A stretch of 64,000 nt of DNA from Escherichia phage muut, in sequence record NC_052657.1; one strand, given 5' to 3'. Position 1 is the stretch's first letter. The number at the start of each line of letters is the position of its first letter. The translations under genes and the position numbers were made by a program. A model generated the notes under the pieces. The model made no database searches and was not told the origin of the DNA. It saw only the letters and a list, made by a program, of their open reading frames with translations. Positions 1 to 64,000 of this stretch are shown piece by piece.

Positions 1-2
1 GC

Positions 3-884
3 TTCCTGTCTTCTATTGTAGCTGGTCGTGTTACACCAGAAGAATATGAAGATGTTGCATATTATACCGTTCTAACTATTGATAATGTTATTGAAACAAT
101 GCAGTATCCGTTTAAACATAACGAAATCACTGCTAAAGCACGTAGGTCTATCGGTGTAGGTATTACAAACCTGGCACATTATCTGGCAAGTAATTTTGTT
201 ACTTATTCAGATCCTTACGGCAAAAAACTAATTCACGAATTAGCAGAAAGACATTATTACTGGTTAGCAAGAGCTTCTCTTCGTTTGGCAAAAGAGAAAG
301 GTAATGCAGAATGGATGCATAAAACCAAATGGCCTGAAGGATGGTTGCCTATTGATACCTACGCTAAAGCTGTAGACGATATTGGCAATTTTAAACTTAA
401 AATGGATTGGGAAGGTTTACGACAAGATATCATTGCACAAGGTGGTATCCGAAATAGCGTATTAGCAGCTATTGCTCCAAATGAGTCCAGTAGTCTTGTA
501 AGTAATACGACTAACTCTGTGTATCCTGTACGTGATACTATAGTTTATAAACAAAGCCAAAAGGGTAATGTTCTGTTTATTGTGCCAGACTACGATAAAC
601 TAAAAGATATTTACCAATCGGCTTGGGATACACCAGATAAAGATATGGCTGAAGCATATGGACTGTTGACTAAATTCTTAGATCAAGGTGCATCATGTGA
701 TAAGTGGATTGACTATTCTAAGATGGAAGGTGGTCGTTTATCCATTAAATCAGAAATGCAATATATTCTTCAGTTTGCAAAACTTGGTGGTAAATCTTTG
801 TACTATCTAAATAGCAGAACAAAATCGGCAACCTCACTCGCTCAAGAGGATGAAGAATCCGGTTGTGAGGCTTGTAAGATGTAA
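3..884 (+). CDS. nrdA: Ribonucleotide reductase class Ia large subunit, C-terminal part (5' end outside window)
   Basis: Frame open from window start; C-terminal CxxC tail (ESGCEACKM) typical of NrdA; followed by nrdB. Confidence 0.8.
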   Translation, partial: FLSSIVAGRVTPEEYEDVAYYTVLTIDNVIETMQYPFKHNEITAKARRSIGVGITNLAHYLASNFVTYSDPYGKKLIHELAERHYYWLARASLRLAKEKGNAEWMHKTKWPEGWLPIDTYAKAVDDIGNFKLKMDWEGLRQDIIAQGGIRNSVLAAIAPNESSSLVSNTTNSVYPVRDTIVYKQSQKGNVLFIVPDYDKLKDIYQSAWDTPDKDMAEAYGLLTKFLDQGASCDKWIDYSKMEGGRLSIKSEMQYILQFAKLGGKSLYYLNSRTKSATSLAQEDEESGCEACKM

Positions 885-924
885 TGAAACTAGGGGGCTT
901 TGTCCCCCTTTCTTAAGGAGGAAT

Positions 925-1260
925 ATGCCTACATTAGTTGTATTACCTGGGGCAACACCACAAAGACGCTGGGGAAATTATACACTGGTAGATAGTAAAG
1001 ATTTTACATTCGATTGGTGTTGTCATTATATTGCAGGTTTTCAATTTTCCAGTGTTGAAATATGGGCTTCCAATGATCCCATAGCTACCTGGTATGCTTT
1101 AACCAGAGCAAGGTATGAGGGAGAGGTTACTATACTACTCACAAAGAGTGTATGGGACGCATTAGAGAAGGCTTACCTAGAGGATGGTATGGAGAGAGAA
1201 CACATTGATACAATAAAAGCAATGTGTGATATTGTGGAGGATTTAAATGGCAGCAATTAA
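925..1260 (+). CDS. hypothetical protein (111 aa)
   Basis: ATG at 925 preceded by AAGGAGG; ORF-track start 850 lies inside nrdA. Confidence 0.5.
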   Translation: MPTLVVLPGATPQRRWGNYTLVDSKDFTFDWCCHYIAGFQFSSVEIWASNDPIATWYALTRARYEGEVTILLTKSVWDALEKAYLEDGMEREHIDTIKAMCDIVEDLNGSN

Positions 1261-2332
1261 CTTATACAACGACACTTACAAAGAAGGTTTCTACCCTGTA
1301 TTTTTGGGAGAACAGTTAGGTATTTTTGATTCTATTAATGTAACATACCCAGAAATGCATCGTCTGTACAAACTACAAAAACAGCAAGATTGGGATGAAA
1401 ACGAAGTAAACTTAGATCAGACACGAAAAGATTTCGTAGCTTGTTCTAAAAGCAACTATGATGTTATGATCAAAAACCTATCCTTCCAATGGGAAAATGA
1501 TTCACTTGCTAAATCAATCATCACTTTGTTTGCACCATTTTTAAGCAACAACGAAGCATGTGCAATGATGATGAAGCAATCAGAAATGGAAGTTTTACAC
1601 GCTTTGACATATTCTGAAATTATTCGTCAGTGTATCCCTAATCCAAATGAAGTTATCGATCAGATTATGGAGAATGAAAGAATCTTCCAGAGGATGGGTA
1701 TAGTTGAAGAGATAATGAGTGATCTGGCAGAGGCAGGACATAAATATGCTCTAGGTCTGATTGAGAAGGATGATAACCTTCGTCTACTGATTCTGAAAGG
1801 AATGATTGCACTTATCGGTCTGGAAGGCATTCAATTCATATCATCTTTTGCTGCAACATTTGCCTTAGCAGAGCAGCAACTGTTTGTAGGTGCAGCTAAA
1901 CTCATTCAAAAAATTATGTTGGATGAACTATTGCACGTTAAAATGGATTATGCTATTATTGATGCACTGCTGAAAGATCCTGTCTGGAGAAAAGTATACG
2001 AAGATAATATCGACGTTCTGACAGAAATTCTTGACACAGTAGTTGGACAAGAGGAAGATTGGTGTGACTATCTGTTTAGTGAAGGAAGGATTATCGTTGG
2101 TGGTAACGCAGAGTTGTTCAAACTTTGGGTTTACTTCAATGCTGCGCCTATCTATCGCAGACTGAAAATGAAACACAAATTCCGTGCACCGAAGAAAAGT
2201 CCACTACCTTGGATGGATGTTTGGTTAAATCCAGATCAAATTCAAGCAGCAGCACAGGAGATCCAAATTACAGCTTACAAACTGAATTCAGCAAATAAAG
2301 ACGTAAGTGATGACGAGGAGTTAGACTTTTAA
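1247..2332 (+). CDS. nrdB: Ribonucleotide reductase class Ia small subunit
   Basis: 361 aa; di-iron/tyrosyl-radical region (EGIQFISSFA), position after nrdA. Confidence 0.9.
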   Translation: MAAINLYNDTYKEGFYPVFLGEQLGIFDSINVTYPEMHRLYKLQKQQDWDENEVNLDQTRKDFVACSKSNYDVMIKNLSFQWENDSLAKSIITLFAPFLSNNEACAMMMKQSEMEVLHALTYSEIIRQCIPNPNEVIDQIMENERIFQRMGIVEEIMSDLAEAGHKYALGLIEKDDNLRLLILKGMIALIGLEGIQFISSFAATFALAEQQLFVGAAKLIQKIMLDELLHVKMDYAIIDALLKDPVWRKVYEDNIDVLTEILDTVVGQEEDWCDYLFSEGRIIVGGNAELFKLWVYFNAAPIYRRLKMKHKFRAPKKSPLPWMDVWLNPDQIQAAAQEIQITAYKLNSANKDVSDDEELDF

Positions 2333-2550
2333 TGAAACTACTTTGTGTTGGATTAATTTCTGACTTCAAAGACGTTTTCGAAAAGGGAGCCTCTTATGAG
2401 GCTTCCGAATTACAGAATGGTTTCTGTGATGTTTACGGTAAACGTTTAAAAAAGAATGGTGATCATTGGCTAGGAGTTATGTCTTGCGGTCACATTATAG
2501 TTAATGGTGTAGCCAAGTTTGAAATTATCAAAGGAGAAAAAGATGATTGA
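2332..2550 (+). CDS. hypothetical protein (72 aa)
   Basis: ORF start overlaps nrdB stop; no motif recognised. Confidence 0.4.
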   Translation: MKLLCVGLISDFKDVFEKGASYEASELQNGFCDVYGKRLKKNGDHWLGVMSCGHIIVNGVAKFEIIKGEKDD

Positions 2551-2725
2551 TTTTGTTGATGTAGATATTAATTCTGACTTAACAGAAGATGAAGGTGGCG
2601 CTTTTGTGTGTTCAGATGGGGAAAAATGTTTTACTCTGATGGTAGAAACTTATGATGGTATCACAGAAATTCTGTTAACAGAGAATGAGTTAAAACAGAT
2701 GTTAGAAAAGATTGAGGAGCTTTAA
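2543..2725 (+). CDS. hypothetical acidic protein (60 aa)
   Basis: ATG with AAAGGAG RBS 24 nt inside ORF-track ORF 2519..2725. Confidence 0.45.
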   Translation: MIDFVDVDINSDLTEDEGGAFVCSDGEKCFTLMVETYDGITEILLTENELKQMLEKIEEL

Positions 2726-2727
2726 TA

Positions 2728-2874
2728 ATGGATGATGTAAGTATTTGTCCTATCTGCGGCGGCACTGGGAATTTTATTGTTAGTATGGAACAATTTATTC
2801 CTTGTTGGAATTGTAACGGCTTAGGTTTCGTTCATACAGAAGAAAAAGAAGAAGAGGAAGATAGTGGGAGTTGA
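2728..2874 (+). CDS. small zinc-ribbon protein (48 aa)
   Basis: CPICGG...CWNCNG two CxxC pairs; below the ORF-track size cut-off. Confidence 0.4.
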   Translation: MDDVSICPICGGTGNFIVSMEQFIPCWNCNGLGFVHTEEKEEEEDSGS

Positions 2875-3190
2875 TATTGCATGGCGTATGTTACAGGGTG
2901 CACCTTTTAATAAATGGGAAGAGGCTGTAGGAGAAGATCCTAGAATTGAAGAAGAATTTGATGGAGATTTTAATTGGTTCTTACAAGAAGGTCTTGATTT
3001 AAGCCGTATCTCACCTTTCTATGACGCTGATGCATCTTATTGCATATATGGGATTTATTTAGAAGGTGGCGAAGGAAGTATAGCTGTAGATCTTGAGCAA
3101 CTAAATAAGAATGCAAAAGAAGCCTACGCACAACTTCTTGAAAAATATAACATTGAAACGGAAACTATTATTTCTCAACACGTTTGGTAA
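2864..3190 (+). CDS. hypothetical protein (108 aa)
   Basis: GTG start with GAGGAA RBS; alternative ATG at 2888. Confidence 0.4.
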   Translation: MGVDIAWRMLQGAPFNKWEEAVGEDPRIEEEFDGDFNWFLQEGLDLSRISPFYDADASYCIYGIYLEGGEGSIAVDLEQLNKNAKEAYAQLLEKYNIETETIISQHVW

Positions 3191-3203
3191 GGAGGATAGT
3201 AGA

Positions 3204-3401
3204 ATGATGCTAGATCAACTGATCAATGCTCCTCGCGTAACAGTAAGTCCAAAAACATTTGCATCACTTTTAGAAGATGCTAGAGAGGTTTATAACTTTA
3301 CTGAAGAAGAGCTTCCTGTTCCTGTTAAAAAAGGTTCCAGATGGTTGTTTTATGAAGGTATTATTTTTACTGAAGGGAATAATTGGAAGGAGACTAAATG
3401 A
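3204..3401 (+). CDS. hypothetical protein (65 aa)
   Basis: ATG preceded by AAGGAGG; ORF-track 3111 start overlaps previous gene. Confidence 0.5.
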   Translation: MMLDQLINAPRVTVSPKTFASLLEDAREVYNFTEEELPVPVKKGSRWLFYEGIIFTEGNNWKETK

Positions 3402-4387
3402 AATACTTAGTAACAGGTGGTTTAGGCTTTATTGGAAGTGCGGTAGTTCGTTTCCTGGCTAAAAACACTAAGAATGATATTTACGTTATAGATAAATGGG
3501 GTTACGCTTCAGACCCTAGAAATTTATCAGAAACACCTAATGTAAAGTTTTGTCGTGTTGACTTGACAAATGCTCAGTTAACTGCTAAGATTGTGGCAGA
3601 TGTTAATCCAGATTATATAATGCATCTTGCAGCAGAAAGTCACGTAGATAATTCAATAGCATCACCGAGTGTTTTTATAAATTCAAATATTGTTGGAACA
3701 TTTAATCTTCTAGAAGCTGTTCGTTTAATGGGAGATAAATCAAATCTTAAAATGTTTCATCATATTTCAACAGATGAAGTGTATGGTGATCTGGAAGAAG
3801 GGGATTATCCGTTTACAGAACAGAATCCTTATAAGCCAAGTAGTCCATATGCTGCATCTAAGGCAGCAAGCGATCATTTGGTAAGAGCGTGGCATCGTAC
3901 TTATGGTATTCCGACAGTTATAACAAATTGTTCAAATAATTTTGGAGCGTATCATCATCCAGAAAAACTAATACCTAAAACGATAACAAATATTTTGATG
4001 CATAAACCAATCCCTGTTTATGGCAATGGTCTTCAAGTAAGAGATTGGTTATACGTTGACGATCACGCAGAAGCATTACACCTAGTAGTAACTAAAGGCA
4101 AATCTGGAGAAACATATAATATTGGGAGCAGAAACCCTAGAACTAATATTGATGTAATCTATATGATTTGTGATTATATGGATGCGGTGTATCCATCTGA
4201 AACAGATGCTTGTAGCCTCATTGAGATGGTTACAGATAGGCCTGGGCATGATTTAAGATATGAAGTGAATCCTTATAAGATTGAAAAGGAATTAGGGTGG
4301 AAAGCTAAAGGCACATTTGAAGAAAAACTTTATTCAACCATTGATTGGTATGTAGATAACAAAGAGTGGTGGGAAAATAAAGTTTAA
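3398..4387 (+). CDS. rmlB: dTDP-glucose 4,6-dehydratase
   Basis: 329 aa; N-terminal GGLGFIGS Rossmann motif, YAASK catalytic YxxxK. Confidence 0.9.
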
Positions 4388-4395
4388 GGAGGAGT

Positions 4396-5265
4396 ATGAA
4401 AGGTATTATCTTAGCAGGTGGTAGTGGAACAAGACTTTACCCAGTTACTAAAGGGGTTAGTAAACAACTATTACCAATTTACGATAAACCTATGATTTAT
4501 TATCCACTCTCTGTCCTAATGCTTTCTGGAATTAGGGAAATACTAATAATTACGACACCAGAAGATCAAATTAATTTTGTAAATCTTCTAGGTGATGGTT
4601 CTTCTTTTGGTATTTCCCTACAGTATGCAATACAGGACAACCCAAAAGGTTTAGCAGAAGCGTTTATTATTGGTGAGAGCTTTATTGGTGAAGATTCTGT
4701 AGCACTTGTTCTAGGTGATAATTTGTTCTTTGGTCAGAGTTTTGGTAGCATTTTAGATTCTGCTAAAGAACATATTGAAAAGAATGGTGGAGCTAATATT
4801 TTTGGGTATCACGTAAATGATCCTGAAAGATTTGGTGTTGTTGAGTTTGATTCTGAAGGTACAGTGGTAAGTATTGAAGAAAAACCAAAAGCACCAAAAA
4901 GCAATTATGCAATTACAGGCTTGTACTTTTACGATAATTCTGTTATACAGAAAGCTAAAAGCGTTAAACCTTCTGCTAGAGGGGAATTAGAGATCACAGA
5001 TATAAATGAGATGTACTGGAAAGAAAAGACTTTACGTGTCTGTAAACTAGGAAGAGGTTTCACTTGGCTGGATACAGGAACACATGAAAGTCTTATGGAA
5101 GCATCTCAATTTGTTCATGCAATAGAAAAGCAACAAGGTATGAAGGTTGCATGCCTGGAAGAGATTGCTTTTAAAAATGAATGGATTACTTTAGACTCTG
5201 TAAAAAGTTCTGGAGAGGTTTTAAGTAAAACAGACTACGGTAAGTATTTACTTAAATTAAAATAA
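4396..5265 (+). CDS. rmlA: glucose-1-phosphate thymidylyltransferase
   Basis: 289 aa; N-terminal [14 protein letters not shown] nucleotidyltransferase signature. Confidence 0.9.
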
Positions 5266-5277
5266 AGGGGGAATTAA

Positions 5278-5832
5278 ATGATTCAAGCAACAAAAATCGA
5301 AGATTTGTTGATCATTCAACCTGACGTTTACGGAGATGAACGTGGTTTTTTCTTAGAAAGTTTTAATCAGGCTTTATATGATCAATACATAGGTAAACAA
5401 AACTTTGTCCAAGATAACCATTCACGTTCTATTCGAGGAGTTCTACGTGGGCTTCATTTTCAAAAGAAAAACCCACAAGGGAAGTTAGTACGTTGTGTTC
5501 GTGGTGAAGTTTATGATGTTGCTGTAGATATTAGGGTTGATAGTCCAACATTTGGAGAATGGGTAGGTGTTCTCTTATCTGAAAAGAATAAAACACAATT
5601 TTGGATTCCTCCTGGTTTCGCTCATGGCTTTGTTGTGATTAGTGACATTGCTGATTTTGAATATAAATGTACAGAATATTACGATCCGACTTCAGAGTGT
5701 AGTCTTGCGTGGAATGATCCAGATATCAATATTGATTGGGGTTTTGATTTAATCTTTAATGATATTAATTTTAAACCTATCTTGTCACAAAAAGATCAGG
5801 AAGCCAAAACACTAAAGGAGATCATATTTTGA
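5278..5832 (+). CDS. rmlC: dTDP-4-dehydrorhamnose 3,5-epimerase
   Basis: 184 aa cupin-type; RGLHFQ and DERGFFLE segments typical of RmlC. Confidence 0.85.
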   Translation: MIQATKIEDLLIIQPDVYGDERGFFLESFNQALYDQYIGKQNFVQDNHSRSIRGVLRGLHFQKKNPQGKLVRCVRGEVYDVAVDIRVDSPTFGEWVGVLLSEKNKTQFWIPPGFAHGFVVISDIADFEYKCTEYYDPTSECSLAWNDPDINIDWGFDLIFNDINFKPILSQKDQEAKTLKEIIF

Positions 5833-6659
5833 CAAAATTTTTAATCTTTGGTTCAAAAGGTCAATTAGGACAATCTTTGGCAAAAGTTGCACCAGAAGAT
5901 GTTATTTTGATTGAAGCAAGTGATATAGACATTACCAACTTTAAAGATGTTATGAATAGTCTTGTACAGCACGTGCCTGATGTTGTTGTGAATTGTGCGG
6001 CTTACACGGCAGTAGATAAAGCTGAAGAAGATGTTAACACCTGTATAAATGTTAATGCATACGGTGCAACAAACATTGCCAAAGCATGTAATGATTTACT
6101 GATACAGTTTGTACATATTTCAACAGACTATGTTTTTGATGGGCATGTTGCTGGCACAGAAGATAGTAAAACAAACCCCTTGAACACCTACGGTTACAGT
6201 AAACAATTAGGTGAAACTTTAGTACAAACAGTTTGTCCTACAGCACTTATTATCAGAACAGCTTCTGTTTATAGTGAATTTGGACATAACTTTTTGAAAA
6301 CTATGTTGGAACGCTACAACGGTGGTCAAAAAGAATTTAATGTAGTATGTGATCATTTATCATGTCCTACTTATGCACCTGATCTTGCAGAAACAATTTT
6401 TAAACTTGTAAAAGATGGTGTAAATAGTAAAATTGTACACTATGCAGGTGCAGATTATATTTCTTGGTATGATTTTGCACGAAAGATATTTCTTGTTATA
6501 GATTTATCTGTTACAGTTAATCCTGTATCTGCTTCAACCTATAATTCCAAAGCAGTCAGACCAGCAACATCTTATTTAAAAACAGATCCTACTTTAAATC
6601 CGCGAAGTGTTGATAGCGGTATTGTAAGAACTTTAACTATACTTTTAAACAAGGAGTGA
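5829..6659 (+). CDS. rmlD: dTDP-4-dehydrorhamnose reductase
   Basis: 276 aa; N-terminal FGSKGQLGQ Rossmann motif; last gene of rml operon order. Confidence 0.8.
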   Translation: MTKFLIFGSKGQLGQSLAKVAPEDVILIEASDIDITNFKDVMNSLVQHVPDVVVNCAAYTAVDKAEEDVNTCINVNAYGATNIAKACNDLLIQFVHISTDYVFDGHVAGTEDSKTNPLNTYGYSKQLGETLVQTVCPTALIIRTASVYSEFGHNFLKTMLERYNGGQKEFNVVCDHLSCPTYAPDLAETIFKLVKDGVNSKIVHYAGADYISWYDFARKIFLVIDLSVTVNPVSASTYNSKAVRPATSYLKTDPTLNPRSVDSGIVRTLTILLNKE

Positions 6660-6922
6660 AAATGAATTTTATTATCTACGGTAAACCAAATTGTCCTTTC
6701 TGCACTAACGCTAAGATTCTACTAGAACAGCGTGAACAGGATTTTAAATACCTTACCTTAGATGAAGACTATTCTTTAGATCAGATTCAGACTCTGGTCT
6801 TAGAGAAAACAGGTGTTCTACCACGTACATTTCCTCAGATTTTTGTGGAAGATGGTGAACAGCTAACCCACGTAGGAGGTTTTTCTGAACTACGTGAATT
6901 CATGGCTCAGATTGCGGAGTAA
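6656..6922 (+). CDS. nrdC: glutaredoxin/thioredoxin-like redoxin (RNR hydrogen donor)
   Basis: 88 aa; CPFC active site; GGF near C-terminus. Confidence 0.8.
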   Translation: MKMNFIIYGKPNCPFCTNAKILLEQREQDFKYLTLDEDYSLDQIQTLVLEKTGVLPRTFPQIFVEDGEQLTHVGGFSELREFMAQIAE

Positions 6923-6926
6923 CAAT

Positions 6927-7070
6927 ATGAAAGGTAAACAGAAACGTAAGATCTTTTCTCGTGCTTTGGCAACAGAGCTTAAGTCCCAAACTAAAAAGAC
7001 GAAGCCTAAACGTGAAATGTCTCCTGAACACCTACTGTTTCAAGAGCTAGATCATGGGGAGGGCGACTAA
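6927..7070 (+). CDS. small basic protein (47 aa)
   Basis: ATG 4 nt after nrdC stop; lysine/arginine rich; below ORF-track cut-off. Confidence 0.3.
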   Translation: MKGKQKRKIFSRALATELKSQTKKTKPKREMSPEHLLFQELDHGEGD

Positions 7071-7082
7071 TATAAGGAAAAC

Positions 7083-7583
7083 ATGGCTAAAGTAGTTGAT
7101 GTGTTTGATATGTTACGTTTTGATGAAGGACTAAAGCTAACTGTATATCCTGATACCGAAGGGTATTGGACAGTTGGTATTGGACACCTTCTGACAAAAC
7201 TCAAAGATAAAGCAGAAGCTATACGTATTCTTGATAACTTAGTAGGTAGAAAAACCAATGGGGTTATTACTGAAGCGGAAGCTAGAAGAATCTTTGAGAG
7301 TGACGTAAAGAAAGCGATACAACAAATCCATTCAAGTGCCATATTATCTCCTATTTACGATAAAGTAAGTCCTAATCGTAAAATGGCTATTATTAATATG
7401 GTATTTCAAATGGGATTGAAAGGTGCAGAATCTTTCAAAAATAGCTTGACTTTAGTGAGTAATTCATATTATACTCAAGCCTCTATAAATTTACGTAAAA
7501 GTAAATGGTATCGCCAAACGCCTAATCGCGCAGAGCGTGTAATTCAGGTACTTAAAACTGGAACATTAGACGCTTATAACTAA
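7083..7583 (+). CDS. e: T4-type lysozyme (endolysin)
   Basis: 166 aa; FDMLRFDEGLKL...DTEGYWTVGIGHLLTK matches T4 gpe N-terminus with catalytic Glu/Asp/Thr. Confidence 0.9.
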   Translation: MAKVVDVFDMLRFDEGLKLTVYPDTEGYWTVGIGHLLTKLKDKAEAIRILDNLVGRKTNGVITEAEARRIFESDVKKAIQQIHSSAILSPIYDKVSPNRKMAIINMVFQMGLKGAESFKNSLTLVSNSYYTQASINLRKSKWYRQTPNRAERVIQVLKTGTLDAYN

Positions 7584-7585
7584 AC

Positions 7586-7607
7586 AAAGGGGCGAAAGCC
7601 CCTTTTA
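7586..7607 (+). terminator. rho-independent terminator
   Basis: GGGGC-GAAA-GCCCC hairpin followed by TTTT. Confidence 0.6.
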
Positions 7608-7621
7608 TAAGGAGTGCAAAC

Positions 7622-8374
7622 ATGGGAAATAAAACCGCAAAGGCTCGTCGTCAATCAGCAGCCAATGATGACAAACGTGCCAGTCGTTATGCGGCTAAAG
7701 CAGTAGGAAATGATGATTACCGTCTTGATGAATTTACCCCTGTTGGGAATCAAGAAGCTATTGTAAGAAGCATGGTTTGGAATGATTTAACCATTGTTAA
7801 TGCCCCAGCAGGAACAGGAAAAACGACAACAGCACTATGGAAAGCATTGCAAATGCTTAAAGCTGGTGATTTCAGAAAGTTGATTTTCCTTAAAAACCCG
7901 ACAGAAGTAGGTGATGATCAAATTGGTTTCTTATCTGGAGATAAGACTGATAAACTAGCAGCACATTACGAATCAACTAAAAGAATTTTCCAACAGTTTA
8001 TGACTGCAAATAAATTGGAAAACGATATTGCAAGTGGCAAAATTGAACTTAATATTCCAAACTATGCACTAGGTGCTACGTGGGATAACAGCATTATTCT
8101 TATTGATGAAGTTCAACTTATGTCACCAAATACAGTAAAACTTCTCCTTGAGCGAGCAGGTCTTAATACACGTATTGTCATTATGGGTGATGTTAATCAA
8201 ACATATGCAATTAAACGAAGAGCTAATGGGTTAGGTGATTTGTTAGATCGTGTTGTTCCTATTAACGAAGAAGGAGAAAGGGAAGCTATTGTAGATTTTA
8301 TTGGTTATGTTGAAATGACAACTGCTGATAACCAACGTTCCCGTTTGTCTCAGTTCATCACGGAAGTATATTAA
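7622..8374 (+). CDS. phoH: PhoH-like ATPase
   Basis: 250 aa; Walker A GTGKTTTA; size and context as in T4-like phages. Confidence 0.85.
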   Translation: MGNKTAKARRQSAANDDKRASRYAAKAVGNDDYRLDEFTPVGNQEAIVRSMVWNDLTIVNAPAGTGKTTTALWKALQMLKAGDFRKLIFLKNPTEVGDDQIGFLSGDKTDKLAAHYESTKRIFQQFMTANKLENDIASGKIELNIPNYALGATWDNSIILIDEVQLMSPNTVKLLLERAGLNTRIVIMGDVNQTYAIKRRANGLGDLLDRVVPINEEGEREAIVDFIGYVEMTTADNQRSRLSQFITEVY

Positions 8375-8410
8375 TAATTACAAGGCAAGGATGCCTGTTA
8401 TGGAGGTTAA

Positions 8411-8902
8411 ATGACGCTAATTGAGATTGATCGCAATGGTATTGATGAATGCTATCAAGCTGGCTTAGTTAAGCCGAATGAGTTTAGACAGATTTATATT
8501 GACAAGATTGAAAAAGAAATATCTCTTCGTTTAGAGAACATGGCAACTTTGCAAAAAGTTCAGATGTTTTTTAGTTGGTTGAAAGGAGAGGATTGGCTAA
8601 CTAAATATTACCAGGAATTATCTGATAGTCAAGAAGGCTTGTTTGAGTGTATAATAAATGTAGCTGGGTCTAATTCAGAGTTACTCCTGATTGATGAAGA
8701 AGATTCTAAACTTCTTTTTCTTAGCAGTATTTTTCACAAGAAATCTATGTTAGTAAGAAATTGCAGTGATTTACTAAATCATCCACTAACAAGAACTAAT
8801 AAAATTCTTGTGGATAAAGAAACACTAAGAGCTATTGATTACCTCCGTAAATATGTAAGCGGTGGTAAAGCAGTCCTTAAAACACTACAGGAGGAAGTAT
8901 AA
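8411..8902 (+). CDS. hypothetical protein (163 aa)
   Basis: GGAGG RBS; no motif recognised. Confidence 0.5.
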   Translation: MTLIEIDRNGIDECYQAGLVKPNEFRQIYIDKIEKEISLRLENMATLQKVQMFFSWLKGEDWLTKYYQELSDSQEGLFECIINVAGSNSELLLIDEEDSKLLFLSSIFHKKSMLVRNCSDLLNHPLTRTNKILVDKETLRAIDYLRKYVSGGKAVLKTLQEEV

Positions 8903-9555
8903 TGACAACAATTATTGCAACACGTAACAAAATTTTGTCTGACGGTAAGGTAACAGTAGGTAGTCGTGTAGACACTTTAAACTTCAAGAAAGTGCGTAAA
9001 ATTGGGGACTACCTTGTTGGTGGTGCAGGACGTCTGTCTTCTATCCTGACTTTCTTTTCTTGGTTTGAACAAAACTTACAATGCCAGGCAGCACAAGAGA
9101 CAATCCCAGGTTTGGTGATCCAGTCAGATCCCGATAAAGAAGATGAAGAGTTTGTGGCATTGGTTGTTCATCCAGACGGTAAAATTTATATGCACGAGGG
9201 TAATAATCCAACGCGAGCATATCCTTTAACTGAAGATTATTATGCTGTTGGTAGTGGGGCAGATTTTGCTTTAGCAGCTTTAGATGCAGGGGCAACTCCA
9301 GAAGAAGCGATGGAAGTTGCAAAACTGCGAGATGCTTTTTCCGGCGGTGAAACTTTTATCGAAGAGATCGAAGAACAACTGGAGTTAACAGCGGAAGATA
9401 TTCTGAACTTCAGCAAGGAGCAACTAATTAGTATGCTGTTGACTGGTGATCCTGATAGCGATGAAGCTGAAAGTATTTTAGCAGAAATGAAAGAATCACA
9501 AGAAAAAGTATTGACAGTCTCTGAAAAACTTGATAAAGTGTCCTCTGATAATTAA
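8902..9555 (+). CDS. HslV/proteasome-beta-like peptidase
   Basis: N-terminal MTTII (Thr nucleophile after Met), GG.G and AVGSGADFALAAL segments. Confidence 0.5.
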   Translation: MTTIIATRNKILSDGKVTVGSRVDTLNFKKVRKIGDYLVGGAGRLSSILTFFSWFEQNLQCQAAQETIPGLVIQSDPDKEDEEFVALVVHPDGKIYMHEGNNPTRAYPLTEDYYAVGSGADFALAALDAGATPEEAMEVAKLRDAFSGGETFIEEIEEQLELTAEDILNFSKEQLISMLLTGDPDSDEAESILAEMKESQEKVLTVSEKLDKVSSDN

Positions 9556-9565
9556 TCTAGTATAA

Positions 9566-9585
9566 ACCCCCTCAAGGGGGTTATT
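9566..9585 (+). terminator. terminator-like hairpin
   Basis: CCCCCT-CAA-GGGGG hairpin then TTATT; directly before next RBS. Confidence 0.35.
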
Positions 9586-9595
9586 AGGAGGAGAT

Positions 9596-10024
9596 ATGTT
9601 ACCAGTACCTGTAACCTTTGTAGAAAAAGCCTACTACTCTTTAGAACAAAACTGTAAAAGAGCTAAAAATTTTATTGAAAGTTTAGCAGAACAGCGTTAC
9701 ACTGTATCTAAAAAGGGATGGTTCAGAACTTCACAATATTCAGTCAACCCTTTCGGAGAAGTTCGTGTGTTGTACGGCAACACAGAAAATATCTTAGAAA
9801 GAATGTTAGAACTAGATAGGATCTCCTCCTGTGATTATCAACTGTTGAAATTTTACGATGTGTCAGAAAACATTAAAAACTTTCTTGACGATTTATGTAA
9901 ACGAAAAACAGAAGAAGATACAATACCAGTATCTATGGAAGAATTAACGTTCTTAAGAGATATTATGGTTTTTGAAGAAAACCCTGAAATCACAAAAGAG
10001 GAGATTTTAAGTAGTGGCAAATAA
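9596..10024 (+). CDS. hypothetical protein (142 aa)
   Basis: GGAGG RBS; no motif recognised. Confidence 0.5.
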   Translation: MLPVPVTFVEKAYYSLEQNCKRAKNFIESLAEQRYTVSKKGWFRTSQYSVNPFGEVRVLYGNTENILERMLELDRISSCDYQLLKFYDVSENIKNFLDDLCKRKTEEDTIPVSMEELTFLRDIMVFEENPEITKEEILSSGK

Positions 10025-10523
10025 GTATGATCGTCCACCAACTGATTACTATCCTACTCCACAAAAATGTATAAATGCATTATTTAGTGTAATAGATTTT
10101 AATAACCTTAAAGAAGAAGGTTTTATTTTTGCAGAACCGTGTAAAGGCGCTGCTGCTGCAATTTATCAACATTTTCCAGAAGGATCAGAATATTGTGAGT
10201 TAGAAGAAGGGAAGGATTATTTTAACCACGAATGGCATACTAAGCCGGATATTATAATCACAAATCCACCATTCAGACTTGCACTTGAGTTCTTGCAAAA
10301 GAGCTTAAAAGAAGCAGACGTTTGCATATACTTGTTGCGTCTTGGGTTCCTAGAGTCTATTAAACGAAGGGAATTCCATAAACAGAACCCACCAACAAAT
10401 TTGATTGTTCTTTCTGAACGACCATCTTTTGTTGCAGGTGGTACTGATAAGACAGCATATGCTTGGTACGTCTACGACCCAAAAAACAGGCTGGGTTTAA
10501 CTCAACCTTTCTATTTTGTTTAA
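10014..10523 (+). CDS. dam: DNA N6-adenine methyltransferase (small phage Dam type)
   Basis: 169 aa; IITNPPF motif IV; YYPTP N-terminal segment. Confidence 0.6.
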   Translation: MANKYDRPPTDYYPTPQKCINALFSVIDFNNLKEEGFIFAEPCKGAAAAIYQHFPEGSEYCELEEGKDYFNHEWHTKPDIIITNPPFRLALEFLQKSLKEADVCIYLLRLGFLESIKRREFHKQNPPTNLIVLSERPSFVAGGTDKTAYAWYVYDPKNRLGLTQPFYFV

Positions 10524-10536
10524 GAGGAGCATTTTT

Positions 10537-10767
10537 ATGACCGAGAAATTTATTGTTACTATGGAACTCACCTTTGATGAAGAAGATTTTGATCTTCACG
10601 TATCAACTAAAGCAGATAACATTCACACGACACAGAGTGTTGCAATCGCTATGTTCTTTAAGCAAGCAATTGCAAAACAAGCTGAAGTGTGTGCTGGTTT
10701 AGCTGTAGAGTACGCAGAAGTTGTCAAGGTTCTTGAAAGTGCTCGCAACAACGATTGGGATGAATAA
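10537..10767 (+). CDS. hypothetical protein (76 aa)
   Basis: ATG with AAGAGGAG RBS 21 nt inside ORF-track ORF. Confidence 0.45.
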   Translation: MTEKFIVTMELTFDEEDFDLHVSTKADNIHTTQSVAIAMFFKQAIAKQAEVCAGLAVEYAEVVKVLESARNNDWDE

Positions 10768-10970
10768 TGGCATACAATTACTATCTGGTATATTTTAACG
10801 AAACTAAGAAAAAAGACACAGGAACTAATGTTTATGCGGAATCGGAAGAACACGCAAAAGCTATTGGTTCAGTGCTTCTTTCTAGAATAGCAGGTGAAGA
10901 AATTCCTGTAGAGGCTATCTTTGCAGAAGTTGACCCTGGTATTCAAGAAGATGATATTACCACTACTTAA
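10767..10970 (+). CDS. hypothetical protein (67 aa)
   Basis: ATGA overlap with previous gene. Confidence 0.45.
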   Translation: MAYNYYLVYFNETKKKDTGTNVYAESEEHAKAIGSVLLSRIAGEEIPVEAIFAEVDPGIQEDDITTT

Positions 10971-10973
10971 CTG

Positions 10974-11020
10974 TTGACTTTAACATTGAGGTAGTGCATA
11001 CTTCCTGTAACAGAACAGGA
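10974..11020 (+). promoter_or_regulatory. sigma70-like promoter plus 5' stem-loop
   Basis: TTGACT-17-CATACT, then TCCTGT-AACAGAA-ACAGGA hairpin, then GGAGGG RBS. Confidence 0.45.
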
Positions 11021-11027
11021 GGGTATT

Positions 11028-11690
11028 ATGAAGTTTGTACTGTATCATCGACTTTCTAAGAAGAAACAACAAGGCAACCAGTATGGTATAGAATCACAGG
11101 AAGCAGATATCCAACGCTTCCTGGATTCACAAGAAAATTATACTATTGTAGGTAGCTTTGCAGAGTTTTATTCTGGTAAAGGCGATTGGAAGCAACGTAG
11201 AGAGCTTGTAAAAGCTGTTAATCTTTGCAAAGAAACAGGTGCTACACTTGTTGTTGCTAAGGTTGACCGTCTTGGACGTAACACAGCTTCTGTTGCAACC
11301 TTGTTAGAGATGATTAATGTACGGATAGCCACTATGCCCTCCGCTGAAAATATGATAATAAATATTTTAGCAGTTCTGGCAGAAGAAGAGGCTCGTGCAA
11401 TATCTGATCGTGTTAAGAAGAGCCTTAAGGTAGCAAAAGCGAAGGGAACGCTTCTTGGTGCAGCAAACCCTAAATACAAAAGAACAGATTATACGAAAAC
11501 GGAAGAAGCAAAACGCTCAAAAGAGTTTGCACTTTCTTTAAAAGATTCTTTAGTTGCATACAGAGCTTGTAAAACGCCATATATGACGATTGCAAAGCAT
11601 CTGAATGAATCAGGAAAGAGAACTATTCGTGGGAGTTTGTTCGATGCCAAAGCGGTACAACGTCTTTGTGCAAAATTGAATATTAAATAA
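11028..11690 (+). CDS. serine recombinase (resolvase/invertase family)
   Basis: 220 aa; YHRLSKKKQ (catalytic Ser), SGKG...R, VVAKVDRLGRN motifs. Confidence 0.7.
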   Translation: MKFVLYHRLSKKKQQGNQYGIESQEADIQRFLDSQENYTIVGSFAEFYSGKGDWKQRRELVKAVNLCKETGATLVVAKVDRLGRNTASVATLLEMINVRIATMPSAENMIINILAVLAEEEARAISDRVKKSLKVAKAKGTLLGAANPKYKRTDYTKTEEAKRSKEFALSLKDSLVAYRACKTPYMTIAKHLNESGKRTIRGSLFDAKAVQRLCAKLNIK

Positions 11691-11699
11691 GGAGGAAAC

Positions 11700-11903
11700 A
11701 TGGCAGTTCAATCTTTTGAGGAGACTGTTAAAAAACAATTCCTATCGAAGCGAGCGATGGTTGAATTTTTGCATTTTCTCGAAGTAGATAGGGTACTTAT
11801 TGAGACTACACCAGATGGTAACTGGCAAGTCTCGTATATTGCCACCAGGCATATCGTAGACAGTACGAAAGAAGAAAATTCGGAAGTTACGGTTGCTAGT
11901 TAA
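11700..11903 (+). CDS. hypothetical protein (67 aa)
   Basis: GGAGG RBS. Confidence 0.45.
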   Translation: MAVQSFEETVKKQFLSKRAMVEFLHFLEVDRVLIETTPDGNWQVSYIATRHIVDSTKEENSEVTVAS

Positions 11904-11914
11904 AGGAGTTAAAT

Positions 11915-12487
11915 ATGCGTTTAGCTTTTAACGGGAAGATAAGCACAGCAAACATATTGTCAGCAGTAGGATTATTAGGTAAAAAATTCACACCTTTCAG
12001 TTTACCAGTTTGTGTAGATTTTGATCATGTGTTTGATATTAATAATCCTTCACGTTGTATCGCCAGAAGTAATATTGATAACCCAAGTGAAAATCTGTTT
12101 TATATTACTAAACCATCCCAAGCAATTTTGAATCAATGGGAAGCAGGTCTGATTAAACCAGGTAAATATTTTGCATTACTACCTTGTAAATCATTGGCTA
12201 TAGAGGACAGTCTAAACTATGCAAACAATCTTGTTGTTACAGCATTCATTGTCTCAGAAAAAGAAGAAACTGCGGCACTTGCAAATACTGTTAAATCTTT
12301 GTATGATGCTTTGGGTGTTACTTACACTACCTTCGTTTGTGAAGATATTCCACATTGCGTTGAATTTGTGGTGAATGGTGTAACTGTATGTCGTGTAGAA
12401 ACAACTCAAGACGAAGACGTTTTTATTACTGTAGCCGATGTAATATCTGAACCTGTGTTTAGCTACGCAGTTTCATTAACACATTAA
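11915..12487 (+). CDS. hypothetical protein (190 aa)
   Basis: AAGGAG RBS. Confidence 0.5.
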   Translation: MRLAFNGKISTANILSAVGLLGKKFTPFSLPVCVDFDHVFDINNPSRCIARSNIDNPSENLFYITKPSQAILNQWEAGLIKPGKYFALLPCKSLAIEDSLNYANNLVVTAFIVSEKEETAALANTVKSLYDALGVTYTTFVCEDIPHCVEFVVNGVTVCRVETTQDEDVFITVADVISEPVFSYAVSLTH

Positions 12488-12497
12488 GGAGAAGGGG

Positions 12498-12824
12498 ATG
12501 AAAATAACGACAGAACAGGCTTTAATAGACAAAGGAAGGGAAATCTTAGAAAGTCATTTGGAGGATATTCAAAGGACTCCAGGGTATCTCGGCTGGCGTA
12601 TACAAGAAGCCGTCGATTTTCTACCCCGTAAAAATAAAGAGATTGAAGTAAGATCTCTATTCCTCCTTGTTAAAGTAGATGGTGACGCTATATACAAAGA
12701 TGTAGCGTCTCACATTGAACAAATAGAAGAAAAAGCCTACAAAGAATTTGCAGATCTTGTTGTAGAACATAATATAGAAGGTAAAGTTAATATCTTTATA
12801 CTTATGGATTTTGAGGAGAGTTGA
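12498..12824 (+). CDS. hypothetical protein (108 aa)
   Basis: AAGGAG RBS. Confidence 0.5.
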   Translation: MKITTEQALIDKGREILESHLEDIQRTPGYLGWRIQEAVDFLPRKNKEIEVRSLFLLVKVDGDAIYKDVASHIEQIEEKAYKEFADLVVEHNIEGKVNIFILMDFEES

Positions 12825-13567
12825 TGCTAGTATATCAAGAAATTAGTGTAAAAGATGATCAAGACCTGTTTATTATTGGTGATTTACATGGTTGCTTTGA
12901 TTTGTACCAGAAAGGTGTTAATACTTTAGGTATCCGAGATCAAGATGTTGTTGTATCTTTAGGAGATCTTACAGATCGCGGCAAGCAGAATTTTCGTTGT
13001 GTTGTTGAATTCACCAGAAAGCTAAATCGTTATGGTATTCGTGGAAACCATGAAGATATGATGATTAAAGGGTTGCTAGAAGGTGATAGACGATATTACG
13101 AATGTTGGTTTCAGAACGGAGGCCATACAGTTCTAGACGAGTGTGGAGAAGAGGGTGCAACTGCTCTTGCTTTGATGCTAGAAGATTTACCTGTTGTACT
13201 TGTTGTCAATTATCGTAATATGAAACTAGGCTTTATTCACGGTGGTTATCCTTCAGTTTTGGAACATTTACCAGTGACAGAAGTTTTGCCATTTTGTTTG
13301 AATATGAATAAAGAGCAAGTTTCTCGATTCACAGAATCTTTAATGTGGGATCGTGATATGATAGATTGCGCCCTTGAAGGGATTCTTCTTCCTAGAGTTT
13401 CAGGAGTAGATTATGTATTTCACGGGCATTCTTATGTTCCTAAACCTGTAATTAGCAGTAATAGGGTATATATGGATACAGGATCTTGCTTCAATGGTAA
13501 TTTAACCTTTGCATATTTTGATGATACAAATACGTTACAATTTTATTCTACTTTAGAGGAGGACTAA
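12821..13567 (+). CDS. Ser/Thr protein phosphatase (PPP-family metallophosphatase)
   Basis: GDLHGCFD, GDLTDRG, GNHE signature motifs. Confidence 0.8.
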   Translation: MMLVYQEISVKDDQDLFIIGDLHGCFDLYQKGVNTLGIRDQDVVVSLGDLTDRGKQNFRCVVEFTRKLNRYGIRGNHEDMMIKGLLEGDRRYYECWFQNGGHTVLDECGEEGATALALMLEDLPVVLVVNYRNMKLGFIHGGYPSVLEHLPVTEVLPFCLNMNKEQVSRFTESLMWDRDMIDCALEGILLPRVSGVDYVFHGHSYVPKPVISSNRVYMDTGSCFNGNLTFAYFDDTNTLQFYSTLEED

Positions 13568-13887
13568 TGTATAAAGTCACAATTAAAGAGACGGTAGGGA
13601 ATATTACGAAAGAAACTACTATTGAAACGGAAGACGTTGAGTTAGTCAAAGAGCTTTTATTTCCAAAATCAGAAATAAAAGATAATGACGAACAGTTGGA
13701 TGAAGATAACGATACAGCAAGGGATAAATGGAAGAAACAACTAGCGGAGATTTGGAAAAAGCCTCAAGTAACGCCTCCATTTGATCCTCGTACACCTTAT
13801 AGTCCTTGGGAAATTGGAAGCCCTTGGTTTACGTACCCTATTACTCCAATTGTTACTCCCAGTATTATTCCCAATATTACTTGTTAA
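13567..13887 (+). CDS. hypothetical protein (106 aa)
   Basis: ATGA overlap with phosphatase gene. Confidence 0.45.
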   Translation: MYKVTIKETVGNITKETTIETEDVELVKELLFPKSEIKDNDEQLDEDNDTARDKWKKQLAEIWKKPQVTPPFDPRTPYSPWEIGSPWFTYPITPIVTPSIIPNITC

Positions 13888-13897
13888 GGAGAAAACC

Positions 13898-14476
13898 ATG
13901 AGCGATTTATTCTACACAGGTGTTGGTAGTAGAGATATTACAGACGAAGAATGGGACACTATGGTAGCTGTTGCAAAATGGTTATCTACATGGTTCATTT
14001 TGCGATCTGGTAAAGCAGAAGGTGCAGATTCCGCATTTGAATGCGGGGTATATGATAGTGGAAACAATACAAAGAAAGAAATATACATTCCTTGGCCTTC
14101 GTTTAAAGGTAATGAGATAGATGGAGAGGTTATTGTTCTTGACAGACCAGATAGTGTAAACTATGCTCTAACCTTGCAATATGCAAAAGAATTGCATCCA
14201 GCTTGGGACAGATTATCTCAAGGTGCTAAAAAATTACATCAAAGAAATATCCACCAAGTTCTTGGAAGAGATCTTGAGAATCCAAAACCATCTTGTTTTC
14301 TTTTAGCTTGTGCAAATACAGATAAAAATGGAGATCCTTTAGGTGGTACAAGAACAGCTTGGATGTTGGCTAAAAAGTTTAATGTTCCTTGTTTTAATAT
14401 TCGAGGTAAAAGTAAAAAACAAATTTTCGAATTTATTAAGCCTATTTTAGAGGAGAATGGTCTTGTCCAGAAATAA
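13898..14476 (+). CDS. DprA/Smf-like (SLOG-fold) protein
   Basis: ATG with AAGGAGA RBS at 13898; GVGSRD...SGKAEGADSAFE and RNIHQVLG segments resemble DprA Rossmann domain. Confidence 0.45.
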   Translation: MSDLFYTGVGSRDITDEEWDTMVAVAKWLSTWFILRSGKAEGADSAFECGVYDSGNNTKKEIYIPWPSFKGNEIDGEVIVLDRPDSVNYALTLQYAKELHPAWDRLSQGAKKLHQRNIHQVLGRDLENPKPSCFLLACANTDKNGDPLGGTRTAWMLAKKFNVPCFNIRGKSKKQIFEFIKPILEENGLVQK

Positions 14477-14981
14477 TATAAGCATCATTAAAGATAGCTT
14501 TATTGATGTAACAAACGATATTGTACCTACAATACAATATATAGTTGAGGCACAAGGTTTAAACTTTATACGTGATAAAGTTAAGATTGTTTTTCATAAC
14601 ACTCCAGGTTTTGTAACAGTAGGTTCAACAAAAACGCCGTGCTCTACAGATCTGATTACTTTAGACAAAAACTTAACACAAGAAGAAGTAGAAATTCTTA
14701 ACCTCTATTGGCTAGGTTTTAAAAGATATGAGGATACAGCTTTATCCCGAATGTCAACTATTTTAGCTAACATTCTAGTTCGGAAAATTTCTAAACTATG
14801 GGATGAAGAAAACCCAGATGAAATAGTTTTACACTTTGCTAAACCGGAAGACGGGGCATATGATATAGACACATCTGAAATGGCTTATGGGTTTATTATT
14901 TCTGGTAATGTATTACAGATGGAATCTTTATTGTATGTTGAGACAGTAAAACACAATAACAACTACGAGGAGGTTGTATGA
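14457..14981 (+). CDS. hypothetical protein (174 aa)
   Basis: ORF overlapping previous stop. Confidence 0.5.
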   Translation: MVLSRNNISIIKDSFIDVTNDIVPTIQYIVEAQGLNFIRDKVKIVFHNTPGFVTVGSTKTPCSTDLITLDKNLTQEEVEILNLYWLGFKRYEDTALSRMSTILANILVRKISKLWDEENPDEIVLHFAKPEDGAYDIDTSEMAYGFIISGNVLQMESLLYVETVKHNNNYEEVV

Positions 14982-15235
14982 AAGGTTTAGAGTTTAACTT
15001 TGTAGATGCGTGGGAAGGATGGGATGAACTAGGAGTAGGGGATTTATGTTTTTATGATGTTACCTTGAAGGAAGAATACAAACATCTAGCCCCTAGTGAA
15101 GATTGCGATGTGATTCTATCTATTCTATTAAGTCAGTCTATAGTGCAATTTGATTTTCTAAAAGGTAGTGAGTGTATTGAAAGTAAAGCATTCCGTTTAG
15201 AAGTTTCTCTTGGTGAAGAAGTTCCTGTAGAATAA
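14978..15235 (+). CDS. hypothetical protein (85 aa)
   Basis: ATGA overlap. Confidence 0.5.
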   Translation: MKGLEFNFVDAWEGWDELGVGDLCFYDVTLKEEYKHLAPSEDCDVILSILLSQSIVQFDFLKGSECIESKAFRLEVSLGEEVPVE

Positions 15236-15238
15236 TAT

Positions 15239-15261
15239 AAACCCGCTTCAGCGGGTTTTTT
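15239..15261 (+). terminator. rho-independent terminator
   Basis: AAACCCGC-TTCA-GCGGGTTT followed by TTTT. Confidence 0.65.
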
Positions 15262-15262
15262 G

Positions 15263-15291
15263 TTGACAACACCAGTTTTTTCGAATAAACT
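15263..15291 (+). promoter_or_regulatory. sigma70-like promoter
   Basis: TTGACA-17-TAAACT immediately after terminator. Confidence 0.45.
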
Positions 15292-15320
15292 ACAGAAAAA
15301 CAGAAGAGGAGAAGATTAGC

Positions 15321-15731
15321 ATGTACTATAGTGACTATTTTGTAAACCCAACAAAAGAACAACTTCAATCAGCAGCGGATAAGATGCAGATTGTAGTTAA
15401 AGAATGTGAGAAAATAAGAAAACAACTACAAGAAGAGATTGTTGTTGTTAATAAATGGTTTGGTCTTAAGAAGAAAATTGTTAGTAAACACAATATCATC
15501 CTTGAAAAAGCAAAAACGACAGGAACTAGTTACGCCTTACAAGCCTTGTTACTAAATTACATTGATATAGAACAACATTCTCTTCTGCACTGTTGGCTTA
15601 ACAGCCCTAGTATTGAGAATCTCTTGTTCTGGTTATCGTGTGAATCTGTACTTTTAAATGAGAATGAGGCTTACCGTTTAAACTTCTGCCTCAAGGCAGA
15701 ATTACCAGCTAGTGTTAAGGAGAAGAAGTAA
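15321..15731 (+). CDS. hypothetical protein (136 aa)
   Basis: GAGGAG RBS. Confidence 0.5.
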   Translation: MYYSDYFVNPTKEQLQSAADKMQIVVKECEKIRKQLQEEIVVVNKWFGLKKKIVSKHNIILEKAKTTGTSYALQALLLNYIDIEQHSLLHCWLNSPSIENLLFWLSCESVLLNENEAYRLNFCLKAELPASVKEKK

Positions 15732-15733
15732 TA

Positions 15734-16723
15734 ATGAAAGTTTTAAGTCTTTTTGATGGTATGTCAGGAGGAATGCTTGCGCTAAAAAGTGCAGGTATTG
15801 AAGTAGATACATATTACGCTTCAGAATTAGACAAATTTGCCGTAGCTGAAAGCCAAGCAAATTTTCCAGATATTATTCAGTTAGGTGATGTTACAAAATG
15901 GAGAGAATGGGATATCCCGTGGGGAGAAATTGATCTTTTGTTAGGTGGTAGTCCGTGTCAAGGCTTCTCTTCTTCTGGTAAGGGTTTGAACTTTCAAGAT
16001 CCGCGATCTAAGTTATTCTTCGAATATGTTGAAATTCTTGAACATATTAAAAAGTTTAATCCTAATGTTAAGTTCATGCTTGAAAACGTTAAGATGAAAG
16101 TGGAGTGGGAAAACGTGATCACAAGTTACTTAGGTGTTGATCCCGTATTCATTAACTCCGCAGATTTCACGGCACAGAATAGACAACGTTTATACTGGTG
16201 CAACTGGGAAATAAAACCCTGGGAGATTACCAATGAAGTGTTGCAAGATATCATTGAAGATGATAGTATTGTAGACAGAGATAAGGCTTATTGCATAGAT
16301 GCAAATTATGCCAAAGGTGGTAATATAGAACAGTATTTTGAAAAGAGTCGCAGACAACTGGTTTTTTATCCGGCAGCAATATATGGGCGTAGAATTAATG
16401 AAAATGGCAAACGTAGTACATCTAAAACTGATCGTTTGGTACATTGTTTGGAAGTTCAGGACAGTGAAAAAACTCGTTGCCTCACGACTGTGCCTAAAGA
16501 CGTACTATTAGCCTACATTCCACCTGGAAGATATCTAGATGCTTTTGAAAAATTGAGTGAAGGCGTACATTATAGAAAGTTAACGGTTAAAGAGTGTTGC
16601 CGCTTGCAAGGTGTGCCAGATGATTACTTTAAAGTGAGTAGTAACACACAAGCATATAAGATGTTAGGTAACGGTTGGACTATACCTGTCATTGCACATA
16701 TTCTTAAATGTATGGAGGAATAG
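15734..16723 (+). CDS. dcm: DNA cytosine-5 methyltransferase
   Basis: LFDGMSGG (motif I), GSPCQGFS (motif IV PCQ), ENV (motif VI), GNGWTIPV (motif X). Confidence 0.85.
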   Translation: MKVLSLFDGMSGGMLALKSAGIEVDTYYASELDKFAVAESQANFPDIIQLGDVTKWREWDIPWGEIDLLLGGSPCQGFSSSGKGLNFQDPRSKLFFEYVEILEHIKKFNPNVKFMLENVKMKVEWENVITSYLGVDPVFINSADFTAQNRQRLYWCNWEIKPWEITNEVLQDIIEDDSIVDRDKAYCIDANYAKGGNIEQYFEKSRRQLVFYPAAIYGRRINENGKRSTSKTDRLVHCLEVQDSEKTRCLTTVPKDVLLAYIPPGRYLDAFEKLSEGVHYRKLTVKECCRLQGVPDDYFKVSSNTQAYKMLGNGWTIPVIAHILKCMEE

Positions 16724-16845
16724 TGGAAACATTGTGGAAAGGCTGGAAGACTGCTCTGATAGCCTTTATAATTCCATTAACTTTTCTTGGTTGGTGTTTT
16801 TGGGAATTTATCTTTTGGTTAATTTCCCATATACATTGGGGGTAA
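16723..16845 (+). CDS. small hydrophobic peptide (40 aa)
   Basis: GTG overlapping dcm stop with GGAGG RBS; single TM-like segment. Confidence 0.3.
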   Translation: METLWKGWKTALIAFIIPLTFLGWCFWEFIFWLISHIHWG

Positions 16846-16846
16846 T

Positions 16847-17458
16847 ATGACTCAAAAAGTTGCATATCAAGTAGATCGTGAAGACGGTGAAGGTAGTGTT
16901 GTAGTTTTTGATACACATGGTCTTGCAGCAAGACGCAAAGGTGCTTGTCTACTGGACATTGGTGGTGAAGATGAATACTGCACTGTACGTAGAGTAAAAG
17001 AATTTGATCAATATGCTGAAAAAGGTTTTGTACCTGCAAAAGCACTATTAGAAGCTGGATGGTGGATACCTAGTGCACATGATTATGATATTTTGGAATC
17101 AGATACAGACGATTTTAACAGTGAAGATTTTGTTTTTTCTCTGGATGAAAAATGCGTTTGGAAAGATTGGGATGAAATGGAACGCCATGCTTATTTTATA
17201 AACGAAGCATTAGATCGTAAAACTTGGTTTGAGAATACAGTTAAAGCAGCGTATCCTCAATTTACTTTTACAGAATTTTGGGGTGGCCCACACCATATTA
17301 CTCATGTGGCATACTTCGAGTTCCCAGGCTCACGCTATAAAGGTACTGTCTATTGGGATTGGGACGAGGACAAAGAACCTTCTGCTCAAGACTTCCGTTG
17401 CTATGTTTGTCAAGGTGATCAAGAAGCCCTTGACAAGTACCTTAAAAGTCTGGTATAA
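16847..17458 (+). CDS. hypothetical protein (203 aa)
   Basis: ORF only. Confidence 0.5.
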   Translation: MTQKVAYQVDREDGEGSVVVFDTHGLAARRKGACLLDIGGEDEYCTVRRVKEFDQYAEKGFVPAKALLEAGWWIPSAHDYDILESDTDDFNSEDFVFSLDEKCVWKDWDEMERHAYFINEALDRKTWFENTVKAAYPQFTFTEFWGGPHHITHVAYFEFPGSRYKGTVYWDWDEDKEPSAQDFRCYVCQGDQEALDKYLKSLV

Positions 17459-17475
17459 TCCGTAAAACTTAACCA

Positions 17476-17499
17476 AAGCCCCAAGCAGGGGCTTTATTT
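17476..17499 (+). terminator. rho-independent terminator
   Basis: AAGCCCC-AAGCA-GGGGCTT then TATTTG. Confidence 0.6.
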
Positions 17500-17512
17500 G
17501 TCTGGAGGATAT

Positions 17513-18046
17513 ATGGGTTTTGATGACATGTTATTATATGAGGAGGCTTGTGTGAAAGAAGCTATGGCTTTACCAGTTTTATCTATTGATATTACAACAG
17601 TAGACACTTTTTCAGATTGTGAAACGTGTGGATCGTATTCGTCTATTGTACATGAAGTTAGTGGGGATTTAGGCACTTACGAAGATGGAGATTATGCAAG
17701 TTGTTTAGGTGATAATCGAGATGGTGAAGTGGCGAATGTTGCAAACTGGATTGCTTCTAAGTTAAAAGAAAGAAATCGTCCGTTCCCTAATCTTCTTACA
17801 CCAGAAGCTATGCTTAAAGCTGAACAAGAGATGTATGATTATGGTTATAAAGTAGATTATGACTATAATGATCCTAAATATAAAAAATTGAGTGACAAGT
17901 ATTGGGAACTAGCTAATGCTTATGATAAATACTACTCTACAGAAAACATTGTTAAATTGTTTTTAGATTTTGGAGTAGAAATTAATTGGGATTTCGAAGA
18001 GGAAGAGCGTTACGACGCATCTTCTTGGGAGGACGAGGGTGAATGA
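17513..18046 (+). CDS. hypothetical acidic protein (177 aa)
   Basis: ATG with GGAGGA RBS 15 nt inside ORF-track ORF. Confidence 0.5.
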   Translation: MGFDDMLLYEEACVKEAMALPVLSIDITTVDTFSDCETCGSYSSIVHEVSGDLGTYEDGDYASCLGDNRDGEVANVANWIASKLKERNRPFPNLLTPEAMLKAEQEMYDYGYKVDYDYNDPKYKKLSDKYWELANAYDKYYSTENIVKLFLDFGVEINWDFEEEERYDASSWEDEGE

Positions 18047-18783
18047 TAGAACGAAAACCCTTACCAGATAGAGATTACTTGTTATCAAGGTTTAGTGTGG
18101 AGAATGGTCGTCTTGTTTGGAAACCTAAACCTTCTACAACAAAAGAGAACAAAAGGTGGAATAGCAGATACGCAGGGAAGATTGCAGGGACTATTGATAA
18201 AGCTGGTTACTCTCATGTCAAAATAGATGGTATTGTATACTTGGAGCACAGAGTTTGTTTTAAAATGTATCATAATTACTGTCCAGATGTTATAGACCAT
18301 GATGACGGCAATAAACTTAATAATGCGGAAAGTAATTTATTGGATAGTAACTATTTATTAAATAATAACAATAGACACGTGGATGGGTTAGAAGGTATTT
18401 ATGAAAAGGATGGTGTTTTTCTTTGGGTTATAAACTACAACCAAGAAACTTTCTCTGTTTCAGGTTTCAAAACTAAAGAGGAAGCTATTGTAGCTAGAGC
18501 TTTAGCAAAACAAGAAATTTTGAAAGGATCTTATATCAAAAAAGAAAAGAAGCGTATAGATAACACTTCAGGATTAAGCTGTGTGTTTGTGGCAACAAGA
18601 GAGAGAACATTCTTTTTCAAGTTTGTGTTTGACAAGATCACGTATTGCAAATATGGTTTCAACGATCCAGAGAGATGTGCTATAGCTCTGGAGAAACTAA
18701 GATTGAAGGTGATGAAAGAAAAATATAAACCTGCAAATAAAAGCATTTGCGAAAAATATAAGGAGGAGATTTATGCCGCGTAG
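18043..18783 (+). CDS. HNH homing endonuclease with AP2-type DNA-binding domains
   Basis: GY..V.IDG..YLEHRV...IDHDDGNKLNN HNH_3 pattern; two AP2-like repeats. Confidence 0.55.
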   Translation: MIERKPLPDRDYLLSRFSVENGRLVWKPKPSTTKENKRWNSRYAGKIAGTIDKAGYSHVKIDGIVYLEHRVCFKMYHNYCPDVIDHDDGNKLNNAESNLLDSNYLLNNNNRHVDGLEGIYEKDGVFLWVINYNQETFSVSGFKTKEEAIVARALAKQEILKGSYIKKEKKRIDNTSGLSCVFVATRERTFFFKFVFDKITYCKYGFNDPERCAIALEKLRLKVMKEKYKPANKSICEKYKEEIYAA

Positions 18784-19588
18784 AGTCATATTCATAACTG
18801 GTGCAGGACTATCTGTGGATAGCGGTATCCCAGCTTTTAGAACAGATACTTCTTCAGGGAAGGCGTTATGGTCTTCTTATGATCTTTTTGAGGTCTGTGA
18901 CATTTTCAACTTCCGTGACGGTTATCAGCAAGAACAAGGTGTTCTTGATGCTATGGGTGGTTTAGATGCAGAAGGATATAACCTCTACCGTAAAACTCAC
19001 GACTTTTACAATAAACGTCGCGTGGAATTAGAGAAAGTTGACCCGAATCCAGCACATCTTCAGATTGGAGAATGGTTCAAAAAATATGGCCCAGAACGAA
19101 TTATTAACATTACTACTAACGTGGATGACCTCCTTGAACGAGCAGGAGTAGATAGGGAAGAAGTGCTACATGTGCACGGTTTTCTTCCTGAAATTACTTT
19201 TCAAAGAAAAGCTGGACAACCTACAATTGTAAAAGATGTTGGTTATCAAGCCATAGATGTAGATGACTACCATTATGTAAAACCTAATGTAATTTTCTTT
19301 GGGGAAGCTGCTCCACTTTACACGGATATGTATCATATTTTTGATACTTTGACCATGCAAGATTTGGTTGTTGTAGTAGGATGTTCAAACCAAGTTATCA
19401 ATTTTAATTGGGAATTATTCCCTGCACTTAATATGGGTACAAAAATGATCGTTGTTAACCCAGGAATTAATTACGAAGAAACTCTTCTTTACGAAGACAG
19501 AGGAGTTTTTGTTTATCGAGAAAAGGCCGCAGATGCTTTTAGCAATCCTGCTTTCATAAAAATGATAGAAGATCATTTGACTAAGTAA
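18773..19588 (+). CDS. Sir2-family NAD-dependent deacylase/ADP-ribosyltransferase-like protein
   Basis: ITGAGLSVDSGIPAFR, ITTNVDDLLERAG, VVVGCS motifs. Confidence 0.75.
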   Translation: MPRRVIFITGAGLSVDSGIPAFRTDTSSGKALWSSYDLFEVCDIFNFRDGYQQEQGVLDAMGGLDAEGYNLYRKTHDFYNKRRVELEKVDPNPAHLQIGEWFKKYGPERIINITTNVDDLLERAGVDREEVLHVHGFLPEITFQRKAGQPTIVKDVGYQAIDVDDYHYVKPNVIFFGEAAPLYTDMYHIFDTLTMQDLVVVVGCSNQVINFNWELFPALNMGTKMIVVNPGINYEETLLYEDRGVFVYREKAADAFSNPAFIKMIEDHLTK

Positions 19589-19595
19589 CTTGACC

Positions 19596-19616
19596 AAGGG
19601 GCGAAAGCCCCTTTTC
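19596..19616 (+). terminator. rho-independent terminator
   Basis: GGGGC-GAAA-GCCCC then TTTT (same hairpin as after lysozyme). Confidence 0.6.
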
Positions 19617-19631
19617 TTATAGGAGAATATT

Positions 19632-19889
19632 ATGACCACAGAACAAATCGTTAAAGACCATTTTATGATGCACTACGTTTATTACTTCAATAATAATCAA
19701 CAGAAAGGTGAGGGATTTTGTTATCTATCCGCACAACAAGGTTTTGGTATCCGTCAAGCAGATATTAACGGAGCAGTGGCTGGAATTACAAAAGGCTTGG
19801 TTGCAAACCTTAAAGATAATGTTGTTGTTGTCCCAACGTGCATCTCTTATCTCTCAACCTGCCCTGAAGAAGATTTTATGCATTCCTAA
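19632..19889 (+). CDS. hypothetical protein (85 aa)
   Basis: GGAG RBS. Confidence 0.5.
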   Translation: MTTEQIVKDHFMMHYVYYFNNNQQKGEGFCYLSAQQGFGIRQADINGAVAGITKGLVANLKDNVVVVPTCISYLSTCPEEDFMHS

Positions 19890-19956
19890 AACCTCCTGTA
19901 ACGCATTCTAACGCACTTTTTATTTTAGTAATACGTTTCCCTATCTAATGCAAACA

Positions 19957-19991
19957 AAAGCCCCTAGAATCACTTCTAGGGGTTTTATTTT
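19957..19991. terminator. bidirectional terminator at convergence of rightward and leftward blocks
   Basis: CCCCTAGAA-TCAC-TTCTAGGGG hairpin flanked by A-run and T-run. Confidence 0.45.
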
Positions 19992-20064
19992 AGTCTTCTG
20001 TAAAATATCCTATGACAACAATGATAAAGATGATTAACACTACGATACTCTCTAGTAAAGTCAT

Positions 20065-20286
20065 CTATAGATCTCGTTCATATAATTCAATTATCAATTC
20101 ATCCTCTGCTGTTATCGTACCAATTTGCCAAGTATGAAGATAAACCTCTGTATAAGAGTGTATCTTACTATCTAACAAGCACAACCACGTATTGTTGCTT
20201 ACCTTTTCTTGAATATGAACCTTAACCACGAAAGGGTGAGGGTTATCTACTAAGAAACCAATACTACCTTCTACAACTACAGACAT
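20065..20286 (-). CDS. hypothetical protein (73 aa)
   Basis: AGGAGG RBS. Confidence 0.5.
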   Translation of the reverse strand: MSVVVEGSIGFLVDNPHPFVVKVHIQEKVSNNTWLCLLDSKIHSYTEVYLHTWQIGTITAEDELIIELYERDL

Positions 20287-20332
20287 AATACCTCCTATTG
20301 TTTATGCTAAGACAAATAAAAACACACATACA

Positions 20333-20358
20333 AGAAAACCCGCCGAAGCGGGTTTATG
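20333..20358 (-). terminator. rho-independent terminator
   Basis: AAACCCGC-TTCG-GCGGGTTT then TTCTTG on minus strand. Confidence 0.5.
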
Positions 20359-20360
20359 TG

Positions 20361-20684
20361 TTATACAATGTGTTTTGTTTTAACGTGCGAAGATTTAAAA
20401 ATCTTATTATGTAATGAAATACAACTATCACGGAACACATAGTAGTTAACAACATCTGGTTTATCAACACAGAGTGTAGCCACAACTTTCATAGGTATAG
20501 ATACATTCTCACGAAGAGTAACACTACCTTTCAAACGTTCAGATGAAATGTGAATCAAACCTTCTTTTTCATCAATGATAACTTCTTTAACATTTTTGAA
20601 ATTATAACAAGAGTTGTCAACATAAGATACCCTTGCTTTTGTTTGCTTCTGTTTAGGACGAGAACCAGTGTTTATTTTTTGCAT
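20361..20684 (-). CDS. hypothetical protein (107 aa)
   Basis: AAGGA RBS. Confidence 0.5.
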   Translation of the reverse strand: MQKINTGSRPKQKQTKARVSYVDNSCYNFKNVKEVIIDEKEGLIHISSERLKGSVTLRENVSIPMKVVATLCVDKPDVVNYYVFRDSCISLHNKIFKSSHVKTKHIV

Positions 20685-20692
20685 AGTTTTCC

Positions 20693-20980
20693 TTATTTGC
20701 TTTCACGAGCAAAATAATAATTTTCATATTCATTACGTGTAACGATTTCTGGATGATCAGGTTCACCGTAACTAAGTTTAATTTCAGGATACACTTTGGT
20801 GTTGAATAGACACGTAACACCTCTCATATAATATCCTGTAGGACTTAAAACAACATCATCTTCACTTACACTTGAGAATTTTATTTCACCATTAGTATCT
20901 TTGACGACAATAAGAGCATGTTCAGGCCAATCAAGATTCTCTTCTTTCAGTTTTTCATAAACTTCTTGCACTAGTTCCAT
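20693..20980 (-). CDS. hypothetical protein (95 aa)
   Basis: GAGGAGG RBS. Confidence 0.55.
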   Translation of the reverse strand: MELVQEVYEKLKEENLDWPEHALIVVKDTNGEIKFSSVSEDDVVLSPTGYYMRGVTCLFNTKVYPEIKLSYGEPDHPEIVTRNEYENYYFARESK

Positions 20981-20989
20981 ATTGCCTCC

Positions 20990-21163
20990 TCAGATTACAA
21001 ATTTTTCTTCTTCTGGTTTCTCGTAGTTGGGAGAATAAACGTGGGATGGATTAAAACCTTTAAAGCTACCTCGCCCTTTTCGTGGACAATTGAATGTTTT
21101 AGCTTTGTGATCACCAAAAGATTTACCACAATGTACACATTTATAATTGGTATCTTTGAACAT
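20990..21163 (-). CDS. small zinc-finger protein (57 aa)
   Basis: GGAG RBS; CVHCGK...CPRKG; replaces ORF-track 20995..21192 in another frame. Confidence 0.45.
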   Translation of the reverse strand: MFKDTNYKCVHCGKSFGDHKAKTFNCPRKGRGSFKGFNPSHVYSPNYEKPEEEKFVI

Positions 21164-21214
21164 TTTACTCTCCTTTGAAAGATAGGCTGCACAGCAGTAC
21201 AGCCTTTTAAAAAA

Positions 21215-21319
21215 TTAGTGTTTAAATTTTTCGATTACTTCGTCAACTTTAGCGATGATAACATCTTGGTACTTGTGACCAAAATAACCAACAACAACAC
21301 CAACAATAAACGTCATCAT
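21215..21319 (-). CDS. small hydrophobic peptide (34 aa)
   Basis: ATG directly after upstream stop, AAGGAGAAG RBS. Confidence 0.3.
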   Translation of the reverse strand: MMTFIVGVVVGYFGHKYQDVIIAKVDEVIEKFKH

Positions 21320-21919
21320 TTACTTCTCCTTTTTAACTATAATGGCTTCTTCATTCAGAGTAAACAGCAAGGAAGATGTATCACCAACACACCTTGCACC
21401 TGGAATGAGTTCTAAAATTTTAGAGGATATAGCAATAGTATCTTCATCCAGTACATATTCTCCAGGTAACAATCTTAATGTTATTGGAAAATCTACGGAT
21501 GCCAAACCAGAGAACATCCCATCATTAAGAAGAACAACTTCTAAACCGTTACCTTCTTGTTGAGCATTATGCACTTTTTCCGGTAAGAAGTCAATACATT
21601 GATTTAAAATTTCCACATTTAATTCTACACCAGTACGAGCTTTATAAACTCTAGCCAAATCTATGATCCGAGGATCAATACTGGCGTAAGGGGATTCTAG
21701 GTGTTTTGGATCAATAGGAGCAACGCGCAATTTACCATCGAGAGATATCCACGTTACAATCCACATTTCACCAATCCCAGGTTGATCTCGCGCAGTAAGG
21801 AATTCTACTAATGCTCCAGGATTAGGCATTATGTAATCTTGTGTGATCAACATGTTCTTTACTCGCAAAAGCATTCCTGGCTTTAGTAAGCCCTTCTCAC
21901 CACTCCAATATTCTTTCAT
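21320..21919 (-). CDS. hypothetical protein (199 aa)
   Basis: ATG with GCAGGAG RBS 45 nt inside ORF-track ORF. Confidence 0.5.
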   Translation of the reverse strand: MKEYWSGEKGLLKPGMLLRVKNMLITQDYIMPNPGALVEFLTARDQPGIGEMWIVTWISLDGKLRVAPIDPKHLESPYASIDPRIIDLARVYKARTGVELNVEILNQCIDFLPEKVHNAQQEGNGLEVVLLNDGMFSGLASVDFPITLRLLPGEYVLDEDTIAISSKILELIPGARCVGDTSSLLFTLNEEAIIVKKEK

Positions 21920-21932
21920 TTTTACTCCTGCT

Positions 21933-22205
21933 TTAATGTCGTAGTTCACTAAACTTACAAACAAAGTGAACGTTAAGAAAAGTTAGTTTTCGATCTGGTG
22001 TAAACTCTGTTACTGTTTTATACACCTGTGCAATACCGAACCTGTTGACAGCAGGTACTGACAATTGGCTTATACATTTCATAGCTGACAGTTTTGCCTC
22101 TTCTTCAGATGCAAAATAAGTAAACATACCTTCTTCGTCAACTATAATTTCTTGTGTAACACAATCTACAAAACAAAAGAAAACATTAGGTAATTTTTCC
22201 GACAT
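21933..22205 (-). CDS. hypothetical protein (90 aa)
   Basis: ORF, weak RBS. Confidence 0.45.
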   Translation of the reverse strand: MSEKLPNVFFCFVDCVTQEIIVDEEGMFTYFASEEEAKLSAMKCISQLSVPAVNRFGIAQVYKTVTEFTPDRKLTFLNVHFVCKFSELRH

Positions 22206-22206
22206 A

Positions 22207-22419
22207 TTAGTTGTTCCTGTACTTAGAGAACAAAGTATTGACTAACCAGTCAGCAAACAGTAATCCGAGTGTACCAATACCGTAACCGATAAGCATAATG
22301 TAAGGCACTGCCTTATTTTCATTACCTGTCATTACTTCAGGAAAAATCAAAAACACAATACCGTTACCAACGATAATCCAGAACATAAGAAACACAAACA
22401 TACGAAGCAACATTGTCAT
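22207..22419 (-). CDS. small membrane protein (70 aa)
   Basis: AAGGAGG RBS; two hydrophobic segments. Confidence 0.5.
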   Translation of the reverse strand: MTMLLRMFVFLMFWIIVGNGIVFLIFPEVMTGNENKAVPYIMLIGYGIGTLGLLFADWLVNTLFSKYRNN

Positions 22420-22420
22420 A

Positions 22421-22603
22421 TTATTCTTCCTCCTTCACTTCTTCAACTTTACGAAGCATACGTTTATCAAATGTAGCTTTCTGTAGTTGTTCATTAACAT
22501 CAAACCACACCACTTCGCAAGTATCGTAGGTAGATACCATTACAGTCATTAACATTTCTTCACTAGCAAGACGTACAATATCACCTGTTTTAATATTTAC
22601 CAT
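22421..22603 (-). CDS. hypothetical protein (60 aa)
   Basis: GGAGGAG RBS. Confidence 0.45.
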   Translation of the reverse strand: MVNIKTGDIVRLASEEMLMTVMVSTYDTCEVVWFDVNEQLQKATFDKRMLRKVEEVKEEE

Positions 22604-23007
22604 AACTCCTCCAGAAGTTTACCAAGTTTAGTTTTAAATTCATTATCCCACGCTATACGAACTATGTCAAGATCACCTTGTGCATTACGTTTTGTATCTA
22701 AGTAGTAACCACCATGCTCATAGCGGTGTTTTATATGCTCGATCAGACGTTCTTTACCACTCTTGGATAAATAGTCATCAAATTCCCCATTGAAAAGGTC
22801 TAAGATTGTTTGTCTATTATCTCCTAATTGAGTGATTCTAAAACTAATCAAAGATCCCTGTAAACCTATATCTGTTTGTTTAAGAGAAAACCCATGACCA
22901 AAGCCGCCTGTAACTATAACAAGCGGTTTTCCTGTGATAGAGCTTTTAATAACATCTTGCTTAGGTTCTGCCAAAGATGTTAGAAACTCTTTTAACCATT
23001 TGAACAT
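22597..23007 (-). CDS. hypothetical protein (136 aa)
   Basis: GGAGAG RBS. Confidence 0.5.
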   Translation of the reverse strand: MFKWLKEFLTSLAEPKQDVIKSSITGKPLVIVTGGFGHGFSLKQTDIGLQGSLISFRITQLGDNRQTILDLFNGEFDDYLSKSGKERLIEHIKHRYEHGGYYLDTKRNAQGDLDIVRIAWDNEFKTKLGKLLEELW

Positions 23008-23112
23008 AAACTCTCCTGTGTGGCGTGGCTTTGCCTAAGCGCCGAAGGCGCGGATCAAATATAAGCTGAATTTATTACGCCCAGGTAGCCAGGGCGCATA
23101 AATATCAGAAAT

Positions 23113-23361
23113 TTACCATCGAATAACTATTCGAGTAAAGTTTTCATCGTAATGAGATGTTTCTGTATCAATAAAAGTTGAAAAACCTTCAGCATCCAAG
23201 CTAACTTTTACGAAAGTTGGATAGAGCGTGTATATAGCAGCTTCTCTGTCTCCATCTTTAGCTGCTCTTTCAATATACGCGTAGACGTTTTGTAAACTCT
23301 CTTTTGCTTTGTTAAGTTCTGCGTTTTCTGCCAGTTCTCTCATTTTATCTGCTACAGTCAT
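23113..23361 (-). CDS. hypothetical protein (82 aa)
   Basis: ATGA overlap with upstream gene. Confidence 0.5.
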   Translation of the reverse strand: MTVADKMRELAENAELNKAKESLQNVYAYIERAAKDGDREAAIYTLYPTFVKVSLDAEGFSTFIDTETSHYDENFTRIVIRW

Positions 23362-23621
23362 TTGTCAGTATCCTTTTCAATAAATCCTGTGGTTTTACAA
23401 GGCACACATTCATACATTTGTCCAACATCTGCAACTACCCAACCCATTCCACTGCAATAAGGGCAGATTGTTTTGTTCTCTTTAGCATACACAGCCAGAA
23501 GTCTTTCTTCTAGCTTATTGTAATCAGCAAGAAGAACATAATCCCCTTCTGGATCTGGTACAATATCACATTGACCAGCAGCACCTTGGCTGTACACCTC
23601 TAAGTCATATCGTGTAACCAT
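23358..23621 (-). CDS. hypothetical protein with CxxC pairs (87 aa)
   Basis: ATG overlapping upstream stop (TAATG), GGAG RBS; paralog of 28765..28989. Confidence 0.45.
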   Translation of the reverse strand: MVTRYDLEVYSQGAAGQCDIVPDPEGDYVLLADYNKLEERLLAVYAKENKTICPYCSGMGWVVADVGQMYECVPCKTTGFIEKDTDK

Positions 23622-23839
23622 TATTCCCACTCCGCAATCAGTTTTGGATTTTCTGCACGAGAATAGAATGTTGTAATGTCACCGTAAGTGTACTCTTGTT
23701 CCGACAGTTTTACAAGAGAGATCATTTCACGATCTGGAGTACCGGAGATCCAATCGAACACAGCAACACCCCGAGGTGTTACATAGAAACCAGATGTATT
23801 ACCCGTAAACTTATCTTTTGCTTTATATAATTTGTACAC
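23621..23839 (-). CDS. hypothetical protein (72 aa)
   Basis: GTG start with GAGGAG RBS. Confidence 0.45.
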   Translation of the reverse strand: MYKLYKAKDKFTGNTSGFYVTPRGVAVFDWISGTPDREMISLVKLSEQEYTYGDITTFYSRAENPKLIAEWE

Positions 23840-23884
23840 TTTCTACTCCTCATAGATAAAATCTATTAAAAACCTGCTATCAAT

Positions 23885-23945
23885 CGGTACAAACAGTTTT
23901 ACTTTTCGTAAAAAACATGCTACCCTAATCTTATATACCGAGCGA
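23885..23945 (+). promoter_or_regulatory. conserved element copy A (18-mer AAAAACATGCTACCCTAA plus GAGCGAnAGCGAG)
   Basis: Near-identical to element at 52327-52433; plus orientation inside a minus-strand gene block. Confidence 0.3.
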
Positions 23946-24046
23946 TAGCGAGGTAGAGAATATTCCATGTTATACATGGAAAGAGTATATGTAATGTTAC
24001 TAACTCTATAACTAACTATATACTCTTTATACCTTACTTACTACTC

Positions 24047-24289
24047 TTATTGAAGTTCAAAGATATCCCCATCTCCATCATATCCATACTCTAACTCTCC
24101 TGTATCATATAATACAATAAAGTCTGTATCATCTTCAATAAAAGATTTAGCATAATCTACTAACTCTTCATTATCTTCATACCCTTCCAGGTACTCAATA
24201 CGACCATTGATACATTTAGCTGCAACAACTCCTGGGCCATTGCTTGGAGTCCACTCACTGTATACTCGCATACCTAATTCTTTAATCAT
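24047..24289 (-). CDS. hypothetical acidic protein (80 aa)
   Basis: ATG with GAGGAG RBS 21 nt inside ORF-track ORF. Confidence 0.45.
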   Translation of the reverse strand: MIKELGMRVYSEWTPSNGPGVVAAKCINGRIEYLEGYEDNEELVDYAKSFIEDDTDFIVLYDTGELEYGYDGDGDIFELQ

Positions 24290-24506
24290 TGTTTGTCTCC
24301 TCATAATCAATGTAGTTGTAACACTTATTCTTTAAGAAATCTTCTGCTTGTTTCTTGTGTTTTAGAATGATGCACTTCTCTTTATTCTGTTCTACATCAT
24401 TATGTAGATTGTATAAGTTAGATGCACCATACAGAATACCAATTAACAAAAGCAAAAAGATTGCTGTTGATAACAAAAATTGTTGCAACTTGTTTACAGA
24501 CTTCAT
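24282..24506 (-). CDS. small membrane-anchored protein (74 aa)
   Basis: AGGAGGG RBS; N-terminal TM; paralog of 29294..29503. Confidence 0.5.
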   Translation of the reverse strand: MKSVNKLQQFLLSTAIFLLLLIGILYGASNLYNLHNDVEQNKEKCIILKHKKQAEDFLKNKCYNYIDYEETNND

Positions 24507-24559
24507 AAACCCTCCTTATCGTTAGTACACATTGATACTAACAAGAAGTTAAGATCGTG

Positions 24560-24733
24560 TCAACATCTTTGTGTTAATTTTATCCACTGTTCACATTCTT
24601 CTTTTGTGTCGTACTCTACAGGCTTCCCTGTATCATTTCCACAACCATCTCCGAACGTAGCCCACCAGGAGAATAGAAAACAAGTTTCTCTTACTCTCCA
24701 CTTATTGGCATAGGGTACAACATAATAACTCAT
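24560..24733 (-). CDS. small protein (57 aa)
   Basis: ATGA overlap with upstream stop; below ORF-track cut-off. Confidence 0.35.
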   Translation of the reverse strand: MSYYVVPYANKWRVRETCFLFSWWATFGDGCGNDTGKPVEYDTKEECEQWIKLTQRC

Positions 24734-24981
24734 AAGATTGTGATCCTTAGCTCATTTTCTAAGGTATGTCTCACACACTCTTTGAAATTGTTATCAATAT
24801 ACACCACACGTACTCCATGAGGTGTGTCTTTACATTCAAACACATTATATACAGTATCAGATAAGACATGTTGTACGTTTACTTGTCCAATGCCATTTTT
24901 AACCACAACCATTACTTTCAGTAAACTTGTATGGTTTTTAACTTCATCTTCTACATATGCTACAACATCTTTGATATTCAT
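24730..24981 (-). CDS. hypothetical protein (83 aa)
   Basis: GGAG RBS. Confidence 0.5.
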   Translation of the reverse strand: MNIKDVVAYVEDEVKNHTSLLKVMVVVKNGIGQVNVQHVLSDTVYNVFECKDTPHGVRVVYIDNNFKECVRHTLENELRITIL

Positions 24982-25277
24982 GGTTTCTCCTGTTTAAGTA
25001 CGATATAAGATTGACGAGATTTCCATCGCCCTATCTTAACAAGGCAAATAATGCCTCTCTTTAACAGATATTTCATATCTTCGTCATAAGCTGTTTGCAA
25101 TTGCCACTTACTGTTAACAGGAAGAGAACCATGTACCCTTAAATGAGCTAACAGATACTTTCTTCGCTCCTTCCCATAAGGCAGATATTGCCATTCTTTC
25201 TTTGATACAGGTTCATGTACTTTACGATGCCAGTAAGTAAGGTGTCTTCTTTTATGTAAACCCCTATTCCTTACCAT
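24978..25277 (-). CDS. hypothetical basic protein (99 aa)
   Basis: GGAGG RBS. Confidence 0.5.
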   Translation of the reverse strand: MVRNRGLHKRRHLTYWHRKVHEPVSKKEWQYLPYGKERRKYLLAHLRVHGSLPVNSKWQLQTAYDEDMKYLLKRGIICLVKIGRWKSRQSYIVLKQEKP

Positions 25278-25516
25278 TATACCTCTACCTCCGTTACCCC
25301 AGGATCTCTAGTCCAGGTATAGTAGAGCATACCATCTTCTTTCAGTGCAATGCGATCACTTTCGTCTCGAAGATATAGGTCACATACTACGCGCAGTTGC
25401 GGATCTGATCCGAGTAGTTCTGAAACAATAAGGTCATCACCGCTCATACGAGCAACAATCACTGCATATTGACCAGTATCTGCATCAAAAATTGGTTGTC
25501 CGATGTTTAATTGCAT
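25277..25516 (-). CDS. hypothetical protein (79 aa)
   Basis: AAGGAG RBS. Confidence 0.5.
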   Translation of the reverse strand: MQLNIGQPIFDADTGQYAVIVARMSGDDLIVSELLGSDPQLRVVCDLYLRDESDRIALKEDGMLYYTWTRDPGVTEVEV

Positions 25517-25701
25517 TGTGTTGTCTCCTTATTCAGTACGTTGTTTTGTGCTGCGCACCAGCACTCATAAAAACCTTGGGTTAATGGCATAGTGTAGTTT
25601 CCAGAAGGATCTCTTTCGAGATCCCCATCTGCATAACAACCACTACCTAAGAACCATTTTTCAAAATCGGATAAATCATCCCAATCTACACTATTTTTCA
25701 T
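25507..25701 (-). CDS. hypothetical protein (64 aa)
   Basis: ATG 1 nt after upstream stop; the 5' part of the ORF-track ORF overlaps the upstream gene. Confidence 0.4.
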   Translation of the reverse strand: MKNSVDWDDLSDFEKWFLGSGCYADGDLERDPSGNYTMPLTQGFYECWCAAQNNVLNKETTQCN

Positions 25702-25702
25702 A

Positions 25703-26161
25703 TTATACTGTCTTATACCCGACAATAGCAACCTGATTCGTAGGCTTCCAACGACCAATAATCTCACCAGAAATCTCTGTGCTACCATTTATGTATTGGT
25801 AATGGGTATCATCATGATTAACCCACGCCATAACGTCAAGAGTAGGGGTTTTGACGTGTACCAGTAGTGTAGCCCATTCTGGGGCTTCTTTAATATCCAC
25901 AGAATCTTGCCAATCTTCTTCGATGTGCCAAGTAGGTTCACCATCAACATCTGTAACGAAGAAACGAGCTTTCATACGTTTAAAGAACATTGGTGTATAC
26001 CCATGATCGCACTCTGGGATAAAATCATCCATCGTCTCGTCATAGGTGAAATATTGTCCATCTTTGTAATGAAAAGATGCACAAAATAGTTCATTACGAG
26101 CAGGAACATGCCATACAGCTACAAAACTACGACCATGTGGATAATGTTTAACCTCTTTCAT
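25703..26161 (-). CDS. hypothetical protein (152 aa)
   Basis: ORF. Confidence 0.5.
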   Translation of the reverse strand: MKEVKHYPHGRSFVAVWHVPARNELFCASFHYKDGQYFTYDETMDDFIPECDHGYTPMFFKRMKARFFVTDVDGEPTWHIEEDWQDSVDIKEAPEWATLLVHVKTPTLDVMAWVNHDDTHYQYINGSTEISGEIIGRWKPTNQVAIVGYKTV

Positions 26162-26176
26162 AGTTTTCTCCTTATT

Positions 26177-26521
26177 TTATTCAAAAGAATCAATTCGATT
26201 TTGTTCTATGTCAATTGCAGCATCTAAGATAAGTTTTAATGCTTCGAATTGCAAGTCTTCCTCTAAAGAGAAGACATATAAAACAACAGATTCCAAGTAA
26301 GACAGCACCCCAAGACTAAGAGTTGCAATTTCTACTCCTGCATCGGAGAAGCCTGTTTGCAAAATTTCTTTGAAGAAACGTTGTTTATCAACAATAGCAG
26401 ATAAAATAAGCGTTTTACGCTCGTCTGCTGATCGTACTGTGCAGTATATGTTGCTAAAAGAATCTAACCACATTTTGATCATACCTTGTCGGTACATAAG
26501 GATTTCAATATCAGCCAACAT
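26177..26521 (-). CDS. hypothetical protein (114 aa)
   Basis: ATG with GGAGAA RBS 1 nt after upstream stop. Confidence 0.45.
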   Translation of the reverse strand: MLADIEILMYRQGMIKMWLDSFSNIYCTVRSADERKTLILSAIVDKQRFFKEILQTGFSDAGVEIATLSLGVLSYLESVVLYVFSLEEDLQFEALKLILDAAIDIEQNRIDSFE

Positions 26522-26522
26522 A

Positions 26523-26690
26523 TTATTTCTCCTCTGGAGAAAGGTTTGCATTAACTTGATAGTAAAAATCAAAATCCTTGTGTTGATCGCACCATTCTTG
26601 AGCTTCTTTAAATGACGCAAATTGCATAGTGAATGTTGCCATCCACGTGTTCATACTTTTATTGAACTTGTCGATAAAAAATGTTTGCAT
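26523..26690 (-). CDS. hypothetical protein (55 aa)
   Basis: ATG with GGGAGGA RBS overlapping upstream stop. Confidence 0.45.
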   Translation of the reverse strand: MQTFFIDKFNKSMNTWMATFTMQFASFKEAQEWCDQHKDFDFYYQVNANLSPEEK

Positions 26691-26908
26691 TATTCCTCCC
26701 ATTTTATCCAAAGGCAGTATTCTGGAACATAAACCTCCTTCCCTTTGTTATTTACAAAGGTGTACTCCACAAATTCTGCTTTATATGTTTTGTTATATTC
26801 CTGTGCTGCTGGCACAGGACATTTTGTAATGCGCGTTTCAGTCCAACGGCGGTGTATAACCGCCTTGTTCTTTGGATCAAACGGATGTATAAAGTGTGTT
26901 TTACTCAT
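26690..26908 (-). CDS. hypothetical protein (72 aa)
   Basis: ATG overlapping end of upstream gene. Confidence 0.4.
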   Translation of the reverse strand: MSKTHFIHPFDPKNKAVIHRRWTETRITKCPVPAAQEYNKTYKAEFVEYTFVNNKGKEVYVPEYCLWIKWEE

Positions 26909-27305
26909 GCGCCATTTCCACAAGATTTTTAATCATAGTTTCTCGACAGAGATTCCACATATCTGAAGCAACCATAGAAGCATATTCATCGGGGTTGGAT
27001 TCTGGTAAAACCTCTTTAACTGCTTCTGGCGTTGGGCTGCACATAGCAGGTAGTGCTTTAAGTGCATCTTCAATAGAGAGCTTCTTACCTTCACTGTAAA
27101 TAACTTCGTAAGCATAGTCATTTACATCTTCTGGAATATCTTGATCCAGGTAACGCACAGTCGAGTTATGCATTTTGTTCATAGCTTCACTAACACCAGC
27201 GCCACAAAGCTGTGCAACTTCTTTAGAGATACAGTCACAAATAACAACTTCGTAAGGCTTTCCACCATAATACTGCGCATTATATTTGATTTTAACAGAC
27301 CACAT
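26901..27305 (-). CDS. hypothetical protein (134 aa)
   Basis: AAGGAGAG RBS. Confidence 0.5.
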   Translation of the reverse strand: MWSVKIKYNAQYYGGKPYEVVICDCISKEVAQLCGAGVSEAMNKMHNSTVRYLDQDIPEDVNDYAYEVIYSEGKKLSIEDALKALPAMCSPTPEAVKEVLPESNPDEYASMVASDMWNLCRETMIKNLVEMAHE

Positions 27306-27315
27306 ATTACTCTCC

Positions 27316-28002
27316 TTATTTAACGTGTTTTAGCAATTCAATGTTAGCAGAATAATTTTCACCACAATTGGTAACGCTCAACAGTGACCATTTACAAGAG
27401 AATACACCTTTTAGATGATCTGGAACACACATTAGCGGAACATAAACTGTTTCTGAATCTTGTGTTTGCTCTGTTTTGTTAACATTGCAACAAAATGGCA
27501 ATACATCATCATGAATCATTTTACATTCACTCAAATTATCTAACATATGTGAAACTTGTTCTGAAGTTTCAAACATTTGTGCTTCACAAGCCAGCGCACC
27601 AACCACTTGATAAGCCTCTCCACACAAATCTTCTAGCTCTAAGATACGTTCAGACATAGCTTCAATGATGGCTGATCGTGCTTTCACCTTAGTTTCTGCT
27701 TCTTTAATTTTCTTCTCAAGTTCTGCAATGTACTTCAGTAGTGCACTAACAACATCTGGAGTATTTTCTTGATCATCTTGGGAAATTTTTACCAAAGAAG
27801 AAGCTGCTTTGCAGCGCACTTTAGGCTCTACGTAGCCAAAAGTCATATTTTCCGAAGAAGATTGTTGTGAAAACCAGTGTTTGTTCGAAGAAAACACAGG
27901 TTCATCTTCAAACCAGAACACATCTCCAGTGATATCACGAGCCATGAAATTTGCATTGTCTGGAACTTCGTAACGATGCCCTTCAAACATAATCTCTTTC
28001 AT
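27316..28002 (-). CDS. hypothetical protein (228 aa)
   Basis: GGAGGA RBS. Confidence 0.5.
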   Translation of the reverse strand: MKEIMFEGHRYEVPDNANFMARDITGDVFWFEDEPVFSSNKHWFSQQSSSENMTFGYVEPKVRCKAASSLVKISQDDQENTPDVVSALLKYIAELEKKIKEAETKVKARSAIIEAMSERILELEDLCGEAYQVVGALACEAQMFETSEQVSHMLDNLSECKMIHDDVLPFCCNVNKTEQTQDSETVYVPLMCVPDHLKGVFSCKWSLLSVTNCGENYSANIELLKHVK

Positions 28003-28586
28003 TACACATCCTCCATTTGGAACATCTCTTTGTGGTTAGAATAGATCTGTTTGAAAATCTTGTCAAGGCGTTCATATGATTCTTTATGCTCTTGTTTCCA
28101 TCCGTGATTTCGGATTTTATCTGCCAGATCATAAACCTCGCATAAAACTTTGGCAAAGTTGGTATTACCTATAGCACAAGCCTCAAAACCTTGAACTAAA
28201 CCCTCTACATCATACCACGTATAGTCAGAGTCACTAGGAGGATTCCCTGCATCGGCTAAACGTTGCCTCACCCATTCGATACGTTTTTCATTTAAATGGC
28301 ACTTACCTTCTCTACACTCTTGTTCTAATTCTTCTTTAGATTCGTTGAATGGGTGAAGGACAGGAAGTTCTGCTTTTTGCAATTGCTCCAGGTATTCACC
28401 TACAATGCGCATAGCTTCACTGTGTGTACACTTTCTGCCTGTGTGCCAATAACGGAAGATACTTTCTGTTAAACAGATGTTTTTACTAAACATCGCATTG
28501 TCTTTAACATTCGATCTATTAACCCAGTCTAAGTAATATACATAAAACTGCAATAATTCATAACTGCTTGGTATAATTTTACTCAT
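28002..28586 (-). CDS. hypothetical protein, paralog family A (194 aa)
   Basis: AAGGAGAGG RBS; shares LLQFY..W, LHPFN, ERV.WV.DRI with 29496..29864 and 31647..32021. Confidence 0.5.
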   Translation of the reverse strand: MSKIIPSSYELLQFYVYYLDWVNRSNVKDNAMFSKNICLTESIFRYWHTGRKCTHSEAMRIVGEYLEQLQKAELPVLHPFNESKEELEQECREGKCHLNEKRIEWVRQRLADAGNPPSDSDYTWYDVEGLVQGFEACAIGNTNFAKVLCEVYDLADKIRNHGWKQEHKESYERLDKIFKQIYSNHKEMFQMEDV

Positions 28587-28595
28587 AACCTCTCC

Positions 28596-28763
28596 TTAAT
28601 TGTGAAAAATGTTATCAATCAATATGACTAATAATACAAGGATAGAAGGGAGTAGGAACAGAAATCTTAACATTATGTGATGCGTGTGAGAAGCGGCTTT
28701 AGCGCCAGCCGCCAATAAGCCTACTAATCCTACAATAAAGAGCAGTTGTTCAGGGACACCCAT
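28596..28763 (-). CDS. small membrane protein (55 aa)
   Basis: ATG 1 nt after upstream stop; two hydrophobic stretches. Confidence 0.35.
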   Translation of the reverse strand: MGVPEQLLFIVGLVGLLAAGAKAASHTHHIMLRFLFLLPSILVLLVILIDNIFHN

Positions 28764-28764
28764 A

Positions 28765-28989
28765 TTATGGAACACTTGGATACTCCGTAAGTTCGGCTAA
28801 TAGTTGGATATGTGGACACGTGAATTGTTGTCCTGGATAGCGTGAGCTAATATCATCCAGTAAAGCAATCACAGCATTGTGCAATGCTTCGTAATCCTCA
28901 TAATACACCATCTCTCCATTAGGATCTTCAACAATATCACAGTGACAAGCGTGAGCAGTACACGCATCCCATTCCAGACGTTTTACCAT
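28765..28989 (-). CDS. hypothetical protein with CxxC pairs (74 aa)
   Basis: AGGAGGG RBS; paralog of 23358..23621. Confidence 0.5.
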   Translation of the reverse strand: MVKRLEWDACTAHACHCDIVEDPNGEMVYYEDYEALHNAVIALLDDISSRYPGQQFTCPHIQLLAELTEYPSVP

Positions 28990-29035
28990 AAACCCTCCTA
29001 TTTATATATCAAGAAACACAAAAGAATAACATCTA

Positions 29036-29284
29036 TCACCAAACCGTTACTACTCCGGTACGTAGCGTCTCTTCATGTCCCCAAATATCCGCTTCAATTG
29101 TAATTACAACCCACTCCGTGTTCCACTGAATACCAGTGATCTCTGTGAGATGTGCAGCTTCACGTTGTAGTGAGGCTGTGTCTGTAAGAGACGCACGTAA
29201 AGCATCCAATTCTTGTTCAATTTTGGTACGTTCTTCTTCGGTAATCGGTGTACCAACACGATCAAAGGTAAAAATATCTAACAT
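29036..29284 (-). CDS. hypothetical protein (82 aa)
   Basis: AGGAGGG RBS. Confidence 0.5.
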   Translation of the reverse strand: MLDIFTFDRVGTPITEEERTKIEQELDALRASLTDTASLQREAAHLTEITGIQWNTEWVVITIEADIWGHEETLRTGVVTVW

Positions 29285-29293
29285 ACTTCCCTC

Positions 29294-29503
29294 CTAATTA
29301 TAATTCACATAGCGCCCACAATCCTGTTCAAGAAATTTTTCAGCATCCCTTTGGTGCTTTAACACGATGCACTGTTCTTTTTTAGCTTCACTTTCACGAG
29401 CTTCTCTTGCCATATACTCACCTAAACGAATGATACTAGAGAATAACACGTATGCAAGAATAAGACAAACAGTGATTGCACAGAAAGTTTTAAACTTAAC
29501 CAT
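29294..29503 (-). CDS. small membrane-anchored protein (69 aa)
   Basis: ATG with GGAGGA RBS; paralog of 24282..24506. Confidence 0.45.
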   Translation of the reverse strand: MVKFKTFCAITVCLILAYVLFSSIIRLGEYMAREARESEAKKEQCIVLKHQRDAEKFLEQDCGRYVNYN

Positions 29504-29864
29504 TGTATTCCTCCATATCACGAATACGATCAATCACCCATTGTACACGTTCTTTATTAAGGTGTGCAATGCCTAGTTCTGTTTCCGTAAAGTAGTGCGA
29601 GAAATCCGTATTAAACGGATGTAAATGGTTCAAACCCGCTTTCTTAAATTGTTCCTTCATTTCCTCTCGTACAGAGGATTGGAGCTTTGATACATTCTCA
29701 ACATCTTTTATCCAAGCAATATTGTACAAGAAGTCTACAAGACACGTGCAAAGACCATAATGCTTTTTGCTAAAGTTTGTATCTTCTTGTTCTAACCACC
29801 ACTCATAAAATTGTAGCAAATAGGGGCTGCTTTTCATGCTACACACTTTACTATTCTCTTGCAT
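29496..29864 (-). CDS. hypothetical protein, paralog family A (122 aa)
   Basis: AAGGAGAAG RBS. Confidence 0.5.
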   Translation of the reverse strand: MQENSKVCSMKSSPYLLQFYEWWLEQEDTNFSKKHYGLCTCLVDFLYNIAWIKDVENVSKLQSSVREEMKEQFKKAGLNHLHPFNTDFSHYFTETELGIAHLNKERVQWVIDRIRDMEEYNG

Positions 29865-29873
29865 GACTTCTCC

Positions 29874-30173
29874 TTAATACCAGTCTACGATCACTGAATC
29901 TACAAAGCCCTCTTTGGTGTTTAAAGCATACACCTTACTAAGCCCATGCTCTCGTAGTGCTTCCATAGCAAGATCAATCAAATCAACTTGTCGTTTCTTT
30001 GCTTGTTCATTTTTTGGATAGTCATCCAAACCGAAAACAGATGGTTTAAATGCTTTGGAGTATTTGCCAGTCTTAGCCTGATCATAACAGTCCTGAATAA
30101 TTTCCTCAATAGGAAACCATAAACCTTCTCCACTTTGCTTTGCAATACAGCGCAGTTTTTCTGTAATAGTCAT
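29874..30173 (-). CDS. hypothetical protein (99 aa)
   Basis: AAAGGAGAGG RBS. Confidence 0.5.
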   Translation of the reverse strand: MTITEKLRCIAKQSGEGLWFPIEEIIQDCYDQAKTGKYSKAFKPSVFGLDDYPKNEQAKKRQVDLIDLAMEALREHGLSKVYALNTKEGFVDSVIVDWY

Positions 30174-30382
30174 TCTTCCTCTCCTTTCAATTTACACTCA
30201 AAGATACCATTCTTAATGTTATCTGTCAAATAAAGGCTATCTTCTATCTCTTCTTTTGTATACACATAAGCCTCCTTTTCCACGTCTGTCAGACCTTGCA
30301 TCGGAGCTAGTAGCCACCAACCCCGCCAGTCAAACATAGGAGACTTATCAGATACACGAAGAATGTATCTGTCATTACACAT
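30170..30382 (-). CDS. hypothetical protein (70 aa)
   Basis: ORF, weak RBS. Confidence 0.4.
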   Translation of the reverse strand: MCNDRYILRVSDKSPMFDWRGWWLLAPMQGLTDVEKEAYVYTKEEIEDSLYLTDNIKNGIFECKLKGEEE

Positions 30383-30385
30383 ATA

Positions 30386-30838
30386 TTATACGATGTTCAC
30401 ACTAATATCTGCAACACCAACAAGAGAATAGACTTCAACTACACTCTGTGTACGATCCAGCTTGTAACGTTTCGCCTCTTTTTCAACTTCCTCACGGGAG
30501 ATGGTTTCCATGATCGGAACTCCATCAACTACAAGCAGGTATTTTTCTTCGTGTTTACTTTTTGGTGCTTCCTCTAAGACTTCTACAAAATACTCAAACT
30601 CACTTTTTACGAGCAACGTGTAACACTGAAGAAAGTCTCCTTCATTTTGAGCGATAATTTCTTGTTCTCCTGCTAAGGATTGCAAAGCAGTGACACCATA
30701 CCAATCATCCACATCTAATACACGAAAATAGGAATCACCTAAAAAAGAAGCAATCCTGCTATTGCACTCAGACATATTAGCAAACTTACGGATATAAGAT
30801 GGGTTTTTAAAACGATACACTTTACCAATTTCAAACAT
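30386..30838 (-). CDS. hypothetical protein (150 aa)
   Basis: AAGGAG RBS. Confidence 0.5.
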   Translation of the reverse strand: MFEIGKVYRFKNPSYIRKFANMSECNSRIASFLGDSYFRVLDVDDWYGVTALQSLAGEQEIIAQNEGDFLQCYTLLVKSEFEYFVEVLEEAPKSKHEEKYLLVVDGVPIMETISREEVEKEAKRYKLDRTQSVVEVYSLVGVADISVNIV

Positions 30839-31041
30839 TACACAACTCCTTATTGTTCAAGAGTAAAAGGAATGATTTCACCATAGCTGTATTGCATGGC
30901 ATTCACTTCTGCTTCTGCACGTTGTGCTAGTTCTAATGTTGCACAGATTTTATAAGGTACAGTGCTGCATTGGCTCCAGCCTGGGGGTATTCTTTGTTAC
31001 TAAGTACACAGTAGTTTGTTTATCCATCTTCTTTTCCTCTT

Positions 31042-31257
31042 TTAAACAGTATATTCGTGTGGAAGGAAAACATAGTCTTCTCCTTCAACAACATCAACTA
31101 CTTCCCACTTCCAGCCAGGTACTTGGCTCATTGTCTTGAATGACACATAAGCAACTCCGCTGTAAGCGATATCGGCATCTAACATAAGAGGGAAAGCAAC
31201 GTGTGTCAACCCCAGATAACCACAATTATTTTCAATACACACCTGAATGCTTTTCAT
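31042..31257 (-). CDS. hypothetical protein (71 aa)
   Basis: ATG with GGAG RBS 1 nt after upstream stop. Confidence 0.45.
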   Translation of the reverse strand: MKSIQVCIENNCGYLGLTHVAFPLMLDADIAYSGVAYVSFKTMSQVPGWKWEVVDVVEGEDYVFLPHEYTV

Positions 31258-31258
31258 G

Positions 31259-31576
31259 TTATGCTCCATTAAAGACGGGGCGCGTAGCGTTACGTTCATC
31301 ATCAACTGTAATAAGGTTTTTCATAACCATAACACCCTGAATATAGCCTAGCCAACGATGGCGTTTGGTTTCAGACATACCATTACACCCATCCTGAATT
31401 TCATTCAACATCCACAGTAAGTGGGAAACACCTGTTTCACTAGTATCTGGATCTTCTACAGAACTAAGCATAGTTTCATAGCGTTCACAAATTTCTGGGT
31501 AGAATTCATAGTCCTGTTGTACATCTCGCATTTCTCGAATGGAGTGAGGATCAATATACAAAGCTAAGGTTCTCAT
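31259..31576 (-). CDS. hypothetical protein (105 aa)
   Basis: GAGAGG RBS. Confidence 0.5.
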   Translation of the reverse strand: MRTLALYIDPHSIREMRDVQQDYEFYPEICERYETMLSSVEDPDTSETGVSHLLWMLNEIQDGCNGMSETKRHRWLGYIQGVMVMKNLITVDDERNATRPVFNGA

Positions 31577-31646
31577 TTACACCTCTCATTAGTAGTTTGT
31601 TATGCGCGATATTGCATATCTTATGGAACACAGTGTACAGACATTT

Positions 31647-32021
31647 CTATTCAATGCAAGCATTATTTGCATCTTCGATTCTGTCTTTCACCCATTGAAG
31701 ACGTAACGTGTTGGTATGACACGCCAAGTCTATACACTCTGAAAGGTAATCCATGCAATCTACATTGAACGGAAGATTGTAGTCCAGTCCTGCACATGTA
31801 AATTGTTTCCTCATTTCGTATTTCAAACTATCCAACAAACGATCACGCCATCTTTTATCTTCTTCTCTAGTTGTCTCACCAACAAAATCATCTACATAAT
31901 CTACCAGACAACCACATAAGCCACTCGTTGTGCGATTCATTGCAGGATAGTTGGCAATCCATGCTTTATAGAAGCGAAGCAATGTTGCACTACTCAACGG
32001 AACATTTTTACTCTCTTGCAT
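31647..32021 (-). CDS. hypothetical protein, paralog family A (124 aa)
   Basis: GAGAGGAG RBS. Confidence 0.5.
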   Translation of the reverse strand: MQESKNVPLSSATLLRFYKAWIANYPAMNRTTSGLCGCLVDYVDDFVGETTREEDKRWRDRLLDSLKYEMRKQFTCAGLDYNLPFNVDCMDYLSECIDLACHTNTLRLQWVKDRIEDANNACIE

Positions 32022-32369
32022 GATAATCTCCTCTCATCGTTAGTCATCTTTCATGGCAATCATCAATCACCAACATCATACGATCAATCTTAGGGAATTA
32101 CAATCGAATTATCATAGGGGATTCCTATCAATTATTCTATATATACCTATTATTTTTAACACACCCCTTTGTACATAATATAGACAAATAAATATCTATG
32201 CCACAAAAATTTTCTGGTATACCCGATTTATTTCGACACACCCCCTTTTCATAAGCGTAAAGTCAATAATATCAATAACTTGCCGCAAAATACTGCTCGC
32301 TTGCGAGAGGTGCTTAACGCGATTTTCAGCGCCCCGCGATTTTTCCCGACCGTCCCCCTCAAATATCAA

Positions 32370-32400
32370 TGAGAATAATTATCATTTGCATTATCATTCA
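32370..32400. repeat. Fur-box-like palindrome
   Basis: GAGAATAATTATCATTTGC, 14/19 to GATAATGATAATCATTATC. Confidence 0.35.
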
Positions 32401-32554
32401 ATGACTTATAAGACTTTTGATTATTTTCTGAGCAAGAAAGGTACTACTCACAACAAAACAGATAAATTCTAAGTAAATCAATGGCTTGGCAAGTCTAAAC
32501 ATCTATATACACCTTGCCAAATGAAATGATCTGGCGTGAAATAGTGCTACCCGT

Positions 32555-32580
32555 GGAAGATAGCTGATAATGATTATCAT
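32555..32580. repeat. Fur-box-like palindrome
   Basis: GATAATGATTATCATTTGC, 16/19 to Fur consensus. Confidence 0.45.
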
Positions 32581-33107
32581 TTGCATATTTTCTATACTAT
32601 AAAACGCACTAAAAATCAAGATAATTCTGATTTATTGCGCTTTTAAGAAAGTAGGCTCAACAAATAGGCTATAACTATGCTCAACAAATAACAATAATAG
32701 TATGAAAAATCATTTATTCAGATATAAATAATTTTGCGCAATAGTAGTAATATTTTTCTTGACAAGAAAGATTTCTTTGTGTTCACATAGCGCCCCCTGG
32801 AAGGTGGCGCATTATGATCATCAATGTCATTATTCACCATGTTTATTATTGCATAGCTTATTATTTAGCTTATATTATAGCCAATGTTCTAAACACTAGC
32901 TAATAATAACGCACCGCAACAATGTAAGGGATACAATATACCATGTATATTGTTGCGCTTGCAATTGTTGCAAGCTACATAAGCACAAATAATAACTATC
33001 GGTGATGGTTATTATGTGGGGTGTGTAGTTGCGTTATTATTAGCCGCCTATGTGTCCGGCATAGGCTGCTAATGATACGCTTGCGAATTATATTTCTTGT
33101 TATAGTT

Positions 33108-33175
33108 ATTGTATGAAATGATTACCACATGAAATGGTTACTGTATGCAATGATTACTGTATGAAATGATTAGTT
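33108..33175. repeat. four tandem ~16-bp direct repeats (iteron-like)
   Basis: GTATGAAATGATTAC / CATGAAATGGTTAC / GTATGCAATGATTAC / GTATGAAATGATTAG. Confidence 0.55.
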
Positions 33176-33189
33176 AGGTAATAAATAGG

Positions 33190-33470
33190 AAGGTAAAGGT
33201 TAGATCATAAATAGATAGGATATGAATTATTTAGTAATGTTACTAACGATTTAATAGTTACTTTGTGCAATAATTCGATAGATTATAGTTATAGTTTTAA
33301 AGGTTAGATAGATTATATTTAGCTTAGTAATGATTTATATTAGTTATTGTTGTTTAATATAAGGTTATCAATGAGATAGTAACAGTAAGTTATAAATAAA
33401 GGTTAGATAATTAGTTTTAATTTAGTTAGATAACTTATTATTTTATAGGTTAGATGGTCATAAGTTAAGA
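33190..33470. repeat. dispersed AAAGGTTAGAT repeats (4-5 copies)
   Basis: Copies near 33196, 33297, 33408, 33434, 33446 in AT-rich context. Confidence 0.45.
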
Positions 33471-33545
33471 ATGATTATCATTATTGCATTATGCAGCTTA
33501 TTGCATAAATAATCAGCTATAAATAAGAATGATTATCATTTAAGA
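33465..33545. repeat. two Fur-box-like palindromes
   Basis: AGAATGATTATCATTATTG and AAATAAGAATGATTATCAT; second is near-identical to 43383-43405. Confidence 0.45.
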
Positions 33546-33733
33546 GGAAAGACAAGAAAAAGGCTGTTTTTGCCAGATAGTTGCATGAAGAAATTAAAAA
33601 TAAGCGGTCTAAAACACGTTGTAAGCGCCTTATGATCTTCATGGTATGGTTGTTCATCTGCTCCTTGATTAGCTCGATACCGCGATCTATTCACTTTTTT
33701 CGGTGAACGTTTTTGATAGGTAAAAGCTATCAT
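33536..33733 (-). CDS. hypothetical basic protein (65 aa), doubtful
   Basis: ORF at edge of non-coding region, poor RBS. Confidence 0.25.
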   Translation of the reverse strand: MIAFTYQKRSPKKVNRSRYRANQGADEQPYHEDHKALTTCFRPLIFNFFMQLSGKNSLFLVFPLK

Positions 33734-33744
33734 CTTTATTTAGG

Positions 33745-33771
33745 TAAAAAGAAAGGGCGCAATAAGCGCCC
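33745..33771 (-). terminator. rho-independent terminator
   Basis: GGGCGC-TTATT-GCGCCC then TTTCTTTTT on minus strand. Confidence 0.55.
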
Positions 33772-33787
33772 TTGTTTGAAATGTTAT

Positions 33788-34171
33788 TTACTGATAAGCA
33801 GGATCGTTTGTTATATCAATCCAATGAGCTAAATTAATTTTATTTTTTGCTTTCATTTTCTCGATCAAACGTTCGGCTAATGTCTCGGAACGAATATAAA
33901 CATAATCGCTAAAATCTTGCCCCGTTTCTTCGTCGATCATTTCCCTATATTCAACCTTGCCGATAAACGCATGATTCAGCGCATAAGTTTTACCCGTGTA
34001 CCAGTTGTGTAAATGAATCTCGCATTTATAATCGTCGCTATAACCTTCGGTTGTTCTAACTTCAACCAAGTCACCTTTAAACACTGATAAGCACCACATA
34101 GGATCATGATCTACAGCGCCGTTAAAATCTTTACCGTTTACAGTCGCTGCCAGGTTGATGATATTGCTCAT
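33788..34171 (-). CDS. hypothetical protein (127 aa)
   Basis: AGGAatcacc RBS. Confidence 0.5.
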   Translation of the reverse strand: MSNIINLAATVNGKDFNGAVDHDPMWCLSVFKGDLVEVRTTEGYSDDYKCEIHLHNWYTGKTYALNHAFIGKVEYREMIDEETGQDFSDYVYIRSETLAERLIEKMKAKNKINLAHWIDITNDPAYQ

Positions 34172-34246
34172 GGTGATTCCTCGTTTACCGTTTAAAATTG
34201 TTTGCCCTACACGATAACTATAAATTAACAGAGGCTATAAAGCAAG

Positions 34247-34477
34247 TTATTTTTCATAGAATTTTTCTACTGTGATATTCTTCCCAGTGGGATTAGCTAC
34301 TTTCAAAATTTTATCATGTACTGGACGCCCAAAAGAATAAGATCCGTATACAGTAAACCAATAATCGCCGTCAGGCTGTACTATTACCGCCGCATATGGT
34401 ACGCCTTTTTCGTTATTGCTGACAGAATAGATCACATTGCCGTTCAGAGCCACAGCGCGTTTAATTTGTTCGATCAT
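34247..34477 (-). CDS. hypothetical protein (76 aa)
   Basis: ATG with AGGA RBS downstream of hairpin; ORF-track N-terminus translates the hairpin (GGKWFPA). Confidence 0.5.
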   Translation of the reverse strand: MIEQIKRAVALNGNVIYSVSNNEKGVPYAAVIVQPDGDYWFTVYGSYSFGRPVHDKILKVANPTGKNITVEKFYEK

Positions 34478-34496
34478 GATATGATTCCTATATTGA

Positions 34497-34555
34497 GCGG
34501 GAAACCACTTCCCGCCTACGTGATACATCTTAGTATAAGGGCGATCCGGTGTCAA
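34497..34555 (-). promoter_or_regulatory. promoter plus stem-loop cassette
   Basis: TTGACA-17-TAAGAT then GCGGGAAACCACTTCCCGC hairpin. Confidence 0.55.
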
Positions 34556-34904
34556 TAGGTGAGATTGTAAAGATTTGATAGTTTATTTCTTTAATGTTTT
34601 GTTGTTTGATAGGTGGAAGCTATCAATATATAATAAGATCGTCCGGTGATTATCTTCCCCTGCTCCCAGGTGCCGCCCGTTCCATAATAATAATCAAAAG
34701 CAGGATAAAAGGCAAGATAAAAAGCAAATTATTTCCTATGTGCTTTAAACGCTCTAAATAGTTTTATAACAGCTTTTTCATCCTGGCAAGGTGATTAGTC
34801 ATTGTTACCTTGTTTAAGCGGTTATAATCGGTTTTAGGCTGTTTTACGCCACCTTTTACGTTTATTCTTTACGTGTTACTTCCATCGTGAAAAAAGAATA
34901 CAAA

Positions 34905-34934
34905 AAAGGGCGCTTAGTGCGCCCCTTTCTTTTA
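34905..34934. terminator. rho-independent terminator (bidirectional)
   Basis: GGGCGC-TTAGT-GCGCCC flanked by A-run and T-run. Confidence 0.5.
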
Positions 34935-34941
34935 CCGTGTA

Positions 34942-35331
34942 TTAATATTCGTTATAATACATTGCTAACTTTTCATCAAAAGCCGATTGACGATCTGCAT
35001 ACTCCCAAAACATTTCCTGATCCTGTTGTTCGTCATCGTCCATCATATTAAATTGCGCAACCTCCTGGTAAGTGATCGCCATATTATAACGATAGGTGAT
35101 CTCTTCTGCGATGTTTTCCGGTAAAGATGATTCTACACTGTCTAACAGCATATTTAACATCATTTCAGCCGCTTTTTCATCATTATCAAAGCAGTAAGCA
35201 GACCATGCCGCATGATGTTTATTTTTCATCTTTGCAATCAAGCCGTTGACTAAAAAAGGCGCTACGTTGTTAACGATACCCTGTAAAGATTGAAATTTTT
35301 CAACGTTAGAAACAGAAACCAGGTTGCGCAT
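34942..35331 (-). CDS. hypothetical acidic protein (129 aa)
   Basis: ATG downstream of hairpin; ORF-track start lies in hairpin loop. Confidence 0.5.
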   Translation of the reverse strand: MRNLVSVSNVEKFQSLQGIVNNVAPFLVNGLIAKMKNKHHAAWSAYCFDNDEKAAEMMLNMLLDSVESSLPENIAEEITYRYNMAITYQEVAQFNMMDDDEQQDQEMFWEYADRQSAFDEKLAMYYNEY

Positions 35332-35354
35332 AGTATTTACCTTTTTGATTACCT

Positions 35355-35413
35355 GGCGGGAAACCATTTCCCGCCTACGTGGTAAATAGTACCATATTGG
35401 GGATCGGTGTCAA
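35355..35413 (-). promoter_or_regulatory. promoter plus stem-loop cassette
   Basis: TTGACA-16-TACTAT then GGCGGGAAATGGTTTCCCGCC. Confidence 0.55.
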
Positions 35414-35419
35414 TACTTT

Positions 35420-35806
35420 TTATTCAATATAAATCAAATTATCTTCACCAATGTAAGCATGCACCGATGGCATTAATTTAGCTGCATTTGTTAGGCGGTT
35501 GGCGGTGTTAGTAGTGTATATTTCAGGGCGATCCCAAAAGCCTACGCCGTGACCGTTACGGGTGAAATGTAAGTCATTCCCGATCTGGTTTGCTGTTGCG
35601 CCGTCGCTCATTGCCTCAGAGATAGCAGCATCATTGGCATCACAATAAGCCGCTACGTCATGAATGATCCGCTGATGGGCTTGATCTGAAAAATCATAAT
35701 CGTCTAAGTTATCAATAAAATTACCTTCATGATCCCTAGCTGATTCAGCAAAAATAAAGGCTTCTTTATAACCGTTGATGATTTCAATAATGATTTCTGT
35801 TTTCAT
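35420..35806 (-). CDS. hypothetical protein (128 aa)
   Basis: ATGA overlap with upstream gene. Confidence 0.5.
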   Translation of the reverse strand: MKTEIIIEIINGYKEAFIFAESARDHEGNFIDNLDDYDFSDQAHQRIIHDVAAYCDANDAAISEAMSDGATANQIGNDLHFTRNGHGVGFWDRPEIYTTNTANRLTNAAKLMPSVHAYIGEDNLIYIE

Positions 35807-36018
35807 GCTGTACGCTCGACAATAATAATGGTTTGCGGTATCTCGTTTTCTACTACTAACAAGGCTTTTTTCTGTGTGATAGATATTTTAACACGTTGTA
35901 AAGTAGCGGTAAAATCTTTCATTTCATTATGCGCGGATTTAGTGCAATGCCAGATCTCAGGCTTACCTATTTGCAAGCCGCGTAAAAATTCTGTTTTACC
36001 TGTCTTATTCGTGATCAT
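35803..36018 (-). CDS. hypothetical protein (71 aa)
   Basis: ATG with AAGGTG RBS. Confidence 0.45.
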   Translation of the reverse strand: MITNKTGKTEFLRGLQIGKPEIWHCTKSAHNEMKDFTATLQRVKISITQKKALLVVENEIPQTIIIVERTA

Positions 36019-36028
36019 TTGATTCACC

Positions 36029-36133
36029 TTATCCAATACCGTGGGAAGATAGGATCATGTTAGCCATAGTTGCAACCAATCCAACCGACAACGCCAGGCC
36101 AACTATTACAACCGTGAAAATTTTCTCTAACAT
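36029..36133 (-). CDS. small hydrophobic peptide (34 aa)
   Basis: GAGGG RBS; own promoter/hairpin upstream; single TM-like segment. Confidence 0.4.
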   Translation of the reverse strand: MLEKIFTVVIVGLALSVGLVATMANMILSSHGIG

Positions 36134-36151
36134 GATTCTACCCTCATTAAT

Positions 36152-36213
36152 GGGCGTTGCCTTATTGCCCCGCCCTATGTCGTACACTTTACCAGATAAC
36201 CGCGTATTGTCAA
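36152..36213 (-). promoter_or_regulatory. promoter plus stem-loop cassette
   Basis: TTGACA-16-TAAAGT then GGGCG...CGCCC hairpin. Confidence 0.5.
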
Positions 36214-36214
36214 A

Positions 36215-36409
36215 CTATTTTTTATAAGGGATCAGTAAACTTCTTGCTACCGCTTCACGTAAACCTTCCCTTTTTATCAGGTCTATTGTTGCAGGGTGGC
36301 AAGTAAAAGCCTTTGACCATTTTTGATCACCTGGTTTACGGGCGAAAATGTAAACTTCTCCGTCGATTTCATCCCAACGAGTATTGCTTGTTAGTTTTTT
36401 AAGCGCCAT
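36215..36409 (-). CDS. hypothetical protein (64 aa)
   Basis: ATG downstream of hairpin. Confidence 0.5.
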   Translation of the reverse strand: MALKKLTSNTRWDEIDGEVYIFARKPGDQKWSKAFTCHPATIDLIKREGLREAVARSLLIPYKK

Positions 36410-36432
36410 GCTGATTTCTCTTTTAGTTGTGA

Positions 36433-36488
36433 GCGGCACTATTGCCGCCCTACGAAATACATTCTACCCGATTTATAATTGTTGTCAA
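36433..36488 (-). promoter_or_regulatory. promoter plus stem-loop cassette
   Basis: TTGACA-16-TAGAAT then GCGGCA-ATAG-TGCCGC hairpin. Confidence 0.55.
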
Positions 36489-36489
36489 A

Positions 36490-36759
36490 CTATTTTTTCA
36501 AGCTCGACCAGTCAAAACACGGGGCGATCTCGTTAAAACTTGTACCCTGTAAAGCACATAATTTTTTAGCAATAGCCGCCGTAACCTGGCGTTGTACGCG
36601 CGGATCTGCTACTGATTGGAGAAAATAGGCGGTTTTATATGTGATCATGCTTTCGCCTGTTTCCTTGTTAACGTGGTGCACGGTTTTAGCCTTATCATCT
36701 TTTACCAGGGTGTAACCGGATTCGATGGCCTTGATTGCAACGTCCAAAGATATTTTCAT
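36490..36759 (-). CDS. hypothetical protein (89 aa)
   Basis: AAGAGG RBS. Confidence 0.5.
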   Translation of the reverse strand: MKISLDVAIKAIESGYTLVKDDKAKTVHHVNKETGESMITYKTAYFLQSVADPRVQRQVTAAIAKKLCALQGTSFNEIAPCFDWSSLKK

Positions 36760-36778
36760 GATTTACCTCTTTATTGAC

Positions 36779-36799
36779 GGCGGGGAATACTCCCCCGCC
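36779..36799 (-). promoter_or_regulatory. intercistronic stem-loop (no promoter)
   Basis: GGCGGGGGAGTATTCCCCGCC between upstream stop and RBS. Confidence 0.45.
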
Positions 36800-36806
36800 T
36801 TATTAA

Positions 36807-36977
36807 TTACTCTTCATCGTCGCCGTTATAGTATTCAATGCCGTTTTCATCGGTTACGGTGATGTTAACGCCACCAATAGCAACACGATCACGGGCAAAC
36901 GTCATGGCTTCATTTAAATCTTCAGACCAAAAAATATTGTGACCTTTGCGCGATACATAAAACATAGTTGGGATCAT
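36807..36977 (-). CDS. hypothetical protein (56 aa)
   Basis: ATG downstream of hairpin. Confidence 0.45.
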   Translation of the reverse strand: MIPTMFYVSRKGHNIFWSEDLNEAMTFARDRVAIGGVNITVTDENGIEYYNGDDEE

Positions 36978-37000
36978 GATTTGTTTCTCTTCTGTTATGA

Positions 37001-37057
37001 GCGGCACTATTGCCGCCCTATGTGATAAACTTTACTACGTTGTTTGCCTAGTGTCAA
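37001..37057 (-). promoter_or_regulatory. promoter plus stem-loop cassette
   Basis: TTGACA-17-TAAAGT then GCGGCA-ATAG-TGCCGC. Confidence 0.55.
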
Positions 37058-37058
37058 A

Positions 37059-37343
37059 TTATTTTTTAATGTTTTGCCCTACAAAATTAATCACTTCCTT
37101 AAGCTGTTTCTCAGTCATGATCGTGCCTGGCAATTCTTCTTTGATTTCTTCCGGTAGATAGATATTACCGCGCCAGGTTAATAAACAACCGTTTTGATCT
37201 TCGCAGATAGAATAAGAGAAGATCCACTCATTATCATTCTCAAGCTCCCAAAAGCACAAAAAATCTTCTTTCCCCAGGTTTTCAACGGTTAAACATAAGC
37301 CGCGACGTGCTGCATAGTTGGAAAGTGCTTTTGTGATCTTCAT
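37059..37343 (-). CDS. hypothetical protein (94 aa)
   Basis: AAGAGA RBS. Confidence 0.5.
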   Translation of the reverse strand: MKITKALSNYAARRGLCLTVENLGKEDFLCFWELENDNEWIFSYSICEDQNGCLLTWRGNIYLPEEIKEELPGTIMTEKQLKEVINFVGQNIKK

Positions 37344-37363
37344 AGCTTATCTCTTCTTTTAAG

Positions 37364-37425
37364 GCGGGGAAACCATTTCCCCGCTCTATGAGATACAATA
37401 TACTACCCGTTCGGTGTGCTGTCAA
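37364..37425 (-). promoter_or_regulatory. promoter plus stem-loop cassette
   Basis: TTGACA-17-TATATT then GCGGGGAAATGGTTTCCCCGC. Confidence 0.55.
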
Positions 37426-37749
37426 TCAATAATCTTCAATATTTTCTACATTGACAAAAGCATGTTTATTTTCTAAGTTTTCGCCGTACCATTGCCCCAT
37501 GTTGATTTCTGCGGTGCGCAACCAGGACATGCCGCGCTCTATCTTTTTACTTGCAATCTCGATCCGGCTTTTGCATAGTGCTTTCGCTTGCAATGTAAAA
37601 ACACTATTGCCCTGTAATGCTTCCAGGTCATCATGTGCAAGGCGATACTCTTTAAAGCCTGATTCTATCATTTCAATCGCATCAAGGAAACGAGCGCGAT
37701 GATAGAAAAAATCAGAGTTATCCAAATAAACACCGATCACAGATTTCAT
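37426..37749 (-). CDS. hypothetical protein (107 aa)
   Basis: ATG with AAGGG RBS 60 nt inside ORF-track ORF. Confidence 0.5.
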   Translation of the reverse strand: MKSVIGVYLDNSDFFYHRARFLDAIEMIESGFKEYRLAHDDLEALQGNSVFTLQAKALCKSRIEIASKKIERGMSWLRTAEINMGQWYGENLENKHAFVNVENIEDY

Positions 37750-37759
37750 AATTTTACCC

Positions 37760-37820
37760 TTTTGTTTGCGGCCTTTGCCGTTTTCAAGATATAGTTTAAA
37801 GCATAACAAAAAATTGTCAA
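37760..37820 (-). promoter_or_regulatory. promoter with short stem-loop
   Basis: TTGACA-16-TAAACT; CGGC-AAAG-GCCG hairpin. Confidence 0.4.
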
Positions 37821-37849
37821 GCCTTTAAAGCGTACAACTATAAAACCTA

Positions 37850-37969
37850 TTAAAACACAATGCATAACAACATGGCTATAGTAGCAATACAACATAAAGC
37901 CATGCTTGTTTTCCTTCCTTCCTCGTATGCTGGATTTATTACGCTATATTGTACGGGAATAATTTTCAT
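37850..37969 (-). CDS. small hydrophobic peptide (39 aa)
   Basis: AAGGA RBS; Cys-rich hydrophobic C-terminus. Confidence 0.3.
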   Translation of the reverse strand: MKIIPVQYSVINPAYEEGRKTSMALCCIATIAMLLCIVF

Positions 37970-38078
37970 GCTGTTTCCTTAATGTCTTAAAACGTGGTTT
38001 ACAATAGAAACAAGTATACAGAAGAAAAAAGATCCTGACAATAAGATCCCGAAAAATAAATGTAAATAGGGCATGGTT

Positions 38079-38381
38079 TTACTCCTTAAAAAAATCATTG
38101 ACAATTAAACTGATAACGCCCAGCACCAGATCACCAGGTAGCGCCGCGCTTTCGTTGTTGCTTGTTTGCACTTCCTCACTAGTACCAGCATGATAGATTG
38201 CATGGTAAGCAATAGTACAATAACCTTTCGTTATTTCTTTAAGATTAATGATTAGCACGTTATTTGTTTCATCTTGAAACAATTTAGCGGTGATAGTATT
38301 GTTTTCTTTTACACTATCGACTTTTATTGATGGATCATTTACACCAGAAAAAAGAAAAAACGTTTTAGCTATGCCGTTCAT
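38079..38381 (-). CDS. hypothetical protein (100 aa)
   Basis: GGAG RBS. Confidence 0.5.
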   Translation of the reverse strand: MNGIAKTFFLFSGVNDPSIKVDSVKENNTITAKLFQDETNNVLIINLKEITKGYCTIAYHAIYHAGTSEEVQTSNNESAALPGDLVLGVISLIVNDFFKE

Positions 38382-38428
38382 GTAGTTCTCCTTTGTTGTG
38401 TGTATCTTATAACGTGCTTTCTATGTTG

Positions 38429-38830
38429 TCAATCTTTTATCTCGGTGCATTTTGCTAGGGTATACGTTGCAAGTGCTGACACTAGTTTTTCATTGCTACG
38501 ATCTGCGGCTGTACTGTGTACTTTTTGAATACTTTTTAACCACGGCGTAAAATTTTGAGTAGTCAGCACACTGGTAATAATTTCACATGGCACATCTTCA
38601 TTTAAGCCGTTAACAATAGACTTATCTATTTTTGCCGTTAGTTGTGTAACAGCACCATAAGCGATCATGTGTGAATCCTCCATGATTTCATCGGGGATCG
38701 CATTATTAATAAGCATGACGTTTTCCATTGCATCAACGGCGCTTAATTCTGCTACTGTGGAGGATATCGCCGCGCTAGATGTTCCAACCATGCCAAAATA
38801 GATTAAACCAGCGATCAATAAGTTTTTCAT
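38429..38830 (-). CDS. secreted/periplasmic protein with signal peptide (133 aa)
   Basis: ATG with GAGG RBS; N-terminal MKNLLIAGLIYFGMVGTSSA signal-like segment. Confidence 0.5.
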   Translation of the reverse strand: MKNLLIAGLIYFGMVGTSSAAISSTVAELSAVDAMENVMLINNAIPDEIMEDSHMIAYGAVTQLTAKIDKSIVNGLNEDVPCEIITSVLTTQNFTPWLKSIQKVHSTAADRSNEKLVSALATYTLAKCTEIKD

Positions 38831-38838
38831 TTCTTGCC

Positions 38839-39021
38839 TCATATATGTTTTATTGAGATTATATTGTCACTATATACAACGTTTTTCAACGTGTCAATAA
38901 AAATCTTATTGCCTTCAATCCCCAGGATCACGCCGCTAGTTATGAAGCCATATTGATCACGATATCGGGCGCATAACCTTTGCCCCTGGGCTAGTGCCTT
39001 GCTTATTTCGTCTAATTTCAT
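38839..39021 (-). CDS. hypothetical protein (60 aa)
   Basis: GGAG RBS. Confidence 0.45.
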   Translation of the reverse strand: MKLDEISKALAQGQRLCARYRDQYGFITSGVILGIEGNKIFIDTLKNVVYSDNIISIKHI

Positions 39022-39115
39022 TTTTAAAGCTCCTGTAAAGCTGTCTAACGTGGTTTATAGGCTTATCCTGGCGTTACCATTGCCTATGGGTAACAAGCCT
39101 CTATATAAGCTAAAA

Positions 39116-39139
39116 GGGCGCTTATTGCGCCCTTTTTTG
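39116..39139. terminator. rho-independent terminator (bidirectional)
   Basis: GGGCG-CTTATTG-CGCCC with T-run. Confidence 0.5.
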
Positions 39140-39277
39140 TTATTCGTTCCAGTATCTTTTTGTGCTGCGATCTCTTTTTGTTTTGTTCCGCTTATCGCCT
39201 TTTTTGGTGATCTCTTCGTTCCAATTTTTACGCGCCTTGCTGCGGTTGAATTTTTCGATCTGCTGTGATGCGTTCAT
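39140..39277 (-). CDS. small basic protein (45 aa)
   Basis: AAGGA RBS; Lys/Arg rich; plus-strand ORFs here look spurious. Confidence 0.4.
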   Translation of the reverse strand: MNASQQIEKFNRSKARKNWNEEITKKGDKRNKTKRDRSTKRYWNE

Positions 39278-39292
39278 GTTTTTTCCTTTTAA

Positions 39293-39652
39293 TCACGCCA
39301 CGTTATGCTGTTTTGCCAGGGTTACGATCATGCTTGCAATATATAACCAATAATTTTCCCGCTCACGGGTAACGGTTGTTTCTCTGCTTGTTTCTTTTAT
39401 GTACTTCCATTCAATTAACAAGTGATCGATCTCGTTATAATCAAAAGCAATATTGATTTCTGACGGTAAACCTTGTAACCAGGAGGCTATCGCCTTGATC
39501 ATGTTATGATTGTAACGTTTTTGATTATCGGGATACCAGTATTCAGAATTAAAACGGCGCATCAGTTCGGTGATTTTTTCTTTTTCGGTTGTAGTACCAT
39601 CAAAAGAAATAGCCGACAAAATGTAAGTTTTAATTGCTTTTGCTGATTTCAT
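39293..39652 (-). CDS. hypothetical protein (119 aa)
   Basis: AAAGAG RBS after hairpin. Confidence 0.5.
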   Translation of the reverse strand: MKSAKAIKTYILSAISFDGTTTEKEKITELMRRFNSEYWYPDNQKRYNHNMIKAIASWLQGLPSEINIAFDYNEIDHLLIEWKYIKETSRETTVTRERENYWLYIASMIVTLAKQHNVA

Positions 39653-39673
39653 AATCTTATCTCTTTATTGATG

Positions 39674-39732
39674 GCGGGAAACCATTTCCCGCCGTTGTTG
39701 TTACTTTACTTATAAATGATGCTACTGTCAAG
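39674..39732 (-). promoter_or_regulatory. promoter plus stem-loop cassette
   Basis: TTGACA-18-TAAAGT then GGCGGGAAATGGTTTCCCGCC. Confidence 0.55.
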
Positions 39733-39738
39733 CGAATA

Positions 39739-39909
39739 TTATTTATTTTTTAACGTTAATGTTCCCAGCTTATCAGCGTGACGCAGACCAGGAAAGATCC
39801 ATTTTCCTGATTCATCTTTCACCGGGGCTTTAAGCGTAGCGCCCAGGTTGGCGGCGTTAACTTTACGTGCAACGTTGCGAGCGGCTTCACGGGTGGCGAA
39901 AGTGATCAT
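39739..39909 (-). CDS. small protein (56 aa)
   Basis: GAGGA RBS after hairpin; below ORF-track cut-off. Confidence 0.45.
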   Translation of the reverse strand: MITFATREAARNVARKVNAANLGATLKAPVKDESGKWIFPGLRHADKLGTLTLKNK

Positions 39910-39932
39910 GATGTTTCCTCTTCTCTTTGTTA

Positions 39933-39993
39933 GGCGGTGGGCTATTCCACCGCCTTAATGAATATAGTTTACTGATTTTAGTTATCTTGTCAA
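39933..39993 (-). promoter_or_regulatory. promoter plus stem-loop cassette
   Basis: TTGACA-16-TAAACT then GGCGGTGG-AATAGC-CCACCGCC. Confidence 0.55.
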
Positions 39994-40001
39994 GATTATT
40001 T

Positions 40002-40229
40002 TTAGTTTAATCCATCCAGGCACAACAAGCGATCAACGTTTAGATCGGTTAGGCTAATCGTTGGCACCTGGTAGGATTCGATGTACTCAACGCTCGACCA
40101 TTGCCCAAAGTTAGCGACCGCCCAGCTATTCAAGGAGGAGTGAAGATCATCCCCTTTCTTCTCTGTGATAACTGCTACTACCTGAGAGATTCCAACCGTA
40201 CCGGATACGCGAACAATAACGATAGCCAT
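40002..40229 (-). CDS. hypothetical protein (75 aa)
   Basis: AAAGG RBS after hairpin. Confidence 0.5.
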   Translation of the reverse strand: MAIVIVRVSGTVGISQVVAVITEKKGDDLHSSLNSWAVANFGQWSSVEYIESYQVPTISLTDLNVDRLLCLDGLN

Positions 40230-40251
40230 AATGATAACCTTTCTTTGATTT

Positions 40252-40312
40252 GGCGGGAAACCATTTCCCCGCCTTATGTGATAAACTATACCAGATTAAA
40301 AAACGTTGTCAA
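40252..40312 (-). promoter_or_regulatory. promoter plus stem-loop cassette
   Basis: TTGACA-16-TATAGT then GGCGGGGAAATGGTTTCCCGCC. Confidence 0.55.
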
Positions 40313-40321
40313 CTGCTTTTA

Positions 40322-40561
40322 TTACATTCCTACCATAGCGGCGCGGATACTGGTTTTACTGAATTTATAGCCATCTGGCGTAGTATTTTCGCCCATTTCG
40401 TTAAGTAGTGACATCATTTCACGCGCGGCGTTATCTTTATTGTTGTTCACGGCTATAAATTCTTTTGCCATATTATAAAAACCTGGATCGTTATTAATCC
40501 AAAGGCTTACATTCCAATGAGTTTTATTTTTGTGACCGTTGTACATTTTAGATTTAGCCAT
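40322..40561 (-). CDS. hypothetical protein (79 aa)
   Basis: AAGAG RBS after hairpin. Confidence 0.5.
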   Translation of the reverse strand: MAKSKMYNGHKNKTHWNVSLWINNDPGFYNMAKEFIAVNNNKDNAAREMMSLLNEMGENTTPDGYKFSKTSIRAAMVGM

Positions 40562-40585
40562 GATGTTAATCTCTTTTTCAGTGAG

Positions 40586-40644
40586 GCGGGAACTATTCCC
40601 GCTCTCGATGTAAACTATTATACAGTACTAAGATACTTTGTCAA
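40586..40644 (-). promoter_or_regulatory. promoter plus stem-loop cassette
   Basis: TTGACA-16-TATAAT then GCGGGAATAGTTCCCGC. Confidence 0.6.
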
Positions 40645-40647
40645 TAC

Positions 40648-40923
40648 TTAAGTATTGTAAATGTCGTGAATAGTGATAAAGTTTTTACGACCGTAAACAT
40701 GTAAATCAGTATCAATGTAGTGCTTATCAAGTACATCCTCGACGCTTAACGCGGTGTCGTGAATATCTTCGTAGAATTGAGGATCTACAATCTTACTTAA
40801 ATCATCCGGCGTTAACTTATCATTAAGCCATTGAACCGCCTGGATATCTGCTTCACGTTTCCAGTCTTCCAGGTTAGTAGTCAGTACTTGTTCGATTTCG
40901 TTAGCTGTCAGTAGAATCCGCAT
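40648..40923 (-). CDS. hypothetical protein (91 aa)
   Basis: GGAA RBS. Confidence 0.5.
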   Translation of the reverse strand: MRILLTANEIEQVLTTNLEDWKREADIQAVQWLNDKLTPDDLSKIVDPQFYEDIHDTALSVEDVLDKHYIDTDLHVYGRKNFITIHDIYNT

Positions 40924-40956
40924 TTTAATGTTTCCTTATCAGTGGTTGATGTAAGT

Positions 40957-40984
40957 ATTATACTCGTTTACTTTCTATTGTCAA
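40957..40984 (-). promoter_or_regulatory. sigma70-like promoter
   Basis: TTGACA-16-TATAAT. Confidence 0.55.
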
Positions 40985-40994
40985 ACTATTTTAT

Positions 40995-41100
40995 CAGGGG
41001 GAGTTTTTCGTGTGCCTTACTCCTGGGCTACTTAACGGGGTGTTACTTCGTTCCCCCGTCCTGATATGAAACATTTTACGCTTTTTATTCGTGCTGTCAA
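40995..41100 (-). promoter_or_regulatory. second promoter followed by double stem-loop
   Basis: TTGACA-16-TAAAAT, then ACGGGG...CCCCGT and GGAGT...ACTCC hairpins. Confidence 0.45.
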
Positions 41101-41106
41101 TGCTTT

Positions 41107-41472
41107 TTATAAATCTTTTTTACGTTTAACATCGCTTGCATGGCTGTATACAGCGATCCCATTGTCACGGCAAAAACGGGAAAGATACGCGCCGCGTGAA
41201 AACTCTTTACCTTCCAGGTTGATAACCTTGCTAAACTCTTCTAGGGCAACGGTATCAAAATGATCCCCGTATCCATATTGGAACGGCACGTTTACCACTT
41301 CGATCAGTTTACCGCCGATCTCAACGTCAACCATCAAAGAGAAATAAGTATTACCATAAGACTTTTGAAACCAGCGACGGGCGCTAATATGCACCGCTTC
41401 AATGCTGGATAGTTCAATTTTAGCCGTGTTAGCCAGGGTAGCATAAGCGGAAACATTAATATTTTTAGCCAT
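41107..41472 (-). CDS. hypothetical protein (121 aa)
   Basis: AGGA RBS. Confidence 0.5.
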   Translation of the reverse strand: MAKNINVSAYATLANTAKIELSSIEAVHISARRWFQKSYGNTYFSLMVDVEIGGKLIEVVNVPFQYGYGDHFDTVALEEFSKVINLEGKEFSRGAYLSRFCRDNGIAVYSHASDVKRKKDL

Positions 41473-41509
41473 GATTTTATTCCTTAGTAACGCTTCAATT
41501 TATATAAGC

Positions 41510-41537
41510 ATTATAGCTTACTGATTTCAGTTGTCAA
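41510..41537 (-). promoter_or_regulatory. sigma70-like promoter
   Basis: TTGACA-16-TATAAT. Confidence 0.55.
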
Positions 41538-41558
41538 GTGATTTTTTATTTCACCTTT

Positions 41559-41615
41559 GAGGGGGTTGCCCCGCTCTATGTGGTACATATTACGGGGCTT
41601 GTTTGCATATGTCAA
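41559..41615 (-). promoter_or_regulatory. promoter plus stem-loop cassette (tandem with 41510-41537)
   Basis: TTGACA-17-TAATAT then GAGCGGGGCAACCCCCTC. Confidence 0.45.
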
Positions 41616-41618
41616 GCC

Positions 41619-42173
41619 TTACACAATGCAATTTTCATAATTTTTTAAGGCTTGTATTTTTTCCTCTTCTGTCGGCCTATATGGCTGGATCTCTTCCTCT
41701 TCCAGGGTGGGCATGATTTCTTCCTCTTCCTCCTGGTCGTCCTGGTCTTCCTCTTGCGCTATGGTAACAAGTTTATTGATCTTCTCCTGGGCTTTAATCA
41801 ATTTTGCATCTAGCACCATTTTAGCGGTGTTGTATACAGTCCATGCCATGCGCTTTTCTTCGTATGCCTTATCTAGTGCGGCTAATTTAGCGGGATACTC
41901 TTCTAACACCTTAAAAGCCGGATCAATGCTATATAAGGGATTATTTTTAGCATCATCGCTTGGATCTGCGGCGCTTGCAATGTCAGCGTTACCATTTGCC
42001 AGCCAACCAGGGCGAACGGATCGCGCCTTTGTGTTGCCGTTGCTCTTTGCCGCTCGATTTCCTATCTGCTCCCCGCTATACCCTACCATGTGATCGATCA
42101 TTTCATCTGGTATTATGCGCGGATCATTAGCGTCATGCTTTACCCATGACTGGATCACATATTCACGCCCCAT
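41619..42173 (-). CDS. hypothetical protein with acidic C-terminus (184 aa)
   Basis: ORF overlapping upstream gene end. Confidence 0.5.
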   Translation of the reverse strand: MGREYVIQSWVKHDANDPRIIPDEMIDHMVGYSGEQIGNRAAKSNGNTKARSVRPGWLANGNADIASAADPSDDAKNNPLYSIDPAFKVLEEYPAKLAALDKAYEEKRMAWTVYNTAKMVLDAKLIKAQEKINKLVTIAQEEDQDDQEEEEEIMPTLEEEEIQPYRPTEEEKIQALKNYENCIV

Positions 42174-42435
42174 GTTCGTTCGCCTCTTCTGTTAGTAGTT
42201 TACATACCTTAAACATGCTTGCCGCATCTTTTGACGGTAGCCAGCCTATCCGATACACTCCAGGATCTGGATTAGTTATATCAGTTAGTTGCGCGTTGCG
42301 ATGATTAAAAATAGTGTAACCGCCGCCAGCACGGGGATAAACATTATCTTTAAACCTGATAGCGTATCTCGCCAGGTCGAACGTTGTAGCATGTTCAAAA
42401 GCGATCACATTATCAAAAACTTTTAGAAAAAACAA
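42163..42435 (-). CDS. hypothetical protein (90 aa)
   Basis: TTG start with GGGGAGG RBS. Confidence 0.45.
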   Translation of the reverse strand: MFFLKVFDNVIAFEHATTFDLARYAIRFKDNVYPRAGGGYTIFNHRNAQLTDITNPDPGVYRIGWLPSKDAASMFKVCKLLTEEANEHGA

Positions 42436-42437
42436 GA

Positions 42438-42584
42438 TTATCCTCCCCAGCGTTTAAAGCCCGTTGCACGGTTGTTTTTTAGCTCTCGTTTTAGTCTCTT
42501 GCAACGGTTTACAAGTGCAAACCGTGCCGGAGTCGTAACAGTAGCGCCGTTTTTGGTGTGAATACTCATTACATATTGTTTCAT
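42438..42584 (-). CDS. small basic protein (48 aa)
   Basis: ATG after hairpin; stop overlaps RBS of next gene. Confidence 0.4.
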   Translation of the reverse strand: MKQYVMSIHTKNGATVTTPARFALVNRCKRLKRELKNNRATGFKRWGG

Positions 42585-42604
42585 AAAGTTTTATCCTATG
42601 TAAG

Positions 42605-42656
42605 CGGGAACTATTCCCGCTTTAAGATAGCTTATCAGGTTTTAGTGCAACGTCAA
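42605..42656 (-). promoter_or_regulatory. promoter plus stem-loop cassette
   Basis: TTGACG-16-TAAGCT then GCGGGAATAGTTCCCGC. Confidence 0.5.
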
Positions 42657-42690
42657 CCGTTTTTTTAATCTTTTTTCATTTCTTTTTTGC

Positions 42691-42744
42691 TTGCTATCTA
42701 TAAAGGAAACGGCTATTATCTTTCTACCGCGCCAACCAGGGCGC
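42691..42744 (+). promoter_or_regulatory. divergent promoter plus stem-loop (plus strand)
   Basis: TTGCTA-17-TATTAT then GCGCC-AACCAG-GGCGC hairpin. Confidence 0.45.
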
Positions 42745-42766
42745 ACATCAAAGAAAGGGCGATACC

Positions 42767-43033
42767 ATGACAAATACCCCTTTACATCTCATGCACTCAT
42801 TGGGCTGGCAAGGCGGCACGGTGCACCAGGTAGCAAGCGCAACGGGCTTAAAGGTTGAAACCGTTCTCAACCTGGGCGATCATAAGGTGGAAGAAATAGA
42901 TCATTTTGATACGTTCGCAAATGGTTATCTATGGGCTTGCAGTGGCGGCGGGGAAAGCAAGATCCCGCCAGGGGCGCGGGGCGACATGTATTTTTGGTTA
43001 GGTGTCCTATCCTGGCAAGAAAACAAAAAATAA
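42767..43033 (+). CDS. hypothetical protein (88 aa)
   Basis: AAGGG RBS; lone plus-strand gene between minus blocks. Confidence 0.5.
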   Translation: MTNTPLHLMHSLGWQGGTVHQVASATGLKVETVLNLGDHKVEEIDHFDTFANGYLWACSGGGESKIPPGARGDMYFWLGVLSWQENKK

Positions 43034-43035
43034 TC

Positions 43036-43064
43036 TTGACAAGCCCAGGGATCGGGCTTATACT
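43036..43064 (+). promoter_or_regulatory. sigma70-like promoter
   Basis: TTGACA-17-TATACT. Confidence 0.5.
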
Positions 43065-43070
43065 GTTTTA

Positions 43071-43170
43071 CATACAGAAGAGGAAGCGCCACCCCCACGG
43101 CGTAAAGGCGGGGCTAACATACCAGGGCACTACTGGTTGGAAGGTTGATCGCCGGTAGCTCGTCTAAAAT
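43071..43170 (+). ncRNA. candidate small structured RNA
   Basis: GC-rich hairpin-rich ~100 nt after the promoter, with no ORF and no RBS. Confidence 0.25.
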
Positions 43171-43314
43171 AAATTTGTAAAGAAATGTAAAGATAAAAAT
43201 AATCGCTTGCTTTTGTTGTTGGTTATGCTATTCTTATTGTATGGCGAGGGGATACGGGAGCGCGAGACAAACACCACCCCTGCGCGTTATTCTCTAAATG
43301 AGAAAATTCTTATT

Positions 43315-43405
43315 TGGTAATGATTCTCATTCTCTTACTGAGAATGATTATCACTTACATAATTAAATGATAATGATTCTCATTTACAAATGAGAATGAT
43401 TATCA
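43315..43405. repeat. cluster of four Fur-box-like palindromes
   Basis: TAATGATTCTCATT, GAGAATGATTATCAC, GATAATGATTCTCAT, GAGAATGATTATCAT. Confidence 0.45.
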
Positions 43406-43430
43406 TCCGCACACCCATAAAAACACGAAA

Positions 43431-43631
43431 TTGAACTTTTCATTTTTGATTTTTCTACGGAAAAAGGCAAAAAAACTTTAAATAAACTGGGGAATTTTTA
43501 AAAAATTGAAGTTTTCATTTTCAAAATCTGGACAGAAATACATACAAAAACTTTAAATAATTTTGACCAAACTTGAACTTTTCATTTTCAAAATTTGTAG
43601 CCAAAAATCTGTAAAAACTTTAAATAATTTT
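43431..43631. repeat. three tandem ~62-67 bp direct repeats
   Basis: Each unit: TTGAA(C/G)TTTTCATTTT(C/T)(A/G)A(A/T)(A/T)T ... AAAAACTTTAAATAA. Confidence 0.55.
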
Positions 43632-43845
43632 ATCCTTTTTATAAAAATGATTTTACTGTTCTGTTATAAATAGTAGTTAAGAGATAATGTGTCTTTTAAA
43701 AGCCAGATAGCATAGTCCAACAAACAAATTAAATAATTTATTAACAGAGTACAGAATAATATTTACTCTGGATATATTATTCAGAGGGTGGATTTCCGTA
43801 CATGAAACCCACACCCCTTTTATAAAAATAAAAATTTTCAAAATA

Positions 43846-44397
43846 TCAGGAAATATCAGATTGTGTTTTTAGATAAACAGCAAGGTCTGTATGCCATTTT
43901 CCTAAAAGATTTTGTCCTTTCCAACAATCCTTGTTTTCAACATTACGATCCCACATCCCCATTTTGATACCATAAATAGAATCATAAGGGCTTGCCTCTA
44001 CGAACTCCTTATCTGCGTAAGCAATAAGTTTATTTTTGAGATCTTCATTTTGTGTGTATTTAAGATACAAACCACGTTCGACAATCTTCTCCCGTAAAGA
44101 AGTCCAGGTATCTTCATCATAATCCTTAACTAATCTACCTAGTCGCTTATAATATGCTTGTTCTTTTTCTCCTGTATATCTTAGATCTCCGGTTAAAATA
44201 GAAGATGCAATATTGTAATCATAAAACAAACATGCTTTTCTCCACATCATATATTGTTCCACACAAGTAAATTCAACATAACTTGTAATAGAATTATTAT
44301 ACTTGGGAGCTAAAGGTTCAATAAAAGATGATAGATACCAGTTGCTAAATTCATCTTTTGCCGAAAAGAAGAACACATACTTATCAGTAATCCGCAT
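43846..44397 (-). CDS. NADAR (YbiA-like) domain protein
   Basis: FSNW, EQYMMWRKACLF, KYTQNEDLKNKL...EASPYDSIYGIKMG, GQNLLGK segments align with the YbiA/NADAR fold. Confidence 0.7.
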   Translation of the reverse strand: MRITDKYVFFFSAKDEFSNWYLSSFIEPLAPKYNNSITSYVEFTCVEQYMMWRKACLFYDYNIASSILTGDLRYTGEKEQAYYKRLGRLVKDYDEDTWTSLREKIVERGLYLKYTQNEDLKNKLIAYADKEFVEASPYDSIYGIKMGMWDRNVENKDCWKGQNLLGKWHTDLAVYLKTQSDIS

Positions 44398-45588
44398 TTA
44401 CACCTCCTTACTGTATACTAATTTGCCACCATATTGTGTAATAATTTTTTGAAGATTTTCCAAATCAGAAACACTTACTGTTTCTGTATAACCATCTTTC
44501 AACTCTCTTTTCGTTAAAATACCAGTTTTTAATTTTTTCTTTATAGCTCTTTCAGCAGCCTTACATTGTTTCACTGTGCTAAAATCATATAAACAAATAC
44601 GCTCCATAAAAAACAGATTACGGCTATTTTGAATGTTTAATCGCCTATCACTATCTTTAGCTATACCAAACTTAAGAGCAACTATAATATTATCATCCTT
44701 AACAATATTAATATATAACTGCTGCTGACTATGACCAGCACACATAGGACAACCTCGACAGCGGCTTAATAAATTATGAGCACTCCCTATCTGCTCACCA
44801 TGCACAAGACAAAGATATTTAAACTTACCTATAGAAGAGGGTTTGGTAATCCAATCTACCCAGACATACCCTTTCCCTTCTACTTCCTTTTTTACCCTAT
44901 AGGTGATCTGGTCTTCTGTATACTGATAGTTCCCACAACGACACGGAATGTACCCTCGTTTAAGGTTATTTCCTTCAGAGTAAAATTTACCATCACAAAC
45001 ACCTGCTTGAACATATTCATCATGAGAGCAAACAGGACATTCAACCATCCAGATACTATGCCTGCGTCCTTTACTCCGTGTTCCTGTGTTAGTGAAGATA
45101 GTGCCTTCCTTAAATTTCCCTGTAGAAAAGAAATCTGCAATATGTTGATCGTCGGGCATTGTTAGTGCCTTCCTTGTATTCTCCCCCCTACATTGTGGAC
45201 AACCTCGACCGCCTTTAAATTGATGAATTGCTGTACTTTGCCATCTATTCCCACAATGGCACAACAAATCAAGTTTTGTTTTATTCCCTTTCCATTCTCC
45301 AACGTACCCTAACACCTGATACCCCTTCTTCTGTGCTATCTCTTCCAAGATCGGCAATTCTGTTTCCCATGTTAACGGCTTCTTACCAGAACAGATAGGA
45401 CAACTGTTGCCGCGCTTGAAATTACTAATACTACAAGTCTTCCATTCATGTTCCTGCCTACAGCGTAGAATCATTTTCGTATCACAACCTATAAACGGTT
45501 CAACATATCCTAGGATCTCAATCCCTTTATTATTCGCAATAGGTTGACACTCTTCTTTATATTGTTCCCATGATTTTGGTGCTGCCAT
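44398..45588 (-). CDS. zinc-ribbon repeat protein with C-terminal T5orf172/GIY-YIG-like domain
   Basis: Repeated C..C...CP.C modules; C-terminal KFGIAKDSDRR...DGYTE segment similar to 49258..50256. Confidence 0.4.
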   Translation of the reverse strand: MAAPKSWEQYKEECQPIANNKGIEILGYVEPFIGCDTKMILRCRQEHEWKTCSISNFKRGNSCPICSGKKPLTWETELPILEEIAQKKGYQVLGYVGEWKGNKTKLDLLCHCGNRWQSTAIHQFKGGRGCPQCRGENTRKALTMPDDQHIADFFSTGKFKEGTIFTNTGTRSKGRRHSIWMVECPVCSHDEYVQAGVCDGKFYSEGNNLKRGYIPCRCGNYQYTEDQITYRVKKEVEGKGYVWVDWITKPSSIGKFKYLCLVHGEQIGSAHNLLSRCRGCPMCAGHSQQQLYINIVKDDNIIVALKFGIAKDSDRRLNIQNSRNLFFMERICLYDFSTVKQCKAAERAIKKKLKTGILTKRELKDGYTETVSVSDLENLQKIITQYGGKLVYSKEV

Positions 45589-45626
45589 CTACTACTCCTC
45601 TTATTAAATCTGGCATTAATGCAAGA

Positions 45627-45652
45627 AAACCCGCCGAAGCGGGTTTTTATTT
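45627..45652. terminator. rho-independent terminator (bidirectional)
   Basis: AAACCCGC-CGAA-GCGGGTTT flanked by T-runs. Confidence 0.55.
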
Positions 45653-45662
45653 GCTGGCTTAC

Positions 45663-46790
45663 TTAAAACACACTTGCCAAAGTTGCACCATTGGTGATAG
45701 TTGGTTCCAGAACAATACGGAAAGAATCTTCTGGATCATCACTAAACACAACGATTTTACCGCCTGTAATAAGATCTGCTTTCATTTTTGTCGCATTCAA
45801 TGGAATTCGAGCATCGCCTTCATCATCAAAAACCACGTAAGAGCTATTAGCAAGGGCTTCTTTAGAATCTGCATCACTTGGAGATGACAAGTACACGTCC
45901 AGTGTGCACGAACCACCTAAAAAGATTGCAGGTGTGAAGTTATGCCAACTAGATACCCAGCTAACTTTCTGAAGTTTCCCATTAATAACAACACTGCTGA
46001 TATCCCATTTATTACCACCACCTAAAGAAACACCCATCATAGAGATGCATTCTTTAAAGGATAAATCAGGGTAGAAATTAAGTTCTTCTACTATACCTTG
46101 GATCACATCAAAGGACAACTCTAAACTTACATCCCAAAGTCTTTGGAAATTATCAAAGTGTGCTTTGTTATCCAGGTTTTTATCTAAATAGTCCATCATA
46201 GTTTCTAGTGAGATTTTATCATAATTAAAATTATAAAACACACGACTAGGACGATTTAAAAAGAATTCAGAGATAAAGCCACTGTTTTTAGTCAGAATAA
46301 ACAGTTTATTACCACTGCCAGTACCATCTAACAAAGTGAGAAGTGCTTCTTGATCTTGTTTCTTCTCATATACTTTATCAAATTCATCAAAAATAATCAC
46401 TGCTTTGTCTGTGATCTTGCTAATAAGTTCAATGAAATTAGCATCACTGTAGGCTTGAGTAACCATAATAGTTGGAATACCTTCTTCTACAAGGTCACGA
46501 CTAATGAGTTTGGCTAACATAGTTTTACCACTGCCCTTAGTGCCTGTCAGGAGCAAACCTGTATTTTTACCTTGTGCACTCCGGCGATGGAATGTACGAA
46601 TAACGTGATTTGCTCGTTTTTCTGTTTCACCATACAGAACATCCGGTACACCTGTTAGATTACCACGGCTTAAAAAGTAATTGCCAAGGGGATCACGACT
46701 AACAGTATAGAATCCAGGTGGAAGATAGTTAGATTCCACGCCCATATCTTTATTTACACTTACAATATCACCATAAATCGTGTATTTCAT
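45663..46790 (-). CDS. P-loop ATPase, paralog 1
   Basis: Walker A GTKGSGKT, Walker B IIFDEFDK; ~50% identical to 62498..63658. Confidence 0.6.
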   Translation of the reverse strand: MKYTIYGDIVSVNKDMGVESNYLPPGFYTVSRDPLGNYFLSRGNLTGVPDVLYGETEKRANHVIRTFHRRSAQGKNTGLLLTGTKGSGKTMLAKLISRDLVEEGIPTIMVTQAYSDANFIELISKITDKAVIIFDEFDKVYEKKQDQEALLTLLDGTGSGNKLFILTKNSGFISEFFLNRPSRVFYNFNYDKISLETMMDYLDKNLDNKAHFDNFQRLWDVSLELSFDVIQGIVEELNFYPDLSFKECISMMGVSLGGGNKWDISSVVINGKLQKVSWVSSWHNFTPAIFLGGSCTLDVYLSSPSDADSKEALANSSYVVFDDEGDARIPLNATKMKADLITGGKIVVFSDDPEDSFRIVLEPTITNGATLASVF

Positions 46791-46801
46791 TTTAACCCCT
46801 T

Positions 46802-47239
46802 TTATTTTTGTTGAGATGAACGAATTAAATCAGCAGCAAATTCAATCAGATACACTTTTGGTGCAATAATGATTTTTAGCCAATCAAAATTCGAAAAGAA
46901 AATAACAAATCCTAAAAAGAAAAAGAAAGCACAGACAACAAGACCAACAATAGGTAAAGCAGATACTTCACCATAGCGATCTCGTGACCACAGGCATTCT
47001 TTATCTTTAATTGCTTTTACGAGGTTCCGTACAGCAATAAAAGTAATAAACATAAAGCAAATACTAAAAAGTTGCCATAAACCTGCGGATACTGCTTTCC
47101 ACACTAATAATTGATGAATTACTTCTGGAATTTGTTGTTTTCCAAACTCTACAACATCACTCATTGTTTGAATAGTGACGTTAACCATGTTCAGAAGTAC
47201 ATCAGTTGCTTTATCTGCGATTGCGTTTGTTTTACTCAT
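46802..47239 (-). CDS. membrane protein (145 aa)
   Basis: GAGGA RBS; several hydrophobic segments. Confidence 0.5.
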   Translation of the reverse strand: MSKTNAIADKATDVLLNMVNVTIQTMSDVVEFGKQQIPEVIHQLLVWKAVSAGLWQLFSICFMFITFIAVRNLVKAIKDKECLWSRDRYGEVSALPIVGLVVCAFFFFLGFVIFFSNFDWLKIIIAPKVYLIEFAADLIRSSQQK

Positions 47240-47253
47240 TCTTTATTCCTCAC

Positions 47254-47427
47254 TTACCTTTTAAGGAAACCAATCATAATGAAGAACCACATCCAGGCAG
47301 GAGAGATAATAAAGCCAAAGAAACCGCAAATAACCGCTTTCTTAATCTCTTCCAGACAACCCACCAGGAAAAGAACGAGTGAGACTACAATCCAGATAGC
47401 CATAAATACTGTAACAAAGAAACTCAT
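47254..47427 (-). CDS. small membrane protein (57 aa)
   Basis: GGAGAAAGG RBS; two hydrophobic segments; plus-strand ORF here looks spurious. Confidence 0.45.
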   Translation of the reverse strand: MSFFVTVFMAIWIVVSLVLFLVGCLEEIKKAVICGFFGFIISPAWMWFFIMIGFLKR

Positions 47428-47447
47428 ACCTTTCTCCCATCTGTATT

Positions 47448-47699
47448 TTAAAATTCAACCACTACTTTATCGAGATGCTCTGCTTCAACTTGATCTAAGG
47501 TTAACACCTCAACTAAACCTTTGTCAATACCTAATTTAATAACATCAACATATTGTCCAAACAGATCCTGAATAGATATCTTGTGTTCGACAACAACCAC
47601 CACTTCATTTCCTTTTGTGAATTCTCTCCATACACGTCCACATTTGAAAATAAAGTCTGCTTCGTCTTCTGTTATCATTTTAGGTTTGATACTTAACAT
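47448..47699 (-). CDS. hypothetical protein (83 aa)
   Basis: ORF. Confidence 0.45.
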   Translation of the reverse strand: MLSIKPKMITEDEADFIFKCGRVWREFTKGNEVVVVVEHKISIQDLFGQYVDVIKLGIDKGLVEVLTLDQVEAEHLDKVVVEF

Positions 47700-48250
47700 T
47701 ATAAAACTCCGTACTCCGGCTCAAAATCATATTTTTCACAAATCATATCCCAGCGTTCGTTGCCGAAGCTGCGACCACAAATTGCATCGTAAGCGTAATG
47801 CTCTGCTAACCATTTTACAACAGTGTCTACATCGTTATCAAGTGGTAATCTGAATTCTTTGCCATATCGCATACGAAGAACAAATTCATCCCCTTCTTCA
47901 AACAAGTGCATATGGCTTTTTGCATAAGAAGCCAGGTTGAAAAAAGATACCTCTTCCCAGCATTCTTTTTCCACTGCAATCCCGTGATCAACAACTAAAG
48001 CACCGATAACGCGATACATAATAGGGCTAAACAGTGCGCTTGGGCTAGGCTGCTCTTCAACTATAGACCAACCTGTTCCCTGCCAAATTTCATTTTTGAA
48101 CCATTGTTGCATGTCATTCCCTTTTTCATCTACAATGGATCGGTTACGCATTTCAAACCATTCTCCTTCGCAAAAGTATTTATGTTTAACGCGCTTGCCT
48201 TTTAACATTGCTTCTTTGGCTTCTATCCAAGTCAGATCGGTGTTTTGCAT
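47699..48250 (-). CDS. hypothetical protein (183 aa)
   Basis: ATG with GAGAGGAG RBS 60 nt inside ORF-track ORF. Confidence 0.5.
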   Translation of the reverse strand: MQNTDLTWIEAKEAMLKGKRVKHKYFCEGEWFEMRNRSIVDEKGNDMQQWFKNEIWQGTGWSIVEEQPSPSALFSPIMYRVIGALVVDHGIAVEKECWEEVSFFNLASYAKSHMHLFEEGDEFVLRMRYGKEFRLPLDNDVDTVVKWLAEHYAYDAICGRSFGNERWDMICEKYDFEPEYGVL

Positions 48251-48369
48251 TCGTTTATCTCCTCTCATTTGTGTATGCATTAAGATTAGCACAATAAAAC
48301 AGTATGTCAATACTTGATCTGAAATTAATTTCTGGTACTCTGTGTGTATCGTAACAAAAGAGGTTAGAT

Positions 48370-48660
48370 ATGAACATCACACTAGCAACTAAGAATATTA
48401 CAGAAACTTTTGATGGTTTTGGCATTATTATTGCTGTTCATGGGCATAACGAAAAATGGTTAGCCTCTTTTGAAGAGGACAAAGAACGCAATGTACGTTT
48501 GAATGCACCAATCAAAGTTTTACACCAGGTAGGTGAGAATAAGAAACAATGGAGATCATACAAAGAGTGGAACATTACGAACGAGTTAATACACAAACTT
48601 GACAAAGTGATAAACATGTTCGACAATGCACCAAGCAGTGCAAAACGTGTTTTACTATAA
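48370..48660 (+). CDS. hypothetical protein (96 aa)
   Basis: AAGAGG RBS. Confidence 0.5.
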   Translation: MNITLATKNITETFDGFGIIIAVHGHNEKWLASFEEDKERNVRLNAPIKVLHQVGENKKQWRSYKEWNITNELIHKLDKVINMFDNAPSSAKRVLL

Positions 48661-48671
48661 AGGAGAGTGAT

Positions 48672-49025
48672 ATGAAAATTGTACACGATGAAATTCAATT
48701 TGAAGAGAGTGATCTTCTTGATCTAGATGTGACACTAAGTAAACTGATCTACAATGCACTTTCTGCATATCGTGCAAAAGTGATAGCCACAAACAATGTT
48801 AAAATTCCTAGTGGGTTACTTCGTCGGATGTACCCACACACTAAAGGTGACTATCTACCTTATATGGAAGAACGAGCAGCAGAACACTGGTTAGAAATTC
48901 TTGAAAAAATGGAGTCTTCTTTTAAGGACTCAACTCCACCAGAAGAAGTTAATGAAAAACAGCGGCAAGATCGTTTAGAAGGTCGTATTTTGTTTGCTAA
49001 GTATTTCCATAATCTGTGGATGTAA
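48672..49025 (+). CDS. hypothetical protein (117 aa)
   Basis: AAGGAGAG RBS. Confidence 0.5.
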   Translation: MKIVHDEIQFEESDLLDLDVTLSKLIYNALSAYRAKVIATNNVKIPSGLLRRMYPHTKGDYLPYMEERAAEHWLEILEKMESSFKDSTPPEEVNEKQRQDRLEGRILFAKYFHNLWM

Positions 49026-49038
49026 TAAGGAGAAAACT

Positions 49039-49206
49039 ATGAGCGAAACCAAGAAACCAATTCCGCGCACTTACCTACACGTTGACCCTGAAATCTTCAA
49101 GGTTTTATTTGCTGAAGCCAAGAAAAGGCAAATTATGGTCAGTGATTTGATGTTAGAAATCATTACTGAAGCAGCAGAGAACATCAAACAAAAAAAGGGT
49201 AAGTGA
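49039..49206 (+). CDS. ribbon-helix-helix-like small DNA-binding protein (55 aa)
   Basis: ATG with AAGGAG RBS; beta-strand then two helices pattern (TYLHVDPEIFKVLFAEAKKRQIMVSDLMLEIITEA). Confidence 0.4.
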   Translation: MSETKKPIPRTYLHVDPEIFKVLFAEAKKRQIMVSDLMLEIITEAAENIKQKKGK

Positions 49207-49257
49207 TCCTCATTCACTTTAGTAGCGCATTAAGCGTGATTTATAAGGAGATTTTTA

Positions 49258-50256
49258 ATGATTAAACATACAAAACCTTTTTTAGGAATAGATTATGACT
49301 TACTAGCAATCACTTCCCTGGTGATTAACGGCAAAACAAAAGAAGTAAAACTACACCATAAGATCATTTATTCTTATTTGTTAAGTTTATCTGGCACATA
49401 CCAAAAGGTAACACCATCTTTGAAAGGTATTGGTGAGCGGTTAGGAGTAGGTACAGATCAGACGGTACGCCGTCATATCAAAGATCTTGTTTCTTTTGGA
49501 TGGTTGAAGATTGAGGAAAGGGCAGGTAGCACAAATGCTTATATTGTCCTTCCTTATGAACAAGAAGCCCAGACACAACAAGAAGCTACTGTTAAAGCTG
49601 TTCCTGATCAGCTTCCCCCTACAGAATGGAAAATGTTTAAAAAATGGTATTCACCATCTGGTAATGAATACACCGCTACACTGCCAGCCGTTGAAATCTA
49701 TAGCTATATAGCTGGATTCAATGAACAAGGGCAAGAATGTTACGCTACTCAAAAAACATTAGCTAATATTGGAATGGTTAGTGATCGTCAGGTACGCAAT
49801 ATTATAAATATGTTTGTTGATATGGGAGTTCTTTCTGTAGAGACACGCCACGGTCAAACATCACTCTATAAAGCATTACCCTTTACAGAGATGAATGTTA
49901 AAAAGCAAAAAAGAGTAAAAGAAATTCCGTACACCGAAAACCAACAATCAAATTGGTGTTTTTATATACAAAAATTGGTTTCTCCGTTTTATACCTGCTT
50001 GAAAGCAGGGATTACGGTAGATATTGATCGTAGAATCAAAGAGCAAAGTAAAAACAGCATGTTTAAGCATTATCTACTTGACAGTTTCAGTGGAGATTAT
50101 GCTACTATTTTCGCTTTGGAGAAAGAAGTTAAAAAATGTTTTAACCGCTCTTTATGCTTAAAAGAGTGGCTACCGGATGGATATACAGAAACATATAATC
50201 TAGAAGATTATGAAAATATAAAAAATTTTGTTAGTGAAAAATTGATTAAGGAGTAA
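49258..50256 (+). CDS. winged-HTH protein with C-terminal T5orf172/GIY-YIG-like domain
   Basis: Two wHTH-like segments; C-terminal LKAGITVDIDRR...DGYTE. Confidence 0.4.
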   Translation: MIKHTKPFLGIDYDLLAITSLVINGKTKEVKLHHKIIYSYLLSLSGTYQKVTPSLKGIGERLGVGTDQTVRRHIKDLVSFGWLKIEERAGSTNAYIVLPYEQEAQTQQEATVKAVPDQLPPTEWKMFKKWYSPSGNEYTATLPAVEIYSYIAGFNEQGQECYATQKTLANIGMVSDRQVRNIINMFVDMGVLSVETRHGQTSLYKALPFTEMNVKKQKRVKEIPYTENQQSNWCFYIQKLVSPFYTCLKAGITVDIDRRIKEQSKNSMFKHYLLDSFSGDYATIFALEKEVKKCFNRSLCLKEWLPDGYTETYNLEDYENIKNFVSEKLIKE

Positions 50257-50258
50257 AC

Positions 50259-50408
50259 ATGGTTATCTACAAAAATAAGTTCACTGGCTGTCTGCGTAAA
50301 TTTATTGACAAAAAAGGGTATGTTTCTGTTGACAATGGTGTTACGTGGGTACAAAATGGCACTTCAGAACAACTGATCAAGGCTTTACCTTACTATGAGG
50401 AGGTTTAA
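50259..50408 (+). CDS. small protein (49 aa)
   Basis: ATG 2 nt after upstream stop; fills gap to next gene exactly. Confidence 0.4.
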   Translation: MVIYKNKFTGCLRKFIDKKGYVSVDNGVTWVQNGTSEQLIKALPYYEEV

Positions 50409-50732
50409 ATGTCCAACAATCTGTTTAGCGTGTCAATTGCACCGCGTGTTAATATTCGCTGTCAGTTTGTTAACTTACCAGGTGTGACACATATCACTTT
50501 AGAGTATGATCCTCGTTCACAAGAGAACCCAATTACAGGCAAGATTGATTCAGCCTACGGCGACTTTCTGATGGATCACCAAGCAATCTTATGTTGTGTG
50601 CAACGCTTACAAGCAGGGTCTTTATACATCTTCAAGAAATCTGTGTTCCAGGAGATTGCTCAAGCGGTTGAGAGTGGTATGGAAACACTTAACAACATGA
50701 TCGAAGCCGCTAACAAAAAGGAGGTTTTATGA
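50409..50732 (+). CDS. hypothetical protein (107 aa)
   Basis: GAGGAGG RBS. Confidence 0.5.
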   Translation: MSNNLFSVSIAPRVNIRCQFVNLPGVTHITLEYDPRSQENPITGKIDSAYGDFLMDHQAILCCVQRLQAGSLYIFKKSVFQEIAQAVESGMETLNNMIEAANKKEVL

Positions 50733-50986
50733 CACTTTATCATGTAACTACCGAAGGTGATTGCGAAGGTCGTACCACAAAAGATTTAGGGTATGTCGAA
50801 GCAGATTCGCCTGAACATGCAATTAAGTATCTGCACTCTATTGGTAAGTATGCTTATTATGAATATTATATCCATGAAATTGAGGAAAATCCTATACAAG
50901 TAGCAACACCTATGGTAGAGTTGGAACATCTTAAAGCAAAAGTTAAAACTGGCAGCACATCTGGATTTAAGGGGGTAGTACAATGA
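50729..50986 (+). CDS. hypothetical protein (85 aa)
   Basis: AAGGAGG RBS. Confidence 0.5.
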   Translation: MTLYHVTTEGDCEGRTTKDLGYVEADSPEHAIKYLHSIGKYAYYEYYIHEIEENPIQVATPMVELEHLKAKVKTGSTSGFKGVVQ

Positions 50987-51252
50987 AAATTCGTGATAAT
51001 ATTGCAGACTACATTGTAACTTGTGAAGATGGTACAGACGTTTTGCTTCCGCAACCAATTGTTTGGGAGGATGGTGAAATGTACCGTATAGCTACGGAAC
51101 ATTATAAAGGTATTGACATTAAAGCTCTTTGTGCTATGCTTGTCGAAGATCAAGAATCTGATCTCTCAGTTGTAACATATCAAGATGTGTATGAAATCTG
51201 TGAAACTTTACTACAAATGCATGAAGATGGACAAGAGGTGTTTCCAAAATGA
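50983..51252 (+). CDS. hypothetical protein (89 aa)
   Basis: ATGA overlap. Confidence 0.5.
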   Translation: MKIRDNIADYIVTCEDGTDVLLPQPIVWEDGEMYRIATEHYKGIDIKALCAMLVEDQESDLSVVTYQDVYEICETLLQMHEDGQEVFPK

Positions 51253-51449
51253 CAGAATGGGTAAAAGTAGAAGACCCATACGATATCCCACTAGGTGAGT
51301 ATGTGGTGGTAATGGAAGATGGTGGAAAAGGGTATTGTGAAGTGCATAAAAGTATGTCTGGTAAGATTATTGTGGTGAACCATCATTTTCACTTTGATTA
51401 CCCTCCTATTGTGGCATATATGCCTTTACCTAAATATGAAGGGGATTAA
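51249..51449 (+). CDS. hypothetical protein (66 aa)
   Basis: ATGA overlap. Confidence 0.5.
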   Translation: MTEWVKVEDPYDIPLGEYVVVMEDGGKGYCEVHKSMSGKIIVVNHHFHFDYPPIVAYMPLPKYEGD

Positions 51450-51596
51450 ATGTTATTCTTTAGACTTAATATTGCTTTTTGTTTGTTTGCAAACATTGCA
51501 TTCTGGGTATTGGGTAGTGTAAAATTAGGCTACTTCTTTATTGTACTACAAGCTATTTGTTTAGCTGGTCAAATAATCACTAAGGGGCGAGTATGA
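51450..51596 (+). CDS. small membrane protein (48 aa)
   Basis: ATG directly after upstream stop; hydrophobic; stop overlaps next ATG. Confidence 0.4.
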   Translation: MLFFRLNIAFCLFANIAFWVLGSVKLGYFFIVLQAICLAGQIITKGRV

Positions 51597-52021
51597 CACA
51601 ACAAATCCAAGATAAATTTAATGAACTCTATCCAGCAAGCGAAAGCGGCACTCATAACGTGCGTAAATCGCTCTATAACGTCTTTAAAGCAGGATGGGAG
51701 GCTTGCCTTCAGGCTCAAGAAAAACCAGTGTCAGGGACGCGTAACGGCTTTTATATCCCGATTGTTGAAAGTGAGGAAGGATGGGGTAGCAAACATGATG
51801 GTTATATGGTAGGATTCACCATAGAAGATCTTGAAGAACGCCGTAAAGTCTTTGAGGCAGCTAATACAGAAAAGTATGGCTACTATTATGAACGACCTGT
51901 TCGTTACATTCCTGTTGTGCTTAGTCCTAAAGCTGTTGAAACAATGTCTGCAACAGAAAAAGAAAGGACTCGCCATTGTGTATGGTTTGATGATATTGAC
52001 GATTTTCGATTTGGAGAATAA
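51593..52021 (+). CDS. hypothetical protein (142 aa)
   Basis: AAGGGG RBS. Confidence 0.5.
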   Translation: MTQQIQDKFNELYPASESGTHNVRKSLYNVFKAGWEACLQAQEKPVSGTRNGFYIPIVESEEGWGSKHDGYMVGFTIEDLEERRKVFEAANTEKYGYYYERPVRYIPVVLSPKAVETMSATEKERTRHCVWFDDIDDFRFGE

Positions 52022-52024
52022 TTT

Positions 52025-52297
52025 ATGAAAAATAAACACCCTTACTATCAACTATTGCATGTACTGCGCCGATTGCGCAATAAGCAGATTGAAGATTTCC
52101 GTCACTTCAAGCGTGATCGTGTGAATCGTCAATGGATGGATCATCGTTTCTTCTCTTTAACTGTACGTAAGTTCCGTGAAGAGATTAAGAAGACAGACCA
52201 GGTAATTGCAGGTGCTAAACGTGCAATCTCTATGTCAAAAATCACAGGTGTAAATCATATGTACGACTTCAAAACAGATTCTGTTGTACCTATGTAA
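52025..52297 (+). CDS. hypothetical basic protein (90 aa)
   Basis: GGAG RBS. Confidence 0.5.
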   Translation: MKNKHPYYQLLHVLRRLRNKQIEDFRHFKRDRVNRQWMDHRFFSLTVRKFREEIKKTDQVIAGAKRAISMSKITGVNHMYDFKTDSVVPM

Positions 52298-52326
52298 AAG
52301 TATTTTGTAAAGTTTTGTGGAGAGTA

Positions 52327-52433
52327 TTGACTTTTTCAGAAAAACATGCTACCCTAAACCTGAAAGGTGACGAGCGAAGCGAGTTAGTATTCTCTATAGA
52401 TATTGTTCCTGTCACTCATGGAGGGGCAGGAAC
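52327..52433 (+). promoter_or_regulatory. conserved element copy B: promoter-like box plus stem-loop
   Basis: TTGACT-17-TACCCT inside the shared 18-mer AAAAACATGCTACCCTAA, GAGCGAAGCGAG box, GTTCCTG...CAGGAAC hairpin. Confidence 0.4.
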
Positions 52434-52461
52434 AGAGTATATTACTGTATAGGAGAATACT

Positions 52462-52728
52462 ATGGATGTTACTACACTAAGGTTTATACTTCTCTTCTTA
52501 CTTATAGTTATAGGTTTAATTGTTATACCATATCTATATGTCTACATGTTATCTCGTAAGTATGGTTATGATCGTATACCATTTTACTATTTAATACCTG
52601 TCTTAGTTATCTATCTATTTCTCTTTTGTAGATATTGTCCTGAACTAGTTCCTGAACACTGGAAGTTAGAACCTGTTGAAGTTTACCATTGTGAATGGAA
52701 GACAGAATACAGATCTAACAGTAATTAG
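52462..52728 (+). CDS. membrane protein (88 aa)
   Basis: GGAG RBS; two TM-like segments. Confidence 0.5.
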   Translation: MDVTTLRFILLFLLIVIGLIVIPYLYVYMLSRKYGYDRIPFYYLIPVLVIYLFLFCRYCPELVPEHWKLEPVEVYHCEWKTEYRSNSN

Positions 52729-52731
52729 TTA

Positions 52732-52760
52732 TTGACTCTATCTACTAAATAATCTAGACT
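52732..52760 (+). promoter_or_regulatory. sigma70-like promoter
   Basis: TTGACT-17-TAGACT. Confidence 0.45.
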
Positions 52761-52788
52761 CTATGTAAAATTTACTAAGGAGACTACT

Positions 52789-52953
52789 ATGCAAAACATT
52801 TCTATCACTAAAACAAAAAGATCTGTACCTAAACTTACTCACTCTACATATCCTGTTATCATCCGTAAAGGAAAAGAATGGATTAAAGATGATCATGGTG
52901 GTTATGTAGAAGTGTCAAAGCTGAAAGAAGCAGAAGTTAACTTTGTACGCTAA
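52789..52953 (+). CDS. small protein (54 aa)
   Basis: AAGGAG RBS; below ORF-track cut-off. Confidence 0.45.
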   Translation: MQNISITKTKRSVPKLTHSTYPVIIRKGKEWIKDDHGGYVEVSKLKEAEVNFVR

Positions 52954-52963
52954 GGAGTAGATT

Positions 52964-53245
52964 ATGACCGAAGAATTTAAGCAATGGTTTGATAAAACCT
53001 TCCCACCACATATGTGGCCTAACGAAGAAGAACGTCAAGAAGTGATGATCTACACTTGGCTTGCTTGGCGGGATGGTATCCGTAGCAAAGAAGCCCAGGA
53101 AGAGGAACCTATTGCTTACATCTTTAAACATCCAGCAGGTAAGTTGTTTTGGGCTTTAACAGATGAAAGTAATAAAGATCACAATGATGTTATTCCTGTG
53201 TATGCCAAGAACAATGTAAAGGATCAATCAGATGATAATGTATAG
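52964..53245 (+). CDS. hypothetical protein (93 aa)
   Basis: AAGGAG RBS. Confidence 0.5.
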   Translation: MTEEFKQWFDKTFPPHMWPNEEERQEVMIYTWLAWRDGIRSKEAQEEEPIAYIFKHPAGKLFWALTDESNKDHNDVIPVYAKNNVKDQSDDNV

Positions 53246-53564
53246 CATATGGGGTAGAATGGGCGAAGACCATGATTACTATTGTTTGAAAAGTAATGTT
53301 GAACAGACAGATGTTGATAAAATCATAAAGCACTACCTGAAAACATGGCGTGAAGTGGAGTTTAGAGAGTTTGCTATCCTCCATAGTCAAGAAGGAGAAA
53401 AGGAGATAGACATGAGTACACTAACTAAAGCAGTACAAACGCATAAAGAATATGAGGAAGCAGTTAAAGATGAAGTAAACCACGAGGATCAACTATACAA
53501 AGATATAAAGAGTGGTTGTGGGAACAAATTCGTTGTGGTAAAATCACTCTTGAGGGTTTGTTAG
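53232..53564 (+). CDS. hypothetical protein (110 aa)
   Basis: AAGGA RBS. Confidence 0.5.
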   Translation: MIMYSIWGRMGEDHDYYCLKSNVEQTDVDKIIKHYLKTWREVEFREFAILHSQEGEKEIDMSTLTKAVQTHKEYEEAVKDEVNHEDQLYKDIKSGCGNKFVVVKSLLRVC

Positions 53565-53734
53565 AATTAGAAGGGAAAGACTTAGTTTGCTTCTGCGCAC
53601 CTCAACCTTGTCATGGTGATGTGTTGGTAGCAGCGGTTGCTTGGGCTAGAACAGAGTGGGATAAAAGGCATCCTACTTACACAGATGATTATTGGATTTG
53701 GGAGGATATTTATGAAGACTACACAAGAAATTAA
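53516..53734 (+). CDS. hypothetical protein (72 aa), doubtful
   Basis: Overlaps both neighbours; non-ATG start. Confidence 0.3.
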   Translation: MWEQIRCGKITLEGLLELEGKDLVCFCAPQPCHGDVLVAAVAWARTEWDKRHPTYTDDYWIWEDIYEDYTRN

Positions 53735-54077
53735 CGTATTTGATCTGTCAGGTTTAGATATGGAAAAAGCAACCCTGTATCATCACGATAAAGATAACAT
53801 TACGTACATCTACATCGGAGCAGATAAATATAACATTCCTGAAAACTCCTTGGCAGTAGCGAAGAAAGGGAATATGCCTTTGCAAGAGAAGATGATTGGT
53901 TTTTCCTTTCGTCAAGATGTTAAGCTGGATGGCGTTATTGCTATCTTCCAGGTGGACGAGTTTTATATGGTTACTTTTGTCACACCAAATTTCACCAATA
54001 TCAATGGGGAAGAGGCAGCAAACGATGTTATTGTTCTAAATTTGGGTAATGCCTTAAAAGATTTAGAAAACGTTTAA
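53712..54077 (+). CDS. hypothetical protein (121 aa)
   Basis: ATG with GGGAGGA RBS 75 nt inside ORF-track ORF. Confidence 0.5.
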   Translation: MKTTQEINVFDLSGLDMEKATLYHHDKDNITYIYIGADKYNIPENSLAVAKKGNMPLQEKMIGFSFRQDVKLDGVIAIFQVDEFYMVTFVTPNFTNINGEEAANDVIVLNLGNALKDLENV

Positions 54078-54098
54078 TAAACCAATAAGGAAAATATA

Positions 54099-54614
54099 AT
54101 GTTTTTTGATGCTCAATCTCCACTTGTTGACTCTGTAAGCAGAGCGGTAATATACCCAGACTTTGATGAAAGAGAAATATGGCTTAAGGAACACCACTAT
54201 GATCCAGAAAATGTCAACTGGTGTAATCTGGATGTTGGTAAGTATCCGCGAGATAAGGGCATCTTGAAATATTATGCTTGCTACACGGTGGATAACATCT
54301 ATGAATACTACGTGTTTCGTAGTTTGATTATCCATCTAAATAAATTGGGTGCTCTAACAGGGGATTCTCAATTCACTCTAGGCCACTATAAACCATTTAA
54401 AAAAGGTGGAGAGCACTTTCCAAGCAATTGGATTATACAAACATTAAAAGATAATTCTCGTGCTAGTGATGTTATACCGGACAAAAAAGAAAAGTGGACA
54501 TGGCATGAGCAAATGGAGTATATTATACAACATATGCCACAACGTGTATTGTACGAGGAAAAGTTGGTCAACCGTTGTGCCGAGTTAATACAAATTGTTA
54601 AGGGGTTTTACTAG
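54099..54614 (+). CDS. hypothetical protein (171 aa)
   Basis: AAGGAA RBS. Confidence 0.5.
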   Translation: MFFDAQSPLVDSVSRAVIYPDFDEREIWLKEHHYDPENVNWCNLDVGKYPRDKGILKYYACYTVDNIYEYYVFRSLIIHLNKLGALTGDSQFTLGHYKPFKKGGEHFPSNWIIQTLKDNSRASDVIPDKKEKWTWHEQMEYIIQHMPQRVLYEEKLVNRCAELIQIVKGFY

Positions 54615-54622
54615 GGGGAAAT

Positions 54623-55099
54623 ATGTCTAAACGTTTTGGTCGTAATCAAAAAAGAAAGTTAAGTGCTCAACTAGCAGCTTTGCAAAAAGAGGTTAACACT
54701 TTACAAAAAAGTGTTTGTGAACTTAAGGAACAAAACCAACTTGAAAAAGAGTGTATCCAGCTTACACAGGAAGTTATTGGTGAGTATTTTCCTTCACTAG
54801 TTCCTAAGAAGGTGGCTCTTAGGGAAAATCTACCTTTTACCTTGTCCTTGATGCAAGCAAATAATAGATTCCAAACTGAAACTGATGATTTGATGTTTGC
54901 AATGCATCAATTACATGGTTTAGAATATACAGCACAAGTGGATAAACTTCGTAACATGTTATATGTGCGGGTAGAAACACCTAAAGGTGAGACAGTAGCT
55001 TTTAATTATAATTTCCAACAGCTACCTGATCATATTATTGAACAAATTTTAAAACGAGATTTTGTTCCTATGCTTGTTAAACAAATTAAGAGAGGTTGA
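54623..55099 (+). CDS. hypothetical protein with coiled-coil N-terminus (158 aa)
   Basis: GGGGGA RBS. Confidence 0.5.
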   Translation: MSKRFGRNQKRKLSAQLAALQKEVNTLQKSVCELKEQNQLEKECIQLTQEVIGEYFPSLVPKKVALRENLPFTLSLMQANNRFQTETDDLMFAMHQLHGLEYTAQVDKLRNMLYVRVETPKGETVAFNYNFQQLPDHIIEQILKRDFVPMLVKQIKRG

Positions 55100-55100
55100 A

Positions 55101-57875
55101 ATGGCTAAGAAAGAGTTGAGCTTCACTCCAACAGAAGAGCAAACAGCTATTAAGGAGGCTTTTCCAGACCATCGCTTTTTAACTATCCAAGCTAAATCTG
55201 GATCAGGCAAAACGTCAACACTTTATTTGCTGGCTAACAGTACAGAAGATCGCATTCTTTACTTAGCTTTCAATAAAAGCATGGCAGAAGAAGCACGACG
55301 TAAGATGCCACCAAATGTAGAATGCCGTACATTGCATTCTATTTGCTATCAATTCCTGGATCATCGTTTACGTGCAAAACTGTCACGACCAGAAGGACAG
55401 TATGTTAACGTTGCAGGTACAGGTAGTGAGATAGCAAAGAAATTTAAGATTAATAATCTTATTGATAAACGAGGGAAAACACTTTTAACTCGTGCCATGA
55501 TTGGTTTAATGATCAAGCAAACAGTAGGTAAGTTTGAATTTTCGGATGATCCTTTTATCAGCCGTAAACATTTTCCTAGTGTACATCTTGCAGATATTAA
55601 AAGAAAAGGTATTAACGAACACAAACTAATTACAGAAGTAGTTAAGTATGCAAAACAATTGTGGCGAGAGCGCATTGATCCTAATACAGATACTTTGATG
55701 ACGCATGACACCTATGTAAAATTGTTTGAATTGTCTGGTGCTGATCTTGGTTATGATATTATTTTTGGTGATGAATTCCAGGATGTTAACCCTGCATTCT
55801 TGTCTATTTTGCGAAATGCTAAATCTGCAAAACAAATTGTGGTAGTTGGCGATGAATTCCAATGTGTGTCAGAAAACACGGTACTTAATACCGAGAATGG
55901 TCAGGTTACAATGAAAGACCTGCAAATCGGTGATAAGGTAGAGTCTTATTCTAATGGTAAAGTTACATTTAGAAAAGTAACAAATAAAACTTTATCTACA
56001 CGTACAAAAGGTAGGAATATTATTACTACTAAAGGTAAAACTTTAGATATGACACATAATCATCGTATTTGGGCTTCACCTTATGTTCTGAAAGATGATC
56101 AAATGGTGGTATATCTAATGTGGAGGAAAGATTTAGGTTTCCGAGTAGGAATTACTAACAAATTCGATGATAAAGAAGGTTTTTCTAAACTGGGGCAACG
56201 TACACGTTCTGAAAAAGCACAGAAATTATGGGTGTTGGATATTGTTGAAAATCGCGAAGCTGCTATGGAAAAAGAAATGGCATACAGTTTACAATATGGC
56301 ATTCCTACTTGTGTATTTGAAGCAAGTTCACGCGGCATTAATCAAGAAAGGATCAATAACATCTTTGAACAATTCGGACAAAATGGTTTTAAACTTTTAG
56401 AGGATAAAGATTATCATTTTGCTTATCCACACTGGCACAGCATCAATTGTGCAGTAGATGAAAGAAAAATGCTAACAGTGACTTTGCGAGCACAAGGTTG
56501 TAAAGGAACACAAGTTAGTTTTGAGTGGACAGAAAGTGAAATGCCGATCTATTCTTCACTGATTAAAGCAGGTGTAAGCGTAAGTGCTGCTAAATTGGAA
56601 GGTCGTTACCGTGTACGTAAATATTTCAATTCTTATCGTGAAGCATTGAGTTTTGCACAAAAGATCCTTGAAATAGTTCCGTTTGCATCTTTAAAAGAAT
56701 GCATGTCCTCTGTGAACAGTGCCAAATATAACTTAATTCCGGCAGCGGGTTTGTTTAAAGGCATGTCTGTGTTGGTAAAAGATGGTGATACTGTAACGGC
56801 AGAAGAGATTGTGGACATTGTAGATAGTGAGGGTATCTATTATGATATTGAAGTAGAGGATACTGCTAACTTCTTTGGCAATGAAATTCTTAGCCACAAC
56901 TGCATTTATCAATTTAGAGGTAGCTCTAATATGATGATTGAAACAGCTAAGTATGGGGCAGAACTTCCATTAACTGCTTGCTTCCGTTTTGGCCCCAAAG
57001 TGGCAAACATTGCCAATATGATTTTAAGCGATAAAGAACCTTTGCGTCATCCTTTGGTTGGTAAAGGCTTTGATACTGTAGTAGGTAGCTACAAATCAGA
57101 TGTTGTAGACTATACAAAACCTTACACTATCATCTTTCGCAAGAATTTAACCTTGCTTATGGAGGCAATGGATCGTATTGCAGATGGGGAAGAAATTATT
57201 ATTAACGTAGATACCAGGGATTTTATCTCTATGGTAGATAGTGTTAATGCTCTTCGGAGAGGAGATATTGAGAAAGTAAAACATGAAACTGTATTACCTT
57301 ACGCAGACTGGGATGAATTTGTTGAGTGTGCAGAGGCTGATCCAGATGCTAAACGCTTGTTAAACATCGTAGTTTCTGGTAAGGCGAACACTATAGCACA
57401 TACACTTAGAACGCATAGAAATTCTCCTACAGCAAAAGTCACACTTACTACAGCACACAAGTCTAAAGGTTTGGAGTGGGATCAGGTTATTGTTGCTAAT
57501 GATTTTCCTTCCAACTATGATAAAAAGACTGGTGAATGGGTAGGACTGGAAGAGGCAGAGCGAAACCTACTGTATGTAGCGCATACCCGTTGTGTTAAAT
57601 GCTTACAATGGAACACAACCGTACAGGAGATTATAGATATCAATCGTGTTGCAACAGAGAAAGTACCAACAAGCACCACTTTACCGATCAATGGTATTAA
57701 ACTTGGTGTATTTGGCGCTGGCACATCTCGAAAAACTGTAGAAAAATTTGTTGCAGATTCTTTTGATGGTAACTATAATCATGCACAAGCATATGAGAGT
57801 TGGCTAGAGGAAGGTGAAGGTGATTTCTTAGGTGAAATAAATCTTTTACCAGACATAAATAAACTGGTAAACTAA
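55101..57875 (+). CDS. UvrD/Rep-like SF1 DNA helicase interrupted by an intein (precursor 924 aa)
   Basis: Walker A SGSGKT; motif II FGDEFQD; motif III VVVGDEFQ / CIYQFRG split by the intein; motif V/VI TTAHKSKGLEWD, YVAHTRC. Confidence 0.75.
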   Translation: MAKKELSFTPTEEQTAIKEAFPDHRFLTIQAKSGSGKTSTLYLLANSTEDRILYLAFNKSMAEEARRKMPPNVECRTLHSICYQFLDHRLRAKLSRPEGQYVNVAGTGSEIAKKFKINNLIDKRGKTLLTRAMIGLMIKQTVGKFEFSDDPFISRKHFPSVHLADIKRKGINEHKLITEVVKYAKQLWRERIDPNTDTLMTHDTYVKLFELSGADLGYDIIFGDEFQDVNPAFLSILRNAKSAKQIVVVGDEFQCVSENTVLNTENGQVTMKDLQIGDKVESYSNGKVTFRKVTNKTLSTRTKGRNIITTKGKTLDMTHNHRIWASPYVLKDDQMVVYLMWRKDLGFRVGITNKFDDKEGFSKLGQRTRSEKAQKLWVLDIVENREAAMEKEMAYSLQYGIPTCVFEASSRGINQERINNIFEQFGQNGFKLLEDKDYHFAYPHWHSINCAVDERKMLTVTLRAQGCKGTQVSFEWTESEMPIYSSLIKAGVSVSAAKLEGRYRVRKYFNSYREALSFAQKILEIVPFASLKECMSSVNSAKYNLIPAAGLFKGMSVLVKDGDTVTAEEIVDIVDSEGIYYDIEVEDTANFFGNEILSHNCIYQFRGSSNMMIETAKYGAELPLTACFRFGPKVANIANMILSDKEPLRHPLVGKGFDTVVGSYKSDVVDYTKPYTIIFRKNLTLLMEAMDRIADGEEIIINVDTRDFISMVDSVNALRRGDIEKVKHETVLPYADWDEFVECAEADPDAKRLLNIVVSGKANTIAHTLRTHRNSPTAKVTLTTAHKSKGLEWDQVIVANDFPSNYDKKTGEWVGLEEAERNLLYVAHTRCVKCLQWNTTVQEIIDINRVATEKVPTSTTLPINGIKLGVFGAGTSRKTVEKFVADSFDGNYNHAQAYESWLEEGEGDFLGEINLLPDINKLVN
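55863..56900 (+). mobile_element. intein (346 aa) with central endonuclease-size insert
   Basis: Begins Cys (CVSENTVL), block B TLDMTHNH, ends ...FFGNEILSHN followed by Cys+1; in frame. Confidence 0.7.
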
Positions 57876-57885
57876 GGGGGTTAAA

Positions 57886-58137
57886 GTGGCAGGGTATCAT
57901 CTGAAGGAGATTAGCAAAGAGGAATATGGTTCTGTTGCTAAGATTCAAGAAGAGCTTTATGAACTTCAGGATGCTATTGATCAAGATTGCAAGCTGATGC
58001 AACTTATTGAGTTATCAGATATTGTAGGCGCTGTTGAAGGTGTTCTTGAACAGCATTTTCCTGATATGACGCTTCAAGATTTGATCACTATGTCGAACAT
58101 TACTAAACGTGCATTCCGCAATGGAGGTCGCTCATGA
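57886..58137 (+). CDS. MazG-like all-alpha NTP pyrophosphohydrolase (83 aa)
   Basis: GTG start with AAGGGGG RBS; EE..S...IQEELYELQDAI...LSDIVGAVEGVLEQ pattern. Confidence 0.4.
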   Translation: MAGYHLKEISKEEYGSVAKIQEELYELQDAIDQDCKLMQLIELSDIVGAVEGVLEQHFPDMTLQDLITMSNITKRAFRNGGRS

Positions 58138-58706
58138 ATGTTGAAGTAATAGCTCAAGCTATTGATTACTATGGTCGGTTTGCACAAATGTTGGAAGTTC
58201 CATATCTCGTGGATGCTGATATACTGGCGTACACACTACCAGAAAATAAAGAGGATCGCCCATTAGGGCATCCTAACGGTAAATATTATGTAGCCAGTGC
58301 AGAACAATCTTTCCTGCAAATGGAGAAGGATGGTTTTGAATTTGCAGCAGGTAATCCTTATATGGCACTAACACCATGTTACCGTACAGAAGAAAATTTA
58401 GATGATACTCATTTTAATATTTTCTTGAAATTGGAGTTGATTGAGTTCTATCCTGATGCTACAATTGAAGAGTATGCTAACTCTATGCGCTGTTTCTTCT
58501 CTACTTACTATGGAGTTAAAACATATTTAGTACCCACTAATATTGGGGTTGACGTAGAAGATGAATATGGTTTAGAATTAGGTTCATTCGGTATAAGGGA
58601 GTCTCCAAAAGGTCATCCTTATATCTATGCAACAGGTATTGCGGAGCCTAGGGCTTCACTGGCAATAAACCGTGTTGTAAATAAGATTCAAAGCATTAGC
58701 AAATAA
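58134..58706 (+). CDS. hypothetical protein with weak class II ligase-like motifs (190 aa)
   Basis: GGAGG RBS; CYRTEE and GIAEPR segments only. Confidence 0.4.
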   Translation: MNVEVIAQAIDYYGRFAQMLEVPYLVDADILAYTLPENKEDRPLGHPNGKYYVASAEQSFLQMEKDGFEFAAGNPYMALTPCYRTEENLDDTHFNIFLKLELIEFYPDATIEEYANSMRCFFSTYYGVKTYLVPTNIGVDVEDEYGLELGSFGIRESPKGHPYIYATGIAEPRASLAINRVVNKIQSISK

Positions 58707-58718
58707 GAGGAGAATAGA

Positions 58719-59153
58719 ATGTCTATTGTGACACAAATGAAAGCAGATCGTATCTTAGCACGTACAACCGATAAGGGTGCTTTTGCTTTGTTAACTAATA
58801 TTATTGGTGAGTTTGACCTTGCTCGTACTCAAAAGGCAAATCTAAATAAATCAGAAGATGATATTATGATTAACATTGTTAAGATTGGTATTGCACACGC
58901 TAAAGAGGAACTAGACTCGCTTAAGAAAGTTAATGCCTCCATTAGCAAATGTGAGCGAGCTATGCGTGATATCACCATTCTGGAAAAATATTTGCCAGAA
59001 ATGCTATCTGAAGATGATCTTCGAGCTATTGCTGAAGAATTTGCCTTGACAGGCAAGAAAATGCCAGATATGATGAAACACCTTAAAGCAGAGTATCCGA
59101 ATCAATATGATGGAAAACTTGCTTCTACCATTGCAAAAGAAATTTTAAACTAA
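58719..59153 (+). CDS. GatB/YqeY-domain protein
   Basis: LEKYLPEMLSEDDLRAIAEE and DGKLASTIAKEIL match the YqeY family pattern. Confidence 0.65.
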   Translation: MSIVTQMKADRILARTTDKGAFALLTNIIGEFDLARTQKANLNKSEDDIMINIVKIGIAHAKEELDSLKKVNASISKCERAMRDITILEKYLPEMLSEDDLRAIAEEFALTGKKMPDMMKHLKAEYPNQYDGKLASTIAKEILN

Positions 59154-59170
59154 TTTAGAAGGAGAACATA

Positions 59171-60121
59171 ATGATTGCATTTTACGCTAATAAACTGGAA
59201 GTTAAAAAAGCAGCAGAAGAGATGGGTATCCTGCATATTCTTAACGAAGCAATTCACAAGAGTTTTGGTTACACAACTGAAGCAGAAATCAATGATCTGA
59301 TTCACAGTGTTAATGATTTGTTCTTCTACCCTAACTTTCTACAGCAGTTAGATGGTTGTGGATTTGAATATATGGAGCTTCATCCTGAATATACATTTAT
59401 GGAAGTAACACCTGAAGGTTTTCTGGAGATTATTCGTACTGAATATCTTGCTAAAGAGGATAAAGAAAAAGATATGGCTGAAAAAGTACAACTGACTGTG
59501 CATAATACGTGTTTCCTGGATACTGAGGCCACGGAAGAAAATATTAATTATCTGCTTTCCGTTTGTAATCCTCGTTGTCCACAACCACATTGGAAAAATG
59601 CAGATCATTATCTAATGTATTCAACTGAAGAAAACATTACTTTCTTCGATGAAAACAGTGGTATTAATGGTGCACATAAGAATTCTCCATATAGGAAAGA
59701 TCGGTTTGTAGTTGATGTAAAAACATTTACTAAACTGTTTGAGGAGTATTATTCAAAAAATGAAAGTAAGACTGAATCTTCACCAAAACCACGTTTTCGC
59801 CGACCGCGTAAACCTGTGCCTACTCGTTCTGTAAGTTATGTTCGTATCATTTACACTACGCAGCAGGTATATACTCTTAAGAACGTAAGCACTCTTACTG
59901 TACAAGAAGATGTAATTAATATTGTGCGTAATAATGTTATTACAGAGGGTATTGAGGAAAAGATTATGTCTGTTATCGATCCTAAACTTGTTATGGCAAT
60001 CATTATTAATGAACCAAAAGGTGTAACAACATTGTTCCGAAATATTCATGGTACTTGGGAAACTCAAGTTGACGGTTTGACTTCTGACGGTTGTACACGT
60101 ATTACCAAAAACCTTGACTAA
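59171..60121 (+). CDS. hypothetical protein (316 aa)
   Basis: AAGGAG RBS. Confidence 0.5.
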   Translation: MIAFYANKLEVKKAAEEMGILHILNEAIHKSFGYTTEAEINDLIHSVNDLFFYPNFLQQLDGCGFEYMELHPEYTFMEVTPEGFLEIIRTEYLAKEDKEKDMAEKVQLTVHNTCFLDTEATEENINYLLSVCNPRCPQPHWKNADHYLMYSTEENITFFDENSGINGAHKNSPYRKDRFVVDVKTFTKLFEEYYSKNESKTESSPKPRFRRPRKPVPTRSVSYVRIIYTTQQVYTLKNVSTLTVQEDVINIVRNNVITEGIEEKIMSVIDPKLVMAIIINEPKGVTTLFRNIHGTWETQVDGLTSDGCTRITKNLD

Positions 60122-60169
60122 GATCAAGGACAATCTTACGAAAAAGATTTAAAATAAAGATCCACCCTA

Positions 60170-60198
60170 AAGCCAGCTTAATGCTGGCTTTTATTTTC
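60170..60198 (+). terminator. rho-independent terminator
   Basis: AAGCCAGC-TTAAT-GCTGGCTT then TTATTTTC. Confidence 0.55.
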
Positions 60199-60210
60199 CA
60201 CGGAGGATTA

Positions 60211-62010
60211 ATGACCCAAAAACTATATGAGGATGTAATCGGATTCCTCGAACAAACATCCGAAGAATTTACTCGTGAAAATGCAAACAAACCTGCAATG
60301 ATTGTTAATACTCACCGAGACTTACTAGCAGGTATCCTAAGCAAGCACATGGCAATGACCCATATTTTACCGGAAGATCTAGCAGAATGGCATAAAAGTG
60401 GGTATGGTCACATTCACGATTTAGATTATTTACTCTCACCTCTAACTAATTGTTGCCTGGTAAATTACCAAGATATGCTTGAGAACGGTTTCCGTATTGG
60501 TAATGCACATATTGAAAAACCAAAATCTATTGGCGTAGCAACTACTGTCCTAACTCAAATTATTCAAGCAGTAGCTTCTAGCCAATATGGTGGACAAACT
60601 TGTGCACATATTGATACTGGGCTTAGTCAATACGTTAAAGCAAGTTTTAACAAAATATATGCCGATGTTGGCGATTATGATATTGCTATGCGTATGGTAG
60701 ATAAACAGGTTTACGATGCAATGCAAACTTTAATCTACCAGGTGAACACCCTAATGAGTGTAAATGGTCAGTCACCTTTTATAACAATTAGTTTAGGTTT
60801 GGATACCTCTGCTTTTGGTAGAATGATCACTAAAAACTACCTAATGGTGCACAAACAAGGATTAGGAAAAGATAGGGTAACTCCTGTGTTTCCTAAAGTT
60901 ATCTTCTTCTTGGAAGATGGTGTTAACATGAAAGCTGGCGATCCAAACTATGATTTGAAGCAACTGGCAATGGAGTGTTGTGCTGAACGCATTTATCCTG
61001 ATTTTATCTCTGTACCTTTAAACAAAGAAGTTACAGGATCTTCAGATGGTCGCGTCACAAGCATGGGTTGCCGTAGTTTCTTGTCATACTATGCAACAGA
61101 GCAAGGTGAAAAATATGATGGTCGTTTCAATTTAGGCGTAGTTTCTTTAAACTTACCTATCATTGCAGCAGAGTCCCGTGAAAAGGGCATCTTATTTACT
61201 GAACTGTTGGAACAACATATGGAGATGGCGTATAAGGCACATATGCTACGTGTTAACCGTATTAGACATACCAAAGCATCTCAAAACCCTACATTGTTTA
61301 TGGAAGGGGCTTTAGCTCGACTAGAAGCTAATGAAGAGATTGGTAAACTATTCGAAGGTGGTTATGCCTCTATTAGTATCGGTTATGTAGGTTTAGCAGA
61401 AGCTATGGAGATTTTATACCCAGGTAACACCAATCCAAAAGCAATGGGTAAAAACATCCTTCAATATATGAAGGATATCTGTGGCACATTTAAAGAACGT
61501 TCTGGTTTAGCTTTTAGTTTGTATGGAACACCAGCAGAATCCTTGTGCTATAAATTTGCCAAAGCATTAAATGATCGCTATCCTGGTTCTATTGATCGTG
61601 ACTACTTGACAAACTCTTTCCATCAACCTGTGTGGATGCACACTACCCCGTTCCAAAAGTGGGATTATGAGGAAGGTTTTGCACAAATCAGTAATGGTGG
61701 GAACATAGGTTATGTAGAAACACCAAACCTTAAAAATAACTTGCAAGCACTGGAAACTCTTGTAGATTATGCCTACAACAAAATTCCTTATTTTGGCGTG
61801 AACCAACCTGTAGATCAGTGTTTCAAATGTGGTTTTCATGGTGAATTTAAGGCAACAGCTAAAGGCTTCGAGTGTCCAAGTTGTGGCAATCATGAGGAAG
61901 AATCTATATCTGTAATCAGAAGAGTGTCAGGATATCTTTCTGCCCCTAACTCTCGCCCTTATAATAAAGGTAAAATGCAAGAGGTATTAGAAAGGGAGAA
62001 ACATTTTTGA
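60211..62010 (+). CDS. nrdD: anaerobic ribonucleoside-triphosphate reductase (class III)
   Basis: ATG with GGAGG RBS; C-terminal glycyl-radical motif RVSGYL and CxxC...CxxC zinc site. Confidence 0.9.
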   Translation: MTQKLYEDVIGFLEQTSEEFTRENANKPAMIVNTHRDLLAGILSKHMAMTHILPEDLAEWHKSGYGHIHDLDYLLSPLTNCCLVNYQDMLENGFRIGNAHIEKPKSIGVATTVLTQIIQAVASSQYGGQTCAHIDTGLSQYVKASFNKIYADVGDYDIAMRMVDKQVYDAMQTLIYQVNTLMSVNGQSPFITISLGLDTSAFGRMITKNYLMVHKQGLGKDRVTPVFPKVIFFLEDGVNMKAGDPNYDLKQLAMECCAERIYPDFISVPLNKEVTGSSDGRVTSMGCRSFLSYYATEQGEKYDGRFNLGVVSLNLPIIAAESREKGILFTELLEQHMEMAYKAHMLRVNRIRHTKASQNPTLFMEGALARLEANEEIGKLFEGGYASISIGYVGLAEAMEILYPGNTNPKAMGKNILQYMKDICGTFKERSGLAFSLYGTPAESLCYKFAKALNDRYPGSIDRDYLTNSFHQPVWMHTTPFQKWDYEEGFAQISNGGNIGYVETPNLKNNLQALETLVDYAYNKIPYFGVNQPVDQCFKCGFHGEFKATAKGFECPSCGNHEEESISVIRRVSGYLSAPNSRPYNKGKMQEVLEREKHF

Positions 62011-62477
62011 ATTACGCCGGATATGAACCTGTTGACATGCTCAACGGTGACGGTGTAAGATGCTCTTTGTGGGTGAGCGGTTGTAGCCACGGTTGCCGTG
62101 GCTGCTTTAACCAGAAAGCCTGGTCGTATAACTACGGACAAGAGTTCACTACTGAAACATTAGATCTTATCTTGAAAGATTTATCTCGACCTTTCATTAA
62201 AGGATTAACAGTTTTAGGTGGTGAACCTCTTGACAAAGAGAACATTGACACTGTAGCGTATGTTCTTGAGAAGGTAAGAGATTGTTTTGGAAACAAAAAA
62301 GATATTGTCTTATACACAGGATATCTTTTTGAAGAAATTCCAGAGAAAATTAAAAAACTGGTTGACATAGTGATAGATGGTAAGTATGATATGAATCAAC
62401 CAACAACGAAACGTTATAGAGGCTCAGATAATCAACGAATGTGGGTTAAGAAAGACAACATTTGGGAATCTGACTAA
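62007..62477 (+). CDS. nrdG: anaerobic RNR activating enzyme (radical SAM)
   Basis: TTG start overlapping nrdD stop; MNYAGYEPVD N-terminus; cysteine cluster CSHGCRGC. Confidence 0.85.
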   Translation: MNYAGYEPVDMLNGDGVRCSLWVSGCSHGCRGCFNQKAWSYNYGQEFTTETLDLILKDLSRPFIKGLTVLGGEPLDKENIDTVAYVLEKVRDCFGNKKDIVLYTGYLFEEIPEKIKKLVDIVIDGKYDMNQPTTKRYRGSDNQRMWVKKDNIWESD

Positions 62478-62497
62478 ATTAAATAGAGGAGAAAACT

Positions 62498-63658
62498 ATG
62501 TTTACAGTATTCGGCAATCAAATCTTCCTGCGTCAGAAATCTGGTACAGATATTGAAGAAATTCCAGCAGGAACTTTTGGTGTAGGTGTTACTCAAAGTG
62601 GTGAGTTCTTCCTGTATCCTAAAAACGATATGGAAGTGCCTTCAGTAACATACGGTGATACTGATGATAAATCAGAACGTATTATCAAAACGTTCCTTAG
62701 CCGCAAAGGTAAAAACACAGGTGTTCTCCTTGAGGGTACGAAAGGTAGCGGTAAAACTTTGCAAGCTAAAATGCTGTCTTCTGCTCTTCGTGAAATGGGT
62801 ATTCCTACTATTTCTATCGGCAGTGCTTTTAATGGCGAAGGTTTTATCAATTTTATGTCTAAAATCACACAACCTGTGATGATTATGATCGATGAATTTG
62901 ATAAACTGTATGCTGAAAAAGATGCACAAGATGGTTTGCTTACCCTGTTGGATGGTGTTGGTGGCTACGACAAACTGTTTGTATTGACTAAAAATGATGG
63001 TTATGTATCAGAATTTTTGCGTAATCGTCCTAGCCGTATTTTCTACAGTTTTAGCTATAAGAAACTACCTAAAGCTACTATGGATGATTATCTGGCTAAA
63101 AATCTGGAGAACAAAGCCTTCTTACCAGATTTTGAAACGCTTTATAATCTCTCCGTGGATTTGAACTTTGATATTGTTCAGTCATTAGTAGAAGAACTTA
63201 ACCGTTACCCTAATGACAAATTCTCTGATGCACTTGCATTGATGGGTATCAGTATTACTGAACACCGCTATGCTGCAAAAGAGGTTAAACTTCTGAAAGT
63301 TAACGGTGTAGATCGTACAGGAGATGTTTCGTCAGATACCGATATTGACGGTATGACAGCACAAGGTTTGTTTAGCGGTAATCGTTATGTTGTAGCTGTA
63401 GACCATAAACTAGGTGAAGAGCATCTTCCTGAAATGGAAGGGATTGTTACCGTAGAAGATAAAGATGAAGAAGGTGACTACTACTGGGGTGTAGACCGTA
63501 TCTTGCTAACGTATGATGAAAAACACATTCGTACAATGGGTGGTGACGGTTATCACTTTATGTTCACCGATGATAAAGGTAACAACATTGAAGTTGTTAT
63601 TAAAAACAAAGAACGTAAAAACTACACAGAGTATGTGTTTGGTGGTCGTTCTTACTAA
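62498..63658 (+). CDS. P-loop ATPase, paralog 2
   Basis: Walker A GTKGSGKT, Walker B IMIDEFDK; paralog of 45663..46790. Confidence 0.6.
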   Translation: MFTVFGNQIFLRQKSGTDIEEIPAGTFGVGVTQSGEFFLYPKNDMEVPSVTYGDTDDKSERIIKTFLSRKGKNTGVLLEGTKGSGKTLQAKMLSSALREMGIPTISIGSAFNGEGFINFMSKITQPVMIMIDEFDKLYAEKDAQDGLLTLLDGVGGYDKLFVLTKNDGYVSEFLRNRPSRIFYSFSYKKLPKATMDDYLAKNLENKAFLPDFETLYNLSVDLNFDIVQSLVEELNRYPNDKFSDALALMGISITEHRYAAKEVKLLKVNGVDRTGDVSSDTDIDGMTAQGLFSGNRYVVAVDHKLGEEHLPEMEGIVTVEDKDEEGDYYWGVDRILLTYDEKHIRTMGGDGYHFMFTDDKGNNIEVVIKNKERKNYTEYVFGGRSY

Positions 63659-63663
63659 GTGAT

Positions 63664-63692
63664 AAAAGGAGGCGAAAGCCTCCTTTATTTAT
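63664..63692 (+). terminator. rho-independent terminator
   Basis: AGGAGGC-GAAA-GCCTCCT then TTATTTAT. Confidence 0.55.
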
Positions 63693-63704
63693 ATGGAGGG
63701 TATT

Positions 63705-63896
63705 ATGGATCATTATTTTGTTTTTAAAGATAAAGTTGATACCGCAGGTGGTCACGTTGCTAAAAATGATCGTGACATTAAAGAAGTATTAGGAGATCTG
63801 ATTAACATTTTAGAACAAAAAGAGTTGCTTTTAGATAAGGATATTGCTAGACTTCTGGGTGTGGGGATAAGTGACATACAAAGATTACCATTCTAA
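63705..63896 (+). CDS. hypothetical protein (63 aa)
   Basis: ATG with GGAGGG RBS. Confidence 0.45.
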   Translation: MDHYFVFKDKVDTAGGHVAKNDRDIKEVLGDLINILEQKELLLDKDIARLLGVGISDIQRLPF

Positions 63897-63907
63897 AGGG
63901 GAAGAAA

Positions 63908-64000
63908 ATGCTTACAGATGATGAATATAAAGCTATCCAGGAAAAACTAACGGAGCTTGAAATTCTTGCTGTCAATATTAAAGATCAATCACATGCTGGA
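63908..64000 (+). CDS. hypothetical protein, 5' part (3' end outside window)
   Basis: ATG with AAGGGGAAG RBS; open to window end. Confidence 0.4.
   Translation, partial: MLTDDEYKAIQEKLTELEILAVNIKDQSHAG

Follow-up and report, generated by a model that had tools for sequence, protein, structure and literature searches.

Two non-coding regions in a 64,000-nt stretch of Escherichia phage muut (NC_052657.1; the window in what follows) carry repeated copies of a palindrome resembling the binding site of enterobacterial Fur, one on each side of a block of small genes. A sequence-only reading had offered host Fur, a phage regulator, or the boundaries of an acquired module as explanations, and the question is which of these the copies reflect. 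The core AATGATTATCAT, allowing at most one mismatch, occurs 14 times in the window (1.18 expected; largest count in a shuffle, 4), and 12 of the 14 matches fall in 32374-33540 and 43319-43406. The clustering is real and stronger than had been claimed. The enterobacterial Fur box GATAATGATAATCATTATC is described by the single-dimer 9-1-9 model of Chen et al. 2007 (PMC2189734). At least eight copies with 14-16 of its 19 positions had been reported; eight boxes are indeed present, with an actual range of 14-17, namely 15, 17, 16 and 14 at 32371, 32566, 33467 and 33525 in the first region, and 16, 15, 16 and 15 at 43316, 43340, 43369 and 43392 in the second.

In its true register the element is a 19-bp palindrome whose centre lies 3 bp from the register used in that reading. 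The box has the 9-1-9 form AATGAGAAT-n-ATT(C/A)TCATT, with the perfect palindrome AATGAGAAT-n-ATTCTCATT as its ancestral state. Usually a second site, shifted by 6 bp, overlaps the 19-bp palindrome. Overlapped sites 6 bp apart are the classical two-dimer Fur box, and such offsets have been described for Fur clusters (PMC2189734).

A Fur matrix (AATGATAATCATTATCATT) was built de novo from 12 E. coli K-12 Fur promoters, with no phage sequence included, and its top 10 matches in the window are all within the two non-coding regions. The copies had been said to occur only there. By consensus count this is a slight overstatement, since three more matches at 15-16 of 19 positions lie at 6658, 17855 and 56403, but it does hold for the top 10 by the Fur matrix, under which the three outlying matches are weak (at most 11.3 bits). 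Scored against a shuffled background, as had been proposed, the window has 10 sites of at least 14 bits versus 0.39 in whole-window shuffles (maximum 3). The phage sites score 14.3-23.5 bits, against 8-21.5 bits for the top site of each of the 12 promoters used for training.

The reciprocal matrix was made from 21 phage boxes only and scanned on 200 kb of K-12 DNA, a background picked around known Fur promoters and not the whole genome. Known Fur promoters take ranks 1-12 and 16 of the top 18 positions, and the genuine operators among the top 12 include those of ryhB, fecI, fhuF, fhuA, entC and others. The sole departure of the phage palindrome from the Fur consensus is at positions +-4, the least informative Fur position (0.37 bit), and the ATTCTC/GAGAAT variant is common to natural operators at ryhB, fecI, fhuA and exbB. 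The exact palindrome is also found in more than 120 bacterial genomes, where the flanking genes encode Fe/metal binding proteins (8), TonB receptors (7), ZnuA/SitA-type proteins (6), FUR (6), ECF sigma factors (4) and FTR1 (3). The host Fur option is strongly supported at the sequence level by the two reciprocal matrix tests and by the Fur-regulon genes beside the palindrome. The 19-mers are, by these matches, Fur-type operators with a sequence specificity identical to that of known Fur operators, and would be high-affinity sites for host iron-loaded Fur.

The position of these operators becomes clearer once the genome end is located. The phage is a Justusliebigvirus (phi92-like), a virulent coliphage. 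The phi92 record has annotated direct terminal repeats (DTR-L at 1-343 and DTR-R at 148270-148612), and blastn aligns this 343-bp repeat with window positions 32657 to 32315 at 97.7% identity. By this homology the physical genome end is placed within 32315..32657, inside one of the two "non-coding regions". The early-gene cassette block, about 25 small genes on the minus strand at 33541..42435, corresponds to phi92 gp225-gp248 at the right terminus and is transcribed in the direction of the genome end. Most of its genes have their own near-consensus sigma70 promoter and stem-loop terminator, and a consensus scan finds about 20 promoters of TTGACA-16/17-TATAAT type on the minus strand. The block forms the terminal 11.4 kb, or 7.7% of the genome, and its inner bound is the second, repeat-rich non-coding region (NCR2) with a Fur array. 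Since one flanking region contains the genome end, the block is the terminal early region of about 11 kb and not an acquired module.

We regard as refuted the explanation that the boxes are chance products of AT-rich non-coding DNA or junction repeats left by an acquired 9.9-kb module. The two regions are strongly AT-rich (GC 0.29 and 0.24), but shuffling this non-coding DNA alone gives 0.04 sites of at least 14 bits versus 9 observed. The block is GC-richer, as had been noticed, although the excess is modest (0.402 for 33541-43300 versus 0.368), and it is mosaic, with cassettes that move between phages. However, it is found in all relatives compared, with its edge clusters at the same place in two subfamilies, and no relative among them lacks the block or has a synteny breakpoint at the boxes. 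The direct repeat AAAT(A/G)AGAATGATTATCAT that had been seen to bracket the block is present, a few bases from the positions first given, at 33521-33539 and 43388-43406. Its identity stops at the box edge, and it is by sequence merely two copies of the operator; one flank of the block, moreover, is the genome terminus with its 343-bp repeat.

Four sites or double sites occupy the first region; all scores are from the E. coli-only matrix. F1 (AATGAGAATAATTATCATT with an overlapping 6-bp-offset site, 32368..32392; 22.1 and 15.7 bits) and F2 (GCTGATAATGATTATCATTTGCATA, 32563..32587; 15.4 and 16.3 bits, 17/19 to the classical consensus) correspond to phi92 266-290 and 71-95. Both double sites are within the terminal repeat, 54-78 and 249-273 bp from the right end. 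The repeat also contains a predicted sigma70-like promoter on the minus strand at 32492..32520 (consensus scan; TTGGCA-17-TAGACT here, TTGACA-17-TAGACT in the phi92 repeat), directed to the gp001-type genes; F2 lies upstream of it, and F1 follows at about +95 to +119. F3 (GTTAAGAATGATTATCATT with a 6-bp-offset partner, 33464..33488; 14.3 and 10.9 bits) is kept in inny, Paula and phi92. F4 (AATAAGAATGATTATCATT, 33522..33540; 20.8 bits) directly follows the last early gene and its terminator, and a terminator-like hairpin is present at 33773-33753.

At the inner border, NCR2 lies next to a small plus-strand ORF of 88 aa (42767..43033), a homolog of Phi92_gp224. It is followed on the plus strand by a predicted sigma70 promoter P1 (43036..43064; TTGACA-17-TATACT with an embedded hairpin, 11/12 consensus match), whose -35 and -10 are conserved across four phage clades while the spacer varies. 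Downstream of P1 is a conserved GC-rich element A of about 100 nt (43065..43166, plus strand). Its DNA-level conservation reaches phages of Salmonella, Erwinia, Cronobacter and Proteus; it has no Rfam match and displays one compensatory pair only. A direct repeat TGTAAAGAnnTGTAAAGA (43176..43193, plus strand) is invariant in the four-clade alignment. A second predicted sigma70-like promoter, P2 (43207..43234, plus strand; TTGCTT-16-TATTCT), also with conserved hexamers and a variable spacer in all clades, would fire in the direction of the Fur array. The alignment shows a further conserved element B, ATGGCGAGGGG...GAGACAAACACC..., in the leader from P2 to the first Fur box (43241..43296, plus strand), with weak support for structure.

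The array itself (43297..43410) has four strong sites, each with a 6-bp-offset partner, at 43313-43331, 43337-43355, 43366-43384 and 43389-43407 (16.9, 14.4, 23.5 and 18.9 bits). The fifth copy, at about 43299-43317, has lost 1 bp here and is thereby degenerate; it is intact in phi92, whose counterpart array has five sites of 14.4-23.5 bits at 136991-137102. The first box is at about +55 to +75 from P2 in all clades. After the array, three direct repeats of about 60 bp each, read from the sequence, occupy 43410..43640, each with TTGAAC..TTTTCATTTT and AAACTTTAAATAA; the equivalent stretch is annotated as a repeat_region in the inny record, and analogous triple repeats of different sequence are found in Salmonella, Erwinia and Cronobacter phages.

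The two-cluster layout is kept across Stephanstirmvirinae and Vequintavirinae. Boxes are found at homologous positions in Justusliebigvirus, Phapecoctavirus, a Klebsiella relative, Seunavirus, Henunavirus and Certrevirus, and Salmonella and Cronobacter phages retain both clusters. Homologous NCR2 arrays, with a regular box spacing of 29 bp, are present in phAPEC8, FBKp34 and CR3, and single perfect palindromes at NCR2 in GEC_vB_MG and pEp_SNUABM_01. Over the whole 146-kb genome of a close relative, 10 of the 11 sites of at least 14 bits are inside the two clusters. In both subfamilies the boxes are conserved while their flanks diverge; conservation among relatives is strongest in the outer arms AATGAGA...TCTCATT, and the centre varies somewhat.

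The pattern of conserved arms and somewhat variable centre could also be expected of a phage-encoded dimeric DNA-binding protein, with the resemblance to Fur a coincidence or mimicry. Such a protein might be an early or middle regulator or, at least for the terminal-repeat copies, the terminase small subunit; packaging proteins bind in terminal repeats, and a 29-bp spacing is more ordered than that of typical chromosomal Fur clusters. The adjoining 88-aa ORF was considered as the source of such a protein and is disfavoured: its product has no match in Pfam, its homologs are essentially limited to Stephanstirmvirinae, and it is missing at the homologous site of the Seunavirus, Henunavirus and Certrevirus relatives and from T5-like phages, all of which keep the boxes. 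The phage-only matrix, moreover, recovers almost exclusively Fur operators in E. coli DNA, and the exact palindrome marks bacterial Fur regulons. No Fur homolog is encoded in this phage group or in the unrelated T5-like phages, which also have Fur-type boxes, inside their injection-stop region, and there the boxes appear to have arisen independently, by convergence. Because the same boxes occur in both groups and neither has a Fur homolog, a shared host protein is the most economical binder; otherwise the same specificity would have to evolve in two unrelated phage families. A phage-encoded binder is therefore disfavoured and distinctly improbable.

What is established is the Fur-operator specificity of the sequences, their non-random clustering and deep conservation, and their position relative to the genome end and the predicted promoters. 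On virion DNA the sites form three groups: the two double sites in the 343-bp repeat, flanking its predicted sigma70 promoter; the two sites directly past the last early gene; and the 4-5 sites that follow P2 at a constant distance, where the terminal block has its inner border. Strong Fur sites follow a predicted sigma70 promoter in two places (the first NCR2 box after P2, and F1 after the promoter in the terminal repeat), and the NCR2 array lies in the path of leftward transcription from the genes at 44-48 kb. We propose that host Fur binds these Fur-type operators and that they act in cis at the borders of the early block, and give this combined reading a probability of about 0.5. Pre-existing host Fur-Fe2+ would occupy the arrays once the DNA enters, and the bound arrays would act as boundary operators or roadblocks that insulate the early block, with its very strong transcription, from neighbouring DNA. 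Transcription at the borders, from P2, from the terminal-repeat promoter and by read-through, would then depend on the iron state of the cell and on the Fur remaining per phage genome. Judged from the sites, binding of Fur in vivo is probable, and the boundary or roadblock role, taken alone, is tentative. Unlike in classical Fur repression, the consensus promoter scan found no box overlapping the -35 or -10 of a strong promoter; repression would need a roadblock, polymerisation, or occupancy on the upstream or downstream side, a mode of action unusual for Fur.

A location away from promoters is also what a pure decoy would show. Multicopy Fur boxes titrate Fur (the FURTA principle), and with nine to ten strong sites per genome, mostly double and with scores that match or exceed those of the best chromosomal operators, replicating phage DNA might act as a sponge or timer. 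Titration could de-repress host iron uptake and Mn/Fe-sparing functions in favour of iron-dependent phage enzymes or, with rising copy number, free the phage's own borders from the Fur block. However, a decoy needs no fixed positions, and here the sites keep their places with respect to P2, the block edges and the terminus across subfamilies, while Salmonella and Erwinia phages have one NCR2 box only. T5 degrades host DNA early, so that de-repression of host genes would be pointless there and no purpose that depends on host gene expression can apply generally. Titration as the purpose of the sites is improbable.

The boundary-operator reading must also be weighed against a role of host Fur as an architectural factor in DNA entry, end protection or packaging rather than transcription, the arrays marking the terminus and the inner limit of the segment that enters first, in a manner like that of the T5 injection-stop region or of IHF at lambda cos. 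In T5, whose first-step-transfer (FST) DNA is 7.9% of the genome, the injection-stop region iss, annotated at 9140-10149, has three strong Fur double sites; they lie at 9552-9715 and surround the shear point, calculated to be at 9618. The Fur-box reading of these T5 palindromes is our own observation and was not found in the searchable literature. By analogy, the Fur-bounded 7.7% block, the two double sites in the terminal repeat and the T5 injection-stop neighbourhood fit a role in entry or packaging at least as well. The T5-like arrays adjoin DnaA boxes and a LexA-type box, resembling a platform for pre-existing host proteins, and the FST stop requires no new protein synthesis. On the other hand, two-step injection and the first-entering end are hypothetical in phi92-like phages, other records of the phage group are treated as circularly permuted, and neither DnaA nor LexA boxes are present in the non-coding regions of the window. 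A cytoplasmic protein on incoming DNA would be expected to pull the DNA in, not to stop entry, and the Salmonella and Erwinia relatives retain a single NCR2 box. An architectural role in place of a transcriptional one is rather unlikely.

The likeness to T5 is nevertheless considerable. In both phage types a terminal segment of about 8%, with small genes and strong sigma70 promoters, is bounded by a non-coding region of about 1 kb dense in repeats and palindromes (iss/Repeat Region 3 in T5), and both carry strong Fur-type double sites, which agree at as many as 24 of 25 bases, as between F1 and T5 9656-9680. T5 differs in its 10-kb terminal repeat, as against 343 bp here, in its nicks and DnaA boxes, and in its demonstrated two-step entry. 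Host DNA-binding proteins as structural or regulatory cofactors have parallels in IHF at lambda cosB and attP and in the DnaA boxes suggested for T5 iss; in the present case the cofactor would be Fur, for which we know of no precedent in that role. The phage sites resemble enterobacterial Fur operators in the palindrome (bar its least informative position), the 6-bp offsets, the clustering and matrix scores that equal or exceed those of footprinted operators. They differ in lying not over the -35/-10 of an iron-gene promoter but in the terminal repeat, past the last early gene and downstream of a promoter, and in forming arrays, which in several relatives have the regular 29-bp spacing. In lambdoid temperate phages a Fur box is found upstream of sitABCD (PMC6969025). 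There too host Fur sites are carried on phage DNA, as a single operator over a cargo or virulence gene expressed from the prophage. A further Fur-controlled case on a temperate phage is stx1. In this strictly virulent phage, by contrast, no iron-related cargo gene is nearby and the arrays occupy control and terminal regions. The presence of such sites in its relatives and, by independent origin, in T5-like phages suggests that a host iron sensor is recruited to phage DNA in these groups.

The core motif AATGATTATCAT, with at most one mismatch allowed, occurs 14 times in the window against 1.18 expected, and 12 of the 14 occurrences lie in 32374-33540 and 43319-43406. The two clusters of Fur-box-like 19-mers described by the sequence-only reading are thus real, with some corrections. 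Eight boxes agree with the classical 19-mer at 14-17 of its 19 positions, but such matches are not exclusive to the clusters, as three more (15-16 of 19) are found in coding DNA. The direct repeat that was said to bracket the intervening block is present (33521-33539 and 43388-43406), but its identity ends at the box edges. The Fur unit is a 9-1-9 palindrome whose centre lies 3 bp away from the register first assigned, and the window palindromes usually have a second, weaker site at a 6-bp offset (pairs at 32368/32374, 32563/32569, 33464/33470, 43313/43319 and 43337/43343). A common orientation of all boxes was discarded, as it arose from a reading frame for the motif that was displaced by 6 bp from the true centre; once the palindrome is centred, the asymmetric halves are found both ways.

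Scanning with a Fur matrix against a shuffled background, the check proposed by the same reading, gives 10 window sites of at least 14 bits where shuffles give 0.39. For shuffles of the AT-rich non-coding DNA alone, the figures are 9 observed and 0.04 in shuffles. The complete genome of a close relative (146 kb) has 11 sites scoring 14 bits or more, and 10 of these fall in the two clusters, with 0.9 sites expected. An isolated weak match at 56400-56431 (16 of 19 to the consensus, 10.3 bits) is located in plus-strand coding DNA and directly adjoins a consensus DnaA box, TTATCCACA, at 56423; this juxtaposition is probably due to chance.

About 200 kb of E. coli K-12 DNA was taken around promoters listed by Chen et al. 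as footprinted or gel-shifted Fur targets, and Fur sites were rebuilt from this DNA. An expectation-maximisation search over 12 K-12 Fur promoters, seeded from E. coli promoter 19-mers alone, converged on AATGATAATCATTATCATT. The least informative position of this matrix is ±4 (0.37 bit), and the phage palindrome departs from AATGATAATCATTATCATT exactly at ±4. Applied to the window with phage base composition, the matrix places its ten best matches in the two regions, with scores from 23.5 down to 14.3 bits; the best sites of the 12 training promoters score 8-21.5 bits. In the opposite direction, a palindromic matrix made only from 21 phage boxes was run over the 200 kb of K-12 DNA sampled around known Fur promoters. 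Its first 12 matches, and 16 of the top 18, are at known Fur promoters, those recovered being ryhB, fecI, fhuF, oppA, fhuA, fepB/entC, exbB, cirA, fecA, fepD/entS and fepA/fes.

The exact palindrome AATGAGAATnATTCTCATT also turns up across many bacterial phyla, in more than 120 genomes. Pfam families were counted among 99 ORFs (110 aa or longer) that flank it and are directed away from it. Most frequent are iron or metal solute-binding proteins (8), TonB-receptor plugs (7), ZnuA/SitA-type proteins (6), FUR itself (6), FecI-type ECF sigma factors (4) and the FTR1 iron permease (3). The genes flanking AATGAGAATnATTCTCATT in bacteria thus have the make-up of a Fur regulon. On temperate phages, Fur boxes have been reported upstream of cargo genes such as sitABCD. 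As other host regulators, ArgR, IclR/KdgR, Lrp, RcsAB, Zur and LexA were set aside on a comparison of consensus sites, all of which differ from the phage motif in half-site spacing.

A phage protein with Fur-like specificity is a less likely occupant of the boxes. No Fur homolog was found in phages of these groups. A small plus-strand gp224-like ORF beside the array was rejected as the binder, since it lacks a Pfam domain and is restricted to the Stephanstirmvirinae. In Vequintavirinae relatives the boxes are kept where the gp224-like ORF is missing. Fur, on the other side, is nearly invariant across the hosts of these phages. Unrelated phages converge on the same operator, and this convergence points to a shared host protein as the likely binder. 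Binding of the boxes by host Fur is inferred with a probability of roughly three in four.

The stretch at 31.5-34.5 kb matches 218 phage records, the best being Justusliebigvirus and Phapecoctavirus (phi92/phAPEC8-like) coliphages at 92-96% identity. Several GenBank records named "Campylobacter phage" (A150, MG065639; C3; A145; A110a) and marked UNVERIFIED share 94-97% identity with this coliphage group. As their classification is Justusliebigvirus, the Campylobacter host label is probably wrong. Genes at about 20-48 kb are carried on the minus strand. At 33.5-43.4 kb these form a series of small genes, the majority with their own near-consensus sigma70 promoter and stem-loop terminator, and a consensus scan finds about 20 promoters of the TTGACA-16/17-TATAAT type on the minus strand of this block. 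The block genes are early cassettes for host RNA polymerase, equivalent to phi92 gp225-gp248. No tRNA genes were found in the window, and an Rfam search of 31.5-44.5 kb at permissive thresholds gave just two sub-threshold sRNA matches, both at 39.1 kb.

Several genes in and around the block have recognizable relatives. The last early gene (minus strand, 33788-34171) encodes a T4 gp30.8-family protein (PF06019), and the first gene outside the second non-coding region (minus strand, 43846-44397) encodes a YbiA-like NADAR-domain protein (PF08719, E=5e-36). Part of the block, at about 40487-41402, shows 88-93% identity to DNA of rV5-type phages and of jumbo phages that are unrelated (Escherichia phage A4 at 355 kb, Salmonella SD-2_S15, WPEC5). 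These matches indicate that single early cassettes have recently been exchanged horizontally. The minus-strand 396-aa ORF at 44398-45588 is a homing endonuclease of patchy distribution, with 23-93% identity among relatives and homologs in Vibrio phage ICP1 and jumbo phages. It is thus a mobile insertion adjoining the second region, and was rejected as a synteny anchor.

The position of the first region relative to the genome end is given by the phi92 record, in which identical 343-bp direct terminal repeats are annotated at both ends. The repeat maps to window 32657-32315 with 97.7% identity, and thus a physical genome end lies in the first region. Two Fur double sites, at 32368-32392 and 32563-32587, are inside the terminal repeat. 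On the virion, their distances are 54-78 and 249-273 bp when measured from the right end, and 71-95 and 266-290 bp when measured from the left. The two double sites flank a predicted sigma70-like promoter directed at gp001-type genes. Two further Fur sites, at 33464-33488 and 33522-33540, come after the last early gene. The early block forms the last 11.4 kb (7.7%) of the genome; its transcription runs towards the end, and its inner border is the second region. The "9.9-kb block" is accordingly relabelled: it is the early region at the terminus of a genome whose ends are defined. The interval from the terminal repeat to the early block (33100-33460) holds four tandem ATGAAATGATTAC-type units (about 33106-33170, with a Fur half-site) and four dispersed AGGTTAGAT units. 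These units are iteron-like and could be packaging or replication signals.

At the inner border, the same order is found in all four clades: a predicted sigma70 promoter P1, a conserved element of about 100 nt, a TGTAAAGA direct repeat, a second predicted promoter P2, a conserved leader of about 55 nt, the Fur array (43297-43410) and three repeats of about 60 bp. The distance from P2 to the first box is fixed in every clade. The array lies in the path of incoming transcription from the genes at 44-48 kb. Within 43036-43296, the elements that follow P1 (about 100 nt) and P2 (about 55 nt) are GC-rich, non-coding and highly conserved, with an invariant TGTAAAGAnnTGTAAAGA repeat between them. Their conservation at the DNA level reaches Salmonella, Erwinia, Cronobacter and Proteus phages, and they have no match in Rfam. 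The two elements show one compensatory pair each, a covariation too sparse for a choice between RNA and DNA function. The ORF annotated as gp009 over the equivalent stretch in phAPEC8 is probably spurious. After the array, the three direct repeats (43410-43640) each contain AAACTTTAAATAA, which is similar to TATAAATA, a late promoter of the T4 type. In distant relatives this place is taken by three repeats of another sequence, with CAAATATC iterons after them.

In diverged relatives the boxes are found at the homologous place, next to the conserved GC-rich non-coding stretch. The second region has four boxes in phAPEC8, three in a Klebsiella relative and four in Cronobacter phage CR3, and the Salmonella (Seunavirus) and Erwinia (Henunavirus) phages have one perfect 19-bp palindrome each, AATGAGAATGATTCTCATT. 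The Salmonella and Cronobacter phages have another cluster as well, 10-12 kb off at the opposite edge of the early genes. Since both clusters are kept in distant genera, the two-cluster layout is ancient and under selection. It had been suggested that the block is an acquired module with repeats at its junctions. The block occupies one place in all 290 matching records, its variation is internal and proceeds cassette by cassette, distant genera retain the clusters at its two edges, and the GC difference is small. The module hypothesis fails because no relative is without the block, and because of the cassette-by-cassette variation and the small GC difference. By sequence criteria the window boxes qualify as consensus-grade Fur operators, clustered and conserved, that mark the genome end and either border of the early block.

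The role of the boxes is less certain than their identity. In the classical geometry of repression a box covers the -35 or -10 element, and in the consensus scan no strong promoter overlaps any box; the sigma70 matches that do overlap are weak (9 of 12 only) and are created by neighbouring boxes. Such overlap is common in Fur operators but not obligatory, and the predicted promoters of the window lie 55-120 bp upstream of the boxes. According to PMC2189734, overlapping Fur sites in clusters are 6 (or 3) bp apart, with dimers on opposite faces of the helix. The 6-bp-offset pairs of the window agree with this behaviour.

A mechanism can be proposed in which pre-existing Fur-Fe2+ would occupy the boxes upon DNA entry, and bound Fur would act as a boundary operator or roadblock. 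Transcription crossing the borders would then vary with iron and with the ratio of Fur to genomes. This role of the arrays is the favoured one, at somewhat less than even odds. Boxes follow a predicted sigma70 promoter in two instances. The regulatory reading is weakened chiefly by the lack of any box over a promoter core, and by the absence of an Rfam match for putative P1 and P2 products. Less probably, the boxes may function as a sponge for Fur.

Similar sites were also found in other phages. Among 120 viral contigs with the exact palindrome, 40 have at least three strong sites. One contig family is T5-like, with 451 matching records, and has the site within the terminal repeat. In the T5-like phage NBSal003, the non-coding array of the terminal repeat (5511-6060) has five or six Fur-type boxes (18-23 bits), a perfect LexA-type box (TACTGTACAAATATACAGTA) and DnaA boxes (TTATCCACA/TTATCAACA). 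The array resembles a landing platform for DNA-binding proteins already present in the host. An IMG/VR contig (L253), which has no match in the phage collection, carries 11 Fur-type sites of at least 14 bits in clusters at 2118-2222, 7872-7940 and 10228-10708 that adjoin DnaA boxes and a LexA-type palindrome. The non-coding regions of the window contain neither DnaA nor LexA boxes, whereas T5-like phages have both with their Fur boxes.

Fur boxes are textbook elements of bacterial iron regulation, and to our knowledge those of phages are known only as single operators for the cargo genes of temperate phages. Here the kind of element is known, and its arrangement and context are new: consensus-grade operators form conserved arrays in the terminal repeat and at the early-region borders of strictly virulent phages. 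The arrays are common to two related subfamilies. T5-like phages are an independent case, with their arrays inside the region at which DNA injection is stopped. Full-text searches found no report of Fur sites in rV5-, phi92- or T5-like phages, or of Fur binding or iron-dependent expression, an absence that is not proof. Davison's detailed catalogue of T5 palindromes and DnaA boxes in the injection stop signal (iss) makes no mention of Fur. If host Fur binds, these phages would read or exploit the host iron sensor from the first seconds of infection, with a bearing on phage therapy at iron-limited infection sites.

T5 itself (NC_005859) has Fur-type double sites of 19.4, 23.9 and 20.3/17.6 bits at 9552-9715. 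They lie in the annotated iss (9140-10149) and bracket the calculated first-step-transfer shear point at 9618. The iss and the window regions have nothing in common except the Fur boxes, but 24 of the 25 positions in the double-site unit are the same. By this parallel, the boxes may serve an architectural purpose when DNA enters, when its ends are protected or when it is packaged. A wider reading, and a long shot, is that host Fur is an unrecognised host factor of large virulent enterobacterial phages. Their Fur-box arrays would then set both the end and the inner limit of the early DNA that enters first and is driven by sigma70. The long-unexplained iss of T5-like phages would have the arrays as a functional component, and phi92/rV5-like phages would have an analogous staged entry or boundary, tuned by iron status or by a Fur pool that is titrated in the course of genome replication. 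If host Fur binds, the arrays would also bear on the 50-year-old question of the arrest of T5 DNA transfer. Like T5, phi92 has defined ends, a direct terminal repeat (343 bp), a terminal early segment and a repeat-rich non-coding border, here the second region.

Follow-up and report, generated by a model that had tools for sequence, protein, structure and literature searches.

Repeated promoter-hairpin units coincide with homology breakpoints in a small-gene block of a phi92-like coliphage

The analysis of a 64-kb window of Escherichia phage muut (the whole stretch of DNA presented above) confirmed an array of promoters and hairpins in a block of about 8 kb, located at 34.2–42.7 kb on the minus strand. 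Most small genes of the block have their own strong promoter, which is followed by a GC-rich hairpin. The best reading of these promoter-hairpin cassettes is that they are a variant of the promoter-early stem-loop (PeSL) cassettes of T4-type phages. We give a probability of roughly 0.55 to the block being a PeSL variant made of self-contained early expression cassettes with stabilising 5′ hairpins, the repeats of which double as recombination sites.

Results

Organization of the gene block

Sequence comparison identified the window as part of a phi92-like myophage, Justusliebigvirus (Stephanstirmvirinae), with about 96% identity to phage AV123; the comparison with T4-type phages made in a first-pass annotation does not extend to the type of the phage itself. 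All 20 block proteins tested (20/20) are without known function. The order of elements in a cassette is an A/T-rich tract, a sigma-70 promoter, a linker close to 5′-GTATCACRTAG-3′, a GC-rich hairpin, about 20 unpaired A-rich bases including the RBS, and ATG (Table 1). The CAYRTAG part of the linker is conserved.

The sequence TTGACA-N16-18-TAnnnT occurs 37 times in the window (both strands) versus 4.57 ± 2.18 times in dinucleotide shuffles, which bears out the earlier claim of near-consensus sigma70 promoters in the block. The matches cluster in a single block and on a single strand: eighteen distinct sites of this kind occupy the minus strand from 34,527 to 41,615, and a TTGACG variant is found at 42,656. 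Hexamers of the block promoters match the E. coli sigma-70 consensus in 10–12 positions out of 12, and the AT fraction upstream of the −35 box is 0.75 compared with 0.60 for the region (p ~7e-7).

Twelve promoters are followed by a stable hairpin (−35 positions 42656, 41615, 40644, 40312, 39993, 39731, 37425, 37057, 36488, 36213, 35413 and 34555). Two further hairpins are irregular, that of cassette 41100 with its large loop and that of 37820 with just 4 bp; four promoters have no hairpin (−35 at 41537, 40984, 38897 and 38432), and unit 34245 is a decayed copy. The architecture described in the first-pass annotation is therefore present in 12–14 units, and the count of at least 15 full units was too high. 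Its tandem cassettes (41510-41615 and 40957-41100) and its promoterless hairpin (36779-36799) were found as claimed.

Table 1. Promoter-hairpin units and terminators of the block (window coordinates)
Feature	Position	Strand	Details
Cassette	42585..42656	-	promoter TTGACG-16-TAAGCT 42629-42656; hairpin 42602-42622 (AAGCGGGAATAGTTCCCGCTT); ATG 42584
Tandem unit	41473..41615	-	promoter 41587-41615, imperfect hairpin 41559-41576; hairpinless consensus promoter 41510-41537; ATG 41472
Tandem unit	40924..41100	-	promoter 41073-41100, large-loop hairpin 41034-41060 (part of a ~80-nt structured leader); hairpinless consensus promoter 40957-40984; ATG 40923
Cassette	40562..40644	-	consensus promoter 40617-40644; hairpin 40583-40606; ATG 40561; type repeated in jumbo phage Turkey3
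Cassette	40230..40312	-	promoter TTGACA-16-TATAGT, TG extension, 40285-40312; hairpin 40252-40273; ATG 40229
Cassette	39910..39993	-	promoter 39966-39993; hairpin 39932-39955 (GGCGGTGG/CCACCGCC); ATG 39909
Cassette	39653..39731	-	promoter 39703-39731; hairpin 39673-39693 (GGCGGGAAATGGTTTCCCGCC); ATG 39652
Bidirectional terminator-like hairpin	39112..39136	.	AAAAGGGCGC..GCGCCCTTTT, within block
Promoter-only unit	38843..38897	-	promoter 38869-38897; no hairpin; ATG 38842
Promoter-only unit	38382..38432	-	promoter 38404-38432; no hairpin; ATG 38381
Weak-hairpin unit	37750..37820	-	promoter 37793-37820; 4-bp hairpin 37769-37780; ATG 37749
Cassette	37344..37425	-	promoter 37397-37425; hairpin 37362-37387; ATG 37343
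Cassette	36978..37057	-	promoter 37029-37057; hairpin 36999-37018 (GGGCGGCAATAGTGCCGCTC, one G.U pair); ATG 36977
Promoterless hairpin	36760..36806	-	hairpin 36779-36799, directly past upstream gene's stop codon, 20 nt before ATG 36759
Cassette	36410..36488	-	promoter 36461-36488; hairpin 36431-36450; ATG 36409
Cassette	36134..36213	-	promoter 36186-36213, TG-extended -10; interrupted hairpin 36152-36175; ATG 36133
Cassette	35332..35413	-	promoter 35386-35413; hairpin 35355-35375; ATG 35331; loop ATG 35367
Canonical intrinsic terminator	34902..34930	-	GGGGCGC..GCGCCCC + T-run; hairpin family unlike that of cassettes
Cassette	34478..34555	-	promoter 34527-34555; hairpin 34496-34516 (two G.U pairs); ATG 34477
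Decayed unit	34172..34245	-	TTGCTT-17-TATAGT + linker TATCGTGTAGGGC; no hairpin; ATG 34171
Canonical intrinsic terminator	33753..33773	-	closes block

Position and stability of the hairpins

Folding energies of the twelve cassette hairpins are −12 to −19 kcal/mol, and their 5′ arms are G-rich. Against dinucleotide shuffles z was −2.4 to −5.9 for eleven of them and the promoterless hairpin (41615 was not refolded). The distance from the −10 hexamer to the stem start is 9–12 nt in the twelve window cassettes, slightly longer than the ~8 nt given in the first-pass annotation, and 9–11 nt in 54 of 71 unique cassettes from 10 loci. The stem-to-ATG distance is looser; the hairpin lies about 8–12 nt upstream of the SD. 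In most MFE structures of the predicted leaders a 5′ hairpin is followed by an unpaired RBS and AUG.

The sequence downstream of the hairpins is A-rich, with 0–3 T in the 8 nt 3′ of each stem, and no cassette hairpin is followed by a U-tract. A terminator pattern scan called none of the minus-strand cassette hairpins and called three GGGCGC-type terminators. The true terminators of the block, which belong to a separate hairpin family with canonical U-tracts, are located where the block is punctuated. Rfam covariance models gave no family match; the two hits obtained were below threshold, ascribed to chance, and located at the 39.1-kb terminator.

These data bear on an alternative explanation in which the hairpin acts as a terminator or attenuator of the PeSL type, damping upstream transcription so that each gene depends chiefly on its own promoter. 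In RB49 and phi1, lacZ expression fell as far with a PeSL stem-loop as with rrnB T1, and the "polyG then polyC" description of those stems matches ours (PMC2839356). The cassette hairpins are also like intrinsic terminators in being GC-rich, intergenic, 6–10 bp long and short-looped; the promoterless one directly follows a stop codon, and cassette hairpins were labelled terminators in the annotation of phage Paula. However, most of the Paula calls are on the non-coding strand, the U-tract is replaced by A-rich sequence, hairpin position is set by the promoter and not by the stop codon, and the phage punctuates the same block with canonical terminators of another family. Moreover, the hairpin is downstream of its own promoter, and efficient termination there would cut short the very transcript that carries it. 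We consider this explanation unlikely. Since the hairpin would be in the 5′ leader, it is more probably an mRNA stabiliser than a terminator; the alternative raised in the first-pass annotation, a stabiliser or processing site, appears to fit the hairpin anatomy better than a PeSL terminator does.

Conservation of base pairing

Alignment of the hairpins revealed compensatory changes in eight of ten stem pairs. Compensatory cells numbered 94, versus 35.5 ± 4.9 in shuffles (0 of 500 reached that value) and 4–21 with slid partners. At least six kinds of stem sequence are present, with arms of 6–10 bp and spacers of 3–7 nt (13 in cassette 41100), and the core GCGGG/CCCGC recurs in most copies. The loop is not conserved and is inverted in some relatives. 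A covariance model of the hairpins, a check proposed with the first-pass annotation, found the family nowhere but in this block, in the window as well as in a complete relative of 146 kb. A strand test weakly favored sense RNA, with 39 G.U cells against 15 A.C or C.A cells, although these cells are not independent. The sense fold was more stable than the antisense fold in 43 of 58 cases; several variants (CCCACC) pair better antisense.

An inverted repeat over +1 to +25 with a core common to most copies would be in the classic position for a DNA operator, at which a dimeric phage repressor could shut the block off later in infection. Such a role is hard to reconcile with at least six stem sequences, with arms and spacers of variable length and with a spacer that is inverted without loss of the element; complementarity is maintained by compensatory changes and not by conservation of half-site sequence, and in a jumbo phage the same geometry occurs with other stems. 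Neither half-site sequence nor half-site spacing is conserved, and we regard the operator as very improbable. Hardly more credible is a site for binding or processing by a phage or host RNA-binding factor (antiterminator, translational repressor or endoribonuclease). A conserved structured element in every leader, 8–12 nt before the SD and preceded by the conserved linker, could serve such a factor, but the loop varies in sequence and length and is invertible, no Rfam family matches, and the stem is below RNase III length.

Breakpoints and chimeric cassettes

The coincidence of gene-content breakpoints with the hairpin units, to which the first-pass annotation had pointed, was found. Out of 56 homology breakpoints relative to related phages, 35 are in cassettes, which constitute 17% of the sequence (p ~3e-13). 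Per base, the density in cassettes is about three-fold above that in other intergenic DNA; the enrichment is partly survivorship, because viable whole-gene indels must end in intergenic DNA. Overlaps at the junctions are 6–84 nt. Two clean chimeric-cassette junctions were identified. In one, a single chimeric cassette of phi92 stands in place of two cassettes and two genes of the window, and the crossover lies within the hairpin. In the other, two AV123 cassettes are combined in window cassette 39993, a chimera that has its crossover at the −10 box. Exact repeats between cassettes are 15–23 nt long, the longest consisting of hairpin plus linker; cassettes 36488 and 37057 have a 23-nt exact block in common. 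Judged by these comparisons, the repeated units are evidently sites of gene gain, loss and swapping among related phages.

Loop inversions and crossovers inside the hairpin indicate dynamics at the DNA level, and, together with the hairpin-plus-linker repeats, they would suit selfish or neutral palindromic repeats (REP- or MITE-like) or recombination scars that spread with promoters and have no role in expression. We think this improbable: dozens of diverged copies, drawn from several families of phages, keep a fixed distance between −10 box and stem, the stem is kept by compensatory substitutions, and the RBS region is consistently predicted to be unpaired.

The same architecture was found in rV5-like phages, Klebsiella myophages and a 361-kb jumbo coliphage. 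One gene with parts of its flanking cassettes is 94% identical to the jumbo phage. In rV5-like FV3 three segments are 88–90% identical and their order differs.

Discussion

PeSL cassettes were described in the T4-type phage pairs RB49/phi1, PST/T4 and nt-1/KVP40 (Arbiol et al. 2010, PMC2839356; Comeau et al. 2014, PMC4122927). Their A/T-rich tract contains the stop codon of the preceding gene, and they recombine with one another to give excised mini-circles (Arbiol 2010, PMC2839356), with crossovers mapped to the loop, −10 box and SD regions (PMC2839356; PMC4122927). As in those cassettes, an A/T-rich tract, a consensus sigma-70 promoter, a stable G-then-C stem-loop, an SD and a start codon make up the units described here; these are repeated ahead of small ORFan genes in a plastic region, and they bound the indels of close relatives. 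Published PeSL stem-loops, for which termination of transcription was demonstrated, are usually between or over the −35 and −10 boxes, less commonly upstream of −35 or just before +1 (PMC2839356). In our block the stem-loop, which has no U-tract, invariably follows the −10 box, falls in the leader and begins beyond the expected +1, so that just the rarest published class comes close. The phage is not T4-like, and its cassettes are common to rV5-like, Klebsiella and jumbo myophages. Thus the PeSL match proposed earlier holds for the architecture and the link with breakpoints, but not for the type of phage or the stem-loop position.

Under the stabiliser reading, host RNA polymerase would start about 7–8 nt past the −10 box, and the hairpin would be at the extreme 5′ end of the mRNA with some 2–4 unpaired bases ahead of it. 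We infer this position, as the literature searched contained no transcription starts for the phi92-like group. In mRNAs with a 5′ stabiliser, no more than about 4 unpaired nt precede the hairpin, and the gain in half-life depends on RNase E or RppH; among phages, the T7 gene 10 leader is such a case. Like ompA, papA and T7 gene 10, the cassettes have a stable hairpin a few bases from the predicted 5′ end and then an unstructured RBS region. Those, however, are single, experimentally proven elements, whereas here the 5′ end is predicted, and the hairpin recurs as a family of at least a dozen copies that also act as recombination sites. Stem-loops at the 5′ terminus are known to stabilise E. coli mRNAs (Emory, Bouvet and Belasco, listed in PMC3997798). 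The cassette hairpin would most likely protect the transcript from 5′-end-dependent decay by RppH and RNase E, and would also keep the RBS clear of upstream pairing. When transcription reads through from the gene ahead, the hairpin may in addition form a cap at the 3′ end of that gene's message. The promoterless hairpin is conserved; therefore a 5′-terminal position is not obligatory. Four strong promoters of the block do without a hairpin, which speaks against the mechanism.

As direct repeats with 15–23-nt exact blocks, the cassettes could serve as crossover sites for homologous recombination that would delete, insert, replace or reorder single genes. Such exchange would link members of the phi92 group with one another, as well as with rV5-like phages and jumbo coliphages. 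A broader interpretation, which we offer tentatively and with some doubt, is that promoter, 5′ hairpin and RBS are a portable cassette of otherwise unrelated phages, an integrase-free gene-cassette exchange system. Hairpin plus linker would then supply just enough identity for crossover between co-infecting phages, and a captured gene would come pre-equipped for early, stable expression. The lineages concerned are phi92-like, phAPEC8-like and rV5-like phages, Klebsiella myophages and ~350-kb jumbo coliphages; an analogous form with equal −10-to-stem spacing is seen in Cluster-B-like mycobacteriophages.

Gene calling is affected by the hairpins. As the first-pass annotation stated, open reading frames are translated through them: 34247..34555, 36215..36439 and 36807..37007 each run into one. 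The start of 34942..35367 is an ATG within a hairpin loop (35367), a mis-called start codon, and the AV123 annotation has its start at the same loop ATG. If confirmed, public records and PHROG profiles carry start codons and "terminators" wrongly called inside these hairpins.

In large lytic phages, small early genes are thought to hold much of the anti-defence and host-takeover function, and their exchange is poorly understood. If confirmed, our findings would extend the PeSL idea past T4-type phages to phi92-like and related therapeutic coliphages, would provide sequence-level evidence of crossovers within cassettes, hairpin included, and would suggest that a compact design of promoter, 5′ hairpin and open RBS is widely reused.

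Promoters and hairpins of the array

The first-pass annotation described an array of sigma-70 promoters, each followed by a hairpin, ahead of almost all small minus-strand genes. This array is a real, well-defined feature and is statistically solid: the window contains TTGACA-N16-18-TAnnnT 37 times, where shuffled sequences give 4.57 ± 2.18, and a stable hairpin, its stem starting 9-12 nt past the -10 hexamer, was found behind 12 promoters. From 34.5 to 42.7 kb the minus strand carries 18 distinct TTGACA-type sites and a TTGACG at 42,656. Many promoters of the block agree with the consensus at 10-12 of 12 positions, three have a TG-extended -10 box, and the 20 nt upstream of the -35 box are A/T-rich (0.75 vs 0.60). 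Four are not followed by any hairpin. The promoterless hairpin is present as claimed; it is listed in the Table with the irregular and decayed units, which are named by their -35 coordinates.

Eleven of the 12 leaders, each spanning the stretch between presumed +1 and ATG, were refolded together with the promoterless hairpin. The hairpin formed at the 5′ end in all leaders, the RBS and AUG were unpaired in most minimum free energy structures, and z-scores ranged from -2.35 to -5.88 relative to dinucleotide shuffles. An 82-nt leader between tandem promoters, common to the window and the jumbo phage Turkey3, gave a closed two-hairpin fold with an energy of -22.6 kcal/mol (z -2.7), and may be either a small RNA or just a long leader.

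The hairpins have also been misread as coding sequence, as the first-pass annotation held: longest-ORF calls extend into them and one begins at the ATG of the loop AAATGG, where the annotation of phage AV123 also starts a gene. Two PHROG profiles (20168 and 13850) have 11-12 additional N-terminal positions. By reading through the hairpin, public annotations and these profiles add 10-12 residues to small proteins; one such extension starts at the loop ATG. In the phage Paula record cassette hairpins are annotated as 'terminator', most of them on the non-coding strand.

Judged by its sequence, the cassette hairpin does not appear to be a canonical terminator. The 8 nt past each stem are A-rich with 0-3 T, and a terminator scan of the coding strand called none of the cassette hairpins; it did call three hairpins of another family (GGGCGC..GCGCCC with T-runs). 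At two plus-strand sites a terminator-like hairpin of a further kind separates a consensus promoter from the RBS: AACCCCC..GGGGGTT at one, and AAAGCCCC..GGGGCTTT with a T-run at the other. In each, the promoter lies 5′ of the preceding gene's terminator.

Conservation of the hairpin

An Rfam scan of the block gave only two sub-threshold matches, both at a terminator. A MAFFT alignment of the leaders was dropped as not structure-aware and unfit for pair counting, and was replaced by a seed alignment, a covariance model covering linker and hairpin, and a model-guided alignment. When the unfiltered model was run across the window, all matches with E < 0.1 fell within 34,490-42,630 on the minus strand, and the plus strand showed palindromic echoes of them. 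Phage A145, whose complete genome is 146 kb, had all its strong matches in a single block of about 9.4 kb and only two marginal ones elsewhere. The scan of ten loci (the list comprises the window, four Justusliebigvirus, three Phapecoctavirus, one labelled Pseudomonas phage, the rV5-like FV3 and the 361-kb Turkey3) yielded 105 unique hairpin-bearing promoter leaders; the stem families are given in the Table.

Compensatory changes were observed at 8 of the 10 stem pairs (79 distinct rows). Covarying cells numbered 94, compared with 35.5 ± 4.9 in shuffles (0 of 500) and 4-21 with slid partners, in an alignment that was fitted to the model, and so leans to structure, and whose sequences are related. 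Conservation is structural in the stem and does not extend to the loop. Loop variants include TGG, TAG, ATAG, ATGG and ACAC, and twice the loop is found in opposite orientations in relatives that retain the stems (TAG vs CTA; ATAG vs CTAT). Such inversion suggests flipping of the spacer at palindromes and points to palindrome dynamics at the DNA level. Recognition of a specific loop is disfavoured, since loops vary and are inverted between relatives.

In 54 of 71 unique cassettes the stem lies 9-11 nt past the -10 box; its distance to the ATG varies more (13-28 nt, mode 21). On the sense strand G.U pairs occupy 39 cells against 15 for A.C/C.A mismatches, and the sense fold is more stable than the antisense one in 43 of 58 unique hairpins, while recurrent CCCACC variants favour the antisense strand. 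With cells that are non-independent and confounded by shared ancestry, this strand comparison weakly supports a role of the hairpin at the RNA level.

Gene exchange at the cassettes

Comparison with ten related loci showed that gene-content breakpoints are concentrated in the cassettes, as had been proposed from the window: 35 of 56 distinct homology ends fall inside cassettes, whose share of the block is 17% (binomial p ~3e-13). Per base, this is about ten times the coding rate and three times that of other intergenic DNA. Survivorship accounts for part of this, as a gene-sized indel is viable only if it ends between genes. At the joints, overlaps of 6-84 nt occur between neighbouring alignments, and such shared sequence is the signature of homologous exchange between repeats.

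Individual junctions can be read. Phage phi92 is without window 36499-36983 (two genes) and has one cassette in its place, with the promoter and linker of window cassette 37057 and the post-hairpin leader of cassette 36488; the switch point lies within a 23-nt hairpin block common to both. AV123 has an additional gene where the window has cassette 39993 alone, and this cassette is a chimera of the two flanking cassettes of AV123, joined at the -10 box. Window 40570-41083 (one gene and parts of both flanking cassettes) is absent from AV123 and is 94% identical to Turkey3. Three other window segments, with ends at the -35 box, -10 box or hairpin, are 88-90% identical to FV3, where their order differs. 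On the sequence evidence, these junctions directly support the cassettes as recombination substrates.

Genomic setting and occurrence in other phages

The 9.2-kb region is found at 92-95% coverage and 95-97% identity in the Justusliebigvirus Escherichia phages AV123, Paula, ESCO8 and phi92, and more patchily in Phapecoctavirus phages. Its phi92 homologues are gp225 to gp248, extending to the right direct terminal repeat. In ESCO8 the block starts a long series of leftward genes, adjoining a divergent region, and the leftward genes past it are closely packed; among the leftward genes downstream of the block in the window, no hairpin was found after consensus promoters. Of 20 block proteins, 19 fall into PHROG families without a known function and one has no match. 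Two records closely resemble the coliphage block, MG065645 (Campylobacter phage A145, UNVERIFIED; ~96% nucleotide identity across 95%) and OR584014 (Pseudomonas phage PsgM04F; ~86% across 26%), and their host labels look doubtful.

Both sides of the block are flanked by non-coding regions in which sequences resembling the E. coli Fur box cluster. With up to 3 mismatches, GATAATGATAATCATTATC has 6 matches against 0.02 expected; TGAGAATGATTATCA occurs four times in these clusters, which also contain an inverted repeat of 19 nt. They may reflect iron-dependent control or another repeated binding site. A/T-rich non-coding DNA also holds a 16-nt tandem repeat (~ATGATTACnnnATGAA, 4-5 copies) and direct repeats of 58 and 29 nt, which look iteron-like.

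The same promoter, linker and hairpin build was found in Turkey3 (361 kb; at least 15 cassettes in 12.5 kb), in rV5-like phages such as FV3, and in 142-149-kb Klebsiella phages (one a Klebsiella myophage-like contig). As the pattern used to scan IMG/VR specifies 17 bases, single matches are mostly chance, probably, and multi-match loci alone were used. Arrays of similar units were seen in three high-GC actinophage contigs (GC 0.65-0.70), including Mycobacterium phage Thonko at 61.8-69.4 kb, with seven copies in 7.2 kb. The unit reads TTGACA-N17-TAACTT, ~11 nt, GGCGGG-N5-CCCGCC, directly GGGAAGG, and ATG; the spacing from -10 box to stem is that of the coliphages, and the hairpin abuts the Shine-Dalgarno sequence instead. 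A literature search found no description of actinophage hairpin arrays; the paper on the mycobacteriophage Cluster O repeat describes a different repeat.

Table. Features of the array and its surroundings (window coordinates unless stated)
Feature	Position	Remarks
Hairpin without promoter	36779-36799	
Irregular or weak hairpin units	41100, 37820	
Decayed copy	34245	
Two-hairpin leader	40985-41066	minus strand
Stem family		GGCGGGAAA/TTTCCCGCC
Stem family		GCGGCA/TGCCGC
Stem family		GCGGCGGA/TCCGCCGC
Stem family		GGGGCG/CGCCCC
Stem family		GAGGGGAA/TTCCCCTC
Stem family		GGGGAGAA/TTCTCCCC
Inverted loops	42602-42622 vs L005 ~10800; L009 ~9470	L005, L009: relatives
Overextended starts	35367, 36439, 37007, 34555; L005 CDS 2906-3331, 4179-4403	
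Terminators of other family	34930-34902, 33773-33753, 39136-39112	terminator scan
Promoters with terminator-like hairpin	9511-9600, 17430-17510	plus strand
Near-Fur-box sequences	33466-33540, 43315-43405, 32566-32584, 56403-56421	
Inverted repeat, 19 nt	43367-43406	
Tandem and direct repeats	33102-33181, 43427-43597	first near position corresponding to phi92 terminal repeat

Discussion

The cassettes combine a strong promoter with a free-looped hairpin, which begins 2-4 nt past the expected start and lacks a U-tract, and with an RBS that is left open. This anatomy best fits a 5′-terminal structural element of the mRNA. Such a hairpin would shield the mRNA from 5′-end-dependent decay and would insulate the RBS. 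Among phages, the T7 gene 10 leader carries such a stem-loop. For E. coli mRNAs, stabilising 5′ stem-loops are established in references listed in PMC3997798. The conserved hairpin without a promoter shows that the 5′-terminal position is not obligatory, and the hairpin may act between cistrons too, for instance by capping a processed 3′ end. Three other candidates were rejected: the stems are too short for an RNase III site, a sigma-70 promoter is present where an N4-type hairpin promoter was considered, and the units are gene-spaced, unlike a CRISPR-like or tandem repeat array.

The nearest described system is the promoter-early stem-loop (PeSL) of T4-type phages (Arbiol et al. 2010, PMC2839356), to which the first-pass annotation had likened the cassettes; that reading is right in part. 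The likeness holds for composition, genomic context and association with indels. It fails in host lineage, which here is non-T4, in the place of the stem-loop, which here is fixed downstream of the promoter and in PeSLs is mostly inside it, and in termination, of which the cassette sequences give no sign. On account of these differences the cassettes are a PeSL-like variant and not a strict member. The searchable literature on rV5, phi92 and Phapecoctavirus held no description of them; the phi92 and PVP-SE1 genome papers are outside its coverage and may mention them, and the rV5 supplement lists only promoters, cut 7 nt past the -10 box, and U-tract terminators. The finding extends and varies the known PeSL concept; its interest is moderate, and would be greater if exchange across phage families and the function of the 5′ hairpin prove true.

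Follow-up and report, generated by a model that had tools for sequence, protein, structure and literature searches.

Within the 64,000-nt stretch of the Escherichia phage muut genome analysed here (NC_052657.1; the window), we have found an island of distinct composition that is undepleted in CpG and GpC, rich in GC at third codon positions and halfway to E. coli in its codon usage. The 343-bp terminal repeat of a relative maps to its left edge, so that the island would make up the final ~11 kb, or 7.5%, of the linear genome of this phage, a phi92-like myophage of the genus Justusliebigvirus infecting E. coli. It is somewhat probable, in our judgement, that the island represents a terminal host-takeover compartment, pre-early or immediate-early in type, in a virulent phage, with a composition tuned to the expression machinery of the naive host.

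Extent and nature of the compositional signal

The initial annotation had described 33,536-43,100 as compositionally distinct and GC-richer, and sliding-window GC, codon usage and tetranucleotides all separate this block. Its GC is 0.401 versus 0.366 in the rest of the window, a modest excess of 3.5 points (Mann-Whitney on 500-nt windows, p=7e-6), and the GC-richest 9,565-nt segment anywhere in the window begins at 33,600, that is, at this same block. The CUSUM change-points, at 32,223 and 43,285 for CpG and at 32,254 and 43,284 for GpC, set the true start of the island ~1.3 kb further left; CpG o/e is 1.19 between the edges and 0.68 and 0.67 outside them. The compositional signal proper resides in synonymous sites and dinucleotides rather than in bulk GC. 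Pooled GC3 is 0.410 in the 25 genes of the block versus 0.286 in the 102 others (p=7e-11), with C3 going up from 0.128 to 0.215; GC1 is 0.474 versus 0.487 outside (not significant), GC2 0.344 versus 0.330, and intergenic GC is equal (0.374 versus 0.373 elsewhere). For dinucleotides, CpG o/e is 1.20 in the block versus 0.66 in the rest and GpC o/e 1.37 versus 1.02, and the Karlin delta* between block and rest amounts to 167, as compared with 30 on average and 44 at most for equal-sized chunks of the rest (170 for the CUSUM-defined island and the remaining window). The tetranucleotide z-score correlation is 0.40 for the block and 0.61-0.78 for equal-sized chunks. The bulk is depleted in CpG at codon positions 2-3 (0.52) and 3-1 (0.61) and also between genes (0.62), and the island is undepleted in every one of these; its non-coding parts, the stretch adjacent to the terminus included, carry the same signature, and the block has strand skews unlike those of the same-strand genes next to it. 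GGCGGG/CCCGCC runs, noted early on as frequent, are indeed enriched 16-fold (1.46/kb versus 0.09/kb outside), but 9 of the 14 lie between genes and the GC excess is not due to them, and the acidic proteins that had been thought to be encoded by GC-rich codons did not materialize (D+E 13.3% versus 14.4% outside, GAY/GAR choice unchanged).

Codon tables of the block and the rest differ strongly (chi2=511, 58 df, p=1e-73), and the RSCU shift from bulk to island follows that from bulk to E. coli (r=0.82, Spearman p=5e-16), also within GC-ending (0.78) and AT-ending codons alone (0.55). The island lies at 53% of the path from bulk to E. coli, compared with 0.016 +/- 0.09 (maximum 0.16) for contiguous sets of 25 bulk genes. 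The shift aims at average E. coli usage and not at that of highly expressed genes; CAI increases only from 0.26 to 0.30 (Sharp-Li weights), which counts against host tuning, as does the fact that codons which the phage's own tRNAs read are avoided inconsistently (GGA, ACA, CCA and CAA fall; TTA, CTA, TCA and AAA do not). Nor does codon selection obviously account for CpG being undepleted across codon junctions as well as between genes. This extension of the signature, including its course through the iteron-bearing non-coding stretch to the terminus, as well as the strand skews, would agree with a region-specific mutational regime, under which replication, repair, recombination or transcription takes another course in the terminal segment, for example through origin or terminus proximity or very heavy transcription by host RNA polymerase, and gives it a neutral equilibrium of its own. 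We regard such a regime as very improbable: one phage replisome copies the whole molecule, deamination of the non-template strand associated with transcription would lower C on the coding strand whereas C3 instead rises, and the adherence to E. coli preferences within both GC-ending and AT-ending codons is unlike a simple mutational bias.

Terminal position and cassette anatomy

As placed from the annotated ends of relatives, the left island boundary appears to be where the virion DNA physically ends, and not an insertion junction. In Salmonella phage UAB_1, also a Justusliebigvirus, the annotation gives identical left and right terminal repeats of 343 bp, which map to the window with 96.8% identity, 61-92 nt from the left CUSUM change-point. 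Independently, a 342-bp terminal repeat has been described for phage BME3, with PhageTerm used on DNA packaging (PMC12210895). The AT-rich stretch that follows (Table 1) contains a 16-nt tandem repeat of 4.2 copies (33106-33172), four exact copies of ATCTAACCT (33197-33455) and Fur-like sites at 33467-33485 and 33522-33540, and neither a credible ORF in the ORF list nor a match in the PHROG scan is present at 33536-33733. Repeat arrays thus bracket the block, as previously noted, but they consist of Fur-box-like palindromes, two copies of which lie within the 343-bp terminal repeat, and not of an att-like duplication. The motif has 22 matches in the window versus 2.25 expected, 17 of them in the two flanks; genome-wide, 10 of 11 matches in the relative ZYD and all 7 in anhysbys flank the island, and A73 has zero.

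Table 1. Features of the island and its borders in the window
Feature	Position	Strand	Basis or remarks
Compositional island	32254..43284		CUSUM
Homologue of 343-bp direct terminal repeat (putative physical genome end)	32315..32657		two Fur-box-like sites inside
AT-rich non-coding stretch, ~27-33% GC over most	32658..33535		between terminal repeat and last island gene; iteron-like repeats, two further Fur-box-like sites
Terminator-like GC hairpin, T/A tracts on both sides	33745..33773		terminator scan; repeat families I1, I2, I5, D17
Two further terminator-like hairpins	34902-34930; 39112-39136		terminator scan
24 small genes of 45-184 aa, reading towards genome terminus	33788..42584	-	ORF calls
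Phage_30_8 (T4 gp30.8)	33788-34171	-	Pfam
Phage_1_1 (T7 gp1.1)	39140-39277	-	Pfam
DUF7249	40322-40561	-	Pfam
18 predicted sense-strand promoter cassettes	34527..42656	-	A/T-rich upstream element, TTGAC[AG], N16-18, TAnnnT, ~6-9 nt, GC hairpin, Shine-Dalgarno, ATG
First bases of their -35 elements	34555, 35413, 36213, 36488, 37057, 37425, 37820, 38432, 38897, 39731, 39993, 40312, 40644, 40984, 41100, 41537, 41615, 42656	-	
Representative cassette	40251..40312	-	TTGACA 40312-40307, N16, TATAGT (-10, end 40285), hairpin 40273-40252, gene 40002-40229
Cassette with gene 36215-36439	36224..36481	-	absent from phage inny; blastn breakpoints
Cassette with gene 40648-40923	40624..41050	-	unrelated gene instead in ZYD and inny
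88-aa divergent gene, inner end of island, GC3 0.53	42767..43033	+	phrog_19316, E=1.5e-58
Candidate rightward promoter TTGACA-N17-TATACT, reading into non-coding boundary region	43036..43064	+	promoter-like sequence
Four overlapping palindromic Fur-box-like sites (GATAATGATTATCATT-type)	43316..43407		just outside inner compositional boundary
Three tandem 67-75-nt repeats in 27%-GC non-coding stretch reaching stop of convergent gene at 43846	43427..43631		repeat family D4; TRF period 67, score 177

The cassette structure proposed earlier has been borne out, in that the island appears, from its sequence, to be built of ~25 single-gene cassettes, each comprising a near-consensus sigma-70 promoter, in most cases a 5' GC hairpin, and an ORF. 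The promoter pattern matches 42 times in the window, 21 times in the block and, of these 21, 18 times on the gene strand; the 25 nt preceding the -35 element are 73% A+T versus 60% for the block, and 13 of the 18 promoters have a hairpin downstream, at -12 to -19 kcal/mol (controls -5.0 +/- 3.9), that of the representative cassette being GGCGGGGAAATGGTTTCCCGCC (-15.6 kcal/mol; repeat families D1 and D5). TTGACA-type promoters are densest at the island, 19 of 56 falling inside 12 kb. PHROG families, every one of unknown function, are matched by 23 of the 24 leftward genes. At the inner end, anhysbys shows 79% conservation over 42649-43503 and A73 76% over 42650-43170, the amino acid identity of the 88-aa product being 69% and 76%, respectively.

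Judging from the promoter consensus, these small genes of unknown function may be expressed early, by the host's RNA polymerase, ribosomes and tRNA pool in their unmodified state, ahead of the phage's 16 tRNAs and other functions. Selection would then hold the composition of the island halfway to E. coli, because its genes are the first to be read by unmodified host machinery, and the remaining genome would stay at a separate, AT-rich and CpG-depleted equilibrium. The stem-loop at or near the mRNA 5' end of most genes might serve as a stabilising cap and/or a read-through attenuator, and the island end may be the one that enters the cell first. Several observations weigh against this host-takeover reading: the island genes point towards the terminus, the PRPP-synthase/NAMPT/tRNA region of ZYD (138-144 kb) has promoters that are strong and sigma-70-like, and yet a CpG o/e of 0.72-0.75, and the signature is absent from the small ORFans beside the island (window 20-32 kb).

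Conservation, exchange and equilibrium among relatives

As initially proposed, the block would have been acquired as a module, once, from a higher-GC phage lineage, as an unameliorated relic with flanking repeats marking the insertion. The sharp compositional boundaries, the repeat arrays on either side and a delta* from the bulk (167-170) as large as between distant genomes are what such an event would leave. It is nevertheless very improbable. One boundary apparently lies where the DNA molecule ends, the repeats on the two sides are palindromic, operator-like motifs in multiple copies and not a duplicated target site, and the 25 island proteins scanned match no PHROG family of annotated function, so that no integrase or recombinase was found among them. 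Moreover, Justusliebigvirus, Phapecoctavirus and one Vequintavirinae phage (A73) all have the whole island in synteny and with this signature, and in ZYD it is the sole region of such kind in the 146-kb genome. The islands of the three lineages cluster (delta* 34-63, versus 111-180 to the bulk of their own genomes), and many of their genes are syntenic orthologues between genera at just 35-78% amino acid identity. No higher-GC donor emerges either: the A73 island retains the signature at a GC of 0.396, no richer than its flanks (0.403), homologues of single genes are scattered over T4-like, T1-like, T7-like and jumbo-phage records, and 50,697 phage records yielded no donor lineage with the homologous module in contiguous form.

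The polarity of substitutions, taken from polarised singletons in six genomes, leads to the same view. Island changes are balanced (W>S 137, S>W 136), with a predicted GC of 0.397 and a current one of 0.395, as are those of the flanks (114 and 116; predicted 0.361, current 0.365), and CpG loss per site in the island is half that of the flanks (p=0.02). The island is at its own compositional equilibrium and therefore no fading relic, and a recent single acquisition is largely refuted. Per-site substitution rates are similar in island and flanks despite the different equilibria, which would also be in line with the mutational regime considered above.

What stands of the proposed horizontal acquisition, and leaves the initial interpretation partly supported, is exchange at the level of cassettes, which is demonstrably real. 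Breakpoints of indels and replacements relative to close relatives fall inside promoter/hairpin repeats; the edges of the inny indel are the 17-nt promoter repeat TTGTCAAACTATTTTTT, with copies of repeat family D2 at 36186-36225 and 36461-36500. The cassette at 40624..41050 is 87% identical to one occupying another position in the A73 array, and patches of the island share 90-92% nucleotide identity with Phapecoctavirus (four-fold-site identity ~0.85) versus 66-72% for core neighbours (four-fold 0.455). The promoter/hairpin repeats may thus act as recombination linkers, comparable to the PeSL elements of T4-type phages, by which single cassettes would come and go, replace one another and pass between genera.

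Such flux might account for the composition by itself, without selection, if the cassettes came from an external mobile pool of early genes among coliphages lacking CpG depletion, e.g., T4-like ones, and turnover at the repeats outpaced drift to the resident composition. Besides the breakpoints, the patches, the cassette common to A73 and the scattered homologues, this would fit Krischvirus W115 (RB49-like, T4-type), with a genome-wide GC of 0.40 and CpG o/e of 1.0-1.3, and the restriction of the signature to cassette-organised genes, adjacent ORFans and other sigma-70-driven genes being without it. We consider it possible, though rather unlikely, as syntenic orthologues have kept the signature in both genera at their low identity, new Justusliebigvirus substitutions are already balanced at island GC, and the island's non-coding DNA, up to the terminus, shares the signature.

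A further argument against flux alone comes from phage T5, whose first-step-transfer region has been shown experimentally to be the first DNA entering the cell. This region is the same kind of island (CpG 1.06-1.49 versus 0.51-0.92; delta* 185, null 20-55), its codon shift follows the E. coli axis (r=0.83, projection 0.53) and correlates with that of the muut island (r=0.76), and the annotated T5 tRNA genes lie outside it. It has no comparable single-gene cassette layout, and a comparison of the muut island with T5 revealed no homologous proteins. The terminal host-takeover module of SPO1 shows no such island; the pattern is thus not general, which tells against host tuning as well as against a mutational regime of terminal segments. 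The occurrence of the same shift in T5 without shared genes points to a functional cause over ancestry, and would be consistent with a terminal compartment in phi92-like phages whose composition is tuned to the host that first reads it.

Composition and codon usage of the island

The block that the initial annotation had picked out by eye as richer in G+C than its surroundings does differ from them, with a GC content of 0.401 against 0.366 elsewhere in the window, although the excess amounts to only 3.5 points; the GC-richest segment of the same length in the window starts at position 33,600. This excess sits at third codon positions: GC3 is 0.410 in block genes and 0.286 outside (p=7e-11), and C3 is 0.215 against 0.128, GC1 and GC2 being nearly equal inside and outside. 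The codon tables of the block and of the rest also differ (chi2=511, p=1e-73). Runs of GGCGGG/CCCGCC, likewise noticed on first reading, are 16-fold enriched in the block, mostly in intergenic DNA, where they form the arms of hairpins; these GC-rich hairpins are ruled out as the source of the excess because intergenic GC does not differ between the block and the rest of the window. Amino-acid composition was ruled out as well, and the suggestion of acidic proteins encoded by GC-rich codons was not borne out by codon and amino-acid counts. Scans of the window for tRNAs and against Rfam gave no matches.

The dinucleotide signature is a stronger signal than GC. The observed/expected ratio (o/e) of CpG is 1.20 in the block and 0.66 outside, that of GpC 1.37 and 1.02, and the Karlin dinucleotide distance (delta*) between the block and the rest is 167, whereas chunks of equal size drawn from the rest give 30 (maximum 44). 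Tetranucleotide z-scores agree, the correlation being 0.40 for the block versus 0.61-0.78 for such chunks. In the bulk, that is, the genome outside the island, CpG depletion affects codon positions 2-3 and 3-1 and intergenic DNA, not positions 1-2; at the affected junctions and in intergenic DNA the block has no such depletion. CUSUM change-points for CpG and GpC coincide at 32,223/32,254 and 43,284/43,285, and the segment between them is what we call the island. Over the whole 146 kb of the relative ZYD, 3-kb windows have a CpG o/e of 0.39-0.84, except four over the homologous block, which reach 1.07-1.20; the island is single-copy in that genome. Several DNA methyltransferases are encoded in the CpG-depleted bulk, as judged by homology to the ZYD annotation.

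The deviation has a direction. Taking as reference a 50-kb sample of K-12 (44 genes), the shift in relative synonymous codon usage (RSCU) from bulk to island correlates with the bulk-to-E. coli vector (r=0.82), and does so too when GC-ending and AT-ending codons are each taken separately. The island covers 53% of the distance to E. coli, contiguous sets of bulk genes only 0.016 +/- 0.09 of it, and its delta* is 92 to E. coli versus 170 to its own genome. Some candidate explanations were set aside. Tuning to highly expressed E. coli genes was rejected, as Sharp-Li weights gave rho=0.17 (p=0.2), average usage being followed instead; simple avoidance of the codons that phage-encoded tRNAs read had a mixed outcome (ZYD has 16 tRNA genes, mostly for readers of A-ending codons, distant from the island); and transcription-associated deamination would move C3 in the other direction.

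Together with its surroundings, the block is ~96% identical to genomes of Justusliebigvirus, a group of phi92-like E. coli myophages of ~147 kb to which vB_EcoM_ZYD, AV123, inny and outra belong, and the window was assigned to this genus (Stephanstirmvirinae) on the basis of 96% identity to records so classified. The block is matched by 290 phage records, 44 of which span at least 80% of the query, and in the records of matching relatives its genes are 'hypothetical' without exception. Nineteen of the matching records are labelled 'Campylobacter phage' (e.g., A145 and A110a; unannotated), two of which, among the matches listed, are ~96% identical to muut, and the ZYD record is filed under Vequintavirus despite ~96% identity to records assigned to Justusliebigvirus; both cases probably reflect mislabelling in public databases. 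Elsewhere in the window, an ORF of 937 aa is by synteny the apparent counterpart of a ZYD gene annotated as 'intein-containing UvrD'. The helicase annotated at the corresponding position of the Phapecoctavirus relative anhysbys spans only 1.6 kb, which suggests an intein or an insertion in this ORF.

Genome end, boundaries and the T5 parallel

The annotation of Salmonella phage UAB_1 (Justusliebigvirus) gives identical direct terminal repeats of 343 bp, and this sequence maps 61-92 nt from the left change-point of the island (Table). Terminal repeats of 342 bp are also reported for BME3, of the same genus, in which DNA packaging was analysed with PhageTerm (PMC12210895). With the ends thus mapped from relatives, the island would occupy one end of the linear genome, of which its ~11 kb represent 7.5%. 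On this mapping the DNA molecule ends at what looked like the left 'boundary', leaving the one at 43.28 kb as the sole internal boundary, and the island genes are directed towards the terminus.

Table. Features of the island and of other parts of the window
Feature	Position	Description
Island	32254-43284	CUSUM
GC-richer block	33536-43100	initial annotation
Terminal repeat of UAB_1	32315-32657	96.8% identity
Fur-box-like arrays bracketing the island	32368-32584, 33467-33540, 43316-43407	motif matches, GATAATGATTATCATT type
Non-coding stretch next to the terminus	32658-33535	
Tandem repeat	33106-33172	16-nt unit, 4.2 copies
Iteron-like ATCTAACCT	33197, 33301, 33400, 33447	4 exact copies
Divergent gene at the inner end of the island	42767-43033	
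Promoter-like site and conserved stretch	43036-43300	TTGACA-N17-TATACT, rightward
Inner boundary	43.1-43.85 kb	non-coding, repeat-rich
Patch similar to anhysbys	30846-32198	contains gene 31647-32021
Breakpoints against ZYD and inny	36224/36481, 39950-39973, 40624/41050, 42649-42664	first: 17-nt promoter repeat at -35
Cassette replaced in close relatives	40648-40923	
Cassette hairpins in terminator scan	36779, 39669	opposite strand only
DNA methyltransferase genes (examples)	15734-16723, 10014-10523	
Counterpart of UvrD gene	55062-57875	

Both flanks of the island are AT-rich, non-coding and filled with repeats of a palindromic motif, with which the Fur-box consensus GATAATGATAATCATTATC, in use in 54 papers, agrees at 15 of its 16 first positions. 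Matches of this kind number 22 in the window (2.25 expected), 17 of them in the two flanks. Genome-wide, 10 of 11 flank the island in ZYD and 7 of 7 in anhysbys, the arrays lying at the same places in both, and A73, a relative from the Vequintavirinae, has none. Two copies fall inside the terminal repeat, and the inner boundary holds four together with three tandem repeats of 67-75 nt. The flanking direct repeats had been read as marks of acquisition; they are multi-copy palindromic motifs and not duplicated target sites. No DnaA boxes were found at the island boundaries.

Several further observations concern the two ends of the island. The non-coding stretch next to the terminus contains iteron-like and tandem repeats, the G-over-C skew is strong at 33.0-33.5 kb, and an origin is one possible role of this stretch, a signal for packaging or ejection another; a 2.6-kb non-coding gap inside the small-ORF region, described in the rV5 paper, may be its counterpart. 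On the far side of the terminal repeat, where the linear genome has its left end, lies a patch ~90% identical to anhysbys. The gene within it is 90.6% identical at the amino-acid level and identical at 35 of 37 four-fold sites, its small neighbours reaching only 28-60%, which suggests recent exchange around both termini. At the inner end, a rightward promoter-like site is directed into a non-coding stretch that is GC-rich and conserved and lies before the Fur-like array. This stretch is 79% identical to anhysbys and, up to 43170, 76% identical to A73; it gave no Rfam match at gathering thresholds and may encode a small RNA or serve as a leader.

A comparable arrangement is annotated in the record of phage T5 (NC_005859), where the left terminal repeat is the first-step-transfer (FST) DNA that enters the cell first and carries the pre-early genes, and its inner edge has an injection stop signal. 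The FST region represents 7.9% of that genome and its stop signal is non-coding and crowded with repeats, palindromes and DnaA boxes (bioRxiv 10.1101/866236). In T5, CpG is 1.06-1.49 and GpC 1.36-1.67 up to 10 kb, and beyond it CpG is 0.51-0.92 and GpC mostly about 1.0-1.2; the delta* between 1-10219 and 10220-40000 is 185 (null 20-55), so that this phage too has a sharp CpG/GpC-replete island in a CpG-depleted genome. GC3 is 0.392 in the FST region versus 0.323. The codon shift between its early and pre-early genes correlates with the E. coli axis at r=0.83, with a projection of 0.53, the same as that of the island, and with the island shift at r=0.76. RSCU values correlate at 0.87 between the island and T5 pre-early genes, and at 0.91 between the bulk and T5 early genes.

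The likeness extends beyond composition. Both are terminal segments of ~8% or slightly less of the genome, with small genes behind strong host-type promoters; T5 dmp, A1 and A2 are transcribed towards the terminus, as are the island genes; the inner boundary is in both cases ~1 kb of non-coding DNA crowded with palindromes, direct repeats and motifs that resemble the boxes of a host DNA-binding protein; and tRNA genes lie outside the region in both. However, the island shares no protein homology with the FST region: all its proteins gave no tblastn match at E<=0.01 to T5 1-40 kb, and neither PHROG nor Pfam found A1, A2 or dmp families among them. The T5 terminal repeat, of ~10 kb, spans the whole FST region, whereas here it is of 343 bp and the island is therefore single-copy; the boundary motifs are Fur-box-like rather than DnaA boxes; and the genes are arranged in uniform promoter-hairpin cassettes. 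Since it has no A1, A2 or dmp, no long terminal repeat and no DnaA boxes, the island is not a member of the T5 FST family by these comparisons, although it is T5-FST-like in position, size, boundary structure and composition.

Two-step DNA transfer is a feature of T5, to whose FST region the island is likened on sequence grounds. It is conceivable, if distinctly unlikely, that phi92- and rV5-like myophages deliver their DNA in the same manner, in which case the island would enter alone and be expressed from host promoters before the rest, tRNA genes included, the inner boundary would be the pause signal, and the Fur-box-like arrays would play the part proposed for the DnaA boxes of T5.

Cassette exchange and age of the island

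The minus strand carries 24 consecutive ORFs (45-184 aa), nearly every one with its own cassette, in which an A/T-rich stretch is followed by TTGACA, 16-18 nt, TAnnnT, 6-9 nt (often CAYATAGG), a GC hairpin (for instance, GGCGGGAAATGGTTTCCCGCC), a Shine-Dalgarno sequence and ATG. Of the 42 TTGAC[AG]-N16-18-TAnnnT sites in the 64-kb window, 21 fall within the block, 18 of these on the sense strand in 9.5 kb, and the 25 nt upstream of the cassette promoters are 73% A+T. A hairpin of -12 to -19 kcal/mol (controls, -5.0 +/- 3.9) follows the -10 element by ~6-9 nt in 13 of 18 promoters. The stem-loop, almost always just past -10, is therefore probably within the transcript, and a role as terminator is doubtful because no U-tract follows it in the sense direction; a terminator scan picked up two cassette hairpins, neither of them on the sense strand. 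The 24-gene array is split by three terminator-like hairpins that have T/A tracts on either side.

PHROG families, all of unknown function, are matched by 23 of the 24 array proteins and by 24 of all 25 island proteins scanned, one having no match, and no integrase or recombinase was annotated among these 25 by PHROG. The only Pfam matches are three: Phage_30_8 (T4 gp30.8), Phage_1_1 (T7 gp1.1) and DUF7249.

This architecture recalls the promoter-early stem-loop (PeSL) cassettes of the hyperplastic regions of T4-type phages (Arbiol et al. 2010, PMC2839356; Comeau et al. 2014, PMC4122927), which share with it a repeated intergenic consensus sigma-70 promoter, an A/T-rich upstream stretch, a G/C-tract stem-loop, a Shine-Dalgarno sequence and neighbouring small ORFans; in one of the five PeSL subclasses the stem-loop lies downstream of -10, as in the island. 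In both systems indels and replacements between related phages cross over within the elements. Against ZYD and inny, all breakpoints in the island fall within promoter/hairpin repeats. Compared with Phapecoctavirus, four island patches are 90-92% identical, with edges that coincide with cassette junctions, whereas adjacent core genes are 66-72% identical or unalignable; four-fold-site identity is 0.71 for the island overall, about 0.85 for the patches and 0.455 for the flanks. One cassette, replaced in close relatives, is 87% identical to A73, where it occupies another position in the array. Horizontal exchange, cassette by cassette, is real on these alignments, and the island works like a PeSL array in a different phage family. 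It forms a single terminal array in place of several internal regions. An RB49-like T4-type phage has a CpG o/e of 1.0-1.3 throughout, and its hyperplastic region shows no compositional contrast because the genome is nowhere CpG-depleted.

Lambdoid morons, solitary genes that bring a promoter and a terminator of their own and deviate in base composition (PMC2839356), resemble the island in being autonomous single-gene transcription units unlike the surrounding genome. They are, however, scattered in temperate phages and thought to arrive via illegitimate recombination, whereas the island belongs to a virulent phage and is a conserved array with a set gene order, in which 24 genes have only three terminator-like hairpins among them and the composition is a stable property of the compartment.

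This stability is apparent in other lineages. The syntenic block of anhysbys has a CpG o/e of 1.1-1.33 versus 0.58-0.88 in its flanks, and most of that of A73 1.0-1.24 versus 0.64-1.06, although the A73 island is not GC-richer than its own flanks. The delta* among the three islands is 34-63, as compared with 111-180 to their own bulk. The patchy presence among close relatives typical of genomic islands was not seen, the island being syntenic in Phapecoctavirus and A73. Polarised singleton substitutions from an alignment of six Justusliebigvirus genomes gave 137 W>S and 136 S>W changes in the island (predicted GC 0.397, current 0.395) and 114 and 116 in the flanks (predicted 0.361, current 0.365), with no drift of the island towards the resident composition. 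Per-site CpG loss in the island is half that of the flanks (p=0.02).

Convergence with T5, conservation in several lineages and the outcome of the equilibrium test speak together against the relic of one transfer, so that acquisition as a single module becomes the least probable of the readings considered here, and they also weaken cassette flux on its own, which we regard as rather unlikely to explain the island in spite of the exchange documented between relatives. A regional mutational regime as the origin of the island is, in our view, very improbable. The horizontal acquisition proposed initially is upheld for single cassettes and not supported for transfer as one module, as the island is syntenic in three lineages and at equilibrium.

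Interpretation and significance

On balance, we favour, with modest confidence, a reading in which the island is a terminal, pre-early compartment driven by host promoters and host-like in composition, on which PeSL-like exchange of cassettes is superimposed. Such a compartment would have to work with naive host machinery, and we propose that its composition is held near that of the host because of this need. Against this reading, other sigma-70-driven genes do not carry the signature, and codon selection does not obviously explain the signal in non-coding DNA and at codon junctions. The rule does not seem to be general for terminal host-takeover modules, as the Bacillus phage SPO1 also has a terminal cluster of ~24 small early genes, several of them annotated in host shut-off, but within a 13-kb terminal redundancy and with no compositional island (delta* 39, null 20-36; CpG 0.49 vs 0.45). 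In the open-access literature we found no transcriptome, other expression data or DNA-entry data for this phage group, no description of Fur boxes in lytic phages, and no earlier account of such an island in T5 or in rV5 and phi92-like phages.

If DNA delivery were T5-style, the Fur-box-like sites could link the iron status of the host to the entry of DNA or to early expression, and a CpG/GpC-replete island of host-like codons in a CpG-depleted, tRNA-rich genome would be a marker, readable from sequence, of the DNA that enters first. A testable hypothesis on DNA entry in the phi92/rV5-like group follows.

All together, these results show that a block of deviant composition is not necessarily the relic of a transfer, since this one is at equilibrium despite the exchange of cassettes within it. 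If the pre-early reading is correct, composition alone would separate two regimes of translation or expression within one virulent phage genome, and base composition would mark the segment that acts first in the cell; the same marker is present in the FST region of T5, which has been defined by experiment. The island genes, currently annotated as 'hypothetical', would be candidate host-takeover genes of rV5/phi92-like phages, and sequence would offer a cheap way of locating host-takeover or anti-defence genes, and possibly genome ends, in those members of the group considered for therapy.
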